From NCBI GenBank assembly GCA_963776725.1, contig CAVZOE010000021.1, positions 431,931-495,930 on the forward strand: 64,000 nt of DNA. Direction: 5' to 3'. A program made the translations under genes and the position numbers. Within the stretch, counting starts at the first letter, position 1; every line of letters starts with the position of its first letter. The stretch comes from an uncultured Candidatus Rokubacteria bacterium (GTDB taxonomy: Bacteria; Methylomirabilota; Methylomirabilia; Rokubacteriales; CSP1-6). The notes under the pieces were generated by a model. That model searched no databases. It had not been told where the DNA came from and worked only from the letters and a program-made list of their open reading frames with translations. Positions 1 through 64,000 of the stretch are shown one piece after another.

Positions 1-1
1 C

Positions 2-1060
2 GGCTTCGGCGCCGGCACCAACCTGATGCCGCGCGCCTTCGGCGTCGCATCGACCGCGAGCCTGGTGCTGGCGTGTGGGCTCGCGAGCGCGCTGGGGATC
101 GCGGTGGCCGCGACGGCCGGCGGGCTGGTGCAGCTGGCCGTCGGCTACGGCGTCCTCTTCGGCGCCGGCGGCGGCGGCGCCTACGTGCTGGCGCAGCAGG
201 CGGTGAACCTGGCGGTGAGGCGACGGCGCGGGCTGGTCAACGGCTATCTCGTCGCGCTGTATCCCGCCGGCGCGATGATCGCCGCGCCGATCTTCGGCTG
301 GGGCGTTCGCGCCTTCGGCGTGCGCGCGACGCTGGGCGGGCTCGCCGCGACCCTGGCCATCACGGGATCGCTCGCGGCGTGGCTCATCGCGCAGTCGCGC
401 GTGACGCTGGCCGCCGCGGCCACCGAGGCGCCGGCCGTGAGCGAGCGTCGCCGGCCGGTGTTCTGGCGCTTGTGGGTCGTGTTCTTCCTGGCCGCCTCCG
501 CGGGGCTGATGGTGCTCAGCCAGGCCGCCGGCATCATCACCGCGTACGGTGGCGCCAGCGCGCTGGCCGTCTACGGCACCACGTTCATCGCCGGCAGCAT
601 CGCCATCGCCCGCGTCGGCGGTGGCTGGATGGTCGACTGGCTCACGATCCCGTCGGTGGCGGCGTCCGCCCACGCGGTGGCCCTCGTCGGCAACGTGGCG
701 CTAACGCTGTGGCCCGGTGCCGCCACCTCCGTGCCCGCGCTCACCCTCGTGGGGCTCGGCTACGGCGTGATCTCCGGGCTCACCGCGGCGGCGATCGCCG
801 TCTACTGGCGACACGCGCTGTACGGCCGCGTGGCCGGCGAGATCTATCTGGCGTGGTGCGCGGCCGCCATCATCCTGCCAAACGCCGCCGGGCGTCTGTT
901 CGACCTGACCCAGGGCTATGGCGTGGCGATCATCATCGCGGCGTGCGGCAACGCGCTGGGTATCCTGATATCGCTCGGGCTGCCCTCGCAGCGCGCGGCC
1001 CGGGCCGAGCCGCCACCGGCGACGGCCGCGGGCTCCCGTATACTCGGGCTCGAGCAATGA
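2..1060 (+). CDS. MFS transporter, 5' end lies outside the window
   Basis: The frame is open from the window edge. The product is very hydrophobic with about 10 predicted transmembrane segments (GxLaDrxGrr-like loops), and third-codon positions are GC-rich. The ORF-track start at 26 is probably internal. Confidence 0.75.
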   Translation, partial: GFGAGTNLMPRAFGVASTASLVLACGLASALGIAVAATAGGLVQLAVGYGVLFGAGGGGAYVLAQQAVNLAVRRRRGLVNGYLVALYPAGAMIAAPIFGWGVRAFGVRATLGGLAATLAITGSLAAWLIAQSRVTLAAAATEAPAVSERRRPVFWRLWVVFFLAASAGLMVLSQAAGIITAYGGASALAVYGTTFIAGSIAIARVGGGWMVDWLTIPSVAASAHAVALVGNVALTLWPGAATSVPALTLVGLGYGVISGLTAAAIAVYWRHALYGRVAGEIYLAWCAAAIILPNAAGRLFDLTQGYGVAIIIAACGNALGILISLGLPSQRAARAEPPPATAAGSRILGLEQ

Positions 1061-1080
1061 CGCGGTCAGGAGGCCCGCCC

Positions 1081-1554
1081 ATGGTCACCCTCGAGTTTCA
1101 CGATCCGTCCGGCGCCATCGAGGTCAAGCAAGCGCACGCGCCGCGCGTGAGCGCGCTGGCCGGCAAGCGCATCGGCTTCGTCAGCAACGAGCAGTGGCAG
1201 GCCTACCGCATGCTGCCGATGCTCAAGACGCTGATCGAGACGGATTTCCCGGGCATCGAGGTGCTGCCGATCGACGCGTTCCCGCAGGGCAACGCGGTCA
1301 TCGGCTCGGAGGAGACGGCAGCGCTGGTGAAGGCGAGCGGGGTCGACGCCGTCATCATCGGCAACGCGGCCTGAGGGTCCTGCGCGACTGCGTGCGGCCG
1401 GGCGGCCGCCAGGCTCGAAGCACAGGGGATTCCCACGGTCACGCTGACGCGCACGGACTTCGTCGGGGTGATGACGAACGCCGTCGTCGGGTCTCGGGCT
1501 GGCGCCGGACGCGGCGATGGTGACCTTCCCCATCGAGATGTTCCTGCCGGGTAG
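1081..1554 (+). CDS. UGSC-motif selenoprotein candidate; UGA at 1372-1374 is proposed to encode selenocysteine (..IIGNAA-U-GSC-ATACG..)
   Basis: AGGAGG sits 6 nt upstream of ATG 1081. The 97-aa ORF stops at TGA 1372-1374. The same frame then continues for 59 more codons with protein-like composition and GC3 bias (GSCATACGRAAARLEAQGIPTVTLTRTDFVGVMTNAVVG...). The residues flanking the TGA spell U-G-S-C, and a GC hairpin lies 20 nt downstream. Confidence 0.55.
1394..1409 (+). promoter_or_regulatory. SECIS-like stem-loop: gcggcc-gggc-ggccgc, 20 nt downstream of the in-frame UGA
   Basis: A perfect 6-bp GC stem with a 4-nt loop containing G lies directly 3' of the UGA, at the spacing expected for a bacterial SECIS element. 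Confidence 0.4.
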
Positions 1555-2793
1555 CGACATCTCGCCGGTCCAGGCGCGCAAGCACGAGTTCTACGACGGC
1601 CTGACGGCGTGGCGCTCGGCCTTTGCCGCCGACGGCGCCGGCGAGGCGCCGATGATCCGCGTGGAGGGCGCCAGCGTCGAGGACGCGTTCTCGCGAGCGA
1701 ACAACCTGATGCTCGCCAATCGCTGGGGCGACGGGCTGCCGCTCTGGCCTCCGACGCGGCAGCGCGTGGACTGGATTCTCGGCGGCACCGCTCAGCCGCG
1801 CGGCGACGTGCTCGGCACATTTCCGCCGCGCGGCGGCGTGACCACGATCGAGAGCTGCGCCATCGCGCTGGCCATGGCCGGCGGGCGCCCCGAGTACCTG
1901 CCGGTGCTCGTCGCCGCGGTCGAAGCCTTTCTCGACCCCGAGTCCGGCAGCGCCCAGCTGCAGGCCGCCTCGGGCAGCGCGTTTCCGGTGGTGATCGTCA
2001 ACGGGCCGATCGGTGCGGCGATCCGGCTGAACGCCGGCTTCGGCTGCCTCGGGCCGGATCCGCAGCGTCCCGCCGGCGCCAGCATCGGCCGCGCGCTGCG
2101 CCTGCTGCAGCAGAACCTCGGCGGCGCGCTGCCCGGCATCGGCACGATGGCCAACTACGGCGGCATGCGCTACACCAACGTCGTCTTCGCCGAGGACGAG
2201 GCGAATCTTCCCGCCGGCTGGGCGCCGCACGGCACCGAGCGTCACGGCTTCGCTCCGGCACCAACTCGATCTCGCTGGTCTTCGCCAACGGCGCGACCAA
2301 CATCCGCCGGCGCGGCGCCAAGAAGGAGACGCCCGAGGAGGACGCGCTGCAGGGCATGTACCGCATGGCCGACTTCATGCGCGTGCCCAACATGCCCGGG
2401 CTCGCCGGCTACGAGCACGGCACGCCGGGCGTCCTCATGCTGCCCGGCGTGGTCGCGCAGACCATGGCCGGTCTCGGCTGGACCAAGGCGTCGATCCGCG
2501 AATTCCTCTGGGAGCACTCGCGGATTTCTGCCGAGCACCTGCGTCGCGCCGGCTGTCCGGCGTGGATCGAGATCGACGCCAGCAAGGTGGTGCGCGAGAG
2601 CATCGATCTCGACCCGTGGCCGATCACCGCCAGTCCCGACAACTTCGTCATCGTCGTGGCGGGCGGCGGCCATCCGACCAACAGCTACTGGCTGCAGGGC
2701 TACAGCCCCGGCGTCGTCGGCCGGGCCATCGAGCTGCCGGCCGCCTTCGATCGCCTGCTCGCCGACGCCGAGCGCGATCTCGGACCTCGCTGA
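1517..2793 (+). CDS. Uncharacterised protein, about 420 aa. It may be the C-terminal part of the UGSC protein, joined through a +1 shift near 1492, and it carries a further -1 shift near 2257.
   Basis: Frame 2 is open from 1475 and reads ..LGLAPDAAMVTFPIEMFLPGSDISPVQARKHEFYDGL.., fitting smoothly onto the frame-1 ..TNAVVG. At 2255-2259 the reading switches to the 1609..2793 frame (..ERHGFAP/GTNSISLVFANG..). I recognise no domain in it. Confidence 0.5.
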
Positions 2794-2814
2794 GGGACGC
2801 GCCCGCCCCGCCGA

Positions 2815-4239
2815 ATGCCCACGCGTACCGACAGGCTGCTCCTCGCCAACGCGATCATGGGGCAGTTCATCTCCGGCGTCGCCACCCGGATCTTCGTGGT
2901 GTCGCTGCCCACCATCGCCACCGCGCTGCATGCGGACATCCTCTCCGTCTCGTGGGCGCTCATCGCCTACCAGCTCGCGGGGATCTGCCTGTCCGTCGTC
3001 TTCGGCCGCCTGGGCGACATCCACGGCCGCTACGCCATCTACGGCACCGGCTTCGTCGTGATGACCGCCAGCTCGGCGCTGTGCGGGCTGGCGCCCAGCG
3101 TCGGCTGGCTGATCGTCTTCCGCCTCGTCCAGGGCATCGGCGCGGCCATGGTCGCCTCGGCCACGCGGGTGCTGGCCATGGAGGCGCTGCCCGACGGCTC
3201 GGAGGGACGCGCCAACGGATTCATGACGATGTCGTTTCACGGCGGGTTGTTGCTGGGGCCGCCGCTGGGCGGCCTGGTGATCGACTGGCTGAGCTGGCGC
3301 TGGATCTTCTTTCTGCTCGTGCCCATCGGCGTGGCGGGGACCGTGCTGACCATGATCCGGGCCCGGGGCCGCCGGGTGGTTCAGCGCGAGCGGCCGCCCG
3401 CCGTCGACTACGTCGGCGCGGTCCTCCTGGTGATTCTCACCCTGCTGCTCACGCTGATGGTCGATCGACGAAGCGCCGAGGCGCTGGGGGCCGGACGACC
3501 GCGCGTCATCATCGCCGGCTTCGTCATCGGCCTCGTGGCCTTCCTGGTCCACGAGCGCCGGGCCGTGAATCCGGTGGTGAACCTCGCCCTGTTCCGGATC
3601 CGGATGTTCGTCTTCAGCGTGCTGAGCCTGCTCGTCTTCGCCACGACCTCCAGCATCCTCAACTTCCTGCTGCCCTTCTACATCCAGGACGTGCTCCACC
3701 GCTCGCCGTCGTTCATGGGGCTGCTCTTCCTGTCCGCGCCGGTCCTGACGATCAGCCTGGCCGTCCTCGCCGGCCGTCTCACCGATCGCGTCGGCCCGCG
3801 CATCCCGGCCACCATCGGCCTCTCGGTCGTCATGGCCTCCTTCGCGATCGGGGTCGGCCTGCGGGTCGATTCCCACTGGAGCCTGCCGGCGCTGCTGCTG
3901 GCCTGCACCGGCATCGGCCAGGGCTTCTTCAACACGCCGAACCAGACGGCGATCATCGGCTCGGTGCCCCGCGCCTATCGAGGATTCGCCACGGGGCTGG
4001 TGCAGATGGTGTTCGGCCTGGGCTCGCTGCTCGGCATCTCGCTCGGCGGCGTGTTGCTGACGCAGCTGTTCCGCCACTACTCCGGTGTCCCCGACGCCAC
4101 GCCGAGCGCTGCCGATCCGGGCGCCTTCGTGGCCTCGATGAGCGCGATCTACGCCGTCTGCTTCGCGGTGATGACGACGGCGCTGGTCGCCTCACTCATG
4201 CGCGGAGGGCGCCGGGTCGAGGCGGCGGCGATGGAGTAA
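2815..4239 (+). CDS. MFS transporter, DHA2/EmrB-like drug:H+ antiporter (14 TMS)
   Basis: 474 aa and intact. Typical MFS motifs are present (GRLGDIHGR, LVQGIGAA), with about 14 hydrophobic segments. Confidence 0.8.
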   Translation: MPTRTDRLLLANAIMGQFISGVATRIFVVSLPTIATALHADILSVSWALIAYQLAGICLSVVFGRLGDIHGRYAIYGTGFVVMTASSALCGLAPSVGWLIVFRLVQGIGAAMVASATRVLAMEALPDGSEGRANGFMTMSFHGGLLLGPPLGGLVIDWLSWRWIFFLLVPIGVAGTVLTMIRARGRRVVQRERPPAVDYVGAVLLVILTLLLTLMVDRRSAEALGAGRPRVIIAGFVIGLVAFLVHERRAVNPVVNLALFRIRMFVFSVLSLLVFATTSSILNFLLPFYIQDVLHRSPSFMGLLFLSAPVLTISLAVLAGRLTDRVGPRIPATIGLSVVMASFAIGVGLRVDSHWSLPALLLACTGIGQGFFNTPNQTAIIGSVPRAYRGFATGLVQMVFGLGSLLGISLGGVLLTQLFRHYSGVPDATPSAADPGAFVASMSAIYAVCFAVMTTALVASLMRGGRRVEAAAME

Positions 4240-4305
4240 GATCTGGGCTTCGCGGCCCATACCGGACGTTACGAGGCCTCATCCCCAACGAAGAGGAGAA
4301 CGCCA

Positions 4306-4775
4306 TGGCCCACGGATTCCTGCGATCGCTCGCTCTCGCCGCGCTGCTGGGACTCATCGTGGTTGGTTCGGCCGCCGCCCAGGACTGCACCGGCACCATC
4401 ACCGCCGATGAGGCGATGAAGGCCGAGAACGCGCGCTACGCCGCTCAGACCACCAACGACTTCTCCGCGATGCAGAAGCTCTTCGGCGACGACCTGACGT
4501 ACAACCACTCGTCCGCCGCGACCGACTCCAAGGCGAGCTACATCGACAGCATGCAGTCGGGCCGCACGAAGTACCGCAAGATGACGCCGAACGGCGATCT
4601 GAAGACCCGCACCTACGGCTGCCTGGCCATCATCACCGGGACCGCCGTCTACGAGGTGACGGCGGGCGGCCAGGATCGCACGGTGCCGCTGCGCTTCACC
4701 GCCATCTGGGCCAAGCGCCCCTCAGGGGTAGAGTTCGTGTCCTGGCAGTCGACCGGAATTCCACCCAAGCAGTAG
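4306..4775 (+). CDS. Secreted NTF2-like / SnoaL-like (DUF4440-type) protein
   Basis: A GAGGAG RBS sits at 4294-4299. There is a signal peptide (LALAALLGLIVVGSAAAQD). The ~156-aa size and a/b composition are typical of NTF2-fold proteins. Confidence 0.55.
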
Positions 4776-4789
4776 CCAGGCTGCCAAAC

Positions 4790-4822
4790 GGCGGCGGGCT
4801 GCTTTTTCAGCGGCCCGCCGCG
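4790..4822. terminator. Bidirectional terminator hairpin between convergent genes (cggcgggctgc-tttttca-gcggcccgccg)
   Basis: A GC-rich inverted repeat with a T-run loop lies between the stop of 4306..4775 (+) and the stop of 4807..5199 (-). Confidence 0.45.
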
Positions 4823-5199
4823 TCCCGGGCGGCGACGTACGCGCGCCAGCCTCCGTAGCGCGTGATCTCGCGTTGCCCTTCGCACAACACGGGCTCCCCA
4901 AGCACGCCCAGCGTCTCCTCACCATCGGCGAGCTGGACCTTGCCGATGCAGAGCCCGGGTGGCTCGCCGATCAGCAGCTGCGCGAAGCCCGTCTCGGGAA
5001 TTCGCCACACCTCGACCGCGACCGCCACACCGCCCTCGCGTACCCGGATCATGGCCGGGTGACGATCGTCGATGGACCAGAGCCGGTAGTGAGGTGTCGT
5101 CGTCGCCTCGCGGTCGAAACGGCCGCCGACCGCCAGCATCCGGGGATTGAGCTCGAGCCCACGCATCAGCGTTCCGTTGACGGCTAGCGGGAAATCCAC
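4807..5199 (-). CDS. Gamma-glutamylcyclotransferase (AIG2/GGCT-like) family protein
   Basis: GTG start at 5199 is preceded by AAGGAGAGG. The N-terminus carries the VNGTLMRG (YGTLxxG-like) motif. Only about 130 aa of the 348-aa ORF-track ORF is real. Confidence 0.6.
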   Translation of the reverse strand: MDFPLAVNGTLMRGLELNPRMLAVGGRFDREATTTPHYRLWSIDDRHPAMIRVREGGVAVAVEVWRIPETGFAQLLIGEPPGLCIGKVQLADGEETLGVLGEPVLCEGQREITRYGGWRAYVAARDAAGR

Positions 5200-5391
5200 G
5201 CGCCTCTCCTTGTCGCGCAAGGTGCCTCGTCGTGCACCGATAGTATCGCCACTTCCGTTCTCCACGTCCCGCGCCGGCGTCGGCCTCCTGTACGACTTCC
5301 TGCCGTCTGATCGTGCTCGTGAGTTACCCTGGCGTCGGGCCGAGCCGGGGCGCCGCCGCCGATGGCGCGTCGCCGCTCGATCCCCGCTCCC

Positions 5392-6668
5392 ATGGACGAC
5401 CTGACGCGCACGGTGCTGGGATTCGTCGATCCGCGCGAGCTGGTCGATCTGGCCAGCGCGCTCATCCGCATCCCGAGCTTCAAGACCGAGGAGACGCCGG
5501 TCGCGCTCTTCCTCGACGGCGTTCTTCCGCCAGCGCGGGTACGCCGTCGATCTCCAGGAGATCGAGGCCGGGCGGCTGCAGACGATCGCCACGCTGCGCG
5601 GCACGGGCGGCGGGGCCAGCCTCATGCTGAACGGCCACACCGACATCAACGCGCTGACCAGGCGCTGGACGCGAGATCCGTGGACGCCCAGCCTCGAGGG
5701 CGACCGGCTGTACGGCCACGGCGTGCAGAACATGAAGGGGGGCCTGGCCAGCATCATCATGACCGCCGAGGCCATCCGCCGGTCGGGCGTGCGGCTCGCC
5801 GGCGATCTGGTCGTCGCCTGCGTCGCCGGCGAGACGCAGGGCGGCGAGGGCACGCACTACCTGATGGAGCGCGGCTTCCGCACCGATGCCGCGGTGGTGG
5901 CCGAGCCCTTCGGCGCCGACCACCTCGTGACGGTGCACTCCGGGCATCGTGCACATGGCGATCCACACGTACGGGGTGACGGGACACATCGGGCGACTCG
6001 AGGGCACGGTGAACGCGGTCCACACGATGACGCGCGATCATCGACGCGCTGCGCCGCGTGCAGTTCCGCCACACGCCGCGGCCGGACCTGCCCGCGTTCC
6101 CGCGGCTCAACGTGGGCAGCATCATCGGCGGCCGGGGCCAGCGACTACGTGCTGGTGGAGCCACCGTACGTGCCCGACCTCTGCACGATCCTGGTCGACG
6201 TCCACTTCGTGCCGGGTCAGACGGTCGACGAGATCGTCGCCGACATCCGCCGCGCGCTGGACCCGGTCGCCGCGCGCGATCCCGACGCTCCGCTACGAGA
6301 TCGAGATCCCACCGCCCGACCGCTTCAAGGGTCGGCGGCGGCTGGTGATGGACCCGTTCGACGTGCCCGTCGACGCGCCGATCGTGCAGGCGGTCGCGCG
6401 GAGCTACCGGGCCGTGACCGGGCAGGAGCCGAAGGCCATCGGCACGGTGCTGCCGCATTCGTACAGCGCCGACGACACGTGCCATCTCTGGAAGGCCGGC
6501 ATCCCGTGCCTGCTCTATGGGCCCGGCGACATCCGCGGCAACGCGGACGAGGACGACGCCTGCGTGCTCGTGAGCGAGATGGAGACGGTCACGCGGGTGC
6601 TGGCCGTGACCGCGCTCGACGTCTGCCAGCGCGAGCCGGCGGAGCTCGCCGTCCGCCGGCGCGTCTGA
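5392..6668 (+). pseudogene. M20 family metallopeptidase (ArgE/DapE/acetylornithine deacetylase-like), interrupted by at least 4 frameshifts
   Basis: The reading can be followed across the 5362, 5624, 5949 and 6058 frames: MDDLTRTVLGFVDP.. / LMLNGHTDIN..LYGHGVQNMKGGLA.. / ..DYVLVEPPYVPD.. / ..LLYGPGDIRGNADEDDACV.. Confidence 0.6.
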
Positions 6669-6686
6669 CCGACGACGGCGAAGCCC

Positions 6687-7889
6687 ATGCCCGACGGTCA
6701 GGACGCGGCGCCAGCCTGGAAGACACTGCTGACGCTCTTCACGCTCGCCTCGTTCATCGAGACCCTGTTCTGGGGGCAGGTCATCGGCTTCACCCCGCTC
6801 TATCTGACCCAGCTCGGCGTCGCGCCGCAGGCGATCGCCACGTGGACGGGCACCATCGCCGCGCTGTCGATGGCGCTGGGGTTGCCGTTTCTTCCGCTGT
6901 GGGGCGCCCTGGCCGATCGCTACGCGCGCAAGCCCGTCATCGTCCGATCGTTCGCGGCCTACCTGATCGCCGGCATCGTCACGTTCCTGGCCCCCAACGT
7001 GTGGATCTTCACGCTCGGCCGGGCCGTCATGGGCTTCTCGTTCGGCAACAGCGGCTTGATGATGACCACGCTGTCCGAGCGCGTCCCCCGTCAGCGGCTG
7101 GCCTTCGCCTTCTCGGTCATGAACGCCAGCGGCCCCATCGGCGCGTTCATTGGTCCCATCGTGGGAGGCGCCATCGTCGACGCGCCGGGAGCGGGCTTCC
7201 GGGGACTGGTGCTCGTCGACGGCGTGCTGCTCCTGGTGGTCATCCTCGCCCTGAGCGTCGGCTACCGGGACGCCTTCGTGCCGACGGACACGCGCCCGCT
7301 GCTGCGCATGGCGCTCGATTCGGTGCGCGTGGTGTGGCGCTCGCCGATGCTGCCGCTGTTCCCCGCGCTCTTCTTGCTGTTCACCGGCTGGATGCTCGCC
7401 AACACCTTCGCCCCGATCGCGATCACCTCGCTCTACGGAGGCGACGATCGCGCGACCGCCATCGGGCTCGTGCTCGGCGGCGGCGGGTTCGCCACGCTCG
7501 TCATCGCGCCGATCATGGGCGCCCTGGCCGATCGCCTCGGGCGCTGGCGCGTCCTGATCGTCGCCGCCGTGCTGGAGACGCTGCTGTGGCCCATCCCGGC
7601 CTGGGTGTCGGGCTTCGCCGCATTCGGGATCGCCTGGGCGCTGGTCTCCGGCGTGGCCTCCGGAGTCTTCGCGGTATCCTTCAGCGTGCTGTCCAGCTCA
7701 GCCGCGCTTGAGATCCGCGGGCGGGTGATGGCCTTCGCCTACGTCCCGGTGAACGTCGGCTTCCTGGTCGGCGCCGCGCTGGGGACGCTGGTGACCGCGC
7801 GCGACGTCTTCGTCATCTTCCCCATCACCGCGGCGATCACCGCGCTGGGGACGGTGGCCCTGGTGATTGCGAGCCGGCGGCTCGCGTGA
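6687..7889 (+). CDS. MFS transporter (12 TMS)
   Basis: 400 aa and intact, hydrophobic, with the MFS signature loop GALADRYARKP. Confidence 0.8.
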   Translation: MPDGQDAAPAWKTLLTLFTLASFIETLFWGQVIGFTPLYLTQLGVAPQAIATWTGTIAALSMALGLPFLPLWGALADRYARKPVIVRSFAAYLIAGIVTFLAPNVWIFTLGRAVMGFSFGNSGLMMTTLSERVPRQRLAFAFSVMNASGPIGAFIGPIVGGAIVDAPGAGFRGLVLVDGVLLLVVILALSVGYRDAFVPTDTRPLLRMALDSVRVVWRSPMLPLFPALFLLFTGWMLANTFAPIAITSLYGGDDRATAIGLVLGGGGFATLVIAPIMGALADRLGRWRVLIVAAVLETLLWPIPAWVSGFAAFGIAWALVSGVASGVFAVSFSVLSSSAALEIRGRVMAFAYVPVNVGFLVGAALGTLVTARDVFVIFPITAAITALGTVALVIASRRLA

Positions 7890-7913
7890 TGGCATCGCGG
7901 ACGAGGTGGCGAT

Positions 7914-8436
7914 CGTGACGCACCGTTTGTTCTGGCCCGTCTGGCTGCTGGCGGCCGTCACGACCGGCCTGGTTGCCGGCTTCATGCTCGGCCACGCGCT
8001 GATCCTCGGCCGCTTCCTCGACTGGATGCTGACCAGCGACCCGCGCCTGCTGGCCACCACGTATCCGGCCTTCGCCCGCTCGGCCGGGAGCACGGGACTC
8101 ACGCTGTTCTACGCGATCTGCGGCCTGCAGATCATCGCGGCCCTGGCGTTCCTGGCGCTGGCCCTCGGCGCGCGGCGGCACCGTCTGGGGGCGGGCGTCG
8201 CCGCGATCGCGGCCGTGGCCTGGCCGGTGCTCCACTATGCTTCGGGCTTCGGTGCCGTCGAGGCCGTCGCGCTGCGCAGTGCGACGGCGGTATCCGGCGA
8301 TGTGGCCACCCGCTTTCTGGCCTGGAACCTTCCCGTACACGCCGGACACGCCGGGCTGTTGCTGGTCGGACTGGTGGCGCTGCTGGCGATACCGCTGTCG
8401 GCCGCACGCCGCACCGCGGCGGCCGGAGAACGCTAG
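7914..8436 (+). CDS. Small integral membrane protein of unknown function (4-5 TMS)
   Basis: GTG start with a GAGGTGG RBS. The ORF-track TTG start at 7867 is less likely. Confidence 0.45.
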
Positions 8437-8445
8437 CGGATCCCG

Positions 8446-10004
8446 TCATCGCCGCCCGAGAAAAGCCTTCGCGTGTGCCAGTTCCGGACGCGTCGTGTCG
8501 GCCTTGCTGGACAGCGCGACGAGCTTCTCGAAGTATCCGACGGCCTTCTGCCGGTCGCCGGCGGCTTCAGCGGCGCGCGCGGCACCGGAGAGACTCCGAT
8601 AGCGGTTCGGGTTCTCCTTGAGCGAGGCCTCGAACTCCCCCAGCGCGGCCGCCGGCTGTCCGATCTGAAGCAGCAGCTCACCGAGCAGCTCGCGCATTGG
8701 ATAGAGCCGGTTCTCCATCGCCACGTGCTTGACACTGCCATCTTCACCGTCGGCGGCAGCGCGCATGAGCTTCGTCGCCTGGTCGCGCGCACCCTCCGCG
8801 TACGCCACCCAGGCTGCGACGGCAAGGATCTGCTCCTGGGTGCGATCGGCCCAATAGGACTGGCTCGACTGCTCGAGTGCGCTGCGCAGCTCCTGCAGCG
8901 CTTGGACCTCGCGTTTCGCTCCGGCCAGATCGCCGCTGCGCGCCATGCCGAGCCCGCGGGCGAAGCGGGTCAGGGAGTCGGCCATGACGCGTCCGGTCGA
9001 GGAGACCGGCAGCGCGGCCGCGCCGGCCCAGTCGGCGCGCTCGAGCGCGTAGCGCGCCGGGATCGCGGCGACCGCCGTGAAGTTCGCCAGGATGGGGTAC
9101 TCCCGTCGGGGAAGCCCCACGATGAGATCGACCAGCGCCTTGGCCTTGGCGTCCTGCGCGAGCTGGAGATGGGCGTAGACCATGAAGTCCGTCGCGTGGT
9201 GATAGTCGGGCTGGACCTCGAGCGCCGATCGGTTCGAGGCGATGGACTCCTCCCACATCCCCACCATCGAATAGATGTGTGACGGCATGTGCCGGGCATG
9301 CGGCGCGGCCGGCGCGATGCGCGCGTATTGTCCCGCGATGCTGATGCCCTTGTCGGCGAGCGGCGGGTAGTCGTAGGCGTGGACCAGGTAGTGCGCCACC
9401 CCGGGGTGCTCGGGATTCTGCTTGAACAAGCGCTCCAGAATCTCCGCCGATTTCAGCTGGTTCCCGTAGGTCTTGTCGTTCTTCGGCGCGGAGGCCTGCA
9501 GGGTCAGGGCGTAGTACGTCCACGCCTCGAAGTCGTCGGGATAGCGCTGCGTCATCTGCTCCATCGCCTTGGTGTAAGCGACGAGCCGGGCGTTGAGCGG
9601 CACCTTGTCGGGGTCGCGGTAGTAGACGCCGATCCCCTCGATCCAGTCGCGCTCGCGCTGGGTCTTGGCCCCGATCGCGCGCGCCTTGTCGAGCCCCTCC
9701 GACGCGGCCGCGATGTCTTTCGACGACGGCGCCGCCGCCAGCGAGTTCCCGAGGTAATTGACGGCCAGCCCCCAGTACGCGATCGCGCAGCTCGGATCCT
9801 GCTGGATGACCGCGTCGAAGACCTTGCGCGCTTCCGTGAACCAGTACGAATGCAGCATCGCGACGCCGCGCTCGAACTGGCCCTGCACCTTGGAATCGCA
9901 GGACGTCGGGAACACGACCTTGCCGAGCTTCTCTGGCTGCGAGAAGCCGGGCAGCGGCAGGGCAACGGCGCAAAGAAGCTGAACACAACCGACGCGATTC
10001 TCAT
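8446..10004 (-). CDS. TPR-repeat protein with N-terminal signal peptide; one frameshift in the signal-peptide region (~9975)
   Basis: AGGAGG-N4-ATG at 10004 gives MRIASVV.., and the reading then continues in the 537-aa frame (..LLCAVALPLPGFSQPEK..). The body has multiple TPR-like helical repeats. Confidence 0.65.
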
Positions 10005-10233
10005 ATGGCCTCCTCGCTCCGGGGCCGTGGATTTCATGCTTCGGGCTACTGAACCTCACGGCGAGAGGGCTGTACGCTTCATCGCGGCGCCTCCTTTGGT
10101 GAATGGGTGATGGGAAGCGGTCGCGTCTGGACCCTCGTCGGCGAGAACCCGCCTGGCTTCTCCACGTTCACGGTCGCCTCTTGCCGCAGTCTAGGTATGC
10201 GGGTTGTGATGTGTCCAATGCGTTTTCTCTGCA

Positions 10234-10257
10234 TATAATCGATGCACCGGGTGCATC
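10234..10257 (+). promoter_or_regulatory. TATAAT box (10234-10239) followed by a perfect 17-bp palindrome GATGCACCGGGTGCATC containing a T-N11-A LysR-type box
   Basis: This is an AT-rich island in a 70% GC genome, immediately 5' of the LysR-family gene start. The dyad TGCACCGGGTGCA is the classical autoregulatory LTTR site architecture. Confidence 0.5.
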
Positions 10258-10261
10258 AAGG

Positions 10262-11302
10262 GTGGACCTGCGACACTTGCGCGCCTTCGTGACCATCGTC
10301 GACGCCGGCGGCTTCGGCCGGGCCGTTGCCCGACTGAATCTCAGTCAACCGGCGCTGTCGCGGCAGATCCGCGCCCTCGAGGCCGAGCTGGACGTCCAGC
10401 TCTTCGACCGTATCGGGCGTCGCGTCCAGCTCACAGCGGAGGGCGAAGACCTCCTCCGGCGAGCCCGCGGACTGTTGACGGACGCCGACTCACTCGGCGA
10501 GCGGGCGCGGGCCCTCAAAGGAGGGCAGGCAGGCGTGCTCCGGGTGGGCGCCACGCCGCAAGCGATGGAGACCCTGCTCGCCGGTTTCCTTCCACGCTAT
10601 CGACGGGGGCACCCCGGCGTCGAGGTGCACCTCGTCGAGGACGGCGGCGTCCGTCTGGCCACGCGCCTCGAGCGGGGCGACGTTCACCTTGCGCTCACGG
10701 CCTCCACCGATGCGCGGTTCCGTTGGCGCCCGCTGGCGCCCCTCTACCTCCTCGCCGTGCTCCCGAAGTCGCAGCGGCTGGGCCGCGGCGCGACGCTGGA
10801 GATCGGAGAACTGGCCGACGCACCGCTGCTCCTGACGCGGCGCGATTTCGCCTCACGCGAATGGTTCGACGCGGCCTGCCAGGTCGCGCACATGCGGCCG
10901 CGCGTGCTCCTGGAGAGCGGCGCGCCTTCCACGCTCGTGGCGCTGGCCCAGGCGGCGTACGGCATCGCCATCGTTCCGTCCAACGTACGGATTCCGCGCC
11001 GAGGTCTTCGGGCCGTGCCTCTCGTCCAGCGCGGGGCGCCGATCGGCCGGTGGTTGAACCTCGCCTGGGACCCGCGGCGATTCCTGGCGCCGTATGCGGA
11101 GCAATTCGTCGAGGAGTTGGTGGCGTACGCCCAGCGCGCCTCTGCGAAACCTGGCTACACCCGGCGCGCGCCGCCCTTGCCCCGTCCGACGGAGTCGGAT
11201 CGAGCCCGCCAGGTCGGGCCGACGACGACCATCGCGTCTCGAGGCCCTGCCCGGCGCACCACCACGCGGACGAGCTCGTCTGGCTCCACGGGTCCGGACT
11301 AG
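10262..11302 (+). CDS. LysR-family transcriptional regulator
   Basis: GTG start. The N-terminal HTH reads LRHLRAFVTIVDAGGFGRAVARLNLSQPALSRQIRALE, followed by a LysR substrate-binding domain. The low-complexity C-terminal tail suggests the true stop may be earlier. Confidence 0.8.
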   Translation: MDLRHLRAFVTIVDAGGFGRAVARLNLSQPALSRQIRALEAELDVQLFDRIGRRVQLTAEGEDLLRRARGLLTDADSLGERARALKGGQAGVLRVGATPQAMETLLAGFLPRYRRGHPGVEVHLVEDGGVRLATRLERGDVHLALTASTDARFRWRPLAPLYLLAVLPKSQRLGRGATLEIGELADAPLLLTRRDFASREWFDAACQVAHMRPRVLLESGAPSTLVALAQAAYGIAIVPSNVRIPRRGLRAVPLVQRGAPIGRWLNLAWDPRRFLAPYAEQFVEELVAYAQRASAKPGYTRRAPPLPRPTESDRARQVGPTTTIASRGPARRTTTRTSSSGSTGPD

Positions 11303-11312
11303 AATCTCGCCC

Positions 11313-11928
11313 ATGAGCACGAAAGCCGCCTCCGATCGCATCGAGACCACGCGCGCCGCCCTGATCGTCTACGACGCCTGCCGCCGGGCCCTGACACCAG
11401 CCGAGCCCACCCGGCGCGCGGCAATGCGTCCCGTCCTCGAGGCGTGGGTGGCGCTGATCGGCGCGTGTCGGGCGCGCGCCATGCCCATCATCTACACGAC
11501 TCCGGTCAGCCGGGCGGATGGCGCCGACGTCGTGTTGCTGCCGACCGACCTCAGCGTGCAGACCGGCGTGCCGTCGCTCACCAACTGCGTGGAGGGCTCG
11601 CCCGAGGCCGGCTTCCCCGACGAGATCGCGCCCCGGCCCGAAGACTACGTGTTCCTCAAGCGTCGCCCCAGCGCCTTCTACGGCACCGGGCGTCGCCGAG
11701 CTCCTGCGACTGCTGCACCGCACCGGCCTGGTGATCGGTGGCGGCGCGACCAACCGCGGCGTCGAGACCAGTGTGCGCGAAGCCTTCAGCATGGACCTCG
11801 ATACGGTGGTGGTGCGCGAGTGCTGCTGGGGCGGCGACGCCGCCGCCCACGCCTACAGCCTCGACACGTCGATGAAGATGTACGCGCGGGTGCGCACGCT
11901 GCAGCAGACCCTGGCGATGCTCGCCTGA
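11313..11928 (+). CDS. Isochorismatase-family cysteine hydrolase, one frameshift near 11695
   Basis: ..LIVYDACRR.. continues to ..FLKRRPSAFYGTG(shift)VAELLRLLHRTGLVIGGGATNRGVETSVREAF.. Confidence 0.6.
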
Positions 11929-11988
11929 GTCCGTGGATCACGGCGGCCCTCGCCGTGTATGCTTCTAGCGACTTTCCAGGCCCATCGG

Positions 11989-12573
11989 ATGGGGAGATTG
12001 GACATGGCGGTCGAGGTGGCAGCGGCGCGGCGGCGCTTCACGCGCGCGGAGTATCACCGCATGGCCGAGGTGGGCATCCTCGCCGACGGCGAGCGGGTCG
12101 AGCTGATCTGCGGCGAGATCATCAAGAAATTGTCCCAGGGTCGCCGGCATCGCGCGTTCGTCGACAATCTGAATCAGATCCTGGTGCCGCGACTGGCCGG
12201 CCGCGCGATCGTGTCCATCCAGATGCCGATCGCGCTCTCGGACGACACCGAGCCCGAGCCCGACGTGCAGATCCTTCGCCGGCGCTCGGTGCCGTACAAG
12301 GAGCGCGAGGGCGACGCGAGCGATGCGTTCCTGGTCATCGAGGTGGCCGAGAGCTCGCTCACCTACGATCGCACCACGAAGCTCAAGCTCTACGCCGCGG
12401 CCGGCATCCCGGAGTACTGGGTGATCGATTGTGTCGCGGAGAGCATCGAGGTCCACCGCACGCCCCACGCCGACGGCTATCGCGACGTCACGCGGGCCGC
12501 CGGGCCCACAGCAACCCTCGCGCCGCAGGCGTTCCCCGACGTCACGCTCGCGCTGACCGAGATCTTCGCCTAG
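11989..12573 (+). CDS. Uma2-family (DUF820) putative restriction-like endonuclease
   Basis: Motifs are ..AEYHRMAEVGIL..ERVELICGEI.. and ..LKLYAAAGIPEYWVID... An alternative ATG at 12004 has a GGGGAG RBS. Confidence 0.7.
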   Translation: MGRLDMAVEVAAARRRFTRAEYHRMAEVGILADGERVELICGEIIKKLSQGRRHRAFVDNLNQILVPRLAGRAIVSIQMPIALSDDTEPEPDVQILRRRSVPYKEREGDASDAFLVIEVAESSLTYDRTTKLKLYAAAGIPEYWVIDCVAESIEVHRTPHADGYRDVTRAAGPTATLAPQAFPDVTLALTEIFA

Positions 12574-13281
12574 TCAGCGTCCGGGCGGCCGCTGAGCGGC
12601 CAGCCACTCGGCGGCGGGTGGCACGTTCGGATCGCGGGGCCGCAAGTTGTAGTACGCCACCAGCGGGAAATACTGATCGGCCAGCCGGCGGAGCTCGACG
12701 ACCGGCGTGGGATGCAGATCGACCCGTAGATCGACCATGGCGTAGGGCTCACGATCGACGACGTAGAGGCCGCTGGAGACCTCGCCGTTCGGCTGGCCGC
12801 CGGCCGCCTTTCCCGCCTCGAGCGCGAGCAGGAGCCGCTCCCACAGCGCGAGATCCCGATTCTTCCCAAACGCGCCGAACATCGCGTCGGCCACCCCGGC
12901 GCCGGCGACCATGTTGGCCGCCACGACCACGTTGCGCTCGACGCGATGTCCGGCCCACGGCTTGTTGTCGCGTCCGGTGCGCGCGGCGGCGAGACCGCTC
13001 ACGTCCAGGCAGCCGAGCTGACGGCGCTCGACGAACTGATCGCTCGCCGCGATCTCCTCCAGCACGCGCGGCGCGGAGTAACCAGCGCGCAGCAGGTTCA
13101 ACCCCAGATGGCCGAGGCGTGGATTGGTGCTGGCCTGCGTCACGATGGCGCCCACCCCGGGGGCGACGTGGATGCATCGCGAGCCGACGGCCATCTCGCT
13201 GGTGGCGATGGCGATGCCGAACATGCCGGTGCGCTCGCACCGGCCGATGATCGAGAACGTCGTGAACTCGATGCCGATCAA
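12574..13281 (-). CDS. DUF1028-family protein (Ntn-hydrolase-like)
   Basis: The N-terminus reads TFSIIGRCERTGMFGIAIATSEMAVGSRCIHVAPGVGAIVTQASTNP, which is typical of DUF1028. Confidence 0.6.
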   Translation of the reverse strand: MIGIEFTTFSIIGRCERTGMFGIAIATSEMAVGSRCIHVAPGVGAIVTQASTNPRLGHLGLNLLRAGYSAPRVLEEIAASDQFVERRQLGCLDVSGLAAARTGRDNKPWAGHRVERNVVVAANMVAGAGVADAMFGAFGKNRDLALWERLLLALEAGKAAGGQPNGEVSSGLYVVDREPYAMVDLRVDLHPTPVVELRRLADQYFPLVAYYNLRPRDPNVPPAAEWLAAQRPPGR

Positions 13282-13379
13282 GGCCGCGGCCTCCGCATGG
13301 CGATCACCTCGCCGGGCATCATACCTCCGCCGCTGGCCACCCGGTGGTATCCTGCCGGCACCTCATCGAGGAGGATCGC

Positions 13380-14999
13380 ATGCTCTCTCGTCGCGAATTC
13401 CTGTCGATCGGCGCCGCCGGGGTCGCGGGCGCCTCCGTGCCGTTCGCCGCCGGCGCGCAGACGCCGAAGCGGGGCGGCACGCTGACGCTGCGGACGTGGG
13501 ATCCCCCGCATTTCGACCACATCCTCGCTCACGCCTACAAGACCCACGTGGTCATCAGCTTCACGCACAGCCGCCTGCTCCGGCACCGGGCCGGCCCCGG
13601 CGTCCGGCCAGGGGCGTTCACGATCGAAGGCGACCTGGCCGAGTCGTGGCAGCAGACCAGCGACACGACCTACGTCTTCAAGCTCCGCAAGGGCGTGAGG
13701 TTTCACGCCAAGCCACCGGTCAACGGTCGCGAGCTCACGGCCGACGACGTGCGCTACACCTTCGAGCGCATCCTCACCGACAAGGGCAGCGCCAACGTCT
13801 CGATGTACCGCTCCATCGCCAAGATCGAGCCTCTCGACCGCTACACCGTCCGCTTCACGCTGAAGGAGCCGTTCGCGTGGTTCCTCGACATGATCGCCAA
13901 CCCCATGTCGGGCGCCATCATCGCCAGGGAGTGCGTGGAGACGTTCGGCGACCTCCGCAAACCCGAGGCGGTCATCGGGACCGGCCCCTACACGCTCGAC
14001 GCCTACCGGCCCAACGTGTCGCTCACGCTGGTGCGCAACCCGCACTACTTCGTGCCCACCTTGCCCTACATCGATCGCGTCGAGATGCTGGTGGACGAGG
14101 ACAACGCCTCGCGCATCGCCGCGTTCCTCGGCGGCAAGTACGATCTCGGCTGGGAGTTCCCCGGCATGATCAACCGCTCCGACTGGATCCAGCTGGCCGA
14201 CACGCTGAAGAAGCGGCGCCCGGGACTCAGGACCATGGAATTCCCGTCGAATGTCGTGAACGACCTCGCCATGCGGACCGATCGCCCACCGTTTTCGGAC
14301 GCGCGAGTCCGTCAGGCGATCTCGCTCGCCATCGACCGTCAGGGACTGATCGACGCCACCCTCGAGGGGGTCGGCGTGAGCAACGGCCCCGTGCCGGCAG
14401 CGCTCTCCGACTGGGCGCTGCTGATCGACCAGCTCGGCGAAGGCGCGCGCTACTACCGCTACGATCCCGCCGAGGCCAAGCGGCTGCTAGCCGCCGCGGG
14501 TCATCCCAACGGACTCCCCGGTAGCGTGTGCTTCTCGACCTACGGCTCGACGCTGCTGGTCGACAGCATGACGCTGGTCCTCAAGAACCTGAAAGACGTC
14601 GGCATCGACGCCAAGCTCGACCAGCGCGAATACGGCGCCTATCAGGCGACCTGTCGGTTCGGGAAGTTCGATTCGATGGTGTTCGGCCCGCTCACGCCGT
14701 TCGTCGAGCCGGACAGCTTCCTGTTCGGGCAGTACTATACCGGCGAGCCGCGAAACCGGAGCCACGTCAACGATCCCGTGCTCGACGACCTGCTGGTCAA
14801 GCAGCGGCGCACCGCGGACGTCAAGGCCCGCCGCGACGTCATTCACCAGATCCAGCGGCACCTCGCCCGGCAGCAGTACTACGTCCATTTTCCGTCGGGG
14901 ACCTACATTGCCGTGTGGGAGGGCGCGCTCAAGAACTACGCGCCGAACCTCGGCTACGACTACGGCGGGCGCCTGCTCGCCGCCTGGCTCGACCGCTGA
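13380..14999 (+). CDS. ABC transporter substrate-binding protein, family 5 (peptide/nickel/opine type), TAT signal
   Basis: GAGGAGGA RBS. The signal is SRREFLSIGAAGVAGA. The 540-aa product is intact. Confidence 0.8.
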   Translation: MLSRREFLSIGAAGVAGASVPFAAGAQTPKRGGTLTLRTWDPPHFDHILAHAYKTHVVISFTHSRLLRHRAGPGVRPGAFTIEGDLAESWQQTSDTTYVFKLRKGVRFHAKPPVNGRELTADDVRYTFERILTDKGSANVSMYRSIAKIEPLDRYTVRFTLKEPFAWFLDMIANPMSGAIIARECVETFGDLRKPEAVIGTGPYTLDAYRPNVSLTLVRNPHYFVPTLPYIDRVEMLVDEDNASRIAAFLGGKYDLGWEFPGMINRSDWIQLADTLKKRRPGLRTMEFPSNVVNDLAMRTDRPPFSDARVRQAISLAIDRQGLIDATLEGVGVSNGPVPAALSDWALLIDQLGEGARYYRYDPAEAKRLLAAAGHPNGLPGSVCFSTYGSTLLVDSMTLVLKNLKDVGIDAKLDQREYGAYQATCRFGKFDSMVFGPLTPFVEPDSFLFGQYYTGEPRNRSHVNDPVLDDLLVKQRRTADVKARRDVIHQIQRHLARQQYYVHFPSGTYIAVWEGALKNYAPNLGYDYGGRLLAAWLDR

Positions 15000-15030
15000 A
15001 TCGACGAGCGACACGACAAGGAGATTCAGT

Positions 15031-16134
15031 CATGACCACTCGACGCGATTTCCTCCAGTCGACCGCCGGCACGCTCGCCGGTCTCGCGTTCGTGGGCTGC
15101 GACCTGCTGGCCGCGCGCCGGCGCGGGCCCAGGCCCGGCGGCGCGAAGTCGTGGTCGGCAGGCGGGTCAAGACGTGGACGTGCACGCGCACTGCGCGGTG
15201 CCCGAGGCGCTGGCGCTGATGGGCCTGAAGCTCGGCGGGCCCGACGCTGCCGGCCCGACCTCGACATGGCGACGCAGGCGTCCGAGCGCATCGCGCGCCA
15301 TGGACGCGCAGGGCATCGACATGGAGGCGCTCAGCATCAACCCGTACTGGTACAAGGCCGAGCGCGACCTCGCCGAGAAGATGATCCAGCGTCCAGAACG
15401 AGAAGCTCGCGGAGGCGTGCGCCGCGCACCCCGACCGCTTCGTCGCCTTCGCCTCGGTGGCGCTGCAGCATCCCGACCTCGCCGCCGAGCAGCTCGAGGA
15501 GGGCGTGAAGAAGTACGGGCTGCGCGGCGCCGCCATCGGCGGCAGCGTCGACGGCGAGGAGATCAGCGATCCGAAGTTCCATCCGTTCTGGGCCAAGGCC
15601 GAGCAGCTCGGCGTGCTGGTCTTCATCCACCCGCAGGGCGACCGGCGCCCCGGCCGAGCATGCCGAAGCGGCTCAAGGGCAACGGCTACCTCGGCAACGT
15701 GATCGGCAATCCGCTCGAGACCACCATCGCGCTCTCGCACCTGATCTTCGAAGGCACGCTCGACCGGTTCCCCGGCCTGAAGATCTGCGGGGCGCACGGC
15801 GGCGGGTTACCTGCCCTCGTACGCCGGCCGCTCCGACTTGCGGCTGCCCCACCCGGCCCGACCTCTGCCCCGGCGGCACGCACGGGCCGATCAAGAAGAA
15901 GCCGACCGAGTACCTCAAGCAGATGTACTACGACACGATGGTGTTCTCGCCCGAGGGCGTCCGCCACCTCGCCGCCGAGGTCGGCGCGAGCCAGCTGATG
16001 GTCGGCACCGACTTCCCGTACCCGTGGACGAAGACCATGGTGGACGAAGTCTGGCGACGCCGGGCCTGAGCGACGCCGACCGCATCGCCATCCTCGGCGG
16101 CACGGCGGCGAAGCTGCTCGGGATCAAGATCTAG
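15031..16134 (+). pseudogene. Amidohydrolase-2 (ACMSD-like metal-dependent hydrolase/decarboxylase) with TAT signal, interrupted by at least 4 frameshifts
   Basis: Fragments read MTTRRDFLQSTAGTLAGLAFVG, VDVHAHCAVPE, FVAFASVALQHPDLAAEQLEEGVKKYGLRG, GNPLETTIALSHLIFEGTLDRFPGLKICGAHGGG and QLMVGTDFPYPW. Confidence 0.6.
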
Positions 16135-16197
16135 GAGAGGCCGGGGAACGCCGGCCCGCCCGCCGGCATCTATTCAGGCAGGAGCCTCGCGCACACC

Positions 16198-16955
16198 ATG
16201 TCTTCCCAGCCCACGGCCGTAGCTTCTCTCGCCGGCCTCGACGATGGCACGCTCGCCGCGCGCATCGCGCAGGGCGATCACGTGGCGTTCGAGGCGCTGA
16301 TGCGCCGACACAACGGCCGGCTGTTTCGGGTCGCGCGCGCCATCCTCAAGGACGACGCGCGAGGCCGAGGACGCGCTGCAGGACGCCTATCTCGACGCCT
16401 ACCGCCACATCGGCGACTTCCGCGGCGAGCGCAGGTCTCGCACCTGGCTCACCCGCATCGTCGTCAACCAGGCGCTGATGCGGCTGCGCCGGCGCAAGCG
16501 CGACCGCGTCGTCGTGCCGTTCCGGGCGGTCCGAACGACCGCGGACGACTGGATCCGGCGGAGGCCGAGATGCGCGACGAGACGAGCGAATCGCCCCCCG
16601 GCGCCGCCCTGCGCGCCGAGCTGCGCCGCCTGCTCGAGCGCCGGATCGACGAGCTGCCGTGACGTTCCGCACCGTGTTCGTCATGCGCGACGTCGAGGAG
16701 ATGAGCGTGCGAGGAGACGGCCGACTGCCTGTCGATCCCGGAGGCCACCGTGCGCACCCGGCTGTTCCGCGCGCGGGCGCTGCTCCGCGAGGCGCTGGCG
16801 CGCGACCTCGACATCGCGACCGTCGACGTCTTCGCGTTCGCCGGCGAGCGCTGCGATCGCATCGTCGCCGGCGTGCTCGCCGCGCTCTCCCATCCCCCGT
16901 CGTCGACGCCGAGTGCCGGGGAACATCGGCGCAGCTCCGCTGCATCCAATGGTAG
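16198..16955 (+). CDS. ECF (sigma-70 family) RNA polymerase sigma factor; several frameshifts and an uncertain C-terminus
   Basis: Region 2 reads ..DAYLDAYRHIGDFRGE..TWLTRIVVNQALMRLRRR. Region 4 reads ..TAECLSIPEATVRTRLFRARALLREAL. The frame stays open into the next gene. Confidence 0.6.
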
Positions 16956-17001
16956 TGAGCCGCTCACGGATCAGCCGTTCACTCACTGCCGAGAGTGCAA
17001 G

Positions 17002-17526
17002 ATGAGAGCGTTCGCTGTCGTCACTGCCGGATCGCTGCTGGTCCCGTCGCCGCCGGGGCCTCCGCCCAGGCCATCAACGACGCGCAGATCGCGTCCATCG
17101 TCGTCACCGCCAACCAGGTCGACATCGACGCCGGCAAGCTGGCCGCGTCCACGGCGACGAACGCCGGAGGTCAAGAAGTTCGGCGCAGCTGATGGTGACC
17201 GACCACACCGGCGTCAACAAGCAGGCGGTCGATCTCGTGACGAAGCTCAAGGTCACGCCCGGAGGACAACCCGACCAGCCAGAGCCTGAAGGCCGGCGGC
17301 GACAAGAACGTCGCCACTCTCAAGACGCTCAAGGGCGCCGCCTTCGACAAGGCCTACGTCGACCACGAGGTCGCCTATCACCAGGCCGTGCTCGACGCGC
17401 GTCGACAAGACGCTGATCCCCAACGCCAAGAACGCCGAGCTGAAGGCCCTGCTGGTCAAGGTGCGGCCCGCGTTCGTCGCGCACCTGGAACATGCCAAGA
17501 CGATCCAGTCGTCGCTCGGCAAGTAG
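17002..17526 (+). CDS. DUF4142-domain secreted protein, 2 frameshifts
   Basis: Signal MRAFAVVTAGSLLV, then ..MVTDHTGVNKQAVDL..AAFDKAYVDHEVAYHQAVLDA..AELKALLVKVRPAFVAHLEHAK.. Confidence 0.55.
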
Positions 17527-17857
17527 TCGCCGGGCGCTCGCCTCTCTGGCCGCCGCGCTGGGTGCGCTCGCCTGCTGCTTGGGCCCCAGCGCGGCGGTGG
17601 AGACCCCCCAGGCCACCACGCACACGGTGGTCATGGACGCCGTCAGCTTCACGCCCGGCGTGCTGACGGTGAAGAGGGGCGATTCGATCGTGTGGCGGAA
17701 CCAGGACCCGTTTCCCCACACGGCGACCTCGAGCGCCTTCGACTCGCAGAGCATCGCGCCCGGTCAATCCTGGACCTACACGGCGAACACCCGGGGAGAG
17801 TTCTCCTACGTGTGCACCTTCCACCCGACGATGAAGGGGATGCTGCGCGTTCAGTAG
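17492..17857 (+). CDS. Cupredoxin (plastocyanin/azurin-like blue copper protein), likely lipoprotein
   Basis: The N-terminus contains ..LACC... The Cu ligands are H..C-T-F-H-P-x-M-K-G in the C-terminal VCTFHPTMKG. Confidence 0.7.
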   Translation: MPRRSSRRSASSRRALASLAAALGALACCLGPSAAVETPQATTHTVVMDAVSFTPGVLTVKRGDSIVWRNQDPFPHTATSSAFDSQSIAPGQSWTYTANTRGEFSYVCTFHPTMKGMLRVQ

Positions 17858-17870
17858 CAGGCGTGCGGCC

Positions 17871-18894
17871 TCACCCTCCCCACATGTCGGGCAGCGTGAA
17901 GCCGCCGCGGAATGGATCGCCCGGATCGAAGCCGTGCTGGAAGACGCCGGTGATCCACGCCTGCCCCGCGATCGTCGGGACGATAGCCGATCGCCCCCCC
18001 ACCGTCACCGCGCGGGCGATGGCGGCCTCGAACCGCGAGCCGATGATCGACTCGTGCACGAACCCCTGCCCGGCCGCCAGCTGCCCGCGCGCGTGCAGCA
18101 CGGCCAGGCGGGCGGAGGTGCCGGTGCCGCAGGGACTGCGGTCGATGCGGCCGGGGGCGACGATCACCGCGTTGCGGCTCACGCTCCCCGGGCCCGGTGA
18201 ACGGCATGGCGAACTCGGTGAACGTCACCGTGTGGATGTCCGCGTTGTCCGGATGGCGCACGGGCAGCTGCCGCGCGGCGGCGGCGGTGATCCGGTTGCC
18301 GAGGACCACGAGGTCGCGCGCCTCCTTCGGCTGCACCGCGAAGCCGAGTGACGGCGCGTCGACGATCGCGAAGAACGCGCCGCCGTAGGCCACGTCGACC
18401 TGGATCGTGCCCAGGCCCTCGACCTCCAGCGTGGCGCCGAGATGCGTGGCGAAGCACGGCACGTTGGTGAACTGCACGCGCTCCACCTTGCCGTCGCGGC
18501 AGCGCGCCTCGACGGGCACCGGGCCCGCCGGCGTGTCCAGCGTCAGCGTCGTCACCGGCTCGCGCATCGGCAGCATGCCCGTCTCGAGCAGGACGGTCAC
18601 GGTGCAGATGGTGTTGGAGCCGGACATCGGCGGATAGTCGGTCGACTCCATGATGATCATGCCCACGTCGCAGTCGGGCCGGGTGGGCGGCGTCACGAGG
18701 TTCACGCAGAGCGAGGGCTTGCCCCGGGGCTCGTGCAGGAGCCAGCGCCGTAGCTCGTCACCCTGTGTCTCCAGATAGCGCTTCTTGTCGAACATGGTGG
18801 CACCGGGGGGCGGGAGCACCCCACCGACGATCACGTGGTTGTCCTCGCCGCCGACGTGGCAGCCGATCACCGTTACCGTGCGTTCCCACTTCAC
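17871..18894 (-). CDS. Proline racemase family protein (hydroxyproline epimerase / dehydratase-like), one frameshift near 18180
   Basis: MKWERTVTVIGCHVGGEDNHVIVGG.. is followed by ..SPCGTGTSARLAVLHARGQ.., the catalytic Cys/Thr motif region. Confidence 0.65.
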
Positions 18895-18951
18895 GTTTTT
18901 GATCCTTTCCGCCCGGGGCCAGGCGCATGGTATCGATGGCGGGTGGGCCGG

Positions 18952-18995
18952 TCAACGTCGCGCGGTTGACGTCGGGCGCTTGTGAGCGAATACTC
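18952..18995 (+). promoter_or_regulatory. Sigma-70-like promoter TTGACG-17-AATACT (18967-18995) overlapped by the palindrome GTCAAC-N8-GTTGAC (18952-18971)
   Basis: A near-consensus -35/-10 pair with a 17-nt spacer sits upstream of ATG 19045. The dyad overlaps the -35 box in the divergent intergenic region. Confidence 0.45.
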
Positions 18996-19044
18996 GGCGA
19001 CGGTCGCCTCGATGCCGACCGGCCGACAAAGGAGAGTTGCCCCG

Positions 19045-20229
19045 ATGACCGTGGCCAACGGACGTGAGTTCCTCGCCATTCCCGGACCGACCAACATTCC
19101 CGACGCGGTGCTGGCCGCCATGCACCGGCCGGCGATCGACATCTACTCGGGTGACATGATCGACGTCACGCGCACGCTCCTGGAGGATCTGCCGAAGATC
19201 TTCCGCACGGCCGGCCGGACGTACATCTACGCGGCCAACGGCCACGGGGGCTGGGAGGCGGCGGTCAGCAACGTCCTGTCTCGCGGCGAGACGATTCTGG
19301 TGCTGGAGTCCGGCCTGTTCGCCGTCGGCTGGGGCGAGATGGCGCGGATGATGGGCGTCAAGATCGAGGTGCTGAAGGGCGACTGGCGGCGGGCGGTGGA
19401 TCCCGCGGCCGTCACCCAGCGTCTGCGCGCGGACACCGGGCACGAGATCAAGGCCATCCTGGCCGTGCAGATCGACACCGCCTCCGGCGTCGTCAACGAC
19501 ATCCCGGCGATCCGCCAGGCGATCAACGCCGCCGGGCATCCGGCGCTCTTCATGGTGGACTGTGTGGCCTCGCTCGGCTGCATGCCGTTCGACATGGATG
19601 GCTGGGGCGTCGACGTCGCCATGGCCGGCTCGCAGAAGGGCCTGATGACGCCGCCCGGCCTGGCCTTCACGGCCGCCAACGAGCGCGCGCAGACCGCCCA
19701 CCAGAAGGCCGATCTGCGCACGCGCTACTGGGACTGGACGTTCCGTCAGGGTGAAGTGCACTACCAGAAGTACGGTGGCACGCCGCCGCAGCACCTGCTC
19801 TTCGCGCTACGCAAGGCGCTCGACCTGCTGTTCGCCGAGGGCCTGGAGCACGCGGCCCGCCGTCACGCCCTGCTCGCGGAGGCCACGCGCCAGGCGGTGG
19901 CGCGCTGGGCCGAGGGGCGGGTGCTGGACTTCAACGTCCGCCACGCCGCGGAGCGCGCCAACTCGGTGACCACCATCCTGATGCCGGACCGCGATCCGCG
20001 TGCGCTGTCCGACTACTGCCGCAACAAGTGCGGGGTGGTCCTGGGCGTGGGCATCGGCGATCTGTCGGGCAAGGCGTTTCGCATCGCGCACATGGGCCAC
20101 GTCAACGCGCCGATGGTGTTCGGCGTGCTCGGCGCGGTCGAGATGGCGCTGGCCGCGCTCGGCATTCCGCACGGCAAGGGCGGCGTCCAGGCCGCCGTCG
20201 AGTATCTGGGGCGCGAGGTGAAGGCCTAG
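19045..20229 (+). CDS. Class V aminotransferase (alanine-glyoxylate / serine-pyruvate aminotransferase family)
   Basis: AAAGGAGAG RBS. Motifs are ..LAIPGPTNIPDAVL.. and the PLP-lysine region GSQKGLMTPPGLAF. The product is intact. Confidence 0.8.
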   Translation: MTVANGREFLAIPGPTNIPDAVLAAMHRPAIDIYSGDMIDVTRTLLEDLPKIFRTAGRTYIYAANGHGGWEAAVSNVLSRGETILVLESGLFAVGWGEMARMMGVKIEVLKGDWRRAVDPAAVTQRLRADTGHEIKAILAVQIDTASGVVNDIPAIRQAINAAGHPALFMVDCVASLGCMPFDMDGWGVDVAMAGSQKGLMTPPGLAFTAANERAQTAHQKADLRTRYWDWTFRQGEVHYQKYGGTPPQHLLFALRKALDLLFAEGLEHAARRHALLAEATRQAVARWAEGRVLDFNVRHAAERANSVTTILMPDRDPRALSDYCRNKCGVVLGVGIGDLSGKAFRIAHMGHVNAPMVFGVLGAVEMALAALGIPHGKGGVQAAVEYLGREVKA

Positions 20230-20266
20230 CGCGAAGCGAGCCTCTGGCGCCAGGCGCGGCGAGCCG

Positions 20267-21184
20267 TCAGCGCAGCGTCTCGCGGCGGAGATCCAGCACT
20301 CGCTCGGCGAGCAACGCCAGCATGCGCCAGGCCTTCTCGTGGTCGCGGGTGGCCTCGGCGTCGTCCGTGTACGTGTCGAGCAGGACGTACGTCGCCCCGA
20401 GTGACGCGAGCGCCTCGAGGTCGGCCCTGATCTGATCGAGGCTCCCCTCGCCCGCGATCCGCTGATCGTCCGGGAGCTTCGTGTCGGTGATGTTCAGGCG
20501 GATCCGCGGACACAGGGCCGGAACGGGCCGCCCTTCCTTGTCCGCGATCTCGCGCAGCTTCGGCCACCCGGTGTCGCGCAGCGACGGAACGCGGATGCGG
20601 ATCGGATGCCACGCATCCCCCAGGCGCACGGCGCGCCGCATGGCGGCCTCGCTGCCGCCGCCGACCCAGATCGGCGGGTGCGGCGACCGGACCGGAGGCG
20701 GCCCCGTCGCCACGTCGCGGAACGACACGAACGGCCCGGTGTAGGACGCGGGGTCGCTGGTCCACGCGGTCTTGATGGCCGCGAGATAGTCGCTGGACAT
20801 GGCGCCCCGCCGCTCGAAGGGCACGCCGAGCGCTTCGAACTCCTGCCTGGCCCAGCCCACGCCCACGCCGAAGATGAAGCGCCCACCGGAGAGCCGATCG
20901 ATGTTGGCGGCGAGCCGCGCGGTGTGCAGCGGATGGCGATACGGCAGGATGACCACCGTGGTGCCGAGCTCCACCCGGGTGGTGGCGCGCGCCAGCCAGG
21001 CCAGCGTCACGAACGGGTCGTAGTACGGCGCGGGGTAGCGCGCGACGACGTCCGGCGTCAGCGCGACGTGGTCGGAGATCATCACGAAGTGATAGCCGAG
21101 CGTCTCGGCGAGCTGCGTCCAGCCCGCCAGTGCCTCCGGGCTCACGCCCGGCCCGAAGTTGAGGAGGTTCACGCCGATTCGCAT
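20267..21184 (-). CDS. LLM-class F420-dependent oxidoreductase (luciferase-like monooxygenase family)
   Basis: The N-terminus is MRIGVNLLNFGPG.. with the LLM fold, and the product is intact. Confidence 0.7.
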   Translation of the reverse strand: MRIGVNLLNFGPGVSPEALAGWTQLAETLGYHFVMISDHVALTPDVVARYPAPYYDPFVTLAWLARATTRVELGTTVVILPYRHPLHTARLAANIDRLSGGRFIFGVGVGWARQEFEALGVPFERRGAMSSDYLAAIKTAWTSDPASYTGPFVSFRDVATGPPPVRSPHPPIWVGGGSEAAMRRAVRLGDAWHPIRIRVPSLRDTGWPKLREIADKEGRPVPALCPRIRLNITDTKLPDDQRIAGEGSLDQIRADLEALASLGATYVLLDTYTDDAEATRDHEKAWRMLALLAERVLDLRRETLR

Positions 21185-21259
21185 GCTCTGGCCACGCTCA
21201 CCCTGAACCAGAACGGGGGCCTTCGTCAACCGTGGCGGAGGGAAGGCTATAATCCGGCC

Positions 21260-21664
21260 ATGGACGACGCGGCCATCGAGCAGGCGCTGCGTGCTTTCTT
21301 CGGGAGCCAGGCGCCCGAGGTCATCGCCGCCTATCTGTTCGGGAGCGTCGCCCGCGGCACCTCCCGTACCACGAGCGACGTCGACGTGGCCATCCTGCTC
21401 GCGCGGCCGCCGGTGGCCGAACTCGCCGGCTTACCCCTGGATCTCGAAGGCGACCTCGAGCGCCTCCTCGGGATGCCCGCCCAGGTGGTCATCCTCAATC
21501 GCGCTCCCGCGGATCTGGTCCATCGGGTACTCCGCGACGGCAAGCTGCTCGTCGACCGGAACCCTTCCGTGCGCATTGCGTTCGAGGTGCGCGCGCGGAA
21601 CGAGTTCTTCGATCTCAAGCCGGTGCTCGACCGGTATCGAGCGGTCCGCGGCCCCGGCCGGTGA
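21260..21664 (+). CDS. mntA: Nucleotidyltransferase-domain antitoxin (MNT), type VII toxin-antitoxin system
   Basis: The active-site motif is ..LFGSVARGTSRTTSDVDVAIL.. (GSxxRG..DxD). The stop overlaps the start of the next gene (GTGA). Confidence 0.75.
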   Translation: MDDAAIEQALRAFFGSQAPEVIAAYLFGSVARGTSRTTSDVDVAILLARPPVAELAGLPLDLEGDLERLLGMPAQVVILNRAPADLVHRVLRDGKLLVDRNPSVRIAFEVRARNEFFDLKPVLDRYRAVRGPGR

Positions 21665-22071
21665 CCGACCGCGAGCTCATCGCCAAGAAGCTGGCCCTCA
21701 TCGAGACGTGCATTCAGCAACTGCGCCAGCTGGCCCGGCCGGCGGCCATCGCCACCGACATACGGGAGGAGCGCTTCGTCGAGCACACGCTGCAGATCGC
21801 CATTCAGGCGGCGCTCGACGTGGCCTCACACATCGTCTCGGACGAGCGCCTGGGCGAGCCGCGCACCAACCGCGAGCTGTTCGATCTCCTGGAGCGCCAG
21901 GCGTGGGTGGGGCCAGAGCAGGCCGCCACCATGCGGAGGATGGTCGGCGTTCGCAACCTCCTGGTGCACGGGTACGAGATCGTCGACGTCAGGATCGTGG
22001 TCGAGATCGTCGAGCACCGCCTGGACGATCTGCTGGGGTTCGTCGCTGCGATCCGGACGCGGCTCGGCTGA
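21661..22071 (+). CDS. hepT: HepT-like HEPN-domain toxin (DUF86), type VII toxin-antitoxin system
   Basis: The HEPN motif is R-N-L-L-V-H-G-Y (Rx4HxY). The GTG start overlaps the upstream stop. Confidence 0.75.
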   Translation: MTDRELIAKKLALIETCIQQLRQLARPAAIATDIREERFVEHTLQIAIQAALDVASHIVSDERLGEPRTNRELFDLLERQAWVGPEQAATMRRMVGVRNLLVHGYEIVDVRIVVEIVEHRLDDLLGFVAAIRTRLG

Positions 22072-22119
22072 TCCGAGGGCCGGCCAGCCCGACGGCATCG
22101 CTCGCCGCCGGCCCCTAGA

Positions 22120-24843
22120 TTGCCTGCGATGCGCGTGACCATCCTGCCGTCCGGCGCGCTCCACGCCGACCCGACGCCCGGCGATGACGAGCCGAGTGAC
22201 GGTCTGTCCGCCGCCGCGCGGGCCCGGGTCGCTCGCGCCTTCGCGCGGGGGCCCGGCCACGCTCTGCTCGACCTCGGCGCGACCGAGCTCGATGCACCCC
22301 TCTCACCGGCGCTCGCATTCCTGCGGGACATCGGCCGCGCGTTCGTCACCCGGCTCCGCGCCGTGCCCGACCTCGAAGAGCGGCGCGAGCGGGTCGAGGT
22401 CGATTGCCCGCCGGACGAGCGCGCCCGGCTGGCCGGTGCCGTCCCGCCCATGGACGGCGGCGAGTACGTCGATGCCGACTGGGTCGCCGCGCGCTGGGCC
22501 GACCTCCATCGCGCCTTCGCCGAGGAGATCCGCGCGCACCGCGGCTCCGTCGGAGACTGGCTCAGCGCACGCCATCCCTCGTGGCACACGGTCGGCAAGG
22601 TGTGCCTGCACCTGGCCGAGAACCGCGGGGACGACGATCGTCCCTTCGCCTTCCTCGCCACCTACGCCGTGCGGGCGGGCGCCGGCGGCAAGATGCAGCA
22701 CCGCCCGCTGGGGCGCGCGCTCGAGGAGTCCTCCGCGCGCGGCGACCGACAAGCGCTGCTCCACCTCCTGGTCCCGCTGCAGCGCGCCGCGGAACAGCAC
22801 GCCTGGCTGGGCGAGCTGATCGACTCCGGCGAGGTGTACGAGGCGATGGCGTGGACGCCGGCCGAGGCCCATCGCTTCCTGCGCGCCATCCCGGCGTTCG
22901 AGGCGGCCGGGCTGGTCGTGCGCGTGCCCGACTGGTGGCGCCCGCGACGCCCGCCGCGGCCCGAGGTCACCGTGCGCGTCGGCGAAAAGAAGCCGAGTGT
23001 CGCTCGGCATGGACGCCCTGCTCGACTTCTCGGTCGCCGTGACGCTGGGCGACGACAAGCTCACCGCCGCCGAGGTGCGCCAGCTCATGGCGTCGTCGGG
23101 CGGACTGGTGCGGCTGCGCGGGCAATGGGTCGAGCTCGATCGCGAGCGGCTGCGTGAGGTGCTCGACCACTGGGAGCACGTGCGGCGGCAGGCGGAGGAC
23201 GGTGGCGTCTCGTTCCTCGACGGCATGCGGCTGCTGGCTGGTGCGGCGCGGACCGACGACGAGGCCGTGGCGCTGCAGGCGGGCGAGGGCTGGTCGCGCG
23301 TCGAGGCCGGCGCCTGGCTCGCGCGTACGCTCGCCGGTCTGCGCGGCCCGGACGGGCTCGCGGCGGCCGACCCGGGCGCGGACCTTCGTGGCACCCTGCG
23401 GCCCTATCAGAAGGTCGGCGTGTCGTGGCTCGCGTTCGCCTCGTCGCTGCGCCTCGGCGTCTGCCTGGCCGACGACATGGGGCTCGGCAAGACGATCCAG
23501 GTGCTGGGCCTGCTGCTCCTGCACAAGCGGCGCGCGCGGGCCGGCGAGCCGCCCCATCTGCTCGTGGTGCCGGCCTCGCTGCTCGCCAACTGGCAGGCCG
23601 AGATCGAGCGCTTCGCGCCGTCGTTGACGACGCTGGTCGCGCATCCCTCCTCCATGCCGTCGCGCCAGATCGCCGAGCTGGCCGGCGCCGATCTCGGCGC
23701 CACCGATCTCGTCATCACCACCTACGGAACGCTGGGGCGCGTCGAGGCGCTCCGGGCGCGCGAGTGGTCGCTGGTCATCCTCGACGAGGCGCAGGCGATC
23801 AAGAACCCCGGCGCCCGGCAGACGCGGGCGGTCAAGGCGCTGAAGGCGCGGGCGCGCATCGCGCTCACCGGCACGCCCGTCGAGAACCGCCTCGGCGATC
23901 TGTGGTCGATCTTCGACTTCCTCGATCCGGGCCTGCTCGGCTCCGCGCGCGAGTTCTCGGCGTTCGTCAAGCGACTCGCCGAGCGCCCGGACGAGACCTA
24001 CGCGCCGCTGCGTCGCCTGATCCAGCCCTATCTGCTGCGCCGCCTCAAGACCGACCGCGCGGTCGTCGCCGACCTGCCCGACAAGACCGAGGTGAAGGCG
24101 TTCTGTCTGCTGTCCGGCCCGCAGGCCGGCGCTCTACCAGCAGACCGTCGACGAGCTCGAGCGCGCCATCGCGACCCTCACGCAGGGCATCGAGCGGCGC
24201 GGCCTCGTCCTGGCCTACCTCATGCGCTTCAAGCAGATCTGCAATCACCCGGCGCACTTGCTCGGTGACGCGCGTGTGGGACGAGGCGGGCAGCGGCAAG
24301 CTCGCGCGCCTGCGCGAGATCGTCGAGGCGGTCGCGGCGAAGCAGGAAAAGGTGCTCGTGTTCACGCAGTTTCGCGAGGCCACCGAGCCGCTGGCGGCGT
24401 TCCTCACCGATGTGTTCGGGCGGCCCGGGCTCGTCCTGCACGGCAGCACGCCCGTCCGGGCCCGCGGGGGGCTCGTGCAGCGCTTCCAGGAGGACGCGAC
24501 GGTACCGTTCTTCGTGCTGTCCGTGAAGGCCGGCGGCACGCGGCCTCAACCTCACCGCGGCGTCGCACGTGGTGCACTTCGACCGGTGGTGGAATCCCGC
24601 GGTCGAGGATCAGGCGACCGACCGCGCCTACCGCATCGGCCAGCACCAGAACGTGCTCGTGCACAAGCTCGTGTGCCGCGGCACCGTCGAGGAGCGTATC
24701 GATCGGCTCATCGAGGACAAGCAGACGATGGTGCGCGGCGTCCTGGCCGGTGGCGGCGAGACCCTGCTGACCGAGATGAGCGACGACGAGCTGATGGCCA
24801 TGGTGGCGCTCGACCTGCGGCGGGCCACGGCCGAAGCGTGAGA
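22120..24843 (+). CDS. SNF2-family DEAD/DEAH helicase (RapA/HepA-like) with a long N-terminal domain, at least 3 frameshifts
   Basis: Motifs are ..LRPYQKVGVSWLAF..LADDMGLGKTIQ.., ..LVILDEAQAIKNP.., ..ALTGTPVENRLGDLWS.. and a C-terminal helicase domain ..RAYRIGQHQNVLVHKLVCRGTVEERI... The reading switches frames near 22990, 24120 and 24540. Confidence 0.7.
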
Positions 24844-24854
24844 TAGGCAACGCG

Positions 24855-25664
24855 ATGGCCCGATACGACGACGACGGCTGGGCCTACTACCCGCCCTACG
24901 TGTCGGTGGCGGATAAAAAAGCGCAGGGAGCCCGGGCGCTGGCCAAGCTCTTGAAGAAGGGCAAGCGGGTCGCCGAACCGGTCGAGATCACGCACCGCAA
25001 GCGGCAGCTCACCACCACGTTCTGGGGCAAGGCCTGGTCCGACAACCTCGCGCGCTACGCCGACCTCGTCAACCGCCTGCCGCGCGGTCGGGCGTACCTG
25101 AGCAATGGCTCGGTCCTCGACCTGGCGATCGCCGGAGGGCGAGTCGAGGCCTACGTGGCCGGCAGCGAGCTGTACCGGGTGACGATCAGCATGGCCCCCC
25201 TGGCGAAGGCGCGCTGGCGGCGCGTCGTCACGCGCTGCACCGGCCGCATCGGCTCGCTCGTCGGACTGCTGCGCGGCGAGCTGTCCGACGACGTGCTCGC
25301 CGTGCTGACCGACGCCGAGGACGGCCTGTTTCCCGAGCCACGCGAGATGAAGCTCGACTGCTCGTGCCCGGACGCCGCCGAGGTGTGCAAGCACGTCGCG
25401 GCGGTGCTCTACGGCGTGGGCGTCCGCCTCGACGCCCGGCCGGAGCTGTTCTTCGTGCTGCGCCAGGTGGACCAGGCCGAGCTGCTCAGCTCGGCGACCG
25501 CCGGCGCCGTGTCGCGCGCGCGGCCGGCGGCGGGCAAGCGCATCGCCGATGACCGCCTGTCGGCGGTGTTCGGGATCGAGCTGGAAGACGTCCCGCCACG
25601 GGCGGACCGTCCGTCACGTTCGAACAAGCGCCCGCGCACGCCGGCCTCCCGCGTCAAGCGTTGA
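24855..25664 (+). CDS. SWIM zinc-finger domain protein
   Basis: The CxCxnCxH motif is ..LDCSCPDAAEVCKHVAAVLYG... It lies 12 nt after the SNF2 gene. Confidence 0.7.
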   Translation: MARYDDDGWAYYPPYVSVADKKAQGARALAKLLKKGKRVAEPVEITHRKRQLTTTFWGKAWSDNLARYADLVNRLPRGRAYLSNGSVLDLAIAGGRVEAYVAGSELYRVTISMAPLAKARWRRVVTRCTGRIGSLVGLLRGELSDDVLAVLTDAEDGLFPEPREMKLDCSCPDAAEVCKHVAAVLYGVGVRLDARPELFFVLRQVDQAELLSSATAGAVSRARPAAGKRIADDRLSAVFGIELEDVPPRADRPSRSNKRPRTPASRVKR

Positions 25665-25726
25665 GCGCGAGATAACTCCGGCGGAGACGCGTCGACTGCC
25701 GTATCGTGGCCGCCGGGAGGCAATCA

Positions 25727-27279
25727 TGACCGCGTTCCGGCTCGCCGCGTCGCTCGCCTGGGTCGCCATGCTCGGAGTCGCCGACGCAGCGGCGCAGCCC
25801 AGCCTGACTCCACCGGTGCAGGTCGAGGGCGGTACCGTCGTCGGCACGCGCGACGGCGCCCTGTCGAGCTACAAGGGGATCCCGTTCGCCGCCCCACCGG
25901 TGCTCGGTCTGCGGTGGCGTCCGCCGGCGCCGGTCGTGTCGTGGTCGGGCGTGCGCATTGCCGATCGCTTCTCGGCCATGTGCCCGCAGCCGCTGCGGCA
26001 GAAGCACTCAGTCTTCTATCTGGGTGAAGAGCCGTGGAGCGAGGACTGTCTCTACCTCAACGTCTGGTCGACGGCCACCGCGGGCGAGCGACGCCCGGTG
26101 ATGGTGTTCGTCTACGGCGGGGGCTGGACGATCGGCTCCGGCTCGCTGCCGCTCTACGCCGGCGATGGCTTGGCGCGTAAGGGCGCCGTCGTCGTCACGT
26201 TCAACTACCGCGTCGGCGCGCTGGGCTTCCTCGCCCATCCGGAGCTGACGGCGGAGGCGGGCGGGCGCGGGTCGGGTAACTACGGCCTGATGGACATGGT
26301 CGCCGCTCTCCAGTGGGTGCGCGCCAACATCGCCCGCTTCGGGGGCGATCCGGCCAACGTCACGCTCTACGGCCAGTCGGCTGGCGCCGCCGGCATCTCG
26401 CTGCTGCAGACCTCGCCGCTGGCGCACGGGCTCTTCCACCGCGCCATCGGCGAGAGCGGCAGCTATGCGATGTCCGGCCCGCTGCCGTCGCGGGCCGACG
26501 CCGAGAATGCCGGCGTCGCCTCGGTGGAGAAGCTGAAGGCCTCGTCGATCGCGGCGCTGCGCAATATCGGGGCCGACGCCATCATGGCGGGCGACAATGC
26601 CCAGCGGCCGATCCTCGACGGCGTGGTGTTCCTCGAGCAGCCGGCCGAGGTCTATCGCACGGGCCGCCAGATGGCGGTGCCCACGCTGCTCGGCGCCAAC
26701 GCCGATGAGGGCACGGCGTACCCGGTGGCGGTGCTACCCGCCGCCTTCGCGGCCGACGCGCGCCAGCGCTACGGCGAGCGCGCCGACGCGCTGCTCGCCC
26801 TGTACCCCGCCCAGACCGACGCCGAGGCGCGCGCGGCCAGCTATGCCCTGATGCGTGACCGGACCTTCGCGGCGCCACTGCGGCGCTGGGCGCTCGAGCA
26901 GGCGCCCATCGCGCCCGTGTTCATGTACCACTTCAGCCGGCACCAGCCCTTCGTCGAGGGGCTGAGCTATCAGCAGCAGTCGCCGGCCAGTCGCCTGGGC
27001 GCCTATCACGGCGCCGAGATGGCGTACGCGTTCGGAAGCCTCGACGTCCTCAATCGAAGCCGCGTGACGCGCGCGTGGACCGAGGACGACCGGAAGTACT
27101 CGGAGACCATGATGACCTACTGGATCAACTTCGCCCGCACCGGCCATCCCAACGCCGCGGGCCTGGTCCCCTGGCCGGCTTACACGGCGGAGAGCGAGCA
27201 GGTCATGCTGTTCGCGGAGCAGATGCGCAGCGGCGATCTGCCCAACAAGCCCCAGCTCGATTTCTTCAAGGAACGCTGA
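25727..27279 (+). CDS. Secreted type-B carboxylesterase/lipase
   Basis: There is a signal peptide. The nucleophile elbow is GQSAGA, with EDCLYLNVW upstream. The 517-aa product is intact. Confidence 0.8.
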
Positions 27280-27321
27280 CCGCTCGGTCGGAGAGCCAGC
27301 AACCATGACGAGCCGGCAATC

Positions 27322-28333
27322 ATGACGTCGACAGCGAAGCCGCGAGTGGCGCTCATCGGAACCGGCGGGACGATCTCCTCGATCGGCCGCGACAGCCTCG
27401 ACGTCTGGGAGTACATGGACACGAGCCGCAAGGCGGAGCCCGACGAGCTCCTGCAGCGGTTCCCGGAGGTCGCCGGGGCCGCCGACGATCGTCACCGTCC
27501 GCTTCCGCGCCGTCGGCAGCACGGCGATCGGGCCGGCCGACTGGCTCGCGCTCGATGCGGCCGTGCACGACGCGGTCGCGCGGCAGGCGCCCCTCGACGG
27601 CGTCGTGATCACGCACGGCACCGCCACGCTCGAGGAGACCGCGTACTTCCTGAACCTCACGCTCAAGGTCGACGTCCCCGTGGTGGTGGTCGGCGCGCAG
27701 CGGCCGGCCACCGGCCTCAGCTCCGACGCGGCGATGAACCTCCTGAACGCAGTCCGCGTGGCGGGAGCGCCGGCGGCGCGCGGGCTCGGCGTGCTGGTCC
27801 TGCTCAACGACGAGATCCAGGCCGCGCGCGAGGTCACCAAGGCCTCGACGCTCCGGGTCGAGACCTTCCGCAGCCACGACCTCGGGATGCTCGGCTACGC
27901 CGACCCCGACGGCCGCATCGCCATCTACCGCAAGCCGACGCGGCGCCACGCCCCCGCCACCGAGTTCGACGTGCGCGGGCGCACGGAGCTGCCGCGCGTC
28001 GACATCGTCGCCTCGTACGCCGGCGCCGACGGCGCGGCCATCGACGCCTTCGTCGCCGCCGGCGCCCGGGCGATCGTCTCGGCCTCCCTGCCGCCGGGGG
28101 TGACGACGCCGGCCGAGAGCGACGCGCTGCTGCAGGCGCGCCGCCGCGGAGTCGTGGTGGTGCTCTCGAGCCGGGCCGGCAGTGGACGCGTGCTGCCCCG
28201 CACCATGCTCCGCGAGCGCGGCTTCGTCGTCGCCGACAATCTCAATCCCCAGAAGGCGCGCGTGCTGGCGATGCTCGCGCTCACCCGCACCGACGATCCG
28301 GTCGAGGTCCAGCGCCTGTTCGACGAGTACTGA
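27322..28333 (+). CDS. L-asparaginase (type I/II family), one frameshift near 27490
   Basis: MTSTAKPRVALIGTGGTISS.. (the TGGTI motif) is followed by ..VVITHGTATLEETAYFLNL.. Confidence 0.7.
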
Positions 28334-28429
28334 GCAGGCTCGCCGCCCACCGGGCCGCGACGCGCATCCGCAGGCTCGCTACCCACATCCTCGGCCATCC
28401 CTACTGCACGCTTCCTCGGCAGTGAGTCG

Positions 28430-28458
28430 TTGACCTTCGTGCCTAGCCGGTCGATACT
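28430..28458 (+). promoter_or_regulatory. Sigma-70-like promoter TTGACC-17-GATACT
   Basis: Near-consensus boxes with a 17-nt spacer lie about 50 nt upstream of ATG 28510, which has a GGAGG RBS. Confidence 0.4.
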
Positions 28459-28509
28459 CTGGCCCGACCAATCGAATCCGAAGCCCCTGTCGAATCCTGG
28501 AGGCCCCGC

Positions 28510-29175
28510 ATGAATCGCAGAACCCGGTTGTGGATCGTCGCATCAGTCGCGTTCCTGTCACTCGCCGGCAGCGCCGACGTGTACGCGCAGCAGTCGGAGG
28601 CGACGTTCTTCATCACGAGCACCGGCTCCGGAAAAGGCGCGGACCTCGGCGGCATCGCCGGCGCCGATCAGCACTGCCAGCACCTCGCGCAGGCGGCCGG
28701 CCTCGGCGCCAAGACCTGGCACGCGTATCTCAGCACGCAGGGGGCCGGCGCCGTCAACGCGCGCGATCGCATCGGCCAGGGCCCCTGGCAGAACGCCAAG
28801 GGTGTCGTCGTCGCCAAGAGCGTCGCCGACCTGCACGGCCAGAACAACATCACCAAGCAGACGGCCCTGACCGAGAAGGGTGACGTGGTCAACGGGCGCG
28901 GCGATACGCCGAACATGCACGACATCCTGACCGGCTCGCAGCCGGACGGCACCGCGTTCCCGGCCGGCGAGGACAAGACCTGCAGCAACTGGACGAAGAG
29001 TGGCCAGGGGGCGGCGGTGGTCGGCCACTCCGACCGCCAGGGGCTGCGCGACGACGACGCGTCGAAGTCGTGGAACTCGTCGCACACCTCGCGCGGGCCG
29101 GACGGCGGCTGCAGTCAGAACGATCTCAAGAGCACGGGCGGCAACGGCCTGTTCTTCTGCTTCGGGACGAAGTAG
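28510..29175 (+). CDS. Secreted Cys-containing hypothetical protein
   Basis: There is a signal peptide (MNRRTRLWIVASVAFLSLAGSADVYA) and 6 Cys residues. I recognise no domain. Confidence 0.5.
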   Translation: MNRRTRLWIVASVAFLSLAGSADVYAQQSEATFFITSTGSGKGADLGGIAGADQHCQHLAQAAGLGAKTWHAYLSTQGAGAVNARDRIGQGPWQNAKGVVVAKSVADLHGQNNITKQTALTEKGDVVNGRGDTPNMHDILTGSQPDGTAFPAGEDKTCSNWTKSGQGAAVVGHSDRQGLRDDDASKSWNSSHTSRGPDGGCSQNDLKSTGGNGLFFCFGTK

Positions 29176-29180
29176 CCGCT

Positions 29181-30218
<1,038 letters not shown>

Positions 30219-30308
30219 GGCGCTTTCCTCCTGCCGGGATTGTACCGTCAGCGTCGGCCCGGGGCCGAGGCGTTGAGCCCTGGCCACGATTGCCGTATGG
30301 TTGCGGGC

Positions 30309-31190
30309 ATGAAGATCCGCATCGGTGTGGGAGCGGCCGGCGCATCCGCGACGCCGGCGGCGCTGGGCGAGCTGGTGGCGAGCATCGACGAGCTGGGCTT
30401 CGATTCGCTCTGGCTGTCGGAAGTCCTGACCGGGCCCGTGCTCGATCCCGTCGTGGGCCTGGCGTGGGCGGCGGCCAGCAACCCGCGGGTGAAGCTCGGC
30501 ACCACGATGCTGCTGCCCGGGCGCAACGTCCTGCGCCTGGCCAAGCAGCTCGCGAGCCTGGACGTGCTGTGCCACGGGCGGCTGCTGGTGACGCTGGTGC
30601 CCGGCCTCACCTACCCGCCGGAGCGCGAGGCGATCGGCGTGGATCCCAAGCGCCGGGGCGCGTTCATCGACGAGGCGCTGCCGCTGCTGCGGCGGCTGTG
30701 GGCGGGCGAGACGGTGAGCCACGAGGGCGCCGTCGGCACCTTGCAGGGCGTCAAGCTCTCGCCCCTGCCGATCCAGCGCCCGCTCGAGGTGTGGCTGGGC
30801 GGCACGGTGCCCGCCGCCCTCGAGCGCTGCGGCCGGCTCTCGGATGGCTGGCTGCCGTCGCTGTGCACGCCCGACGAGGCGGCGGCGGGGCGCGTGGTGA
30901 TCGACAAGGCCGCGGCGGAGGCGGGCCGCTCGATCAGCGGCGAGCATTTCGGCATGAGCATCGGCTACGCGCGCGAGGCGATCGATCCGGCGACCGCGCG
31001 CACGATGGCCGCCCGGCGGCCGCGCTCGCTCGAGCTCACGCCGGTGGGGCTGCCGGCCCTGCGTCAGCTCATCGAGCGCTTCATCGCCGTGGGCTTCTCG
31101 AAGTTCGTCCTGCGCCCGGTGGTCCCGCCGGCCTCCTGGCGCGCCGAGCTGCAGGCGCTGGCCGGCGCGGTGGGCGATCTGCAGACCTAG
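30309..31190 (+). CDS. LLM-class F420-dependent oxidoreductase (second copy)
   Basis: The N-terminus is MKIRIGVG.. and the protein has similar architecture to 20267..21184. Confidence 0.65.
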   Translation: MKIRIGVGAAGASATPAALGELVASIDELGFDSLWLSEVLTGPVLDPVVGLAWAAASNPRVKLGTTMLLPGRNVLRLAKQLASLDVLCHGRLLVTLVPGLTYPPEREAIGVDPKRRGAFIDEALPLLRRLWAGETVSHEGAVGTLQGVKLSPLPIQRPLEVWLGGTVPAALERCGRLSDGWLPSLCTPDEAAAGRVVIDKAAAEAGRSISGEHFGMSIGYAREAIDPATARTMAARRPRSLELTPVGLPALRQLIERFIAVGFSKFVLRPVVPPASWRAELQALAGAVGDLQT

Positions 31191-31205
31191 ACCCGCTCCG
31201 GCGCC

Positions 31206-32168
31206 TCACTTCCCGGGCGTCGGAATCTGCATCAGCAGATTGCTGCCGGTTCCCGTGACGAACTGCGGCAGCCGCCCATCCCACTTCGCGAGATATTGCT
31301 GCTGGATCATCACGGGCGTCAGCGACTGCGTGACCTTGGCGTTGTACTCCGACTCCGCCGCCGCGCGCAGGCGCGTCGCCGCGGCTTCACCCTCGGCCCG
31401 GGCCTGCAGGGCCGCGCCCTCGCCGCGCTCCTTGGCCACCTTGGATTCGGCCTCGCGCTTGGCCTGGTCGACCTCGTAGCGCTTCTGCTCGGCCACCTGC
31501 TGGGCGATCTGCTTGCGCTCGACGGCCTGCTCGAAGTCCTTGTCGAAGCGAATGTCCTTGATGGAGACCTCGGTCACCTGGATGCCGTACTTGGCCAGCC
31601 ACTTCGTCAGCCCGTCCTGCACGTCCGCCTTGATCTTCGGACGCTGCTGCAGGATGTCGTTGGCCGCGTGGACGGCGGTCTGCGCCTTCAGCACCTCGGC
31701 CGCCGCCGGATCGATGATCGACTGCTCGTAGCGCAGGCCGACCGTGCGGTAGACCTCGGGGGCGCGGTCGCCGATCAGCCGGAAGTTCAGCGCCATCACC
31801 GCGTGGACGGCCTGGATGTCCACCGACGCCGCGTCGTACTTGGCCTCGTGCTTCTGCACGCGCGTGTCCATCTGGATCACGTCCTTGTAGGGCATGACCA
31901 GGTGCAGGCCGTTGAAGAGCGGGTCCTTCTCCACGTTGCCGAACACGGTCACCACGCCCACGTGCCCGGAGTCGACGACCACGAAGCTCGACACGAGGAT
32001 GATGAGCAGGCCGAGCGCCACGCCCAGCACCTGCACCGCGCGGCCCACGGTGATCCACGGCACCGGCCGGTGCCCGGCCTCGCGCACCTGCGCCGCCATG
32101 GCCAGCAGCGCCCGGCCCACGACGATTCCGCCGACGATCAGCAGCAACGCGAAGATCAGCTTGCTCAT
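31206..32168 (-). CDS. SPFH/band-7 (prohibitin-like) membrane protein
   Basis: An N-terminal TM segment is followed by the PHB domain ..VVDSGHVGVVTVFGNV.. and a C-terminal coiled-coil region rich in A/E/K/R. Confidence 0.75.
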   Translation of the reverse strand: MSKLIFALLLIVGGIVVGRALLAMAAQVREAGHRPVPWITVGRAVQVLGVALGLLIILVSSFVVVDSGHVGVVTVFGNVEKDPLFNGLHLVMPYKDVIQMDTRVQKHEAKYDAASVDIQAVHAVMALNFRLIGDRAPEVYRTVGLRYEQSIIDPAAAEVLKAQTAVHAANDILQQRPKIKADVQDGLTKWLAKYGIQVTEVSIKDIRFDKDFEQAVERKQIAQQVAEQKRYEVDQAKREAESKVAKERGEGAALQARAEGEAAATRLRAAAESEYNAKVTQSLTPVMIQQQYLAKWDGRLPQFVTGTGSNLLMQIPTPGK

Positions 32169-32224
32169 GGTCCCCTCCCCGGCCGTGGTGAGCCGGCCCT
32201 GGTACGTGAGCGGCTTCGCCTCGA

Positions 32225-33138
32225 TCAGACGCGCGAGAGCTGGCTGCCGATGAAGCCGCGCATGAGCCCGATCGCCTTGTCGGTATCCGCGCTGGCGGTG
32301 CCGATGAAGCCGTGCCGCGCTCCCGGCACGTGCGTGCGCTCGATGGCTCCGCCGGCCTTGCCGGTAGGCCGCGAAGAACGCGTCGGTGATGGCGGCGGGG
32401 ACGTTGTCGTCGAGCTCGGGCTGCGCGAGCCAGGCCGGCGGCAGCACGCGGGCCTCGCCGGACGACACCACGCGCGTCACGCTGGCCTGCGCCATCGCCG
32501 CCTCGTCCGCGAAGTAACCGTGATGGGCGTCGATCAGGCGCTTGGCCTGAAAGCCCGTCGCCGTCGGCGGCTCGTCCTGGCGCGACAGCACGTAGCGATA
32601 GCGGGCCAGCGGGTCCGCGACCGGATAGAGCGCGATGACGAACAGGACCGAGTCGTCGGCCGGGCCCGCGCCGAGCGCGCCGTCCGGCAGGACGATCGGC
32701 GTGCCGGCGTGCTCGGGCGCCCCCGGCTTCACGGCCTGCAGGAGCGCCAGCTGGCCGCCGCTGGAGCTGCCCACGATGCCGACGCGACGCGGCATCGACA
32801 CCCAGGGGCTGTGCGTGGGCGCGCACGTAGCGCACGCCGGCGGCCACGTCCGCGCTGGCCGCCGGATGCTTGTGCTCGGGGCCCTGACGAAAGTCGAGCG
32901 AGACGACGACCAGTCCGCTGGCGGCCAGGGCCCGGCCGTGGACGGCGCCGCTCGTGCGATCGTTCCGGCTCCAGGCGCCGCCGTGGACGTCGACCAGCGC
33001 GGCGAGCGGCGCGGCCGGCTCGCCGCGCGGACGGTACACGCGCGCCAGGAGCTCGACGCCGCCCGGCCGGGCAAATGGCACATCGCTCTCGTCGACTTCG
33101 TAGGGCGCGCTCGGGTCGAAGCGAATGCTCACGGCCAT
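32225..33138 (-). CDS. Alpha/beta-hydrolase esterase, at least 2 frameshifts
   Basis: ..LVDVHGGAWS.. is followed by ..VGIVGSSSGGQLAL.. (GxSxG), with a C-terminal ..VPGARHGF.. Confidence 0.55.
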
Positions 33139-33201
33139 CTGGGCGTTCTCCTTTTCGCTGACGCGATCGTCGGCTTGCGAATCGGTCACCGGGCTTGGGC
33201 C

Positions 33202-34017
33202 CTCACGGTCGGACGGCCGGCGCGTCCATCTTCATCCCCGCCGCGCGCCACATCAGATAGAGCTCGAGGTCGACGAGCTCGGGCGCGCCGTACTCGTAGG
33301 GCTCCGCGCGCATGCCCGATCAGACAGTTGCGCAGCCGACGCTCCAGCGAGCCGAGGCCCTGCCACTCGAGGCGATAGAGCGGGTAGCCGGTCGGGTGCG
33401 CCTGCGGGATGACGTTGCCGGCGAGCTGCCGGCCCCAGTTGTCGTCGTGACACTGGCTGCAGGCGAGGTTGAGCTGGCCCTGGCGCCGATCGAAGGTGGC
33501 CCGGCCGGCGTCGAGGAACGGCTGCGTGCGCGCGTCGATCGCGACGTCGATCGGCAGGCCGCGCGACTGGCGCGCGACGTAGGCGGTCAGCGCGAGCAGC
33601 TCGCGGCTTTCGTAGGCGAGCGGCGGCGCCTGCTGCCGGTCGACGCGGCAGGCGTTGATGCGCTGCTCGAGGGTGATCGGCCGCCCGCGGGCGGCGTCGA
33701 ACGCCGGATGGCGCGCGGCGACACCCTTCATGCTCGCGCGGGCATCGCCGTGGCAGTCGGCGCAGGCCCGGCCGGCGGCGCCGATCTTCCGGTTCCACAG
33801 CGCCTCGCCCTCGAGCACCCAGAGCATGGCCGGGATTGGCGGTGTCGTCGTCCTGCATCGCGCGCGTCTCGCGGCTCATGAAGCTCGTAGCCGGAGCGGC
33901 GCTCGGCGCGCGGAATCTCGCCGGCGAAGGCCGACACCGCCATCGCGATCAGGACGCCGACCACGGCCGACGACGCGCCAGCGGGCGACGCCGCGGGCGA
34001 CTCCCGGAGGCCGCCAT
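33202..34017 (-). CDS. soxA: SoxA, diheme c-type cytochrome of the thiosulfate-oxidation system (frameshifts)
   Basis: Two CxxCH motifs are present (CADCH, CSQCH). The N-terminal region reads ..SGYEL/MSRETRAMQDDDTANP..LWVLEGEALW.. and the C-terminal region reads ..LRNCLIG/MRAEPYEYGAPELVDLELYL... Confidence 0.65.
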
Positions 34018-34341
34018 TCAATCGACCGCGATCGTGGCGCGACTCCGTCACCGAGAAGCCGTTGTCGCCGCGTCCACTGGAACGCGAGGGTGCCGCTCTC
34101 GGTGGCGACCGTCGAGAACGCGATGAAGGGATTGGCGGCGATCGCCGGGTAGAGCTCGGCGCGGAAGACCTCCGTGCCGTTGTAGGTGCAGACGAACCGC
34201 CGGATGATGTCGCGCGGGATCGGCGCGCCGAGCTGGGTGCGGCGATAGCCGGTCTCCATCGGGTGCGAGATCAGCGTCTTGATCTCGATGATCTCGCCGC
34301 GCTCGGGCCCGCGCCGGCACGTTGATCAGCGCGCGCGCCAC
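34018..34341 (-). CDS. soxZ: SoxZ, sulfur-carrier complex subunit (frameshifts)
   Basis: Motifs are ..EIIEIKTLISHPMETGYRR.. and ..PFIAFSTVATESGTLAFQW... The GTG start overlaps the soxY stop. Confidence 0.65.
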
Positions 34342-34829
34342 GGTCTAGAGCGTCCTCGAGGCACGCGGCGAGCGTGACGACGACGTCGGCGCGTGTCGGA
34401 CCAGAACGAGCCGTCGCTCAGCTCGGCGATCGCCGACGACCGTCTGGGTGTCGGCGAGGCGGATGCGGGTCGCCACGCGCGCCCGTCCGGCGCGCGGCCC
34501 GAGGCGGAAGCTCGACGACCTCGGGCTGCGGGTTCTTCTCGGTGAAGACGTGAATGGCCTTCACGTGGTCGGCCTCGGTCATCGGGCTCTCGACGCTGAC
34601 CGTGAGCGGCACGGTGTTGCCGTTCTCCGACAGCGGCGGCAGCTCGAGCTTCACCTTGCCCGTGTTGACGCGGGCCGCGCCGACCACCTTGCGGATGGCT
34701 TCCTGCATCGCCGCGGGCGTCGCGCGCGCCGGCGTCGACCGCGATGCATCGCCGCGAGCCCAGACCGGCCGCGGCGCCTCCGGCGGCCCGCAGGAATTCT
34801 CGCGACGCGATGCGCTGCACGCGGTCCAT
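34326..34829 (-). CDS. soxY: SoxY, sulfur-carrier protein with TAT signal (frameshifts; C-terminal Cys motif not cleanly recoverable)
   Basis: The TAT signal is MDRVQRIASREFLRAAGGAAAGLG. Further motifs are ..VKLELPPLSENGNTVPLTVSVESPMTEADHVKAIHVF.. and ..AIAELSDGSFWS.. Confidence 0.6.
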   Translation of the reverse strand: MDRVQRIASREFLRAAGGAAAGLGSRRCIAVDAGARDARGDAGSHPQGGRRGPRQHGQGEARAAAAVGERQHRAAHGQRREPDDRGRPREGHSRLHREEPAARGRRASASGRAPDGRAWRPASASPTPRRSSAIAELSDGSFWSDTRRRRRHARRVPRGRSRPWRAR

Positions 34830-35265
34830 TCAGTCCCTCAACGTCATCAGGAAGGCCACCACGTCCTCGATCTGCTCAGCGCTCAGGACCGGCTTGCCGC
34901 GCCAGGCCGGCGCCACCCGCGTCGAGCCCCTCGGTTCGATGATACGCCGGCATGATCGTCGTCGGGTTGATCCGGCCGGAATCGACGATCCGCAGCCGCA
35001 GCTGGCCCTCCGACCAGCGCGGCGCCCGCGCCCGCGCAGATCGGGCGCGAGATTGCCCTGGAACCGCTCCTCCGGGAAACGGCCCGCTGTGGCAGAGCAG
35101 GCACAGCCCGACCTGGCGGTTGGTGACGATGGCCCGCGCCGCGACCGGGATCGCCCGGCGGCGCCGGTGAGCGACGTGCGGGATCGCGTCGCTGCGTCCA
35201 CTGCGGCCAGCACCCGACCAGCGCAGCCAGACGCGCCGACGCACGACGGCCGCCGCCAATCTCAC
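34830..35265 (-). CDS. soxX: SoxX, monoheme c-type cytochrome (2 frameshifts)
   Basis: Motifs are ..[23 protein letters not shown], ..[27 protein letters not shown].. and ..[18 protein letters not shown]. The GTG start overlaps the fccB stop (GTGA). Confidence 0.6.
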
Positions 35266-36554
35266 CCGAAGACCTCGCCGGTGATCGTGCGGAACCAGGC
35301 CTCGGCGTAGGACCGCCTCGGCGGCGCGCGAGGCGCGCGGCGCGTCGCGCGGGCTGACGCCGCCCGCGCCGGGCACGTCGGCGAGCTGTCCGTTCGACGG
35401 CGCGTAGACGCCGGCGACCGAGATGCCGTAGTCGGGCGCGACCAGGCTGTAGCAGGTGTTGATCAGCTTGGGCGTGGGCGGCGCCGCCGCCCGTGAGCAG
35501 CAGCGCGACCGCCGCCGCGCACGTCTTGGCCTGCGAGTTCGCGGCGAAGGCCGACTTCGGCATGGCGCCGGCGATCGCGGCGTCGCCGATGACGTGGATG
35601 CTGGGCTGCAGCTTCGACTCGAACGTCGACCGGATCGATCGGGCACCAGCCGGTGCGGTCGGCGACGCCCGGCGACCTCGGCGATGCGGCCGGCCTTCTG
35701 CGGCGGGATGACGTTGGCCACCTCCGCCTTGTGCCGGCCGAAGTCGGTGACGAGCGTCCGGGTCGCGGCGTCGACCGAGGTGACGTTGCCGCCCTTGGAC
35801 AGCGGCACCCACTCGAGCAGGCCCGGGTAGAGCTCGGCCCAGGCCGCCTGGAACAGCCGCTGCTTGGAGAACGTGTCCTTGGCGTCGAGCACGATCAGCT
35901 TGGACTGCGGCTTCTTCGTCTTCAGATAGTGCGCGATCAGGCTCGCGCGCTCGTAGGGCCCGGGCGGGCAGCGGAACGGATTCGCCGGCGCCGAGATCAC
36001 GACGAGCCCGCCGTCCTGCATGGCCTCGAGCTGGCGGCGCAGCAGCAGCGTCTGCTCGCCCGCCTTCCAGGCATGCGGCATCTGCGCGGCCGCCGCCTCG
36101 TCGTAGCCCGGCAGCGCGCCCCAGCGGATGTCGATGCCGGGCGCCAGCACCAGCCGGTCGTAGGGCAGGCGCGTGCCGTCCGCGAGCGTGACCGACCGCG
36201 CCTGCGCGTCGACGCCGGTCGCGAGCTGTGCGGGCGATCGCGATGCCGTCGGCGGCGACATGCTCGTAGGTGAATTGCTGCGCGCGCAGCTCGCGCAGGC
36301 CGGCGATCACCGCGTTGCTGAACGGGCAGGCGGTGAACGTCGGGCTCGGCTCGACCAGGGTCACGGCGATGCGCGGGTCCGCCGTGCCGGAGCGCGCGGG
36401 CGCAGCTCGCGCCGGCGAAGCCGCCGCCGACGACCACGACCCGCGGGGCGGCGCCCTGCGCGAGCGTCGGGACCGGGAAGCACGGCGGCCGAGGCCGTGG
36501 CCGCGACACCGAGCTTCGAGGAACCGCGCGCGGATCCGTGTTCGTCGTCGTCAC
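35262..36554 (-). CDS. fccB: Flavocytochrome c sulfide dehydrogenase flavoprotein subunit (FccB/SoxF), at least 3 frameshifts
   Basis: The FAD-binding N-terminus is ..[13 protein letters not shown]... Further motifs are ..[17 protein letters not shown].., ..[21 protein letters not shown].. and ..[13 protein letters not shown]. Confidence 0.65.
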
Positions 36555-36844
36555 TTCTGCGCGGCGTACCAGGCGGCGATCGCCTGGATCTCGTCGTCGG
36601 TGAAGCCCTTGGCGATCCGGTCCATGACGGTGCCGGCCGCTGCCCCGAGCGGAAGTCCTGCATGGCCGCGACGATCGCGGCCCGATCGCTGCCCGGCGAG
36701 CCGCGGCACCGGCGACGTCACCCGCGCCGACGCGGGATGACATCCCGAGCACGACGCGGCGCCGGCCGGCGGCTCCGCCGATGCCGACGACGGCCGCGGC
36801 GATCGAGAGCGAGCCCCGATCGCCGCGGCCACGACCCTGCGCAT
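36551..36844 (-). CDS. Small monoheme c-type cytochrome (FccA/SoxE-like partner of FccB), frameshifted
   Basis: A single CSGCH motif is present. The C-terminus ..[25 protein letters not shown] is typical of class I cytochromes c. Confidence 0.5.
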   Translation of the reverse strand: MRRVVAAAIGARSRSPRPSSASAEPPAGAASCSGCHPASARVTSPVPRLAGQRSGRDRRGHAGLPLGAAAGTVMDRIAKGFTDDEIQAIAAWYAAQK

Positions 36845-36847
36845 CGC

Positions 36848-39046
36848 TTACACCATCGTGACGCCGTGGTTCTTCAGCGGGAACGTGCGGATGCGCTTGC
36901 CGGTCGCGGCGAAGATCGCGTTGAGCACCGCCGGCGCCGCCACGCAGATCGTCGGCTCGCCGACGCCGCCCCAGAATCCGCCCGACGGCATGACGATCGA
37001 CTCGACCTTCGGCATCTGCGCGATGCGCATCGAGTCGTAGGTGTCGAAGTTCGTCTGCTCGATGCGGCCGTCCTTGACCGTGCACTCCTCCATGAACAGC
37101 GCCGACAGGCCGTAGACGAACGAGCCGGCGATCTGGCGCTCGATCTGCGCCGGGTTGACCGCGTAGCCCGGATCGGTCGCGCAGACGATGCGATGCATCT
37201 TCGACCTTGTTGCCGTCCGCTGACCGAGATCTCGGCGCAGGCCGCGACGTAGCTGCCGAACGCCATCATCTGCGCGAGGCCGCGATAGACGCCCTGCGGC
37301 GCCGGCTTGCCCCAGCCCGCGCGGTCGGCCACCGCGTTCAGCACGGCGAGGTGCTTCGGGTGCTTGGTCATCAGCTTGCGGCGGAACTCGAGCGGATCCT
37401 GGCCGGCGGCATGCGCCAGCTCGTCCATGAAGCATTCGACGTAGATCGCGTTCTGGTTGATGTTCACGCCGCGCCAGAAGCCCGGCGGGACGTGCGGGTT
37501 GCGCATCGCGTGGTCGATCAGCAGGTTCGGGCACGCTGTAGCCGAACGCGAAGTCGCCGCTCGGGTCGAGACCCTGGAACGTGACCGGGTCGCGCCCGTC
37601 CTGGAGGCTTCTGCGGGCAGCACGGCGGCCAGGATCGACTGCCCCGAGATGCGCATGTGCAGGCCGGTGAGGTTGCCGCTCGCGTCGAGCGCGCCGATCA
37701 GCTTGCACTTGCGTGACCGGGTGATAGCGGCCGTGCGTCATGTCCTCTTCGCGCGTCCACAGCAGCTTCACCGGCGTGCCCGGGCATCTGCTTGGCGATC
37801 AGGACCGCCTGGCGTCACGTAGTCGTGGAACGCGCCGCGCCGGCCGAAGCCGCCGCCGAGGTTGATCTTGTAGACGTCGCACTTGTCGGCCGGCAGGCCG
37901 GACGCCGCCAGCACCGCCGCGAACGCCGCCTCGCCGTTCTGCGTCGGCACCCAGACCTCGCAGCGGTCGGCGCGTGTAGCGCGCCGTGGCGTTCATCGGC
38001 TCCATCGGCGCGTGGTTCTGGTACGGATAGGCGTAGACCGCCTCGACCTTCTTCGCCGCGCCGGCGATCGCGGCCTTCGCGTCGCCGTTCTTGTTGCCGA
38101 CGAAGGCCTGGTCGCGCGTCGAGGCCCGGCCTTCAGCATCTCGGCGATCGTCGCGCTCGAGACCTTGGCGTTCGGGCCCTCGTCCCACACGATCGGCAGC
38201 GCGTCGAGCGCGGTCTTGGCCTGCCACCAGGTGTCGGCGACGACCGCGACCGCGGTGTCGCCGACCTGCAGCGACGTTCTTGACGCCCGGCATGCCCTTG
38301 ACCTTGGCGGCGTCGAAGCTCTTCACCTTGCCGCCGAAGACCGGGCAGTCCTTGATCGCGGCGTTCAGCATGCCCGGCAGCTTGAGGTCGATGCCGTAGA
38401 CCTGCGTGCCGGTCACCTTGTCGACCGTGTCGAGGCGCTTGACCGGCTTGCCGATGATCTTCCAGTCCTTCGGGTCCTTGAGCGGCACGTCTTGTCGGCG
38501 GCGTCGAGCTTGGCGGCGGCCTCCGCGACCTTGCCGTAGGTGGTCGTGCGGCCCGAGGGCTTGTGCGTGATCACGCTGTTGGCGGCGCTGCACTCGGCGG
38601 CCGGCACCTTCCAGCCGTCGGCCGCGGCCTGGATCAGCATCATCGCGCGCGGTCGCGCCGCCCTGGCGCACGTACTCGTGCGACGTCGCGGATGCCGCGG
38701 CTGCCGCCGGTGGAGAAGTCGCCCCACACGCGCTTGCGCGCGACGCTCTGGCCGGGCGTCGGATATTCGGTCGTCACCTTCGACCAGTCGCACTCGAGCT
38801 CCTCGGCGCACCATCTGCGCGAGGCCGGTGAGCGTGCCCTGCCCCATCTCGGAGCGCGCGATGCGGATCACGACCGTGTCGTCCGGCCGGATCACGACCC
38901 AGGCGTTGATCTCGGGCGAGCCGTCCGCGGCGCGCACGACGGCTGGCGCCGAACGGGATGTTCAGGCCGAGGGCGAGCCCGCCGCCGAGCGGCGGCGGTG
39001 CCGACGATGAAGGAGCGGCGATTGATCTTCGGAGTCGTGCGATCAT
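36848..39046 (-). pseudogene. Molybdopterin-binding large subunit of a two-subunit molybdenum hydroxylase (IorB / aldehyde-oxidase / CoxL-like), TAT signal, many frameshifts
   Basis: GGGGGAGGAG RBS. The N-terminus reads ..KINRRSFIVGTAAA... Fragments on at least 5 frames include ..MRAADGSPEINAWVVIRPDDTVVIRIARSEMGQGTLTGLAQMV.. and ..GYAVNPAQIERQIAGSFVYGLSALFMEE.. Confidence 0.6.
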
Positions 39047-39057
39047 GGCTCCTCCCC

Positions 39058-39505
<448 letters not shown>

Positions 39506-39584
39506 TGGCGTTCCCCTCCCCGGGAGTCCGGTGGGAGAAATATCCAACAACGCGCTGCCGAAGGCAAGTTCGTGCTGGCGCGGG

Positions 39585-39785
39585 CTATTTCTTGATGTCG
39601 TTCACCGTGTTGTCGACCTTCCGGCCGGCCTTCTCGGCTGGGCCCTTGCCGATCAGCTTGTCCTGGCCGGTGACCTCGTCGACCTTCTCCCCGGCCTTCT
39701 GCATCGGGCCTCTCTCGCACCCCGTCAGACACAGACCAACGACCAGACTCGCCATCACCGCGGATGCCGCCATGCGCCTGTCCAT
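39585..39785 (-). CDS. Small lipoprotein (66 aa; lipobox LTGC), possible CsbD/YgdI-like stress lipoprotein
   Basis: GGGAGG RBS. The sequence is [23 protein letters not shown], followed by a K/E-rich tail. Confidence 0.5.
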
Positions 39786-40011
39786 GCTCTCGACCTCCCG
39801 GCTCCCGGCAGGGAGCGCGTGTAGTTTCGTTCGCTGGTTCCTGGTATACGCACGCCCCATGCCAGGCGGACCGCGCAGAACCGAGGAGCGACAGAACCGG
39901 GGCGCCCCGGGTTCCCCGGGGCGCGACGAGCGCCGGGGGGTTTGGGGGCCATGTCGGGGCCCCCATGTCAATAAACCAAAAAAGTCGTAGGATGCGGTCC
40001 GCGGAGGACCA

Positions 40012-40684
40012 ATGGACGGCGTCCACGATCTCGGCGGGATGCACGGCTTCGGCCCGGTGGAGCGCGAGGAGAACGAGCCGCCATTTCACGGGCGCTGGGA
40101 GGCCGTGGTCGTCGCCATCGAGGCGGCCATGCTCGCCGCGGGCTGCTACAACATCGACGAGTTCCGCCACGGGATCGAGCGCATGGACCCCGCGCACTAC
40201 CTCGGCTCGAGCTACTTCGAGCACTGGCTGGACGGTATCGCGCGCGTGCTCATGGAAAAGGGCGTCGTCGACGCCGCGGATCTCGACGCGCGGACCCGCC
40301 TCTTCCAGGAGCGGCCCGACGCCCCCCTCGGCGCGCCGCCCGCGGGGACGGGGCCGGCTGCCGGCGCCGGCCGGCGAGTCCTGACCTCCTTTCGCACGCC
40401 GGTGGCCCCGCCGCGGTTCGCCATCGGCTCGGCCGTGACGCACGCGCACCATGCACCCGGCCGGACACACCCGGCTGCCCCGCTATGCGCGGGGCAAGCG
40501 CGGCGTGATCGAGGCCCACCGCGGATTTCACGTCTTCCCTGACACCTCCGCGCACGGCCTCGGCGATCAACCGCAGCACGTCTACAGCGTGCGATTCGAG
40601 GCGCATGATCTCTGGGGGGAGGCCGCCGAGCCGAACCAGCGCATCTACATCGACCTCTGGGAGAGCTACCTGCTGGCCGCCTGA
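40012..40684 (+). CDS. nthB: Nitrile hydratase beta subunit, one frameshift near 40440
   Basis: [24 protein letters not shown].. continues to the C-terminal ..[19 protein letters not shown].. Confidence 0.7.
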
Positions 40685-40707
40685 CGGCAAAGCCGGGAGA
40701 TCAGCGC

Positions 40708-41308
40708 GTGGGCAAGAACCATCCGAACGTCGACGACTACGTCATCTCGCGCGTGCGAGCGCTCGAGTCGCTCCTGCTCGAGAAGGGCTTGCTGGCTCCC
40801 GACGCCGTCGACCGCGTCATCCGCCGGTACGAGGCCAGCACCGGGCCGATGCTGGGCGCGCGCGCGGTGGCGCGGGCGTGGCGGGACCCGGCCTACCGCC
40901 ATCGCCTGCTCAACGACCCGACGGCCGCGCTCGGCGACTTCGGCGTGACCTACGACCGTCTCGTCGTGGTGGAGAACACGCCGGCCCGTCACAACGTCGT
41001 CGTCTGCACGCTCTGCTCCTGCTACCCGTGGGACGTCATGGGCCTGCCGCCGACCTGGTACAAGATGCCCGCCTACCGCTCGCGCGCGGTGAGCGAGCCG
41101 CGCCAGGTGCTCGCCGAGTTCGGCTCGGTCGTGCCGCCCGAGCGCGAGATCCGCGTCTGGGACAGCTCCGCGGAGCTGCGCTACATGGTGCTGCCGATGG
41201 CGCCCGCCGGCGCTGCGCGGCTGGAGCGAGGACGCGCTCGCCGCGCACATCACGCGCGAGGCGCTGATCGGCGTGGCCGAGGTGCACTTGCCGGACGGAG
41301 CGCGCTGA
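40708..41308 (+). CDS. nthA: Nitrile hydratase alpha subunit, cobalt type (VCTLCSCY), one frameshift near 41215
   Basis: The metal-binding motif is ..[20 protein letters not shown]... Confidence 0.7.
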
Positions 41309-41313
41309 GCGCG

Positions 41314-42264
41314 ATGTACGAGCGGCGCCGCAATCTGGTGGCCCGGTCCGACGGCCGGATGGTCAACGTGGCGCGCTTTCGCGGCCAGCTCTTCGTGTGC
41401 GCCACCGGCTGCTGCTGCGGGCGCACCGGCGACGGGTTCGCGGCGGTGCCCACCGAGCTCTACCACGGCGAGTGGGAGCGGCGGCGGCTGCGCAACGTCG
41501 TGCATCTCACCATCGGCGGCTGCCTCGGCCCCTGCGCGCTGGCCAACGTCGTGCTCCTGCTCTTCGACGGCCAGGCGCAATGGTTTCACTCGATCGACTC
41601 CGAGACGCTGGTGCGGGCGCTCTACGATCACGTCGACGCCATGCTGGCGGCGGATGGCTGCCTGCCCGCGCCTGCTGCCCTGGCGCCGAACCACTTCACG
41701 GGATCGACATGGCAGCCGCGGCCGGACGGACAGCCGGTGGACGACTTCCGGCCGCGCCGCCCGGCGTCGAACGGAGTCGAGCGTCCATTCGAGGTGCTGG
41801 CGTCAGGCGACGCCTGCCACGGAGCCGAGACGCTGACCGCCGATGTGTGCCACCCGGCGTCCAGTGCGTGCGATCCGGCGCCCGCCGCGCCGCGCCGGGC
41901 GACGGCGCCGCTCGACGCCGAGGACGGGACCGCGGCGCGCCTTCATCGGCTGCTCACGAATCTCGGCGATGCGACGGTGCCGCGGCGCAACGGCGAGCTG
42001 GTCTTCGACGAGCCGTGGCAGGGTCGCGTCTTCGGGATGGCCGTCGCGCTCTCCGAGCAGGGCCTGCTGCCGTGGGAGGAGTTCCGCCAGGCGCTGATCG
42101 CCCAGATCGCCGCCGCCGAGGCGCGCGGCGGTGAGTTCCGCTACTACCACGCCTGGCTCGCCGCGTTCGAGCAGGTCCTGGCGGCGCGCGGCGCGGTGCG
42201 TCCGGAGGAGCTCGAGGAGACCACCTTCCAGTTCGAGTTCGGCGAGCGCGACGAGGTCTACTGA
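41314..42264 (+). CDS. Fusion protein: N-terminal thioredoxin-like [2Fe-2S] ferredoxin domain plus C-terminal nitrile hydratase accessory (beta-homologue/activator) domain
   Basis: The N-terminal part reads ..[33 protein letters not shown]... The C-terminal part reads ..[50 protein letters not shown]... The 316-aa product is intact. Confidence 0.6.
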
Positions 42265-42283
42265 CGCTCGACCGAAGCCGAGG

Positions 42284-42544
42284 CTAGGCGATGAATTGCC
42301 GGCCGGCGTCGGACAGGGTCGCCGTTCGGGTGTTGACGTCGTAGTCGACCAGCCCCTCGTCCACGAAGCTCTCCATCATCTTCGAGAAGCCCTGGTGCGC
42401 GATCAGGAACCGCTCCGAGCTGTGATCGTGCATCTCGGCGAGCGTGGCGGCGGCGCCCTCCCGCTTCGACAGCCAGGTCAGCATCCCTTTGCGCGCCCGC
42501 TCGAAGTACGCCTTCTGCCGCTCCTCGGACACTGGCTCCGCCAT
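42284..42544 (-). CDS. Small hypothetical protein (86 aa)
   Basis: A clean ORF with balanced composition, lying between convergent neighbours. I recognise no domain. Confidence 0.35.
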   Translation of the reverse strand: MAEPVSEERQKAYFERARKGMLTWLSKREGAAATLAEMHDHSSERFLIAHQGFSKMMESFVDEGLVDYDVNTRTATLSDAGRQFIA

Positions 42545-42635
42545 GCTCGCTCCTCCTGATGCGTGGATCGGATCTCGAGCGCACAGCCTACCCGATCCGC
42601 GGGCCCGCGCGCAGGCGGGCCCGGCGCAAAGCCGC

Positions 42636-43084
42636 CTAACGGCCGAGCACGCGCTCGATCTCGTCGAGATGCTCGTCCCGGTGCACGGCGCGGATCAGGT
42701 TGAGGGGCCCGCCGGCCCGGACATTCTGCGTCACCATCTCGTCCGACAGCGTCTCCACCAGGCGGTCGACGACCCCCGCCGCGCGAACCGTCAGGTCCGC
42801 GGCCAGTCGCGGTGACAACGCCAGGAACAGTGGCTTCGACGCGTCGTTGATCCAGTCGACGCTGGCGGCGTCTTCCACCGCCGGGACGGTCCCCGTCGAC
42901 CGCCATCGCTCGAAGAGGACCTCGACCCGGTGGTCCCAGAACGCCACGTGGGCGAGCACCGAGGCCACGGTCCATCCAGCCGGCATCGTCTGCGCCAGCT
43001 GACCGTCGGTGCAGCGGGCCACCAGCGTCTCCAGACGCTGTCGCGAAGTATTGTTCCGCGCGACGTAGCTTCGATCGACAGCCA
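42636..43084 (-). CDS. DinB/YfiT-like (DinB_2) metal-dependent four-helix-bundle protein
   Basis: GAGGAGGGG RBS. The motif is ..WTVASVLAHVAFWDHR.. Confidence 0.5.
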
Positions 43085-43209
43085 TGTGAATCCCCCTCCT
43101 CGTCGGGATACCTCGGTCAGCAGTGTCGCACGCCCAGGCTTCACGAGCAGGACATCGATACCCGCACGCACCCCGCCAGGCCGGCGCGGGATGTGGCATG
43201 CTGTTCGTC

Positions 43210-43950
43210 ATGCTCCCTCGTCGATCTCTCCGGGTCCTCCACACCGCCGACGTCCATCTCGATGGCGATGTCGGTGGCAGCGCCGAGCAGCAGCTGGCCT
43301 ATCGTGAGCGGGGTCGCGCCGTCCTGCGGCGCATCGTCGACCGGGCCCTCGCGGACGAGGTCGATCTGGTGCTCATCGCCGGTGACCTCTTCGACCACAA
43401 TCGCGTGCCCGACACCACCCTGGCCTTCGTGCAGGCCCAGCTCGATCGGCTGCGCCAGCCGGTGGTGATCCTGCCGGGCAATCACGACGCGCTCTACACG
43501 CGCTCCATCCACGACCGGCACGACTTCTCGGCCGGCGCGCCCCACGTCCACGTGATTCGCCGGCTCGATGGGCAGACGCTCGACTTCCCCGAGCTTCAAG
43601 TCAGCGTGTGGGGCCGCGCGATGGAAGAGCACGTGCCGACCTTCCAGCCGCTCGCCAACCTCCCATCACGCGATGACCGCCGCTGGTCCATCGCCATGGG
43701 TCACGGCTTCTTCTACCCGGAACGCCAGCGGCCGGACCGGTCCTCGCCCATCTTCGCCGACGAGGTTCGCGACAGCGGCTGGGACTACCTGGCACTCGGC
43801 CATCACCACGTCCGCACCGACGTGAGCCAGGGACGCGTGGCCGCCCACTATCCGGGGGCGCCGATGGAGGGCAGCTCGCCCGGCACGATCCTGCGCGTCG
43901 ACTTCTCGACCGACGACGGCGTTCGCGTCAGCTCGCGCGCTGTCGACTAG
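43210..43950 (+). CDS. Calcineurin-like metallophosphoesterase (SbcD/Mre11-type nuclease family)
   Basis: Motifs are RVLHTADVHLDG, LVLIAGDLFDH, ILPGNHD and LALGHHH. Confidence 0.65.
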   Translation: MLPRRSLRVLHTADVHLDGDVGGSAEQQLAYRERGRAVLRRIVDRALADEVDLVLIAGDLFDHNRVPDTTLAFVQAQLDRLRQPVVILPGNHDALYTRSIHDRHDFSAGAPHVHVIRRLDGQTLDFPELQVSVWGRAMEEHVPTFQPLANLPSRDDRRWSIAMGHGFFYPERQRPDRSSPIFADEVRDSGWDYLALGHHHVRTDVSQGRVAAHYPGAPMEGSSPGTILRVDFSTDDGVRVSSRAVD

Positions 43951-43962
43951 CCATCGCCTCGC

Positions 43963-44857
43963 TCAGCGCGCGCCGGCGGCGCGGGCCGCCGCCAGCGCCG
44001 TCGCCCGCGCGTGCAGCGCCGGCGTGCCGAGCCGCTCCGCCCAGCGGGCGAAGTCGTCGCGCGGCCCCGTCCAGCGCAGCGCATCGACGTCGACGCCGAT
44101 GGGCGCGTCCGGGCGCAAGGTGGCCAGCTCCCGGAACAGGCGCGCGCGCTCGGCGTGCTCGGTGAGCGCCGTCGCCAGTCGCAGCGCGCCCCGCACGGGC
44201 ACGTCCCACTTCATCGCGAGCGCGGGGATGTCCTCGAGATGTCGATAGCGGGCCAGCACCGTCGCCGCGGATTTCGCGCCCCAGCCCGGCAGCCCCGGAT
44301 AGCCGTCGGCGGTGTCGCCGACGAGCGCGAGCCAGTCGGGAATGGACTCGGGCAGGACCCCGTACTTCTGCTGCACGCCTGATGCGTTGCGGCGCTCGCC
44401 GGTGCGACGGTCGAGCTGCACGATCCGGTCACCCCGCACGCACTGCGCCAGGTCCTTGTCCGGCGTGCACACCACCACCTGCTCGACGCGCGCATCGGCC
44501 GCCGCCATGACCGCCGCCGCGGCCAGCGCATCGTCGGCCTCGAACTCGACCATGGGCCAGACCACCACGCCGAGCGCGCTCAGCGCTTCTTCGAGCGGCT
44601 GGAACTGGCCGTAGAGCAGCGGGTCGATGCCTTCGCCCGTCTTGTAGTCCGCCCAGAGCGCGTTGCGGAACGATTCGATGACGTGGTCGGTGGCCACGCC
44701 CAGATGCGTGGCGCCACCCTCCAGCATCCCGAGCACGGATCCCACCACGCCGCGCACCGCCCGCAGCTGCGGGCGGCGCCTGCCGGTCGAAGGCGGCGGC
44801 CGGCGAGAGGAAATAGCGGAACAGCTCGTACGTCCCGTCGACCAGATGGACAATCAC
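43963..44857 (-). CDS. 5'-3' exonuclease / flap endonuclease (PolI N-terminal-like, Xni/ExoIX family), one frameshift
   Basis: The N-terminus MIVHLVDGTYELFRYF.. is followed by ..VVWPMVEFEADDALAAAAV..VVVCTPDKDLAQCV.. and the H3TH region ..LVGDTADGYPGLPGWGAKSAATVLARY.. Confidence 0.6.
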
Positions 44858-44900
44858 GCCGACAACGATACGGTAGAGAGGACGGGAGGACGACGGGAAG

Positions 44901-45548
44901 ATGATCCCGCTACTGGACCACTGGGGCTACCTGGGGATCTTCCTCGCCGTCGTCCTGGGCAACGTGGGTCTGCCGGTTCCCGAGGAAACAGTCCTCGCCA
45001 TGGCCGGCTACGCGGCGTCCCGCGGGGTCCTGCATCTGCCCGTCATCCTGGTCATCGGCGTCCTCAGCGCGGTGGCGGGCGACAACATCGGCTACTGGCT
45101 CGGACACCGTTACGGCCGGCGGGCCATCGAACGGTTCGGGCACCTGGCCTTCATCCCTCCCCAGCGCATGCAGAAGATCACGTCGTTCATGACGCGCTAC
45201 GGGGCCTTCGCCGTCTTCGCCGCGCGCTTCGTCGTGGGTCTTCGCACCTTGGCCGGGCCGCTGGCCGGGGCGACCGGTATGCGCCGGCGGACCTTCCTCA
45301 TCGCCAACATCCTCGGCGCCCTCGTCTACGTCCCCTACGCCGTCGCCATCGGCTACGGAATCGGCTGGGGCTTCGGCGACTTCATCGAGCGCTTCTTCGC
45401 CGGGCGTCTCGAGCACATCATCCTCATCGTCGTGGGGCTCACGCTGCTGCTGGGCATCGTCCGCTTCCGCCGGGCCCGCCGCGCCGTCCTCGTGGCAGCG
45501 CCGACTGACTGGTCCGAGCCCAAACCGCCGGCCCAGGCTGCTTCGTGA
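44901..45548 (+). CDS. DedA/SNARE-associated family membrane protein
   Basis: Motifs are ..LGNVGLPVPEETVLAMAGY.. and ..RFVVGLRTLAGPLAGATGM.. Confidence 0.75.
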   Translation: MIPLLDHWGYLGIFLAVVLGNVGLPVPEETVLAMAGYAASRGVLHLPVILVIGVLSAVAGDNIGYWLGHRYGRRAIERFGHLAFIPPQRMQKITSFMTRYGAFAVFAARFVVGLRTLAGPLAGATGMRRRTFLIANILGALVYVPYAVAIGYGIGWGFGDFIERFFAGRLEHIILIVVGLTLLLGIVRFRRARRAVLVAAPTDWSEPKPPAQAAS

Positions 45549-45621
45549 GCGGCGCCGCCCCCAGCGCCAGGCCCCGCCTGGGTAGGGCGGCGCCGCTCAC
45601 GAAGAAGCCGAGAGACCCGGC

Positions 45622-48600
45622 TCACGGGGTCTGGAACGTCGCGGTCACCGTCTTGGCTGACGTCATCACCACCGTGCACGTGTTGTTCGCCCCCGGGGTG
45701 CAGCCGGCGAAGCTGGTCAGGCTCGAGCCGGCCGCGGGGGTCGCGGTGAGCGTCACCGTCGTGCCGGCGGGGTAAGGGGCAGAGCAGGTCGGGGTGCAGC
45801 TGATGGGGCCGGTGTCGCTCGTGATCGTGCCGCTACCGGCGCCAGCCTTCTTGATCGTGAGGGTGAAGCTCGCGAAGGTCGCCGTGACGGCGCGGGCCTG
45901 ACTCATGGTCACCGTGCACGTGTTGCCTTGTACGCTCGCGCAGCCCGTGAAGACGACCCCGAGGTTGGCGGCGCCCGGCGTCGCGGTCAGAGTCACGGAC
46001 TGGCCGGCGGCAAAGCTGGCCGAGCAGATCGAGGGACACGCGATGCCGGATGGCGCGCTCGCGACCGTGCCGTTGCCGGACCGCGTCACCGTGAGCGTGA
46101 ATTTCGAGAAGGTCGCCGTGACCGTCTTGGCCGCCGTCATCGTCACGTTGCAATCGACGCCACCGGCGCCGCTCGTGGAGGCGCAGCCCTTCCAGCCGCC
46201 GAACCCGGCATCGCTGTCAGGGACGGCGGTGACCGTCACCTGCGTGTTGGGCGGAAAGTCCTGGAAGCAGACCTGACCGCAGCTGAAGGCCGGGCCGGTC
46301 ACCGTTCCCGATCCGCCCCCCACGCTCGCCTTGGTCACCGTCAGCCGCCGGCTCGTGAACGTGGCGGTGACGGTCCTGGCCGCGCTCATCGTCACGGTGC
46401 AGACGTTGCCCTGCACGCTCGCACAGCCGGTCCACGACGTGAATCCCGAGGTCGAGGCGGCCGTGGCCGTGACCTGTACCACCGTGCCCGGCGCGAACTG
46501 ACTCGTGCAGCTCTGCAGGCAGTCGACCCCCGGAACATCGCTGGCGACGCTGCCGAAGCCCGTGATGTTGACCCGCAAGGCCACCGAGGTGAACGTGGCG
46601 GTCGCCGTCTTGGCGGTGTTCATGGTGACCGTGCAGGTGGCCCCGTTCACCCCGCTCACCGAGGTGCAGCCCGTCCACTTCGTGAACACCGAGCCCTGCG
46701 CCGGCGTCGCCGTCACCACGGCCTGGGCGCTGGGCGGAAAGCCTGCCTGGCAGGACAGGCCGCAATCGATCCCGTTGCCGACACCCGTCAGCGTGCCGTT
46801 CGCACCGCCCACGCGCGACAGCGTGACCCTCAGGAGGTTGCTGGAGAAGGTGGCGGTCACCGTGCGATTGGACGACGCCGTCACCGCACAGAGATTGCCG
46901 CTCGGCGAGGTGCATCCGCTCCAGGCCGTGAAGGCCGAGGTGGGATCGGTGTTGTTGGCCTGCAGGTGCACCACCGTCCCGGTCGGGAACTTTTGCGTGC
47001 AGGTCGTCCCGCAATCGATCGTGGCGCCCGGATCGGTTCCGACCACGGTGCCGGTGCCGGCGCCGTTCCTGGCCACCGTGATGGTCACGCTGTTGAAGGT
47101 GGCCGTCACCGTCCGCGCCGCGGTCGTCATCGTCACGGTGCACGTGGGGCCAACGGCGGACGTGCAGCCGACCCAGCTGAGGAAGTTCGAGCCCGCGTCC
47201 GGCGCCGCGGTCAGGGTGACCACGGTGTCCTTGGCGTTGTTGCTGAAGCACGTCGTGCCGCAGTTGATGTTGACGCTCGTGCCATTCGCGGGGTTGGCCA
47301 CGCTCGTCACCGTGCCGGTCCCGGTCCCCTTCTTCACGACCGTCAGGCGCGCCGCGCTGAAGTTGGCGGTCACCGTGCGGGCCGTGTTCATCGTGGCACT
47401 GCACGAGGTCCCGGCCGTGGACGAGCAGCCGGCCCAGCTGGTGAAGCTCGAGCCGGGATCGGGTATGGCGGTGAGCGCGATGGTGGTGCCCGCCGCGTTG
47501 GACGATTTGCAGATCGAGCCGCAGTTGATGGGCGCGCTGGTGGCGCCGCCGCCGGGTGCGCTCCCGGTGACCGTGCCGGCGCCCGTGCCCGTCTTCACCA
47601 CGGTCAGGGGAAACGAGGTGAAGGTGGCGGTGATGGTCCTGGCGCTGCTCATGATCACCTGGCATGTGCTCTGGCCGGCGCCCGAGGTGGCGCCACAGCC
47701 GGTCCACTGGGCGAAGGACGAGCCCGTGAACGCCGTCGCGGTGATGGTCACCGAGCTGCCGATGGCGAACGCCTGGGAGCAATCGAGCCCGCACGACAGG
47801 CCGACCGGCGAGCTCACCGCGATGCCGGATCCCGTGCCGTTGACCACCACGGTGAGCTTGGCCCCCGTGAAGTTCGCCGTCACCGTCTTCGACGCCGACA
47901 GGGTGACCACGCACGGCCCGGTGGCGTTGGTGCAGGCGCCCGTCCAGCCGGCGAACGTCAGGCCGGGATCCGGGGTGGCCGTCAGCGTCACGATCGTGCC
48001 GAGGGGATAGACCTGCTTGCACTCGTTCGGGAACGTCGGACACGAGATCCCCTCCGGCACGCTGGTGACCGTGCCGCTGCCGCCGCCGGTGAGGTTCACC
48101 GTGAGGGTCGTCATCACGCCGGTGCCCAGCTCACGCGCGAAGACCTGGGGCACCGAGTCGCCGTCGCCGATCCACGCCAGGATGGGCGTGAAGGATGGAG
48201 TCGGGCCGACGGCGAGGGCCGGCGCGATGGCCTGCACGTCGGGCCCGTTGACGCCGGTCGTCGTGGCCGCGCCTGCGGTGACGTCGACGAAGCCGGTCGC
48301 CCCGTTGAAGCGCTTGATGTACACCGCGGCCGAGCCGGTGGTGCCGATGGTCTGCCACGCCACGAACGGACGATTCTGCTGGCCGAAGACCACGACCGGC
48401 AATTCGTTGCGGCCGCTGGTCGGGCTGATCACCGTCGAGGTGGAGTTGTTCGTCCCCATCAGGGTCCACATCGCCGTGGCGATGCTGAAGGTCCGCACGT
48501 CCTGATTGAACTGGCGCAGCAGGACCCGCGTCTGGTTGGGATCCGTCGAGTTGTCACTCCAGGCCACCACCGGCTTGTTGTCGGTGCCGATGGCGATCGA

Positions 48601-49578
48601 CGGCGTGGCGGGCGCCACCGCACTGCCGGGCGGCGCGGAGGCATTGGCGTTGGCGCTGATGCCGCCGGCCTGGCCGAGGCCCGGTCCGATGGGTTGCGTG
48701 GGGATCTCCGGCCCCAGGGCGAGCCACCCGGCGCCGTTCCAGCGGGTCGCGTAGACGTCGGTGTTGGTGCCGATGTAGAACGTGGCCGGAGGCGACGGCT
48801 GGTCGCTGCCGGTGGTGTAGACGAAGGCCACGATCGGGAATCCGTCCGAGTCGACGGTGATCGAGGGCATGATGGCCGAGTGACACACGGCCTGTGAGCT
48901 GTTCGGTATGTCGAAGCTCACGGCATTGCTGGCGCCGCCGCCGGTCGTATTCGAGCCCAGGTAGCTCCACGCCGCCCCGTTCCACTGCACGACGAAGATC
49001 TGGTCACCGGCCAGCCCGATGGCGCCAGTGCTGAGGCAGTCGGCGCCGCCGCTGGGCGGTGCGTCGAGGGCAACGATCGGGTTGCCGTGCAGGTCGATGG
49101 CCAGGTCGAACGACGCGGGATTTACCGCCCCCGTCAGTCCGCTCCCCGCATTCGAGCCGGCCAGCCCCACCCACGAGCTGCCCGTCCACTGCGACAGGAA
49201 CACGGCGGTGGGACCAAGCCAGGCCACGTTGATCGTGCCGTCGGTCGAGATCTTGACCCGCGGCGTCACGCCCTGGCCGGGCGGGGTGCCGAGCTGCTGC
49301 CAGACCCCGTCGACGAGCTGCTTGACGACGATGTCGCTGTTCTGGGCATCGACATAGGCCACCACGGGGTTGCCGTCGGGATCGACGGCCACCGCCACGT
49401 TGCGCTCGGTCGTGCGCACGCCGGCGCCACTGCGGCTCAGGCCATCGTGAGTCCCCGAGCCGTCCAGCTCGATCCAGGAGGTTGCCGTGACCGAGGAGGC
49501 CTGCGCCGGCCACGGGGTGGCCAGACCCGCGATGAGGAGCAACAGGCAGGCTGCGCCGTTGACGAGAAGTCGGGGCAT
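45622..49578 (-). CDS. Giant secreted repeat protein (1318 aa): signal peptide, a ~450-aa W/G-rich N-terminal domain (possible beta-propeller), and about 11 tandem ~75-aa InlB-B-like repeats each with two Cys pairs
   Basis: Signal MPRLLVNGAACLLLLIAGLATPWPAQA. The repeat consensus is LTV.K.G.G.GTVTS.P.GI.CG..C...F..GT.VTLTA.P..GS.F..W.GC.S..G..C.VTM...RTVTATF. The ORF is intact. Confidence 0.8.
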   Translation of the reverse strand: MPRLLVNGAACLLLLIAGLATPWPAQASSVTATSWIELDGSGTHDGLSRSGAGVRTTERNVAVAVDPDGNPVVAYVDAQNSDIVVKQLVDGVWQQLGTPPGQGVTPRVKISTDGTINVAWLGPTAVFLSQWTGSSWVGLAGSNAGSGLTGAVNPASFDLAIDLHGNPIVALDAPPSGGADCLSTGAIGLAGDQIFVVQWNGAAWSYLGSNTTGGGASNAVSFDIPNSSQAVCHSAIMPSITVDSDGFPIVAFVYTTGSDQPSPPATFYIGTNTDVYATRWNGAGWLALGPEIPTQPIGPGLGQAGGISANANASAPPGSAVAPATPSIAIGTDNKPVVAWSDNSTDPNQTRVLLRQFNQDVRTFSIATAMWTLMGTNNSTSTVISPTSGRNELPVVVFGQQNRPFVAWQTIGTTGSAAVYIKRFNGATGFVDVTAGAATTTGVNGPDVQAIAPALAVGPTPSFTPILAWIGDGDSVPQVFARELGTGVMTTLTVNLTGGGSGTVTSVPEGISCPTFPNECKQVYPLGTIVTLTATPDPGLTFAGWTGACTNATGPCVVTLSASKTVTANFTGAKLTVVVNGTGSGIAVSSPVGLSCGLDCSQAFAIGSSVTITATAFTGSSFAQWTGCGATSGAGQSTCQVIMSSARTITATFTSFPLTVVKTGTGAGTVTGSAPGGGATSAPINCGSICKSSNAAGTTIALTAIPDPGSSFTSWAGCSSTAGTSCSATMNTARTVTANFSAARLTVVKKGTGTGTVTSVANPANGTSVNINCGTTCFSNNAKDTVVTLTAAPDAGSNFLSWVGCTSAVGPTCTVTMTTAARTVTATFNSVTITVARNGAGTGTVVGTDPGATIDCGTTCTQKFPTGTVVHLQANNTDPTSAFTAWSGCTSPSGNLCAVTASSNRTVTATFSSNLLRVTLSRVGGANGTLTGVGNGIDCGLSCQAGFPPSAQAVVTATPAQGSVFTKWTGCTSVSGVNGATCTVTMNTAKTATATFTSVALRVNITGFGSVASDVPGVDCLQSCTSQFAPGTVVQVTATAASTSGFTSWTGCASVQGNVCTVTMSAARTVTATFTSRRLTVTKASVGGGSGTVTGPAFSCGQVCFQDFPPNTQVTVTAVPDSDAGFGGWKGCASTSGAGGVDCNVTMTAAKTVTATFSKFTLTVTRSGNGTVASAPSGIACPSICSASFAAGQSVTLTATPGAANLGVVFTGCASVQGNTCTVTMSQARAVTATFASFTLTIKKAGAGSGTITSDTGPISCTPTCSAPYPAGTTVTLTATPAAGSSLTSFAGCTPGANNTCTVVMTSAKTVTATFQTP
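45625..48140 (-). repeat. Intragenic tandem array of about 11 divergent ~225-bp repeat units encoding the InlB-B-like domains
   Basis: Periodic recurrence of motifs such as gtcaccgtgcaggtg / accgtcacggccaccttc and of the encoded ..TVTATF.. ends. The units diverge mainly at synonymous positions. Confidence 0.6.
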
Positions 49579-49718
49579 GAGGGTCCTCCTGCCGTCGCTG
49601 GGTGCGATCGCGTGCGGGAACGGCCAACTTCCACGTCCCGCTCACTCTCTGCGCGCAGGCGGGCCGATGTCAAGATCACAAACGGCTGAAAAAGTCACTG
49701 AGCTGAGCCGGCACACGC

Positions 49719-49747
49719 TTGACGCGCATTCACAGACCACATACTCT
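49719..49747 (+). promoter_or_regulatory. Candidate sigma-70 promoter TTGACG-17-TACTCT upstream of the TRAP solute-binding gene array
   Basis: Boxes lie about 25 nt before the GGAGGTG RBS of the gene starting at 49771. Confidence 0.3.
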
Positions 49748-49770
49748 CCCCGCTGCAGTTGGGAGGTGGG

Positions 49771-50868
49771 GTGACGACAGCGCGACGCGACTTCCTGGCG
49801 AGGATTGGCGGCGCGGTGGCGGCCGCCGCGACCACTGCTCTCGTCGAGGCTCCCCACGTGATCGCGCAGCCGAAGATCCAGTGGCGGATGTCCACCGCCT
49901 GGACGCCGACACTGGATATGTTGCAGGGCGCGGCCTTGCGGCTCGCCAAGGTCGTCGAGGAGATGAGCGGGGGCCGGTTCCGGATCGAGGTCTTTCCGGG
50001 AGGGCAGATCATGCCCCCCTTCGCCTGCTTCGACGCGGCCTCGCAGGGCACGATCGAGGCGTTCATGGCGACCCCGAACTACTGGGCGACAAAGGATCCG
50101 GGATTGGTGTGGTTCGCGACCATTCCGTTCGGCATGGACCCGGCGGGCATGACAGCCTGGCTCTACCAGGGTGACGCACTCAAGCTCTGGGAGGAGGCGT
50201 ACGCCGCCTTCAACCTCGTGCCCCGCCCCGGGCCCGCGCTCGCGCCCCAGATGGCGGGATGGTTCCGGAAGAGGATCAACGCCATCGGGGACTACAAGGG
50301 ACTCAAGATGCGCATCGCCGGCCTGGGGGGCAACGTCATCGCCCGGGCCGGCGGCACCACGGTCCTCACCCCGGCCCCCGCCATCTACGGAGCACTCGAG
50401 CAAGGCGTGATCGACGCCGGAGAATGGGTCGGTCCCCACGACGACATGAACCTGGGCCTGCACAAGACCGCGCGCTACTACTACTACCCGGGATGGCACG
50501 AGCCCGGGACGATGAGCGAGTTCAGCTTCAACCGCAAGGCGTACGAGGCCCTGCCGAGCGAGCTCCGGCAGACGCTGGACCATGCCGCCGCCGCCGTCCA
50601 GATCTACGGCCTGACCGACTTCCACGCGAAGAACGCCGCCGCGCTGGCGCGTCTGAGGACGGAGTTCAAGGGCAAGGTCGACGTGCTCCAGCTTCCGGTG
50701 CCGGTGCTGCGCGATCTCCGGAAGCTGGCCAGCGACGTCGTGCGGGAGGAATCCGAGAAGACGCCGATGGCCCGGAAGGTCCACGCGTCCTTCACGAAGT
50801 TCCAGCTTCTGGTGGGCCCCTGGGACCACATTGCGGAAAGCGCCTACCATCAGCTCGTGGCGGTATGA
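49771..50868 (+). CDS. TRAP transporter solute-binding protein (DctP/COG4663-type), TAT signal, paralog 1
   Basis: GTG start after GGAGGTG. The signal is RRDFLARIGGAVAAAATTA. Conserved motifs include ..QWRMSTAWTP.. and ..GGRFRIEVFPGGQIMPPFACFDAASQGTIEAF.. Confidence 0.75.
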   Translation: MTTARRDFLARIGGAVAAAATTALVEAPHVIAQPKIQWRMSTAWTPTLDMLQGAALRLAKVVEEMSGGRFRIEVFPGGQIMPPFACFDAASQGTIEAFMATPNYWATKDPGLVWFATIPFGMDPAGMTAWLYQGDALKLWEEAYAAFNLVPRPGPALAPQMAGWFRKRINAIGDYKGLKMRIAGLGGNVIARAGGTTVLTPAPAIYGALEQGVIDAGEWVGPHDDMNLGLHKTARYYYYPGWHEPGTMSEFSFNRKAYEALPSELRQTLDHAAAAVQIYGLTDFHAKNAAALARLRTEFKGKVDVLQLPVPVLRDLRKLASDVVREESEKTPMARKVHASFTKFQLLVGPWDHIAESAYHQLVAV

Positions 50869-50878
50869 GGAGACCAGG

Positions 50879-51973
50879 GTGAGGACTGATCGACGCCGGT
50901 TCCTCGCGAAGGTGGGTGGCGCGATGACCGCCGCCGCGGCCGTCATGGCCGACGCTCCCCGGGCGATCGCTCAGCCGAAGGTCCAGTGGCGAATGTCCAC
51001 GGCCTTCACCTCGACGAACGATCTGATGCAGGGCGCGGCCCAGCGGCTGGCGAAGGTCGTGGAGGAGATGAGCGGCGGACGGTTTCGCATCGAGGTCTTC
51101 CCCGGCGGACAGATCATGCCGCTGTTCGCCTGCTTCGACGCCGCCTCGCAGGGCACCATCGAGGCGTTCATGGGGACGGATCAATACTGGAGAGACAAGG
51201 AGCCCGCGCTCGAATGGTTCGCCACCATCCCGTTCGGCATGAATCCCGACGGCATGGCCGCCTGGTATCACCAGGGCGACGGGCTCAAGCTCTGGGAGGA
51301 GGCGTACGCCGCATTCAACCTGGTGCCGCGTCCCGCCATGGGCAACGCCCCGCAGATGGCGGGTTGGTTCAGGAAGAAGATCAACACCATCGGTGACTTC
51401 AAGGGCCTCAAGATGCGCATCCCGAATCTCGGCGGCAAGGTCCTCGCCCGCGCGGGTGCCACCACGGTGCTCACCCCCGGCGTGGAGATCTACGCCGCGC
51501 TCGAACGGGGTGTCATCGATGCCTCCGAGTGGATCGGACCGCACGACGACATGAAGCTGGGTCTCCACAAGACGGCTCGCTACTACTACTATCCAGGGTG
51601 GCACGAGCCCGGCACCACCCTGGGGTTCGGGTTCAACAAGAAGGCGTACGCGGCGCTTCCGCTCGATCTGCAACGCACGCTCGACCATGCCACGGCGGCC
51701 GTGCACACCTACGGCAGCGCGGAGTTTCACGCGAAGAACGCGATCGCGCTGGAGCAGCTCAAGACGGAGTTCAAGGGGAAGGTCGAGGTGCTCCAGCTTC
51801 CGCTTCCGGTGCTGCGCGATCTCAAGAAGCTGTCCGCCGAGGTCGTGCGGGAAGAATCCGAGAAAACGCCGATGGCCCGCAAGGTCCACGCGTCCTTCAC
51901 GAAGTTCCAGGCGCTCGTGGGCCCCTGGGACCACGTCGCCGAGGGCGCGTATCATCAATGGGTCGCGCTGTAA
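50879..51973 (+). CDS. TRAP transporter solute-binding protein, paralog 2
   Basis: GTG start after GAGGAG. The signal is RRRFLAKVGGAMTAAAAVMA. It shares the conserved blocks with paralogs 1 and 3. Confidence 0.75.
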   Translation: MRTDRRRFLAKVGGAMTAAAAVMADAPRAIAQPKVQWRMSTAFTSTNDLMQGAAQRLAKVVEEMSGGRFRIEVFPGGQIMPLFACFDAASQGTIEAFMGTDQYWRDKEPALEWFATIPFGMNPDGMAAWYHQGDGLKLWEEAYAAFNLVPRPAMGNAPQMAGWFRKKINTIGDFKGLKMRIPNLGGKVLARAGATTVLTPGVEIYAALERGVIDASEWIGPHDDMKLGLHKTARYYYYPGWHEPGTTLGFGFNKKAYAALPLDLQRTLDHATAAVHTYGSAEFHAKNAIALEQLKTEFKGKVEVLQLPLPVLRDLKKLSAEVVREESEKTPMARKVHASFTKFQALVGPWDHVAEGAYHQWVAL

Positions 51974-51976
51974 GGG

Positions 51977-53071
51977 ATGCCAGCGATGATCGACCGACGC
52001 AGGTTCCTCGTGGCGGCGAGCATGGCGACGGCCGGCACCCTCGTCGACGCTCCCCACGTCATCGCGCAGCCGAAGATCCAGTGGCGCATGTCCACGGCCT
52101 GGACGCCCGCGCTCGACCAGCTGCAGGGCGCGGCCCAGCGGCTGGCAAAGGTCGTCGACGAGATCAGCGGCGGACGGTTCCGCATCGAGGTCTTCCCGGG
52201 CGGCCAGATCATGCAGCCGTTCGACTGCTTCGAGGCGACCTCGCGCGGCACGATCGAGGCGTTCATGGCGTCCGCGTACTACTGGACCGCGAGGGAGCCT
52301 GCGGTCGAGTGGTTCACGGCGGTCCCGTTCGGGATGAACGCCGAAGGCATGGCGGCCTGGTATCACCAGGGTGACGGGCTCAAGCTCTGGCAGGAGACCT
52401 ACGCGCCGTTCAATCTGGTCCCGCGCCCGGCCACGGCGGTGGCGCCCCAGATGGCCGGATGGTTCCGGAAGAAGATGACCACGATCGCCGACTACAAGGG
52501 CCTCAAGATGCGCATCGGCACGGGTCTCGGCGGCAAGGTCTACGTCAGAGCGGGCGCCAGCGCGGTTTTGATCCCGGCCGCCGAGATCTACGGCGCGCTC
52601 GAGCGGGGCGTGATCGATGCCGCCGAGTGGATCGGGCCACACGACGACATGAAGCTGGGGCTTCAGAACACGGCGCGGTACTACTACTACCCGGGCTGGC
52701 AAGAGCCGGGCAACACGACGGAGTTCGGCTTCAACCGTAAGGCGTACGATGCGCTGCCCCTCGATCTGCAGCGGACGCTGGATCATGCCGCCGCCGCCGT
52801 GGAGGTCTACGGCCTCGCCGACTTCACCGCGAAGAATGCGATCGCGCTGGGGCGACTGCGCACGGAGGCCAAGGGCAAGGTGGAGGTGCTGCCGATCCCG
52901 ACGCCGGTGCTGCGCGAACTGAAGAAGATGTCGGCCGACGTCGTCGCGCAGGAGTCCGAGAAGACGCCGATGGCCCGCAAGGTCCACGCGTCGTTCACGA
53001 AATTCCAGGCGCTCGTTGGCCCCTGGGACCACGTCGCCGAAGGCGCGTACTACCAGTTCGTCGCCTCGTGA
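51977..53071 (+). CDS. TRAP transporter solute-binding protein, paralog 3
   Basis: The signal is MIDRRRFLVAASMATAGTLV, and the conserved blocks are the same as in paralogs 1 and 2. Confidence 0.75.
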   Translation: MPAMIDRRRFLVAASMATAGTLVDAPHVIAQPKIQWRMSTAWTPALDQLQGAAQRLAKVVDEISGGRFRIEVFPGGQIMQPFDCFEATSRGTIEAFMASAYYWTAREPAVEWFTAVPFGMNAEGMAAWYHQGDGLKLWQETYAPFNLVPRPATAVAPQMAGWFRKKMTTIADYKGLKMRIGTGLGGKVYVRAGASAVLIPAAEIYGALERGVIDAAEWIGPHDDMKLGLQNTARYYYYPGWQEPGNTTEFGFNRKAYDALPLDLQRTLDHAAAAVEVYGLADFTAKNAIALGRLRTEAKGKVEVLPIPTPVLRELKKMSADVVAQESEKTPMARKVHASFTKFQALVGPWDHVAEGAYYQFVAS

Positions 53072-54054
53072 TCATCGGCGTCGGGAGGGCTTCTCGCTGG
53101 GTCGCGCTCGCCGCCGGGGTGCTCGTGTGCGTCGTCGCGCTCGCCGCCGATGCCCAGCCAGCGCGTCGGTTCCGGATCGGCGTCCTCAACGCGGCGTGGG
53201 CAGCGAGCCACCCCACGGTGGAAGGGCTCAAGGCCGGGCTCAAGGAGCAGGGCTTCGAGGACGGCCGCGACGTCACCTTCGACATCCGCTTCACCGAGGG
53301 CAAGCTCGACGCGATGCCGGCGGCGGCCGCCGCCCTGGTCAAGGAGGGCGTCGACCTGATCTTCACCAGCCAGGAGGCTGCCACGCACGCGGCTCGGGAT
53401 GCGACCAAGACCGTGCCGATCGTGTTCACGCTGGTCGGTGATCCGCAGGCGGCCGGAATCGTCACCACGCTCGTCGCGCCGGGCGGCAACGTGACGGGGG
53501 TGTCGAGCCTGCAGACCGAGCTGGCGGCCAAGCGTCTGCAGGTGCTCAAGACGATCGCGCCCAACGTGCGCCGGATCTGGCTCATCTACTACGGAGTGGA
53601 CCGGAGCACGACGCCCATGATCGCCAGGGCGCGCGAGGCCGCGCAGCACATGAAGGTCGAGCTCGTGCCCCGGGGCGTGCTGGACGCCAACGAGCTGAAG
53701 CAGGTGCTGCGCGAGGTGCGGCGCGACGACGCCGTGCTCGCCCCGGAAGGCTCGAACCCCGATCTGGCCATCGCCATTCTCGAGCGGTCGCTCGCCGCCC
53801 GGATGCCCGTCGTCTTCGGCACCGCGCTGTGGGTCGGCTACGGCGGACTCACGTCCTATGGCCCCGACTACTACGCGCAGGGCGTGCAGGCCGCCGCCCT
53901 GGTCGCCAAAATTCTCAGAGGCACCCGGCCTCAGGACTTGCCGGTCGAGGGCGCCGAGCGCATCGATCTCGCGGTGAACCTCAAGACGGCTGATCTCCTC
54001 GGCATCACGGTGCCGCGCAAGATCCTGCTCCGCGCCGACGCCTTCCGACGATGA
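53068..54054 (+). CDS. PF04392-type ABC solute-binding protein (putative sensory solute-binding protein)
   Basis: There is a signal peptide, then ..FRIGVLNAAWAASHPTVEGLKAGLKEQGF... The stop overlaps the start of the kinase gene (ATGA). Confidence 0.65.
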   Translation: MIIGVGRASRWVALAAGVLVCVVALAADAQPARRFRIGVLNAAWAASHPTVEGLKAGLKEQGFEDGRDVTFDIRFTEGKLDAMPAAAAALVKEGVDLIFTSQEAATHAARDATKTVPIVFTLVGDPQAAGIVTTLVAPGGNVTGVSSLQTELAAKRLQVLKTIAPNVRRIWLIYYGVDRSTTPMIARAREAAQHMKVELVPRGVLDANELKQVLREVRRDDAVLAPEGSNPDLAIAILERSLAARMPVVFGTALWVGYGGLTSYGPDYYAQGVQAAALVAKILRGTRPQDLPVEGAERIDLAVNLKTADLLGITVPRKILLRADAFRR

Positions 54055-56465
54055 ACCGGCCCGCCGGCGGGCGGCTCTTCCGCAAGTACGTCGTCGTCCT
54101 GCTCCTCCTCGTCGGTGGCGTGCTGATCGCGTCCAGCCTGGTCGAGCTCTACTTCTCGTACCGGGAGACGCAGCGGGTGATCGTGCGCGTGGAGCGCGCG
54201 AAGGCGGTGGCCGCGGCCACCGGGATCGAGCAGTTCCTGACGGAGATCGAGCAACAGGTGCGTGAGACGACCCGGCTCGTCTCCGACGACCCCGACGCCA
54301 GCCAGGTGGGGCCGGTCCGGCTCGGCTTTCGCGAGGGACTGGGCGCCGCGCTGGCCGAGCAGCGCGAGCTCGACTTTCTGAGAATCCTGCGCAACGTCCC
54401 GGCCGTCAGCGCGCTCCGCCATCTCGACCTCGCCGGCAAGGAGCAGCTGCGCGTCTCTCGCCTGGATCCCGACGTCGTCGGAAGCCAGGAGGACTTCTCG
54501 CGGTCGCCCGCCTTCCTCGAGGCGCGCACGGGCAAGACGTACTGGAGCCCCGTCTCCCTCAAGAACGGATCGGAACCGTACGTGACGCTGGCCCTGCCCG
54601 TCGGCAAGTACGCCGTCGAGGTGACCACGGCCGACGTGAGCCTCGGCGCCGTGCAGAAGATCGTCGCGCAGATCGAGGTCGGCTCGGACGGCTACGCCTA
54701 CGTGGTGGATGCGCAGAACCATCTGGTCGCTCATCCGGATGGCCGCGTGCTTCGCGCCAGGCGCGATCTCTCCTCGCTCGTGCAGGTGCGCGCCGCCCGC
54801 GCGCAGCCCGCCGGCACACCGACCGACGACACGGCCGCCGTGGTGGCCGATGGCCTGGGAGGCGAGCGGATCCTGGCCGCGCACGCGGCGATCGCGCCGC
54901 TCGGCTGGCTGGTGTTCGTCGAGCGCCCGGCGGCGGCCGCCTACGCCCCGCTGCGCGCGCCCATCGTCCGCAGCGTCGTCATCTTCGTCATGGGCCTCGG
55001 GCTCTCGATCCTGGCCAGCATTCTCCTGGCCCGGCGGATGGTCGCGCCGATCCGGACACTGCAGGAAGGCGCGGCGCGAATCGGCGCCGGCGACCTCGCC
55101 CATCGCATCGAGATCCGGACCGGCGATGAGCTGCAGACGCTCGGGGACGAGCTCAACCGGACGGCCACCCGGCTCGAGGAATCGTACGCGGGCCTCGAGC
55201 GCAAGGTCACCGAGCGCACGCGCGAGCTGACCGAGGCGCTGCAGCGTCTGACCGCGCTCTCCGAAGTGGGGCGGGCGGTCAGCTCGACCCTAGATTTACA
55301 GACGGTGCTCAACAGCATCGTGGTGCACGCCGGTCCCCTCGCCGGCGCCGACGGCTGCGCGATCTACGAGTACGACGAGGCCACCCAGGAGTTCCATCTG
55401 CGGGCGACCCACAACTACGATCCGGCGCTGGTGGCCTCGATCGGCGCCTCACCGCTCCGCAAGGGTGAGGGCGTGATGGGGCGCGCGGCCGAGCAGGGCG
55501 AGCCGATCCAGATCCCCGACATCACACAGCCCGGCGCCTACGAGACGCGGCAGCGCGACGTGCTGGTCCGGGCCGGGTTCCGGGCCCTGCTCTCCGTCCC
55601 GCTCCTGTTCGAGGACCGCATCATCGGCAGCCTCTCGGTCAACCGCAAGGCGCCGGGCGAGTACAGTCCCGACGTCATCGAGCTGCTCAAGACGTTCGCG
55701 ACACAGTCGGTGCTCTCGCTCGAGAACGCACGGCTGTTCCGCGAGATCGCGGACAAGAGTCGCGAGCTCGAGATCGCCAGCCAGCACAAGTCCGAGTTCC
55801 TGGCCAACATGTCGCACGAGCTCCGCACGCCGCTCAACGCGATCATCGGCTTCTCCGAGGTCCTGCTCGAGCGCATGTTCGGCGAGATGAACGACAAGCA
55901 GACCGAGTATCTGCACGACATCATGAACTCGGGGCGCCACCTGCTCTCCCTGATCAACGACATCCTGGATCTGTCCAAGGTCGAGGCCGGGCGGATGGAG
56001 CTCGAGCCCTCGGAATTCCACCTGCCCACCGCGCTCGACGATGCCTGTACCCTGGTGCGCGAGCGGGCGTCGCGACGGGACATCGCGCTGCGGGTCACCG
56101 TCGACGAGCGGATCGGCGAGGTGCGCGCCGACGAGCGCAAGATCAAGCAGGTGATGCTGAATCTCCTGTCCAACGCGATCAAGTTCACGCCGGAGGGCGG
56201 CCGGATCGAGGTCCGCGCGGTGCCGGTGAACGGGTTCTCGCAGGTCTCGGTCACCGATACCGGGATCGGCATCGCGCCCGAGGATCAGGACGCCGTGTTC
56301 GACGAGTTCCGCCAGGTCGGCACGAACGCGGCCCGGCGCGAGGGTACCGGCCTGGGGCTCGCGCTGTGCCGGAAGTTCATCGAGCTGCACGGCGGCAAGA
56401 TCTGGGTGCAGAGCCAGGTGGGCGCGGGCTCCACCTTCACGTTCACCATCCCGGCCGGCGCCTGA
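54051..56465 (+). CDS. Sensor histidine kinase: large periplasmic (Cache-like) domain, HAMP, GAF, HisKA and HATPase_c domains
   Basis: Two TM segments flank a ~270-aa periplasmic region. A HAMP domain and a coiled coil follow, then a GAF domain (..GCAIYEYDEATQEF..). The H-box is ..FLANMSHELRTPLNAI.. and the G-boxes are DTGIGI and GTGLGLA. Confidence 0.85.
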   Translation: MNRPAGGRLFRKYVVVLLLLVGGVLIASSLVELYFSYRETQRVIVRVERAKAVAAATGIEQFLTEIEQQVRETTRLVSDDPDASQVGPVRLGFREGLGAALAEQRELDFLRILRNVPAVSALRHLDLAGKEQLRVSRLDPDVVGSQEDFSRSPAFLEARTGKTYWSPVSLKNGSEPYVTLALPVGKYAVEVTTADVSLGAVQKIVAQIEVGSDGYAYVVDAQNHLVAHPDGRVLRARRDLSSLVQVRAARAQPAGTPTDDTAAVVADGLGGERILAAHAAIAPLGWLVFVERPAAAAYAPLRAPIVRSVVIFVMGLGLSILASILLARRMVAPIRTLQEGAARIGAGDLAHRIEIRTGDELQTLGDELNRTATRLEESYAGLERKVTERTRELTEALQRLTALSEVGRAVSSTLDLQTVLNSIVVHAGPLAGADGCAIYEYDEATQEFHLRATHNYDPALVASIGASPLRKGEGVMGRAAEQGEPIQIPDITQPGAYETRQRDVLVRAGFRALLSVPLLFEDRIIGSLSVNRKAPGEYSPDVIELLKTFATQSVLSLENARLFREIADKSRELEIASQHKSEFLANMSHELRTPLNAIIGFSEVLLERMFGEMNDKQTEYLHDIMNSGRHLLSLINDILDLSKVEAGRMELEPSEFHLPTALDDACTLVRERASRRDIALRVTVDERIGEVRADERKIKQVMLNLLSNAIKFTPEGGRIEVRAVPVNGFSQVSVTDTGIGIAPEDQDAVFDEFRQVGTNAARREGTGLGLALCRKFIELHGGKIWVQSQVGAGSTFTFTIPAGA

Positions 56466-56472
56466 TCCGCTC

Positions 56473-57360
56473 GTGACCCGGCCGGCCCCGGTGATGCCCG
56501 CGGCGCGGCGCGGCGCCCTGCTGGTGGCGGCGGCGGCGCTGTGCTGGAGCAGCGGCGGACTCATCGTGCGTCTCGTGCACACCGAACCGTGGACCACCAG
56601 CCTGTGGCGCAGCGTCTTTGCCTCGGTGTGCCTGGCCGTGGTGCTGAGCGTGGCGCGCCGCCGCAGCATCGTCGCGCAGTGGTGGGAGGGCGGACGCCCG
56701 GTCCTGCTGGTCGCCTCGTGCATGGCGCTGGCCTCGACGTGCTTCATCTTTTCGCTGGCGCACACCTCGGTGGCCAACACACTGATCCTCATGTCGCTCG
56801 GACCCTACGTGGCCGGCGCGCTGGGCTGGCTGCTCCTGGACGAGCGGGTGGCGCCGCGCACGTGGCTGGCCATGGGCGTCGCGATGGCCGGCGCGGTCAT
56901 CATGGTGTCCGATTCGTACCGGCACGGCGCGATCATCGGCGACATCCTGGCGATGGTCATGGCGGTGAGCTTTGCCGTGGCCACCGTGCTCATCCGCCGG
57001 CACCCCGACGTGCAGATGACCTCGGCCGCGGCGCTGGCCACCGCGCTGACCGGGCTGATCGCGCTGCCGATGGCCCATCCGCTCGAGGCCACCGGACGCG
57101 ACCTGGCCTTGCTCGGCTTCTTCGGCATGGGGCAGTTCGCCGTCGGCTTCCTGCTCTTCATGGCCGGCGCGCGACTGATCCCGGTGGCGGAGAGCTCGCT
57201 GATCGGCATGCTGGAGACGGTGCTGGGGCCGCTGTGGGTCTGGCTCGTGCTGAGCGAGCGGCCTGGCGCGGCGACGCTGACCGGCGGAAGCCTCATCCTG
57301 GGCGCCCTCGTGGTCAACGCCGCCGTCGACCTCGTCGCACCCCGTCGAGGGGTATCGTAG
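56473..57360 (+). CDS. DMT-superfamily (EamA-like) transporter, 10 TMS
   Basis: Two EamA repeats are present, and the product is hydrophobic. Confidence 0.7.
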   Translation: MTRPAPVMPAARRGALLVAAAALCWSSGGLIVRLVHTEPWTTSLWRSVFASVCLAVVLSVARRRSIVAQWWEGGRPVLLVASCMALASTCFIFSLAHTSVANTLILMSLGPYVAGALGWLLLDERVAPRTWLAMGVAMAGAVIMVSDSYRHGAIIGDILAMVMAVSFAVATVLIRRHPDVQMTSAAALATALTGLIALPMAHPLEATGRDLALLGFFGMGQFAVGFLLFMAGARLIPVAESSLIGMLETVLGPLWVWLVLSERPGAATLTGGSLILGALVVNAAVDLVAPRRGVS

Positions 57361-57426
57361 GGCGGCGACCGAGGTGGACTCACCCTCATCCCCGCCGGGT
57401 CGGAGCGGGACCGAAGGAGACGACGA

Positions 57427-58206
57427 ATGCTGGTCGAGTACGCCTGCAGTGACCGCGTGGCCACGCTCACGCTCAACCGTCCCGAGAAGCTCAACGCCTT
57501 CAACGACGATCTCGTCGTGGCGCTGCAAGATGCGCTGCGGCGCTTCGACGCCGACCCCGAGGCGGAAGTGGCGATCATTCACGGCCGCGGCCGGGCGTTC
57601 TCCAGCGGCGCGGACGTGCAGCAGCGGCAGCTCCGCAAGCGCGAGGAGTTCGAGCGCCTGGGCGGCCCGCAGGGCTTCGGCGCCCACTCCGGCGACCTGC
57701 TCACGAAGTCGGTCAACTGGAAGCCGGTGATCGCCGCCCCGCACGGGTACGTGCTGGGCCTGGCGGTGGGCATCGTGCTGGAGTCCGACCTCATCGTGGC
57801 CGAGGCGGGGACGAAGTTTCAGATCACCGAGACGCCCCGCGGCCTGGGCGGCGCCAAGTACTGGGGCATGATGCACTTCCGCGGCGCCGGCGCCTTCGGC
57901 ACCGAGGTGGCGCTCACCGGCCGCTTCTTCACGGCCGAGGAAGCGCTGGCCGCCGGGGTGATCAACCGCGTCGCGCCCGCCGGCGCCTACCTGGACGCCG
58001 CCCGCGAGCTGGCGCAGGCCGTGGCCAAGAACCCGCCGCTCAGCGTACGGGCCACCGTGCGCTCGCGCCGCTGGTACATGGACCAGCTCGGACGCGAGAT
58101 CGTGATGCAGATGGCGCCGCTGAAGCTCTATCTGACGGAAGACTTCCAGGAAGCCGCCCGCGCGTTCACCGAGAAGCGGCCGCCCGCGCCGTTCAAGGGA
58201 CGCTAA
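57427..58206 (+). CDS. Enoyl-CoA hydratase/isomerase (crotonase family)
   Basis: Motifs are ..VATLTLNRPEKLNAF.. and ..RAFSSGADV... Confidence 0.8.
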   Translation: MLVEYACSDRVATLTLNRPEKLNAFNDDLVVALQDALRRFDADPEAEVAIIHGRGRAFSSGADVQQRQLRKREEFERLGGPQGFGAHSGDLLTKSVNWKPVIAAPHGYVLGLAVGIVLESDLIVAEAGTKFQITETPRGLGGAKYWGMMHFRGAGAFGTEVALTGRFFTAEEALAAGVINRVAPAGAYLDAARELAQAVAKNPPLSVRATVRSRRWYMDQLGREIVMQMAPLKLYLTEDFQEAARAFTEKRPPAPFKGR

Positions 58207-58230
58207 GATACCGGCGAAGGAGATATCGCG

Positions 58231-59020
58231 ATGGCGTTCATGGACCAAGGACGGCTTTCGCCTCTACTACGAGGACACCGGCGGCAACGCGCCCACGGTG
58301 CTGTTCCTGCACGGCGCGGGCGGCAATCACCTGAGCTGGTGGCAGCAGGTGCCGGTGTTCGCCGAGGAATACCGGTGCGTCACCGTCGACCAGCGCGGCT
58401 TCGGTCAGTCGCCCGACGTGGCGGGCGGGCCGGGCCCCGCCGCGCTCGCGACCGACGCGCTCGCGCTGCTCGACCACCTGGGCATCGCGCGCGCCGCGCT
58501 GGTCGCGCAGTCGATGGGCGGCTGGGCGGCGGTGGGAGCGGCCGTGCGCGCGCCCGGAGCGATTCTGGGCGATCGCGCTGGCCAACACGGTCGGCAATCT
58601 CACGAATCCCGAGATCGCCGCCGTGCGCCAGCGGCTCGCCGCCGCGAGCCCGCCCCGGCCGCGCCGTGCTGTGGCACGCGGCGCTGGGCCCGACGTTCCG
58701 CGCAGGAGCACCCGGTCCGGTCCTTTCTCTACGCGCAGATCGCCGGGCTCAATGCGCCGCTGCTCCGCCGATTTCCGCGAGCAGCTCGGCCGTCTGACCA
58801 CGCCGGTGGAGCGCTACGTCGCCACCCGGCGTGCCGACCCTGTTCCTGACCAGCGACGAGGACGGGCTCATCTGGCCCGAGCTGTCCACGATGGTGCACG
58901 CAGCACGTCCCCGGCTCGCGCTTCGAGCGCGTGGAGGCGGCCGGCCACTCGACGTACTTCGAGCGGCCCGACGTCTTCAACCGCGAGGTGGGCGCGTTCC
59001 TCAAGGGGCATCGGCCATGA
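58231..59020 (+). pseudogene. Alpha/beta hydrolase, at least 3 frameshifts
   Basis: Fragments read ..DGFRLYYEDTGGNAPTVLFLHGAGGNHLSWW.., ..AALVAQSMGGWAAV.. and ..EAAGHSTYFERPDVFNREVGAFLKG.. Confidence 0.55.
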
Positions 59021-59806
59021 GGTGGTGTCGCTTCCAGTCCGGCCGCACGGTCGCCTACGGCATCATCGACGACGACAACACGGTGACCGAGGTCACGGGC
59101 AGCCCGTTCGAGGAGCTACGCGCCGGACGTCGAACGACGTCCGCCTGAGCCGGGTCAAGCTGCTCGTGCCGGTCATTCCCCCGACGTTCTATGCCGCCGG
59201 CGTCAACTACCGCGAGCACGTCACCGAGATGGCCCAGCGGCGCGGCGTGAAGCCGGAGTTCCCGCCGAACGCCGACGTCGGCTACCGCGCCAACAACGCG
59301 CTGGTGGCGACCGACGAGCCGATCGTCATCCCCAGGGACGCGACGGACCAGGTCCAGTACGAAGGGCGAGCTGGTGGTGGTGATCGGCAAGCGCTGCAAG
59401 CGCGTGTCGGAGGCCGAGGCGCTCGATTACGTCTTCGGCTACACGATCGGCAACGACGTCAGCGAGCGCACCTGGCAGCGCGGCGACCGCACGTTCTGGC
59501 GCGGCAAGAACACCGACACCTTCAAGCCGATGGGCCCGTGGATCGTCACCGGCCTCGATCCCGACGACGCTCCGGGTCACGATCCGGCTGAACGGCAAGG
59601 AGATGTTCACCTACGCCGTCAAGGACGCGATCTTCGGCGTGCGCCAGTTCATCAGCCGCATGAGCCAGTACCTGACGCTCTACCCCGGCGACGTGCTGTG
59701 GATGGGCACCGACGGCGCGACCGAGAACATGAAGGACGGCGACGTCGTCGAGGTGGAGATCCCGGACATCGGCGTGCTGCGCAATCCGGTGATCCGCGAG
59801 CGGTGA
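59017..59806 (+). pseudogene. Fumarylacetoacetate hydrolase (FAH)-family hydratase/isomerase, at least 3 frameshifts
   Basis: The start overlaps the upstream stop (ATGA). Fragments read ..LLVPVIPPTFYAAGVNYREHV.., ..[37 protein letters not shown].. and ..[14 protein letters not shown].. Confidence 0.55.
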
Positions 59807-59830
59807 CTCGGCAGGACCGACAGCAAGCCC

Positions 59831-60505
59831 ATGCGAATCCTGGTCGTCGAGGACGACAAGAAGATCGCGTCGTTCATCGCCGGCGGCCTCCGGCAAGCCG
59901 GCTTCGCCGTCGACCAGGCCGCGGACGGCGAGGAGGGGCTGCATCTCGCGCTGGCGGAGCCGTACGACGCCGCCGTGATCGACGTGATGTTGCCGAAGCT
60001 GGACGGGCTCGCGCTGGTGCAGCGGGTGCGCCGCGAGCGCGTGGCCACGCCCGTCATCATCCTCAGTGCGCGGCGCTCGATCGATGACCGGATCAAGGGC
60101 CTGCATACCGGTGCCGACGATTACCTGACCAAGCCGTTCGCGTTCTCGGAGCTCCTCGCGCGAATCCACGCCCTGCTGCGCCGCGCCACCGGCGCCGCCG
60201 AACCGACGCGGGTGGTCGTCGGCGATCTGACGATGGACCTGCTCGCCCGACAGGTCACGCGAGCCGGGACGCGCATCGACCTGCAGGCGCGGGAATTCGC
60301 CCTGCTCGAATACCTCATGCGCAATGCCGGCCGGCCGGTCTCCCGGACGATGATCCTCCAGCACGTCTGGGATTACGCGTTCGACCCGCAGACCAACGTG
60401 GTCGAAGTGCTCGTGTCACGCGTGCGGAGCAAGGTCGACGGCGACCTCGGAGCCCCGATGATCCACACGATCCGCGGCGTGGGCTATGTCCTCCGAGCGC
60501 CGTAG
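59831..60505 (+). CDS. OmpR-family response regulator
   Basis: The receiver domain reads [18 protein letters not shown], followed by a winged-helix domain (..IRGVGYVLR). Confidence 0.85.
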
Positions 60506-61898
60506 CGCCTTCTGGTCGACCGTCGGGTTCCGGCTGGCGGTGTGGTCCAGCACGGTCTTCGTCGTGGGCGCGCTGACCATGTTCGGGCTCGCCTACGTGC
60601 TGCTCTCGGCCTCTCTCGACAGTCGCGACCGCGCCGCCATCCAGCTGGAGCTGAAGGAACTGGCGGGCGAATATCGCGGGGGCGGACTCGAGGGGCTCGG
60701 CCGGTTCCTCGACTTTCAGGAGCAGTCCGACTCGAGCGAACCCTTCCTCGTCCGCGCCATGGATCGACAGCATGTCGTGCGCCTCGTCAAGGTGCCTCCC
60801 CAGTGGTCGGGCTATGAGCTCCGCGGTCTGGACACGCCCAGCGACGGTACCGGGATTCAGTGGTTCTCGCTCCGCGCACCGCAGGAGAACAATTCGCTCG
60901 AGGTGGCGTCCCACCGCCTCGAGGACGGCACTGTATTACAGGTGGGCAAGACCACGGAGGACCGGCGGGAGGTGCTCGCCCACTTCCGGGCCGCCGCCGC
61001 GCTGGCCGCCGTCCCCGTGCTGCTGCTCGGGGCGGTCGGCGGGGCTCTCCTCTCCCATCGCGCGCTGCGCCCCATCCGACGGATGATCACCACGGTCCGG
61101 TCGATCGAGGGCGGAGCGCTCAGTGCCCGCGTCACCGCGCGACGGACGGGCGACGAGCTCGACGAGCTCGGCCGGCTGTTCAACGGCATGCTCGACCGGA
61201 TCGAAGCGCTCATCCGGGGCATGCGCGAAGCGCTCGACACGGTGGCGCACGATCTTCGGACCCCGGTCGCCCGCATCCGCGGCGCGGCGGAGCTGGCCCT
61301 TCAGTCCGGCGACAACATCGAGGCCGCGCGCCACGCGCTGGCCGAATGCGTCGAGGAGTCGGATCAGCTCCTCACCATGCTGAACACGCTCATGGACATC
61401 TCCGAGGCAGAAACCGGAACCCTCCACCTGCGGCTCGATGAGGTGGACGTGACGGCCCTGCTGGACGACACCGCCGACCTCTACCGGCACGTGGCCGACC
61501 ACCGGCGGATCACGATCGGTATCGACGGCGAGCCCGGACTCCGTGTCACCGGAGACCGAGCGCGGCTCCGCCAGGTGCTGGCGAATCTGCTCGACAACGC
61601 GATCAAGTACACGGCGGCCGGAGGCCACGTGAATCTCCGCGCCCGCCGGGAGGGCGCCGTGGCGATGTTCACGGTGCAGGATACCGGCATGGGGATCATG
61701 CCGGAGCAGATCCCTCACGTCTTCGACCGACTCTACCGGGGCGACCAGAGCCGGAGCGAGCGCGGCCTGGGCCTCGGCCTGAGTCTGGTGCGCGCGATCG
61801 TCGGCGCGCACCGCGGCCAGGTCGAAGTCTCCAGCACGCTCGGCGTGGGCTCCCTCTTCACCGTCAGGCTGCCCGCCCCGCCGGTCGATCCCCACTGA
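60486..61898 (+). CDS. Sensor histidine kinase (partner of the OmpR-type regulator)
   Basis: Two TM segments and a HAMP domain. The H-box is ..[13 protein letters not shown].., the N-box is ..[12 protein letters not shown].., and the G-boxes are DTGMGI and GLGLGLSLV. The start overlaps the response-regulator stop. Confidence 0.85.
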
Positions 61899-61928
61899 CC
61901 GCCCTTCGCCGCCGTGCGGCGCGGCGGA

Positions 61929-63518
61929 TCAGCGGGAGACTGGCGGCAGCTCCCCTCGCGCACGGACGATGACCAGCGTTTGCCCCCCGACGGAGCGCTC
62001 CTCCAGAGCGCTCACGTCCAGATCGGCGGATGCCCGGACGTCATTCCACGTCCGCTCATTCGTGACGACGATCGGGTGGTCCGGCCGAGACACGTAGTCG
62101 GAGAACTGAGCCAGGGTATGGGTGGAAAAGACGCGCCGTCCCAGGTAGTAGTCGAGCGCGAACCAGCGACCACCGAAGACCCCGACCGCTCCGCCGTGGG
62201 CGTGCCGTTCCACCGCGGCCGCCAGCGCCGGGAAATCCCAGATTTCGTTGTAGCGTCGATTGTGAAGTGTGATGCCGTACCCCAGCAACACGGTCATCGC
62301 CGCGATGACCCCGTACATGAGCACTCGCGGCGCGGCGGTGTACAGACCCCACGACAACGCGCCCGCCAGCAACAGGAGTGCGGCCATGAGCGGCAGCGAC
62401 GACCAGCCCGACACCACCACGTACGGTGGCCGCCATGCGAGGGTCTGTGGCCAGCAGAGGGTGACGACCATCACGCTGCCGGCAACCAAGGAGACCATGG
62501 CGAGCCCGCGCCGGGCCGTGCGGAAGGCATCGACTGCGCGGGCCGACCACCATGCCACCAGCAGCGCCAGCGGCGGGGTCAGCGGCAGCAGATACCGCGT
62601 CCGCTGGTTCGTGATCGGCACGAGGACGAAGAATGAGACCACGAACCAGATCAGCAGAAGCCGAACGACGGAGGAGCTCCGGTTTCGAATCGCCGCGGCC
62701 AAGACCAGCGGCGCCAGGAATGTCCACGGTAAGCACATGACCACGGCATCGCCCAGGAGCTTGGCGAGCTGCGGGCGGCCCGCGTACCGGAGGAGCCAGT
62801 CCTGCCAGATCACGTCGTCCGCGAAAGCGGTGCCGCCCATGGTGACGAACGGCGCGAGCCACGTGAGCGTGATCAGCGTGAACGCGAGGGCGCCGAGTGG
62901 GCTCCAGAGGCGCCGGAGGCCGGCGGGGCCACGCTCGGTCCACAGCCACACGCCACAGATCAGGAACGGAAGCAATCCGACTGGTCCCTTGGCATAGACG
63001 GCGGCCGCGGCGGCCGCGTAGAACACGATCGGGGCGCTGACACGCCGACGCTCGGTGTGCTGCCAGAGGACGAACGCGTGCATGGCCACGCACATGAAGG
63101 CCACGACCAGCATGTCGGGCAGGATGAGCTGACTGTGCGCGAAGAAGCCGTAGGTCACGGCCAGCGCCAGGCCTGAGCGCACGCCGAGCCCCGGTCCCAG
63201 CAGCGTTTCGCCGATCAAGCACGTGAAGACGACGGCTCCGATCGCGGCCATGGCCACTGGAAGCCGTGCGGTCAGCCCTGTCACGCGGCCGCCCGGCCAC
63301 GAGGTGAGCGCGATCATCCACGCGTACAGTGGCGGTTTCTCGCGGAAGCGCTTCGCGCGGACGTGGACGTCGAACGCCGCGTGGTGCTGCAGGACCTCCT
63401 GCGCGTAGATCACAAAACGGACCTCGTCCGAGGGCGCGAGCACACGCTGGCCGAGCGGCGGCAGGATCAAGAGCCCCGCGACGGCCGCCACGAGGAGCGC
63501 CGCCCGAGTCCGCGTCAT
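61929..63518 (-). CDS. Glycosyltransferase family 39 (ArnT/PMT-like undecaprenyl-phosphate-sugar transferase), polytopic membrane protein
   Basis: The 529-aa product has many TM segments and GT-C architecture. The start overlaps the upstream stop (ATGA). Confidence 0.65.
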   Translation of the reverse strand: MTRTRAALLVAAVAGLLILPPLGQRVLAPSDEVRFVIYAQEVLQHHAAFDVHVRAKRFREKPPLYAWMIALTSWPGGRVTGLTARLPVAMAAIGAVVFTCLIGETLLGPGLGVRSGLALAVTYGFFAHSQLILPDMLVVAFMCVAMHAFVLWQHTERRRVSAPIVFYAAAAAAVYAKGPVGLLPFLICGVWLWTERGPAGLRRLWSPLGALAFTLITLTWLAPFVTMGGTAFADDVIWQDWLLRYAGRPQLAKLLGDAVVMCLPWTFLAPLVLAAAIRNRSSSVVRLLLIWFVVSFFVLVPITNQRTRYLLPLTPPLALLVAWWSARAVDAFRTARRGLAMVSLVAGSVMVVTLCWPQTLAWRPPYVVVSGWSSLPLMAALLLLAGALSWGLYTAAPRVLMYGVIAAMTVLLGYGITLHNRRYNEIWDFPALAAAVERHAHGGAVGVFGGRWFALDYYLGRRVFSTHTLAQFSDYVSRPDHPIVVTNERTWNDVRASADLDVSALEERSVGGQTLVIVRARGELPPVSR

Positions 63519-64000
63519 CGCCAGCGAGCCCCCGGGAGATAGTTCTCTCGCCACGCGTCGAACACAAGAAGCGCCCACAGCACCTTGCCATGGTTGCGTC
63601 GGCCACTGACGTGCTCGCTGACCAGGCGGGTCGTCGTGGCGGGCTCGAACAGGCCGACATCGGCCACGCGGTCGGGCCGAAGCCGCTCCTCGAGCAGGCC
63701 ACGGAGCGGCTCGCGCAGCCAGTGCGCGATGGGGACACCGAAGCCCTGCTTCCGCCGCGCCAGGATCTCCGGTGGCAGCAGGCCCCGCAGGGCCTCCTTG
63801 AGGATGTGCTTGGTTCTCCATCGGCGGACCTTCAAGCCGGCCGGGATCCGGCCCGCCAGCTCGACCATCGCATGGTCGAGAAACGGGGCGCGCACCTCGA
63901 GGCCGCAGGCCATGCTCGCTCGATCGACCTTCGGCAAGATCTGGCCGGCCAGGTAGAACTTGCAGTGCTGGTAGATCGCTCGCTCCATCGGGCTCCGGCC
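63515..64000 (-). CDS. asnB: Asparagine synthase (glutamine-hydrolysing) C-terminal part; the 5' end lies outside the window
   Basis: The C-terminus reads ..KFYLAGQILPKVDRASMACGLEVRAPFLDH.. Confidence 0.7.
   Translation of the reverse strand, partial: GRSPMERAIYQHCKFYLAGQILPKVDRASMACGLEVRAPFLDHAMVELAGRIPAGLKVRRWRTKHILKEALRGLLPPEILARRKQGFGVPIAHWLREPLRGLLEERLRPDRVADVGLFEPATTTRLVSEHVSGRRNHGKVLWALLVFDAWRENYLPGARWR

Follow-up and report, generated by a model that had tools for sequence, protein, structure and literature searches.

What does a compact cluster of sox-like genes do in an uncultured Candidatus Rokubacteria bacterium if neither SoxB nor SoxCD is encoded beside it? The cluster lies in a stretch of 64,000 nucleotides (GCA_963776725.1 CAVZOE010000021.1:431931-495930, hereafter the window) as six co-directional minus-strand genes at 36844..33203, which an earlier note had assigned to a cytochrome c, FccB, SoxX, SoxY, SoxZ and SoxA and had interpreted as an incomplete or branched Sox pathway or a decaying island. 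The gene identities and positions are borne out by matches to NCBIfam and Pfam HMMs and by visible motifs, and all the motifs that had been quoted are present: CSGCH in the cytochrome, the FccB motif, CLLCH in SoxX, VESPMTE in SoxY, HPMETG in SoxZ and both CADCH and CSQCH in SoxA. Neither of the two interpretations is supported. Very probably, the six genes belong to a copy of an eight-gene periplasmic operon that is widespread among bacteria, iorA-iorB-cytc-fccB-soxX-soxY*-soxZ-soxA (39506..33203, minus strand), in which soxY* encodes a SoxY-related carrier. The operon is an ordinary member of a Sox-like module that has been catalogued but is uncharacterised, and its relation to the Sox thiosulfate-oxidising system is that of a paralogue and not of a truncated version. 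Taken as a whole, we moderately favour an explanation in which a conserved operon joins a Sox-like carrier to a molybdenum enzyme, works by the mechanism proposed below and has frame breaks of the assembly type.

None of the six genes from cytc to soxA can be read in a single frame in the sequence as given, and gene coordinates were mapped from an intact relative (locus L001). The operon starts with an iorA-like gene (39058..39506, minus strand) for the small subunit of a xanthine-oxidase-family molybdenum hydroxylase, a protein of about 149 residues with two [2Fe-2S] domains (Pfam Fer2 and Fer2_2). The molybdopterin-binding large subunit is encoded by the iorB-like gene (36848..39046, minus strand; about 726 residues; Pfam MoCoBD_1 and MoCoBD_2), which carries 19 private 1-nt insertions and whose product has the N-terminal twin-arginine motif NRRSFIVG; the pair has the domain composition of a two-subunit molybdenum hydroxylase. 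Judged by the NCBIfam equivalogs, none of which IorB matches above its cutoff (XdhA comes closest, with 171 of the required 780 bits), the enzyme stands outside the characterised substrate-specific subfamilies for xanthine, aldehyde, CO, nicotinate and others. Its nearest solved structure is the large subunit of an aldehyde dehydrogenase, 8gy3_C, to which it aligns in full length (residues 5-719, E 1.3e-70). Like the two-subunit IorAB enzymes and membrane-bound aldehyde dehydrogenases (8GY3), the operon combines this large subunit with two [2Fe-2S] domains and no FAD subunit; unlike them, it encodes no dedicated multihaem cytochrome subunit and passes no curated equivalog. The flanks of the cluster had been described as an esterase and a molybdenum hydroxylase, and both identities hold (Abhydrolase_3/BD-FAE for the esterase; Fer2_2, MoCoBD_1 and MoCoBD_2 for the hydroxylase). 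The hydroxylase is no mere flank, however, but belongs to the operon, and no other gene accompanies the sox-like genes as constantly.

Between iorB and soxX lies a flavocytochrome c pair. The flavoprotein's putative partner is a small monohaem c-type cytochrome of about 96 residues (36551..36844, minus strand; 2 private insertions), and as a candidate cytochrome subunit of a flavocytochrome c sulfide dehydrogenase (FCSD) it combines a CSGCH motif, a gene in front of fccB with a GTGA overlap, an arrangement conserved in Rokubacteria and Alphaproteobacteria loci, and Pfam scores below the cutoffs (Cytochrom_C, 19.6 bits; Cytochrome_CBB3, 22.3 bits). The FccB/SoxF-type flavoprotein (35262..36554, minus strand; about 427 residues; 7 private insertions) starts with a GTG that overlaps the cytochrome stop codon and contains the central and flavin-binding domains of FCSD (FCSD_central PF21706, 166 bits; FCSD-flav_bind PF09242, 79 bits). 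It matches the solved flavoproteins 5n1t_A (E 4e-149) and 1fcd_A (E 3.5e-124), is about 65% identical to the former as estimated by eye, and shares with it three cysteine motifs, including NTCYS; we take these conserved cysteines, from what is known of 1FCD, to be the FAD link and a redox pair. The pair resembles FCSD/FccAB (5N1T, 3VRD, 1FCD) and SoxEF in the full-length flavoprotein match, the three cysteine motifs and the candidate c-type cytochrome gene directly before fccB. It differs from FCSD/FccAB in its short monohaem cytochrome, FccA of Allochromatium being dihaem, and in being embedded between iorB and soxX.

The SoxX-type monohaem cytochrome (34830..35265, minus strand; about 142 residues; 5 private insertions) has the CLLCH motif and, with 81.3 bits, exceeds the TIGR04485 cutoff of 61. 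The SoxZ-type carrier partner with HPMETG (34018..34341, minus strand; about 106 residues; PF08770; 3 private insertions) reaches 85.3 bits for TIGR04490, whose cutoff is 76, and the dihaem SoxA-type cytochrome with CADCH and CSQCH (33203..34017, minus strand; about 260 residues; stop codon at 33205-33203; 4 private insertions) reaches 231 bits for TIGR04484, with a cutoff of 110. SoxA aligns to 1h31_A (E 8.4e-53) with its two CxxCH motifs, the cysteine positions of the two axial ligands and the arginine before the second cysteine all in register, and by this alignment none of the catalytic features of canonical dihaem SoxA is missing. Canonical SoxXA, with its CxxCH haems and cysteine axial ligands, is in this respect fully represented. 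The compact, coupled junctions that had been reported were seen at the first three boundaries, namely GTGA overlaps at cytc/fccB (36554-36551) and at fccB/soxX (35265-35262, with soxX starting at GTG) and a TGA followed directly by ATG at soxX/soxY (34830/34829), and L001 has the same junctions at all three. At soxZ/soxA, where an overlap had been claimed, the genes are only adjacent, since stop and ATG abut at 34018/34017. An inserted base makes the soxY/soxZ junction unreadable in the present sequence; once one base is deleted, the junction reads ...AACLEDA followed by TAG, with a GTG three bases later.

The carrier differs from that of canonical Sox. SoxY* (34345..34829, minus strand; PF13501; C-terminus ...VVVTLAACLEDA) is encoded by a gene with 4 private insertions, whose stop codon is hidden by one more surplus base. 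After stitching by hand it scores 207.6 bits, and after alignment-based correction 213.8 bits, for NCBIfam TIGR04487, "SoxY-related AACIE arm protein" (cutoff 172), and it fails the true-SoxY model TIGR04488 (116.6 bits against a cutoff of 125). Its arm reads AACLE in place of GGCGG, and the arm cysteine aligns with the carrier cysteine of Paracoccus pantotrophus SoxY (2ox5); SoxY* thus has both the score and the AAC(I/L/V)E-type arm of TIGR04487, and neither the arm nor the score of canonical SoxY. In all 77 related loci, the C-terminus of SoxY* is formed by xxC(L/V/T/F)E with 1-6 further residues. The earlier note had left open whether the missing GGCGG motif was a variant or a frameshift artefact: with the frames corrected, the odd C-terminus is a real variant, and SoxY* is in the separate family TIGR04487 with its AAC(L/I/V)E arm. 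Another family, TIGR04557, bears the name "quinoprotein dehydrogenase-associated SoxYZ-like carrier" and, going by that name only, is likewise a carrier tied to a periplasmic dehydrogenase and not to SoxB. Its members are fused SoxY-SoxZ proteins paired with a quinoprotein instead of a molybdenum enzyme, and SoxY* is not one of them because it scores 66.7 bits, below the cutoff of 140.

For comparison, 80 genome loci were retrieved, and the related loci among them were chosen by SoxA similarity of at least 68%, so that they are a biased sample of TIGR04487 members, which plasmid matches with 59-63% SoxY identity widen only modestly. All loci that extend far enough have the order iorA-iorB-[cytc-fccB]-soxX-soxY*-soxZ-soxA on one strand. 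An iorB homologue lies just upstream of the soxX genes on the same strand in 69 of 69 evaluable loci, in 49 of them with cytc and fccB in between and in 20 directly before soxX, and an iorA homologue precedes iorB wherever the sequence reaches that far. The loci span Rokubacteria, Alphaproteobacteria and Betaproteobacteria, and cultured Methylobacterium, Neorhizobium and Roseomonas are among them. Operons of the Betaproteobacteria are missing cytc and fccB; Roseomonas marmotae keeps all eight genes, in permuted order and with the arm GACVETG. Apart from extra iorAB paralogues, which occur near the operon in some lineages, no other genes are conserved around it. Searches with Paracoccus SoxB and SoxC by tblastn gave no match in the window, neither SoxB-type (5_nucleotid_C) nor SoxC-type (Oxidored_molyb) domains turned up when the remainder of the window was scanned with Pfam, in line with what had been claimed for the 64 kb, and tblastn detected no SoxB or SoxC homologue within 10 kb on either side of the related loci L001-L084. 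SoxB, and the SoxCD that is optional in canonical Sox and present in its complete version, are therefore absent from the window and from these loci with their flanks alike, and in all 69 evaluable loci the genes form a conserved unit of their own without SoxB, which, together with the TIGR04487 carrier, speaks against an incomplete or branched canonical Sox pathway.

A near relative among known systems is the canonical Sox system of Paracoccus (SoxXA, SoxYZ, SoxB and SoxCD), with which the window operon shares SoxXA-type haem motifs and cysteine ligands, SoxY and SoxZ with an aligned cysteine, and a periplasmic location. In contrast to it, the window operon has an AACLE instead of a GGCGG arm, is without SoxB and SoxCD and includes a xanthine-oxidase-family molybdenum enzyme, of which there is none in the Paracoccus cluster. 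Whereas the gene set and its conservation were observed, the reaction, its substrate and the part played by the molybdenum enzyme are inferred. The SoxXA-type cytochrome could oxidatively load the arm cysteine of SoxY*Z with a sulfur compound, a step for which we see the chances as evenly balanced; this compound would be either thiosulfate or else sulfide or sulfane sulfur that the FCSD delivers. It is possible, if doubtful, that the IorAB-type molybdenum enzyme would then process the loaded arm in place of SoxB/SoxCD, and electrons would exit via its pair of [2Fe-2S] clusters to the c-type cytochromes that the operon itself encodes. To our knowledge, no xanthine-oxidase-family enzyme acts on a protein-bound sulfur substrate, and the IorAB step is for this reason without precedent. 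We tentatively hypothesize that SoxYZ with an AAC(x)E arm, a SoxXA-type cytochrome and IorAB form an undescribed periplasmic carrier-protein pathway, in which the xanthine-oxidase-family enzyme acts on an arm-held substrate, replacing SoxB/SoxCD, or receives sulfur from the carrier.

Alternatively, IorAB may be an ordinary periplasmic dehydrogenase of aldehydes or N-heterocycles that is without its own cytochrome subunit and never meets the carrier; the genes would then be encoded together only since IorAB, the Sox-like proteins and FCSD all feed the same c-type cytochromes. The relationship of IorB to a membrane-bound aldehyde dehydrogenase is consistent with such a shared outlet, as is the absence from the operon of the dedicated cytochrome c subunit that these dehydrogenases normally have, and in some lineages extra iorAB paralogues cluster near the operon. 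Yet the pairing of iorAB with the sox-like genes holds in every evaluable locus over distant lineages and survives the permutation of gene order in Roseomonas, and canonical Sox clusters have c-type cytochromes but attract no iorAB, the canonical GGCGG loci of Paracoccus (L085) and Indioceanicola (L087) being without it. We consider this explanation unlikely.

A truncated canonical system, in which SoxXA and SoxYZ serve a SoxB (and SoxCD, rDsr or sHdr) encoded elsewhere, would make the locus a standard split system with SoxEF/FCSD added. The equivalog scores of SoxX, SoxZ and SoxA and the canonical catalytic features of SoxA are in line with it, and in the Methylomirabilota thiosulfate-oxidising potential has been reported, with many genomes having extra sox paralogues dispersed away from the main cluster (PMC13500833). 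Against it stand the carrier, which falls short of the true-SoxY model and has an arm common to all 77 related loci, the lack of soxB and soxC within 10 kb of those loci, and the strict pairing with iorAB, and we regard it as quite improbable. Very improbable is also the converse arrangement, in which SoxXA*, FCSD and SoxY*Z serve IorAB by building an arm cysteine persulfide that would restore its terminal Mo=S ligand, a ligand that xanthine-oxidase-family enzymes need and that may be lost outside the cytoplasm. The invariable presence of at least one IorAB copy, and sometimes of several, the periplasmic location of all components and the lack of a sulfate-releasing enzyme fit this idea circumstantially, but it has no precedent and would be a costly apparatus for a repair job. 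The position of iorAB at the front of the operon, as expected of the main enzyme, is neutral in this regard.

The broken frames are very probably artefacts. Over the 6.5 kb of the operon there are 44 private single-base insertions and 6 deletions, compared with 0-3 private insertions in Illumina-assembled relatives and with 7 and 11 in two relatives whose contig names suggest long-read assemblies of Microflora Danica. With the insertions removed, eight full-length open reading frames result, with no internal stop in 1959 codons, a dN of 0.068 and a dN/dS of 0.21, which lies within the range of intact relatives (0.18-0.245). The inserted base equals the alternative allele of a flanking column in the relatives in 37 of 44 cases (11.1 +- 2.8 expected; none of 2000 permutations reached 37), a result partly biased by the aligner's gap placement. 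Across the window, 41 of 47 frameshift-like breaks are +1; they are clustered and also occur in unrelated genes, and a 1318-residue open reading frame in the same window is intact. The density of insertions is very uneven, which fits a mixed-strain consensus as the cause. From these patterns, the breaks are very probably single-base insertions introduced during consensus building, most likely in a mixed-strain long-read assembly, and the organism itself probably has the operon genes in unbroken form. A dead, pseudogenised island, suggested by the interruption of every operon gene but iorA and by a break density that peaks in the operon while parts of the window are clean, is scarcely credible given breaks that are almost only 1-nt insertions, mostly match a neighbouring site's alternative allele and recur at a lower rate in two long-read-looking assemblies, and given none of the internal stops, relaxed selection or mixed indel types of a pseudogene.

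The same operon is found in the cultured isolates Neorhizobium galegae and Methylobacterium sp. NMS14P, the latter carrying the identical eight genes in identical order on plasmid pNMS14P1 (NZ_CP087107.1, 492450-498744), where they are annotated as (2Fe-2S)-binding protein, molybdopterin cofactor-binding protein, cytochrome c, NAD(P)/FAD oxidoreductase, SoxX, AACIE-arm SoxY, SoxZ and SoxA. The arm type is shared (AACLEG there, AACLEDA in the window), whereas SoxY is only about 63% identical, the phylum is another one and the copy in the window has frame breaks of the assembly type. We found no published function for either copy, and a literature search retrieved no experiment or paper on the module (AACIE gave 0 matches, and sox combined with molybdenum enzyme nothing relevant). 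If the proposed pathway exists, it would represent a new type of reaction for the xanthine-oxidase family and, for soil bacteria as diverse as Rokubacteria, Xanthobacteraceae, Burkholderiales, Methylobacterium and Rhizobiaceae, a second Sox-like route of wide distribution.

Eight genes on the minus strand (39506–33203) make up the operon iorA-iorB-cytc-fccB-soxX-soxY*-soxZ-soxA. The window has a G+C content of ~70%, and without correction none of the six downstream genes can be read in one frame. Nevertheless, the six-gene cluster proposed in the earlier note is present, and every motif listed for it is visible once minus-strand positions 36950 to 33100 are translated in all three frames. With gene ends mapped onto the window from an intact relative, the cytochrome c gene (36844–36551) encodes a CSGCH motif, fccB (35262–36554, minus strand) the FCSD_central and FCSD-flav_bind domains, soxX (35265–34830) a CLLCH motif, soxY (34829 to ~34345) a VESPMTE motif within a PF13501 protein, soxZ (34341–34018) an HPMETG motif and soxA (34017–33203) both CADCH and CSQCH. 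SoxX scores 81 bits on TIGR04485 (cutoff 61), SoxZ 85 bits on TIGR04490 (cutoff 76) and SoxA 231 bits on TIGR04484 (cutoff 110); these scores, like the Pfam matches of SoxY and the flavoprotein, were obtained with hand-stitched proteins joined from different frames. Both GTGA overlaps and the TGA-ATG junction were confirmed and recur in the intact relative, L001; soxZ and soxA, said to overlap, are adjacent without doing so. The genes are packed tightly and coupled in translation. The operon starts with iorA (39506–39058, minus strand), coding for a protein with Fer2/Fer2_2 domains, followed by iorB (39046–36848, minus strand), whose product contains MoCoBD_1/2 domains and the twin-arginine motif NRRSFIVG. 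A scan of 31000–40200 for promoters and terminators was uninformative, giving no promoter-like site and terminator-like sites on the plus strand only, and searches of the complete window for Rfam families and tRNAs gave no match, hence no riboswitch ahead of iorA.

The SoxY-related carrier, SoxY*, ends in ...VVVTLAACLEDA, with the TAG stop masked by one extra base. Its score on TIGR04487, the model for the "SoxY-related AACIE arm protein", is 207.6 bits for the stitched and 213.8 bits for the corrected protein (cutoff 172), and on the true-SoxY model TIGR04488 it reaches 116.6 bits, below the cutoff of 125. The cysteine of the arm aligns with the carrier cysteine of the solved Paracoccus SoxY (VTLAAC versus VTIGGC). 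An arm of the type (A/G/S)-(A/S)-C-(L/V/T/F)-E, with 1–6 further residues behind it, is present in all 77 related loci with a readable C-terminus, and a GGCGG arm in none of them. The lack of GGCGG noticed from the sequence is thus borne out as a real, catalogued variant, and the window copy is an ordinary, if noisy, member of a catalogued (TIGR04487) but functionally uncharacterised kind. A study of the SoxY family discarded sequences without the GGC motif (PMC11237559), and hence the AACIE-arm family lies outside that study.

The two-subunit molybdenum hydroxylase of the xanthine oxidase family encoded by iorAB had been taken for a mere flank. A scan with the SoxA protein, restricted to one genome per species, yielded 80 loci, and in every locus extending far enough, genes for a small [2Fe-2S] subunit and a large subunit that binds molybdopterin lie upstream of the sox-like genes on the same strand (69/69 evaluable loci by a strict count). 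The cytochrome/flavoprotein pair lies between iorB and soxX in 49 of these loci, and in 20, mostly betaproteobacterial, iorB directly precedes soxX. The hydroxylase is therefore part of the operon, and the locus belongs with it. In contrast, the two canonical GGCGG loci examined, from Paracoccus and Indioceanicola, are without iorAB. The closest loci are found in Rokubacteria/Methylomirabilota metagenome-assembled genomes (MAGs; 83–90% protein and 86–88% DNA identity), followed in similarity by loci from Beta- and Alphaproteobacteria, and Bradyrhizobium MAGs also carry the operon (L080; P0190). Among cultured isolates, NCBI-annotated copies are located on plasmid pNMS14P1 of Methylobacterium sp. 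NMS14P and plasmid pNgVX of Neorhizobium galegae. Roseomonas marmotae p1318-3 (L086, NZ_CP061094.1 35342–41491) has the same eight genes in permuted order, the cytochrome/flavoprotein pair coming behind soxA, and its carrier arm reads GACVETG. At the N. galegae locus (L083, CP090555.1 ~88600–91100) the iorB homolog matches in two pieces and is unlisted in the plasmid protein table, possibly a strain-specific pseudogene or a gap in the table, and the small cytochrome was not found there. Clustering of flanking ORFs revealed nothing conserved beyond the operon except extra iorAB paralogues, which lie upstream of the operon in L042, L043, L046, L048, L051, L056 and L059 and downstream of soxA in L028, L029, L038 and L045. 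In loci of the Xanthobacteraceae type, two or three iorAB pairs stand in tandem, and the farther pair is the most Rokubacteria-like (72–78%), and in Burkholderiales-type loci a 34%-identical pair directly follows soxA.

The remaining components retain the residues of their solved counterparts. Aligned with its dihaem Rhodovulum counterpart (1h31_A, E 8e-53), SoxA keeps both CxxCH motifs, the cysteines at the axial-ligand positions (INACR, RNC) and the arginine preceding the second cysteine. Among solved sulfide dehydrogenases, the flavoprotein matches 5n1t_A (E 4e-149) and 1fcd_A (E 3.5e-124), including NTCYS and their remaining cysteine motifs, which we assign to flavin attachment and the redox disulfide. 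The nearest solved structure to IorB, over its full length, is 8gy3_C (E 1.3e-70) from a membrane-bound aldehyde dehydrogenase, where it forms the large subunit, and none of the curated substrate-specific models was passed by IorB. Based on signal and twin-arginine motifs, all parts of the operon are predicted to be periplasmic. We hypothesize, at roughly even odds, that the SoxX and SoxA cytochromes of the operon (SoxXA*) would oxidatively load a sulfur substrate onto the SoxY*Z arm cysteine, and this substrate could be thiosulfate, or sulfur that the flavocytochrome derives from sulfide. More tentatively, and with the chances against it, the molybdenum enzyme might stand in for SoxB/SoxCD in processing the loaded arm and pass electrons via its iron-sulfur clusters to the operon cytochromes.

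Somewhat less likely than such arm processing is that the operon combines two functions that are independent of each other apart from their common cytochromes. Cross-talk of the carrier with a canonical SoxB encoded elsewhere in the genome is improbable. Searches by tblastn with Paracoccus SoxB and SoxC gave no hit in the window or in the comparison loci L001–L084 with ±10 kb flanks, and Pfam scans of the rest of the window found no Sox, Dsr or sulfite-oxidase-type genes, in agreement with the absence of soxB and soxCD from the window that had been reported before. The variant arm, these negative searches and the tie of the operon to iorAB argue against an incomplete or branched Sox system, and the locus is not a partial Sox pathway. 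That the sox-like proteins serve to keep the hydroxylase supplied with sulfur for its Mo=S ligand is very unlikely.

The frame breaks were analyzed in a DNA multiple alignment of region 33150–39650 with nine related loci, in which the indels private to the window are 44 insertions of one base, 2 of two bases and 6 deletions of one base. When the window is read codon by codon against L001 with the private insertions skipped, the 1959 aligned codons contain 0 stops and encode 88.5% identical amino acids, and dN (0.068) and dN/dS (0.21) are within the ranges of intact relatives against L001 (dN 0.057–0.089, dN/dS 0.18–0.245). Deleting the private insertions gives eight full-length proteins with a terminal stop only. 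True decay of the locus, the second reading offered by the earlier note, retains hardly any credibility, as the stops and excess of non-synonymous change expected in a pseudogene with so many indels are not seen and such a gene should also show deletions, here far outnumbered by insertions. The locus is in all likelihood intact, and its frame breaks, most probably artefacts of assembly, should not be taken as biology.

The inserted base equals a neighboring base in only 9 of 44 cases, and the insertions are therefore not homopolymer slips. In 37/44 cases it equals an alternative allele of the relatives in the flanking column (expected 11.1 ± 2.8; 37 was reached in 0/2000 permutations), as would result from a consensus in which both alleles of polymorphic sites are written, for instance in a mixed-strain long-read assembly. 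The test is partly biased by gap placement and thus no more than supportive. Private 1-nt insertions number 0–3 in six short-read-assembled relatives, and 11 (L010) and 7 (L081) in 6.5 kb of two related Rokubacteria contigs, whose names suggest Microflora Danica long-read assemblies. Gene calls in L081 are fragmented, with iorB split into 264 + 393 aa. Across the whole window, a codon-phase model placed 47 frameshift-like breaks, 41 of them +1, an approximate count since the GC3-phase HMM put 45.5–49 kb on the wrong strand, where the ORF list has an intact minus-strand gene. The +1 breaks cluster at about 5500–6300, 15000–17500, 23000–24600, 32300–39300 and 58500–59600 and hit mutually unrelated genes (M20 peptidase, amidohydrolase, ECF sigma factor, SNF2 helicase, hydrolases), and stretches of several kb, including a 1318-aa ORF at 45622–49578, are free of breaks. 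Such clustering suggests a consensus that is faulty locally, for instance where strains are mixed, and not uniform read error.

Several other features were seen in the window. Nitrile hydratase beta and alpha subunits plus one more ORF (40013–42283, plus strand) are divergent from iorA; as a pointer to thiocyanate, the nitrile hydratase genes (40.0–41.3 kb) were rejected as coincidental, this neighborhood being found in no relative. The 1318-aa protein (minus strand) is secreted and has about a dozen tandem ~85-aa repeats with paired cysteines each (...GTGSGTVTS.P.GI.CG..C...F..GT.VTLTA.P..GS.F..W.GC....C.VTM....TVTATF). Three tandem TRAP-type DctP solute-binding paralogues, each with a twin-arginine-like leader (49788–53063, plus strand), are followed by an ABC_sub_bind protein (53064–54046). 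A nucleotidyltransferase/HepT-like toxin-antitoxin pair immediately precedes a large helicase of the SNF2 family (DUF3670, SNF2-rel_dom, Helicase_C; 21189–25596, plus strand). An ECF sigma factor, a DUF4142 protein and a cupredoxin-like protein, all with +1 breaks, are encoded in series at 16052–17882 (plus strand), and in the relative L082 a Sigma70_r2 protein also adjoins a DUF4142 protein.

Literature searches for the AACIE arm found no paper, those combining sox-like genes with a xanthine-oxidase-family molybdenum enzyme or sox genes with Rokubacteria returned nothing relevant, and no paper on the function of the module was found. A 2026 survey reports about a thousand soxA, soxX, soxY and soxZ "paralogues" off sox clusters without assigned function (PMC13500833). 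In B. diazoefficiens, soxY1 is essential and soxY2 dispensable for thiosulfate oxidation (PMC5748708); a homolog search with the SoxY* of a Bradyrhizobium MAG gave no named B. diazoefficiens protein. Identical operons are already annotated in public genomes, where automatic annotation calls most genes of the module ordinary SoxX, SoxZ, SoxA and sometimes SoxY. The R. marmotae carrier is named ordinary SoxY by NCBI, which shows that the two carrier types cannot be told apart reliably by annotation. The module is widespread and routinely misread as Sox, and it may consequently be counted as such in soil-metagenome surveys of "thiosulfate oxidation potential". Its presence in cultured isolates of Methylobacterium, Neorhizobium and Roseomonas makes the operon directly accessible to genetics and carrier mass spectrometry.

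Follow-up and report, generated by a model that had tools for sequence, protein, structure and literature searches.

Organisation of the nitrile hydratase locus

The locus described here lies in a window of 64,000 nucleotides, which is the whole stretch of DNA that was analysed, and is composed of three genes in the order beta-alpha-activator, with starts at 40012, 40708 and 41314.

40012 to 40684, forward strand: nthB, nitrile hydratase beta subunit, interrupted near 40441 by an insertion of one base, whose exact position within 40437-40445 is ambiguous
40708 to 41308, forward strand: nthA, predicted cobalt-type nitrile hydratase alpha subunit, with a GTG start, a TGA stop at 41306-41308 and an extra G at 41226
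41002 to 41025, forward strand: VCTLCSCY, signature for metal binding in the alpha subunit, read directly from the sequence
41314 to 42264 (stop codon included), forward strand: gene 3, an intact ORF with an ATG start, which encodes a putative two-domain maturation protein of 316 aa

The ATG of gene 3 is located 5 nt after the TGA stop of nthA. A first-pass annotation of this DNA had given the same starts for nthB and nthA and the same limits for gene 3, had recognised the VCTLCSCY signature and had reported that no amidase is adjacent. The present analysis agrees on all these points, and no amidase is found in the roughly 8 kb that flank the operon on each side. Among the 30 ORFs scanned in the window there is no cobalt transporter, and the one gene related to amidases encodes a fragment of allophanate hydrolase about 34 kb away. 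An Rfam scan of the whole window returned no riboswitch or other RNA element, and neither CobN nor paralogues of the ferredoxin-like domain of gene 3 occur elsewhere in the window.

Structural genes

Both nthB and nthA contain a frameshift as assembled, which the first-pass annotation had overlooked. The frame change of nthB near 40441 is a one-base insertion relative to the syntenic contig L001, which is 92% identical, and that of nthA at 41226 is an extra G, absent from L001 and from the contig L070, which is about 98.5% identical. The two genes are intact in near-identical contigs, and the removal of one base from each restores a beta subunit of 223 aa and an alpha subunit of 199 aa. In the assembled nthB, the N-terminal part matches the Pfam model NHase_beta_N and the C-terminal part matches NHase_beta_C in two different frames, while the frameshift in nthA makes positions 40708-42264 appear as a single ORF of 518 aa in a mechanical ORF list. 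With both structural genes frameshifted, the operon may be non-functional as assembled. Many one-base insertions relative to a close relative occur in the window between about 38.1 and 41.3 kb; a GC3 frame-plot, applied for window-wide mapping of frameshifts, was too noisy for strand calls and served as a hint only.

The corrected beta subunit passes the curated NCBIfam model TIGR03888 with 255.6 bits (cutoff 152.2). The nthA product matches the Pfam model NHase_alpha and, once corrected, passes the curated equivalog model TIGR01323 with 253.5 bits (cutoff 249.85). Its metal-binding signature has Thr and Tyr at the variable positions of the VC(T/S)LCSC(Y/T) motif, which is the established mark of the cobalt type. 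Judged from the corrected alpha and beta sequences, the enzyme encoded here is a cobalt-type nitrile hydratase. A split of nthB into two subunits, as in thiocyanate hydrolase, was considered and rejected, because the one-base insertion has no counterpart in relatives and the corrected alpha subunit fails the thiocyanate hydrolase gamma model TIGR03887, with 171 bits against a cutoff of 291.

Domain architecture of gene 3

The protein encoded by gene 3 has a ferredoxin-like domain at the N-terminus, followed by a linker and by a beta-homologue accessory domain.

41314 to 41718, forward strand: N-terminal thioredoxin-like ferredoxin domain, residues 1-135
41398 to 41418, forward strand: C29-x3-C33-C34-C35 cysteine cluster (CATGCCC), invariant in homologues
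41521 to 41535, forward strand: C70-LGP-C74 (GGCLGPC), second pair of putative [2Fe-2S] ligands, invariant in the family
41761 to 41922, forward strand: hypervariable linker, residues 150-203, predicted to be disordered (pLDDT below 50 in the full-length model)
41965 to 42213, forward strand: beta-subunit-homologue accessory domain of the self-subunit-swapping chaperone type, residues 218-300
42214 to 42261, forward strand: conserved acidic/aromatic C-terminal tail (FQFEFGERD), predicted to be unstructured (pLDDT about 40)

This architecture, an activator fused to a Cys-rich domain of thioredoxin-like, ferredoxin-like fold, had been proposed in the first-pass annotation and is fully supported, and no stop codon or frameshift splits the 316-aa ORF. 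The independent short-read contig L070 encodes an identical protein, 108 full-length homologues can be aligned to it from end to end, at least 120 of the 90%-identity clusters that match best consist of full-length fusions, and in 50 genome loci a single frame encodes the two domains. An assembly artefact, in which two neighbouring genes were merged through a single-base error, might be suspected from the frequency of one-base insertions in this part of the window, but the identical protein on L070 and the many full-length homologues make it next to impossible, and it was rejected.

N-terminal ferredoxin-like domain—The N-terminal domain has the thioredoxin-like ferredoxin fold. In alignments to HydB and to FeSI, C29 and C34 coincide with the first two [2Fe-2S] ligands, and C70-LGP-C74 aligns with the GCLGPC segment of FeSI (5abr). 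The four canonical ligand positions of thioredoxin-like [2Fe-2S] ferredoxins are occupied by C29, C34, C70 and C74, and their spacing, C29-x4-C34-x35-C70-x3-C74, is the one found for the ligands of cluster N1a in NuoE/Nqo2 (Cys83, Cys88, Cys124 and Cys128). C33 and C35 are extra cysteines beyond the ligand positions, and 109 full-length homologues have, without exception, all six cysteines (C29, C33, C34, C35, C70 and C74). No Pfam model, 2Fe-2S_thioredx included, matches the domain at E values up to 1, and the NCBIfam ferredoxin models (fdxn_Azotob and fdxn_Clost) remain far under their cutoffs, as with NF041613 at 20.1 bits against 195, so that the domain is covered neither by Pfam nor, at the curated cutoff, by NCBIfam. 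From its sequence, the domain is to be classed as a distant relative of the thioredoxin-like [2Fe-2S] ferredoxins and not as an equivalog, and C29, C34, C70 and C74 most likely hold a [2Fe-2S] cluster. Membership in COG0523, the group of G3E P-loop GTPases with CobW and Nha3, is not indicated, since no cobW or GTPase family match was obtained in Pfam or NCBIfam, and in place of the CxCC motif of COG0523 gene 3 has only the CCC triplet, which lies on a different fold.

Accessory domain, linker and tail—The accessory domain belongs to the TIGR03889 family (75.1 bits over residues 231-300, cutoff 46) and also matches the Pfam model NHase_beta_N with an E value of 1.2e-12. Its sequence corresponds to residues ~15-97 of the beta chains of cobalt nitrile hydratases, which are also found as Foldseek matches of the domain. 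While accessory proteins of TIGR03889 are expected to be single-domain proteins of about 100-150 aa, gene 3 encodes 316 aa with an extra folded N-terminal domain. The linker varies in length and sequence among homologues, and all in-frame length differences relative to L001 fall within it. In the tail, all 109 sequences share F307, E308, G310, E311 and R312, and this segment is likely a partner-binding peptide. The full-length structure model has a pTM of 0.47 and predicts no confident contact between the two domains.

Distribution of the fusion and of its N-terminal domain

The fusion is present behind nthB-nthA in 50 species-representative genomes, mostly of Rokubacteria and Chloroflexota, and wherever upstream sequence is available for the 50 two-domain loci, the order is nthB-nthA-fusion. 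This conserved order is strong evidence for a functional link between the fusion protein and nitrile hydratase. The reverse domain order, in which the accessory domain precedes the ferredoxin-like domain, is found in the third gene of one nthB-nthA operon and of one nthA-nthB operon, and these forms also have the CCC cysteine-cluster motif. The presence of both domain orders beside nitrile hydratase genes implies at least two independent fusions.

The family of the N-terminal domain is small, with only 406 members in a search of 1.84 billion representatives. Among the best 150 of these 406 representatives, 16 are Fd-CobN fusions, in which the ferredoxin-like domain is located at the N-terminus of the CobN cobaltochelatase, and one Fd-CobN gene lies in a cobalamin cluster, directly after cobW. 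The C-x3-CCC-G ... GCLGPC motif is identical in the N-terminal domain of gene 3 and in Fd-CobN. One small domain family is thus found on nitrile hydratase activators, in both orders, and at the N-terminus of CobN, and this is the main new result of the analysis. Stand-alone homologues of the domain, which are 70-80% identical, are encoded beside genes of unknown function or in operons that also encode an MR_MLE enzyme and luciferase-like monooxygenases, and no cobalt-handling gene is recognisable in these operons.

Comparison with known systems

NhlE and NhhG of Rhodococcus rhodochrous J1 and P14K of Pseudomonas putida contain the same beta-homologue module as the C-terminal domain of gene 3, which passes TIGR03889, and gene 3 likewise comes immediately behind nthA in an operon of beta-alpha-activator order. 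These activators are small stand-alone proteins (~100-150 aa) that lack cysteine clusters, whereas gene 3 adds a ferredoxin-like domain of 135 residues, a long disordered linker and the FQFEFGERD tail. Well-studied cobalt nitrile hydratases mature with such small activators, which have no ferredoxin-like domain, so the N-terminal domain is not obligatory for maturation. Nha3, or epsilon, the activator of iron-type enzymes, is a COG0523 GTPase with a CxCC site, which resembles gene 3 in its accessory role for the same enzyme family and in its Cys-rich, metal-related motif. Gene 3 differs from it by the lack of a GTPase domain, by its thioredoxin-like ferredoxin fold and by the type of operon.

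The N-terminal domain was also compared with the thioredoxin-like [2Fe-2S] ferredoxins FeSI of Azotobacter vinelandii (5ABR), Fd4 of Aquifex aeolicus (1F37/1M2A) and a Rhodobacter capsulatus protein (9JN8), and with the NuoE/Nqo2/NDUFV2 and HoxF/HydB N-terminal domains. Its identity to these proteins is only 10-23%, its scores are below the curated family cutoffs, and it is distinguished by the two extra invariant cysteines of the CCC triplet, by a beta-hairpin added at the N-terminus and by a C-terminal extension that is conserved. The fusion partners also differ, being cobalt-insertion proteins for the family of the gene 3 domain and respiratory or hydrogenase modules for the known ferredoxins.

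CbiXL of Bacillus megaterium, which has a C-terminal extension that is His-rich and contains a [4Fe-4S] cluster, and other Fe-S chelatases also have an Fe-S-type module on a cobalt-inserting protein. The predicted cluster type and the fold of gene 3 are different and its module is at the opposite terminus; moreover, CbiXL is a class II chelatase, while the host protein of the gene 3 domain family is a putative maturation chaperone or CobN. A further comparison is with the Fd-CobN proteins (P0264 and P0268; Chloroflexota MAG MBI3361818.1), whose N-terminal domain belongs to the same family with 50-60% identity, although their partner is a CobN subunit of about 1,200 residues, encoded in a cobalamin cluster beside cobW, and not a nitrile hydratase activator.

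Proposed role in cobalt insertion

Gene 3 may encode a maturation factor made of two modules, which serves the cobalt nitrile hydratase encoded just upstream, with an N-terminal module that is redox-coupled to cobalt insertion, a reading to which we give an even chance. The C-terminal module would be an ordinary cobalt-type activator, homologous to the helical N-terminal region of the beta subunit, which by analogy with NhlE, NhhG and P14K would hold the apo alpha subunit during cobalt insertion and then pass the cobalt-loaded alpha subunit to the enzyme through subunit swapping. The N-terminal module, tethered by a flexible linker of ~50-70 residues and having the thiols of C33 and C35 beside the putative [2Fe-2S] cluster, may perform an electron-transfer or thiol-redox step coupled to this insertion. 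It would keep, or make, the metal-site cysteines of the alpha subunit and the cobalt competent for insertion, a task for which DTT or glutathione is required in vitro. Outside the cell, a reductant must be supplied before cobalt can enter the complex of apo alpha subunit and activator (PMC3511329; PMC7329996), and a redox function has been proposed for the cobalt-type activator (PMC7193024). Against this model stand the operons of the stand-alone homologues, in which the genes give no sign of cobalt handling, and the scores of the N-terminal domain in Pfam and NCBIfam, where it is unmatched or far below cutoff. The maturation of well-studied enzymes with small activators, the structure model with no confident contact between the two domains and the frameshifts in nthA and nthB also count against it.

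The presence of the same module on CobN makes it look like a general add-on to cobalt-inserting proteins in Rokubacteria and Chloroflexota. A tentative and less probable reading is that the module is a dedicated cobalt-handling domain, common to two unrelated insertion systems, CobN and the cobalt nitrile hydratase activator, in which the [2Fe-2S] cluster and the CCC thiols would receive Co(II), or set its redox state, just as the metal is inserted. If so, it would supply the missing link from the cobalt pool of the cell, for example from CobW, to the site that accepts the metal, and would be the physiological counterpart of the chemical reductant needed for cobalt insertion in vitro. The occurrence of this rare domain on CobN beside cobW suggests that the two systems share a so far unrecognised step of cobalt delivery, which would be relevant to vitamin B12 biosynthesis and to the engineering of industrial nitrile hydratases.

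A domain that handles cobalt could also do so with no Fe-S cluster, as a cobalt metallochaperone in which a ferredoxin-like scaffold would present the CxxxCCC and CxxxC thiolates for direct binding of Co(II), to be passed on to the alpha subunit or, in the CobN fusions, to the chelatase. This agrees with the repeated fusion of the domain to two cobalt-inserting proteins, CobN and the activator, and the invariant CCC is reminiscent of the CxCC metal site in CobW, the iron-type activator and other COG0523 chaperones (PMC7193024). Moreover, cobalt transfer is reported for cobalt-type activators (PMC7193024), and an intermediary between CobW and CobNST is allowed for in a review (PMC11672702). We nevertheless consider it unlikely, as all four canonical [2Fe-2S] ligand positions are retained in canonical spacing, the cobW gene adjoining Fd-CobN already provides a cobalt chaperone there, and the stand-alone homologues are found in contexts with no obvious link to cobalt.

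The first-pass annotation had suggested instead that the Fe-S domain bears on how the active-site cysteines of the alpha subunit become oxidised. In its specific form, this would mean that the domain drives the conversion of two cysteines to sulfinic and sulfenic acid, perhaps by supplying electrons for O2 activation. Thioredoxin-like ferredoxins are low-potential electron carriers, which does not favour such a role, and the same domain is found on CobN, where no cysteine oxidation occurs; the shared function is more likely cobalt insertion or cobalt redox chemistry. A connection of the activator with cysteine oxidation, at a stage that follows cobalt insertion, has been reported (Zhou 2009, in the account given by PMC7193024), yet at least one alpha subunit is fully modified with no chaperone at all (PMC11672702). 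A specific function in cysteine oxidation is improbable, and the comparative data appear to point to cobalt insertion or cobalt redox chemistry instead.

The cluster could also be a sensor or regulator, which would gate maturation by oxygen, redox state or iron/cobalt status, in the manner of the Fe-S centres of CbiXL, some ferrochelatases and BchH, which are dispensable for catalysis (PMC7689651). The varied contexts of the N-terminal domain family fit this idea, but it leaves the tethering to a chaperone in both domain orders unexplained and no regulatory output domain was recognised in gene 3 by Pfam or NCBIfam, which makes it improbable.

The redox-coupled model bears on questions of nitrile hydratase maturation, namely the entry of cobalt, the formation of Co(III) and the origin of the oxidised cysteine ligands. 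The redox role of the activator has so far been only presumed, and a natural activator with a tethered Fe-S-type domain offers a direct experimental handle on it.

Annotation of the fusion proteins

By the terms of the first-pass annotation, the finding would fall if the fusion proved to be widespread and annotated already. It is indeed widespread, in the genomes and clusters counted above, and it has machine-given names, while its N-terminal domain has no Pfam model and no NCBIfam match at the curated cutoff, and a full-text literature search found no paper that describes the activator fusion; for Fd-CobN fusions, no literature was found either. Public pipelines give the fusion proteins the name 'nitrile hydratase accessory protein' or mistake them for 'cobaltochelatase CobN'. 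The present assignment corrects this error for nitrile hydratase activators of about 280 aa that are called 'cobaltochelatase CobN' in metagenome databases.

Nitrile hydratase operon and its reading frames

In the nitrile hydratase (NHase) operon, the cobalt-type signature VCTLCSCY and the order nthB before nthA, both read in the first-pass annotation, are borne out, as is the lack of an adjacent amidase.

Features of the operon and its upstream neighbours
34876-36364, - strand: sulfide dehydrogenase-like gene, which also switches frame
~36848-39010, - strand: gene for the molybdenum subunit of an enzyme of the aldehyde oxidase/xanthine dehydrogenase type; compared with the related contig L001, at least nine one-base insertions break it
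40012 (start), + strand: nthB, NHase beta subunit (Pfam and NCBIfam)
40708 (start, GTG), + strand: nthA, NHase alpha subunit (Pfam and NCBIfam)
41002-41025, + strand: VCTLCSCY of nthA (sequence reading)
41314 (ATG) to 42264, + strand: gene 3, third gene, co-directional with nthB and nthA

The mechanical ORF list runs 40708-42264 together as a single 518-aa ORF and splits nthB into ORFs of 176 aa and then 77 aa, in different frames, because the ends of beta and alpha sit in shifted frames. In three-frame translation the shifted frames hold the C-terminal 80 residues of beta and the last ~30 residues of alpha, and Pfam and NCBIfam identify the ORF pieces as N- and C-parts of the two subunits. 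Removal of one base at each site (~40441 and 41226) restores full-length beta and alpha, which pass the curated models TIGR03888 (255.6 bits, cutoff 152.2) and TIGR01323 (253.5 bits, cutoff 249.85), respectively. Thiocyanate hydrolase was rejected, as the corrected alpha fails the gamma-subunit model (171 bits vs 291).

The JGI metagenome contig L001, which shares synteny and ~92% nucleotide identity with window 38082-48861, encodes intact beta (223 aa), alpha (199 aa) and fusion (295 aa) proteins. Aligned with L001, the window shows one inserted base in nthB (~40441), one in nthA (a G, at 41226) and at least nine other one-base insertions, at 38110-38981, in the neighbouring molybdenum-subunit gene; beyond 42265, such insertions nearly cease. 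L070, a second, independent short-read contig (ENA) that is ~98.5% identical to window 41051-44422, has no extra G at 41226. Since relatives lack the insertions and the corrected proteins pass the cutoffs, the frameshifts in nthB and nthA are peculiar to this assembly, most likely through clustered assembly errors and less likely through recent pseudogenisation. Gene 3 is intact and not split: L070 encodes exactly the same 316-aa product, and the differences from L001 break no frame, the length differences being all in-frame and confined to the linker.

The zone crowded with single-base insertions covers 34876-39010 (- strand) plus the sites 40441 and 41226, and its pattern suggests that the assembly is poor here, not that the changes are biological. 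In a second stretch, 15400-18100, the GC3 frame signal flips every 100-200 nt; Rfam gave no RNA gene there, and it could be a further error-rich or non-coding region.

Domain architecture of the gene 3 protein

Gene 3 encodes an activator of the cobalt type to which a thioredoxin-like ferredoxin (Fd) domain is joined, the fusion that had been proposed from the sequence. Residues 231-300 score 75.1 bits (cutoff 46) on TIGR03889, the equivalog model for nitrile hydratase accessory proteins, Pfam NHase_beta_N matches residues 218-306, and this accessory part resembles residues ~15-100 of cobalt-type NHase beta chains in sequence and fold. Pfam recognizes this C-terminal part and has no match in the N-terminal 135 residues, which match NCBIfam thioredoxin-like 2Fe-2S ferredoxins weakly (E 5.6e-4). 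A profile of the N-domain built from 82 homologues matches the Azotobacter FeSI ferredoxin (5abr, E 3e-5), with FVC aligned on FIC and GGCLGPC on TGCLGPC, and also HydB-type subunit N-terminal domains, with C29 and C34 on their C-x4-C pair. The cysteines are spaced C29-x4-C34-x35-C70-x3-C74, which we take to be the spacing of the N1a ligands of Nqo2/NuoE, and two extra ones, C33 and C35, create an invariant CCC triplet. All six N-domain cysteines are invariant in 109 of 109 full-length homologues, together with H51, H64, W54, R57 and R60 and with F307, E308, G310, E311 and R312 of the tail. The full-length model has two folded domains and a disordered, hypervariable linker (residues 150-203, pLDDT <50), and carries no confidence in the mutual domain orientation (pTM 0.47).

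Distribution and annotation of the fusion

A word-indexed search of 5.8 billion proteins gave 1,004 matches, whose best 120 clusters are all 272-328 aa long with 62-82% identity and 86-100% (mostly 100%) query coverage. Scanning genomes at one per species gave 57 loci, every one in a metagenome-assembled genome (MAG), most from Rokubacteria/Methylomirabilota and many from Chloroflexota (Dehalococcoidia, Thermoflexus, Limnocylindria), with single bins assigned to Verrucomicrobiia, Binatia, Dormibacterota and others. Both domains lie in one frame in 50 of the 57; five are cut by contig ends and two have a stand-alone domain. nthB and nthA are immediately ahead in every two-domain locus that has upstream sequence.

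An amidase is nearby in 14 related loci. In the window, a single amidase-related gene was seen, ~34 kb away from the operon. This ORF, at 4807-5853 (- strand), contains the C-terminal domain of allophanate hydrolase and did not yield the N-terminal, amidase-signature part. Directly upstream of nthB, 19 of the 57 loci (e.g. L060:2981-3628) have a DUF7676 gene, encoding a soluble protein of ~215 aa and unknown function, which might belong to operons of this type as an additional component; the window has no such gene.

Source databases name the fusion "nitrile hydratase accessory protein", "cobaltochelatase CobN" (JGI), "cobalt chelatase" or "(2Fe-2S) ferredoxin domain-containing protein" (NCBI). 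Annotation is partly wrong: NHase activators of ~280 aa (P0002, P0010, P0015 and many others) are called "cobaltochelatase CobN" by JGI and one is called "cobalt chelatase" by NCBI, labels evidently transferred via the N-terminal domain and motifs shared with Fd-CobN proteins, which carry the Fd domain on the cobaltochelatase subunit of vitamin B12 synthesis. The sequences have been deposited publicly and named by automatic annotation, so that the fusion cannot count as rare or as unseen; it is widespread, no curated model covers its N-domain, and neither it nor the Fd-CobN fusion is described in the literature searched.

The Fd domain family and its partners

The Fd domain family is small. 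When residues 1-135 were compared by exhaustive HMMER search with 1.84 billion representatives clustered at 50% identity, 406 proteins reached an E of 1e-3 or below, 207 of them 1e-10 and 56 of them 1e-30. The best 150 of the 406 include 16 CobN fusions, six Fd-accessory proteins, three accessory-Fd proteins and 124 with the domain alone, many of which are fragments. Accessory and Fd modules were joined more than once, in both orders and always inside NHase operons, and the same Fd module was also joined to the cobalt chelatase CobN.

The reverse-order fusions are NHase activators too: P0246 sits after nthB-nthA and P0279 after nthA-nthB. In P0264 (1,484 aa) and P0268 (1,449 aa), which have the same C-x3-CCC-G and GCLGPC motifs, the Fd domain is N-terminal to a complete CobN/Mg-chelatase domain. 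The P0268 gene directly follows cobW in a cobalamin cluster (CbiD, methyltransferases, CbiG, CbiJ), and one Fd-CobN comes from a Chloroflexota MAG. P0248 (L071:291-1517, 408 aa), encoded after nthA, has accessory and Fd parts followed by ~150 residues that weakly resemble the CobN segment after Fd in P0264 (E 0.007), which hints that Fd and the N-terminal segment of CobN moved as one unit.

Stand-alone Fd copies in Rokubacteria (L067:5001-5504, L066:5001-5474, L003:3564-3977) are 137-167 aa long and 70-80% identical. Their genes lie, with translational coupling, between those of luciferase-like monooxygenases and of an MR_MLE (enolase superfamily) protein, or else come after an uncharacterised 116-aa ORF. 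No cobalt-handling gene is recognisable in these operons.

Possible role of the tethered domain

In vitro, the apo alpha-activator complex requires DTT, mercaptoethanol or glutathione for cobalt to be inserted (PMC3511329; PMC7329996). The activator has been suggested to have a redox role (PMC7193024), and the molecular details of cofactor maturation are largely unknown (PMC11672702). The most economical reading is that the tethered Fd domain would supply the redox step coupled to cobalt insertion. The first-pass annotation had suggested cysteine oxygenation; fusion of the same module to CobN argues that the shared function would instead concern cobalt. Direct binding of cobalt by the cysteine cluster is a serious rival to the redox role, the CCC triplet being reminiscent of the CxCC site in COG0523 chaperones. 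The domain might also act as a sensor, which is what the Fe-S centres of other chelatases are suspected to do (PMC7689651). Stand-alone paralogues in unrelated operons warn against assigning cobalt handling to every family member. With this fusion, an unsettled point of metalloenzyme maturation can be put to a direct test.

Other genes in the window

An 86-aa ORF at 42284-42544 (- strand), without match in Pfam or NCBIfam, converges on gene 3 with stop codons 19 nt apart, and its position is conserved in L001, L002 and L070. A DinB_2/MDMPI_N family gene at 42636-43244 (- strand) is also found in the near-identical L070. The syntenic L001, 92% identical, lacks 537 bp here and the gene with them, a gene indel at strain level right beside the operon. 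The 1,318-aa protein encoded at 45622-49578 (- strand) has a probable signal peptide and many ~85-residue Thr/Gly/Cys-rich repeats, its Pfam assignment, Flg_new_2, being taken from the L001 orthologue. Three tandem paralogous genes at 49759-53071 (+ strand) encode DctP-type (TRAP) solute-binding proteins; after them come genes for an ABC substrate-binding protein and a Cache-HAMP-GAF histidine kinase.
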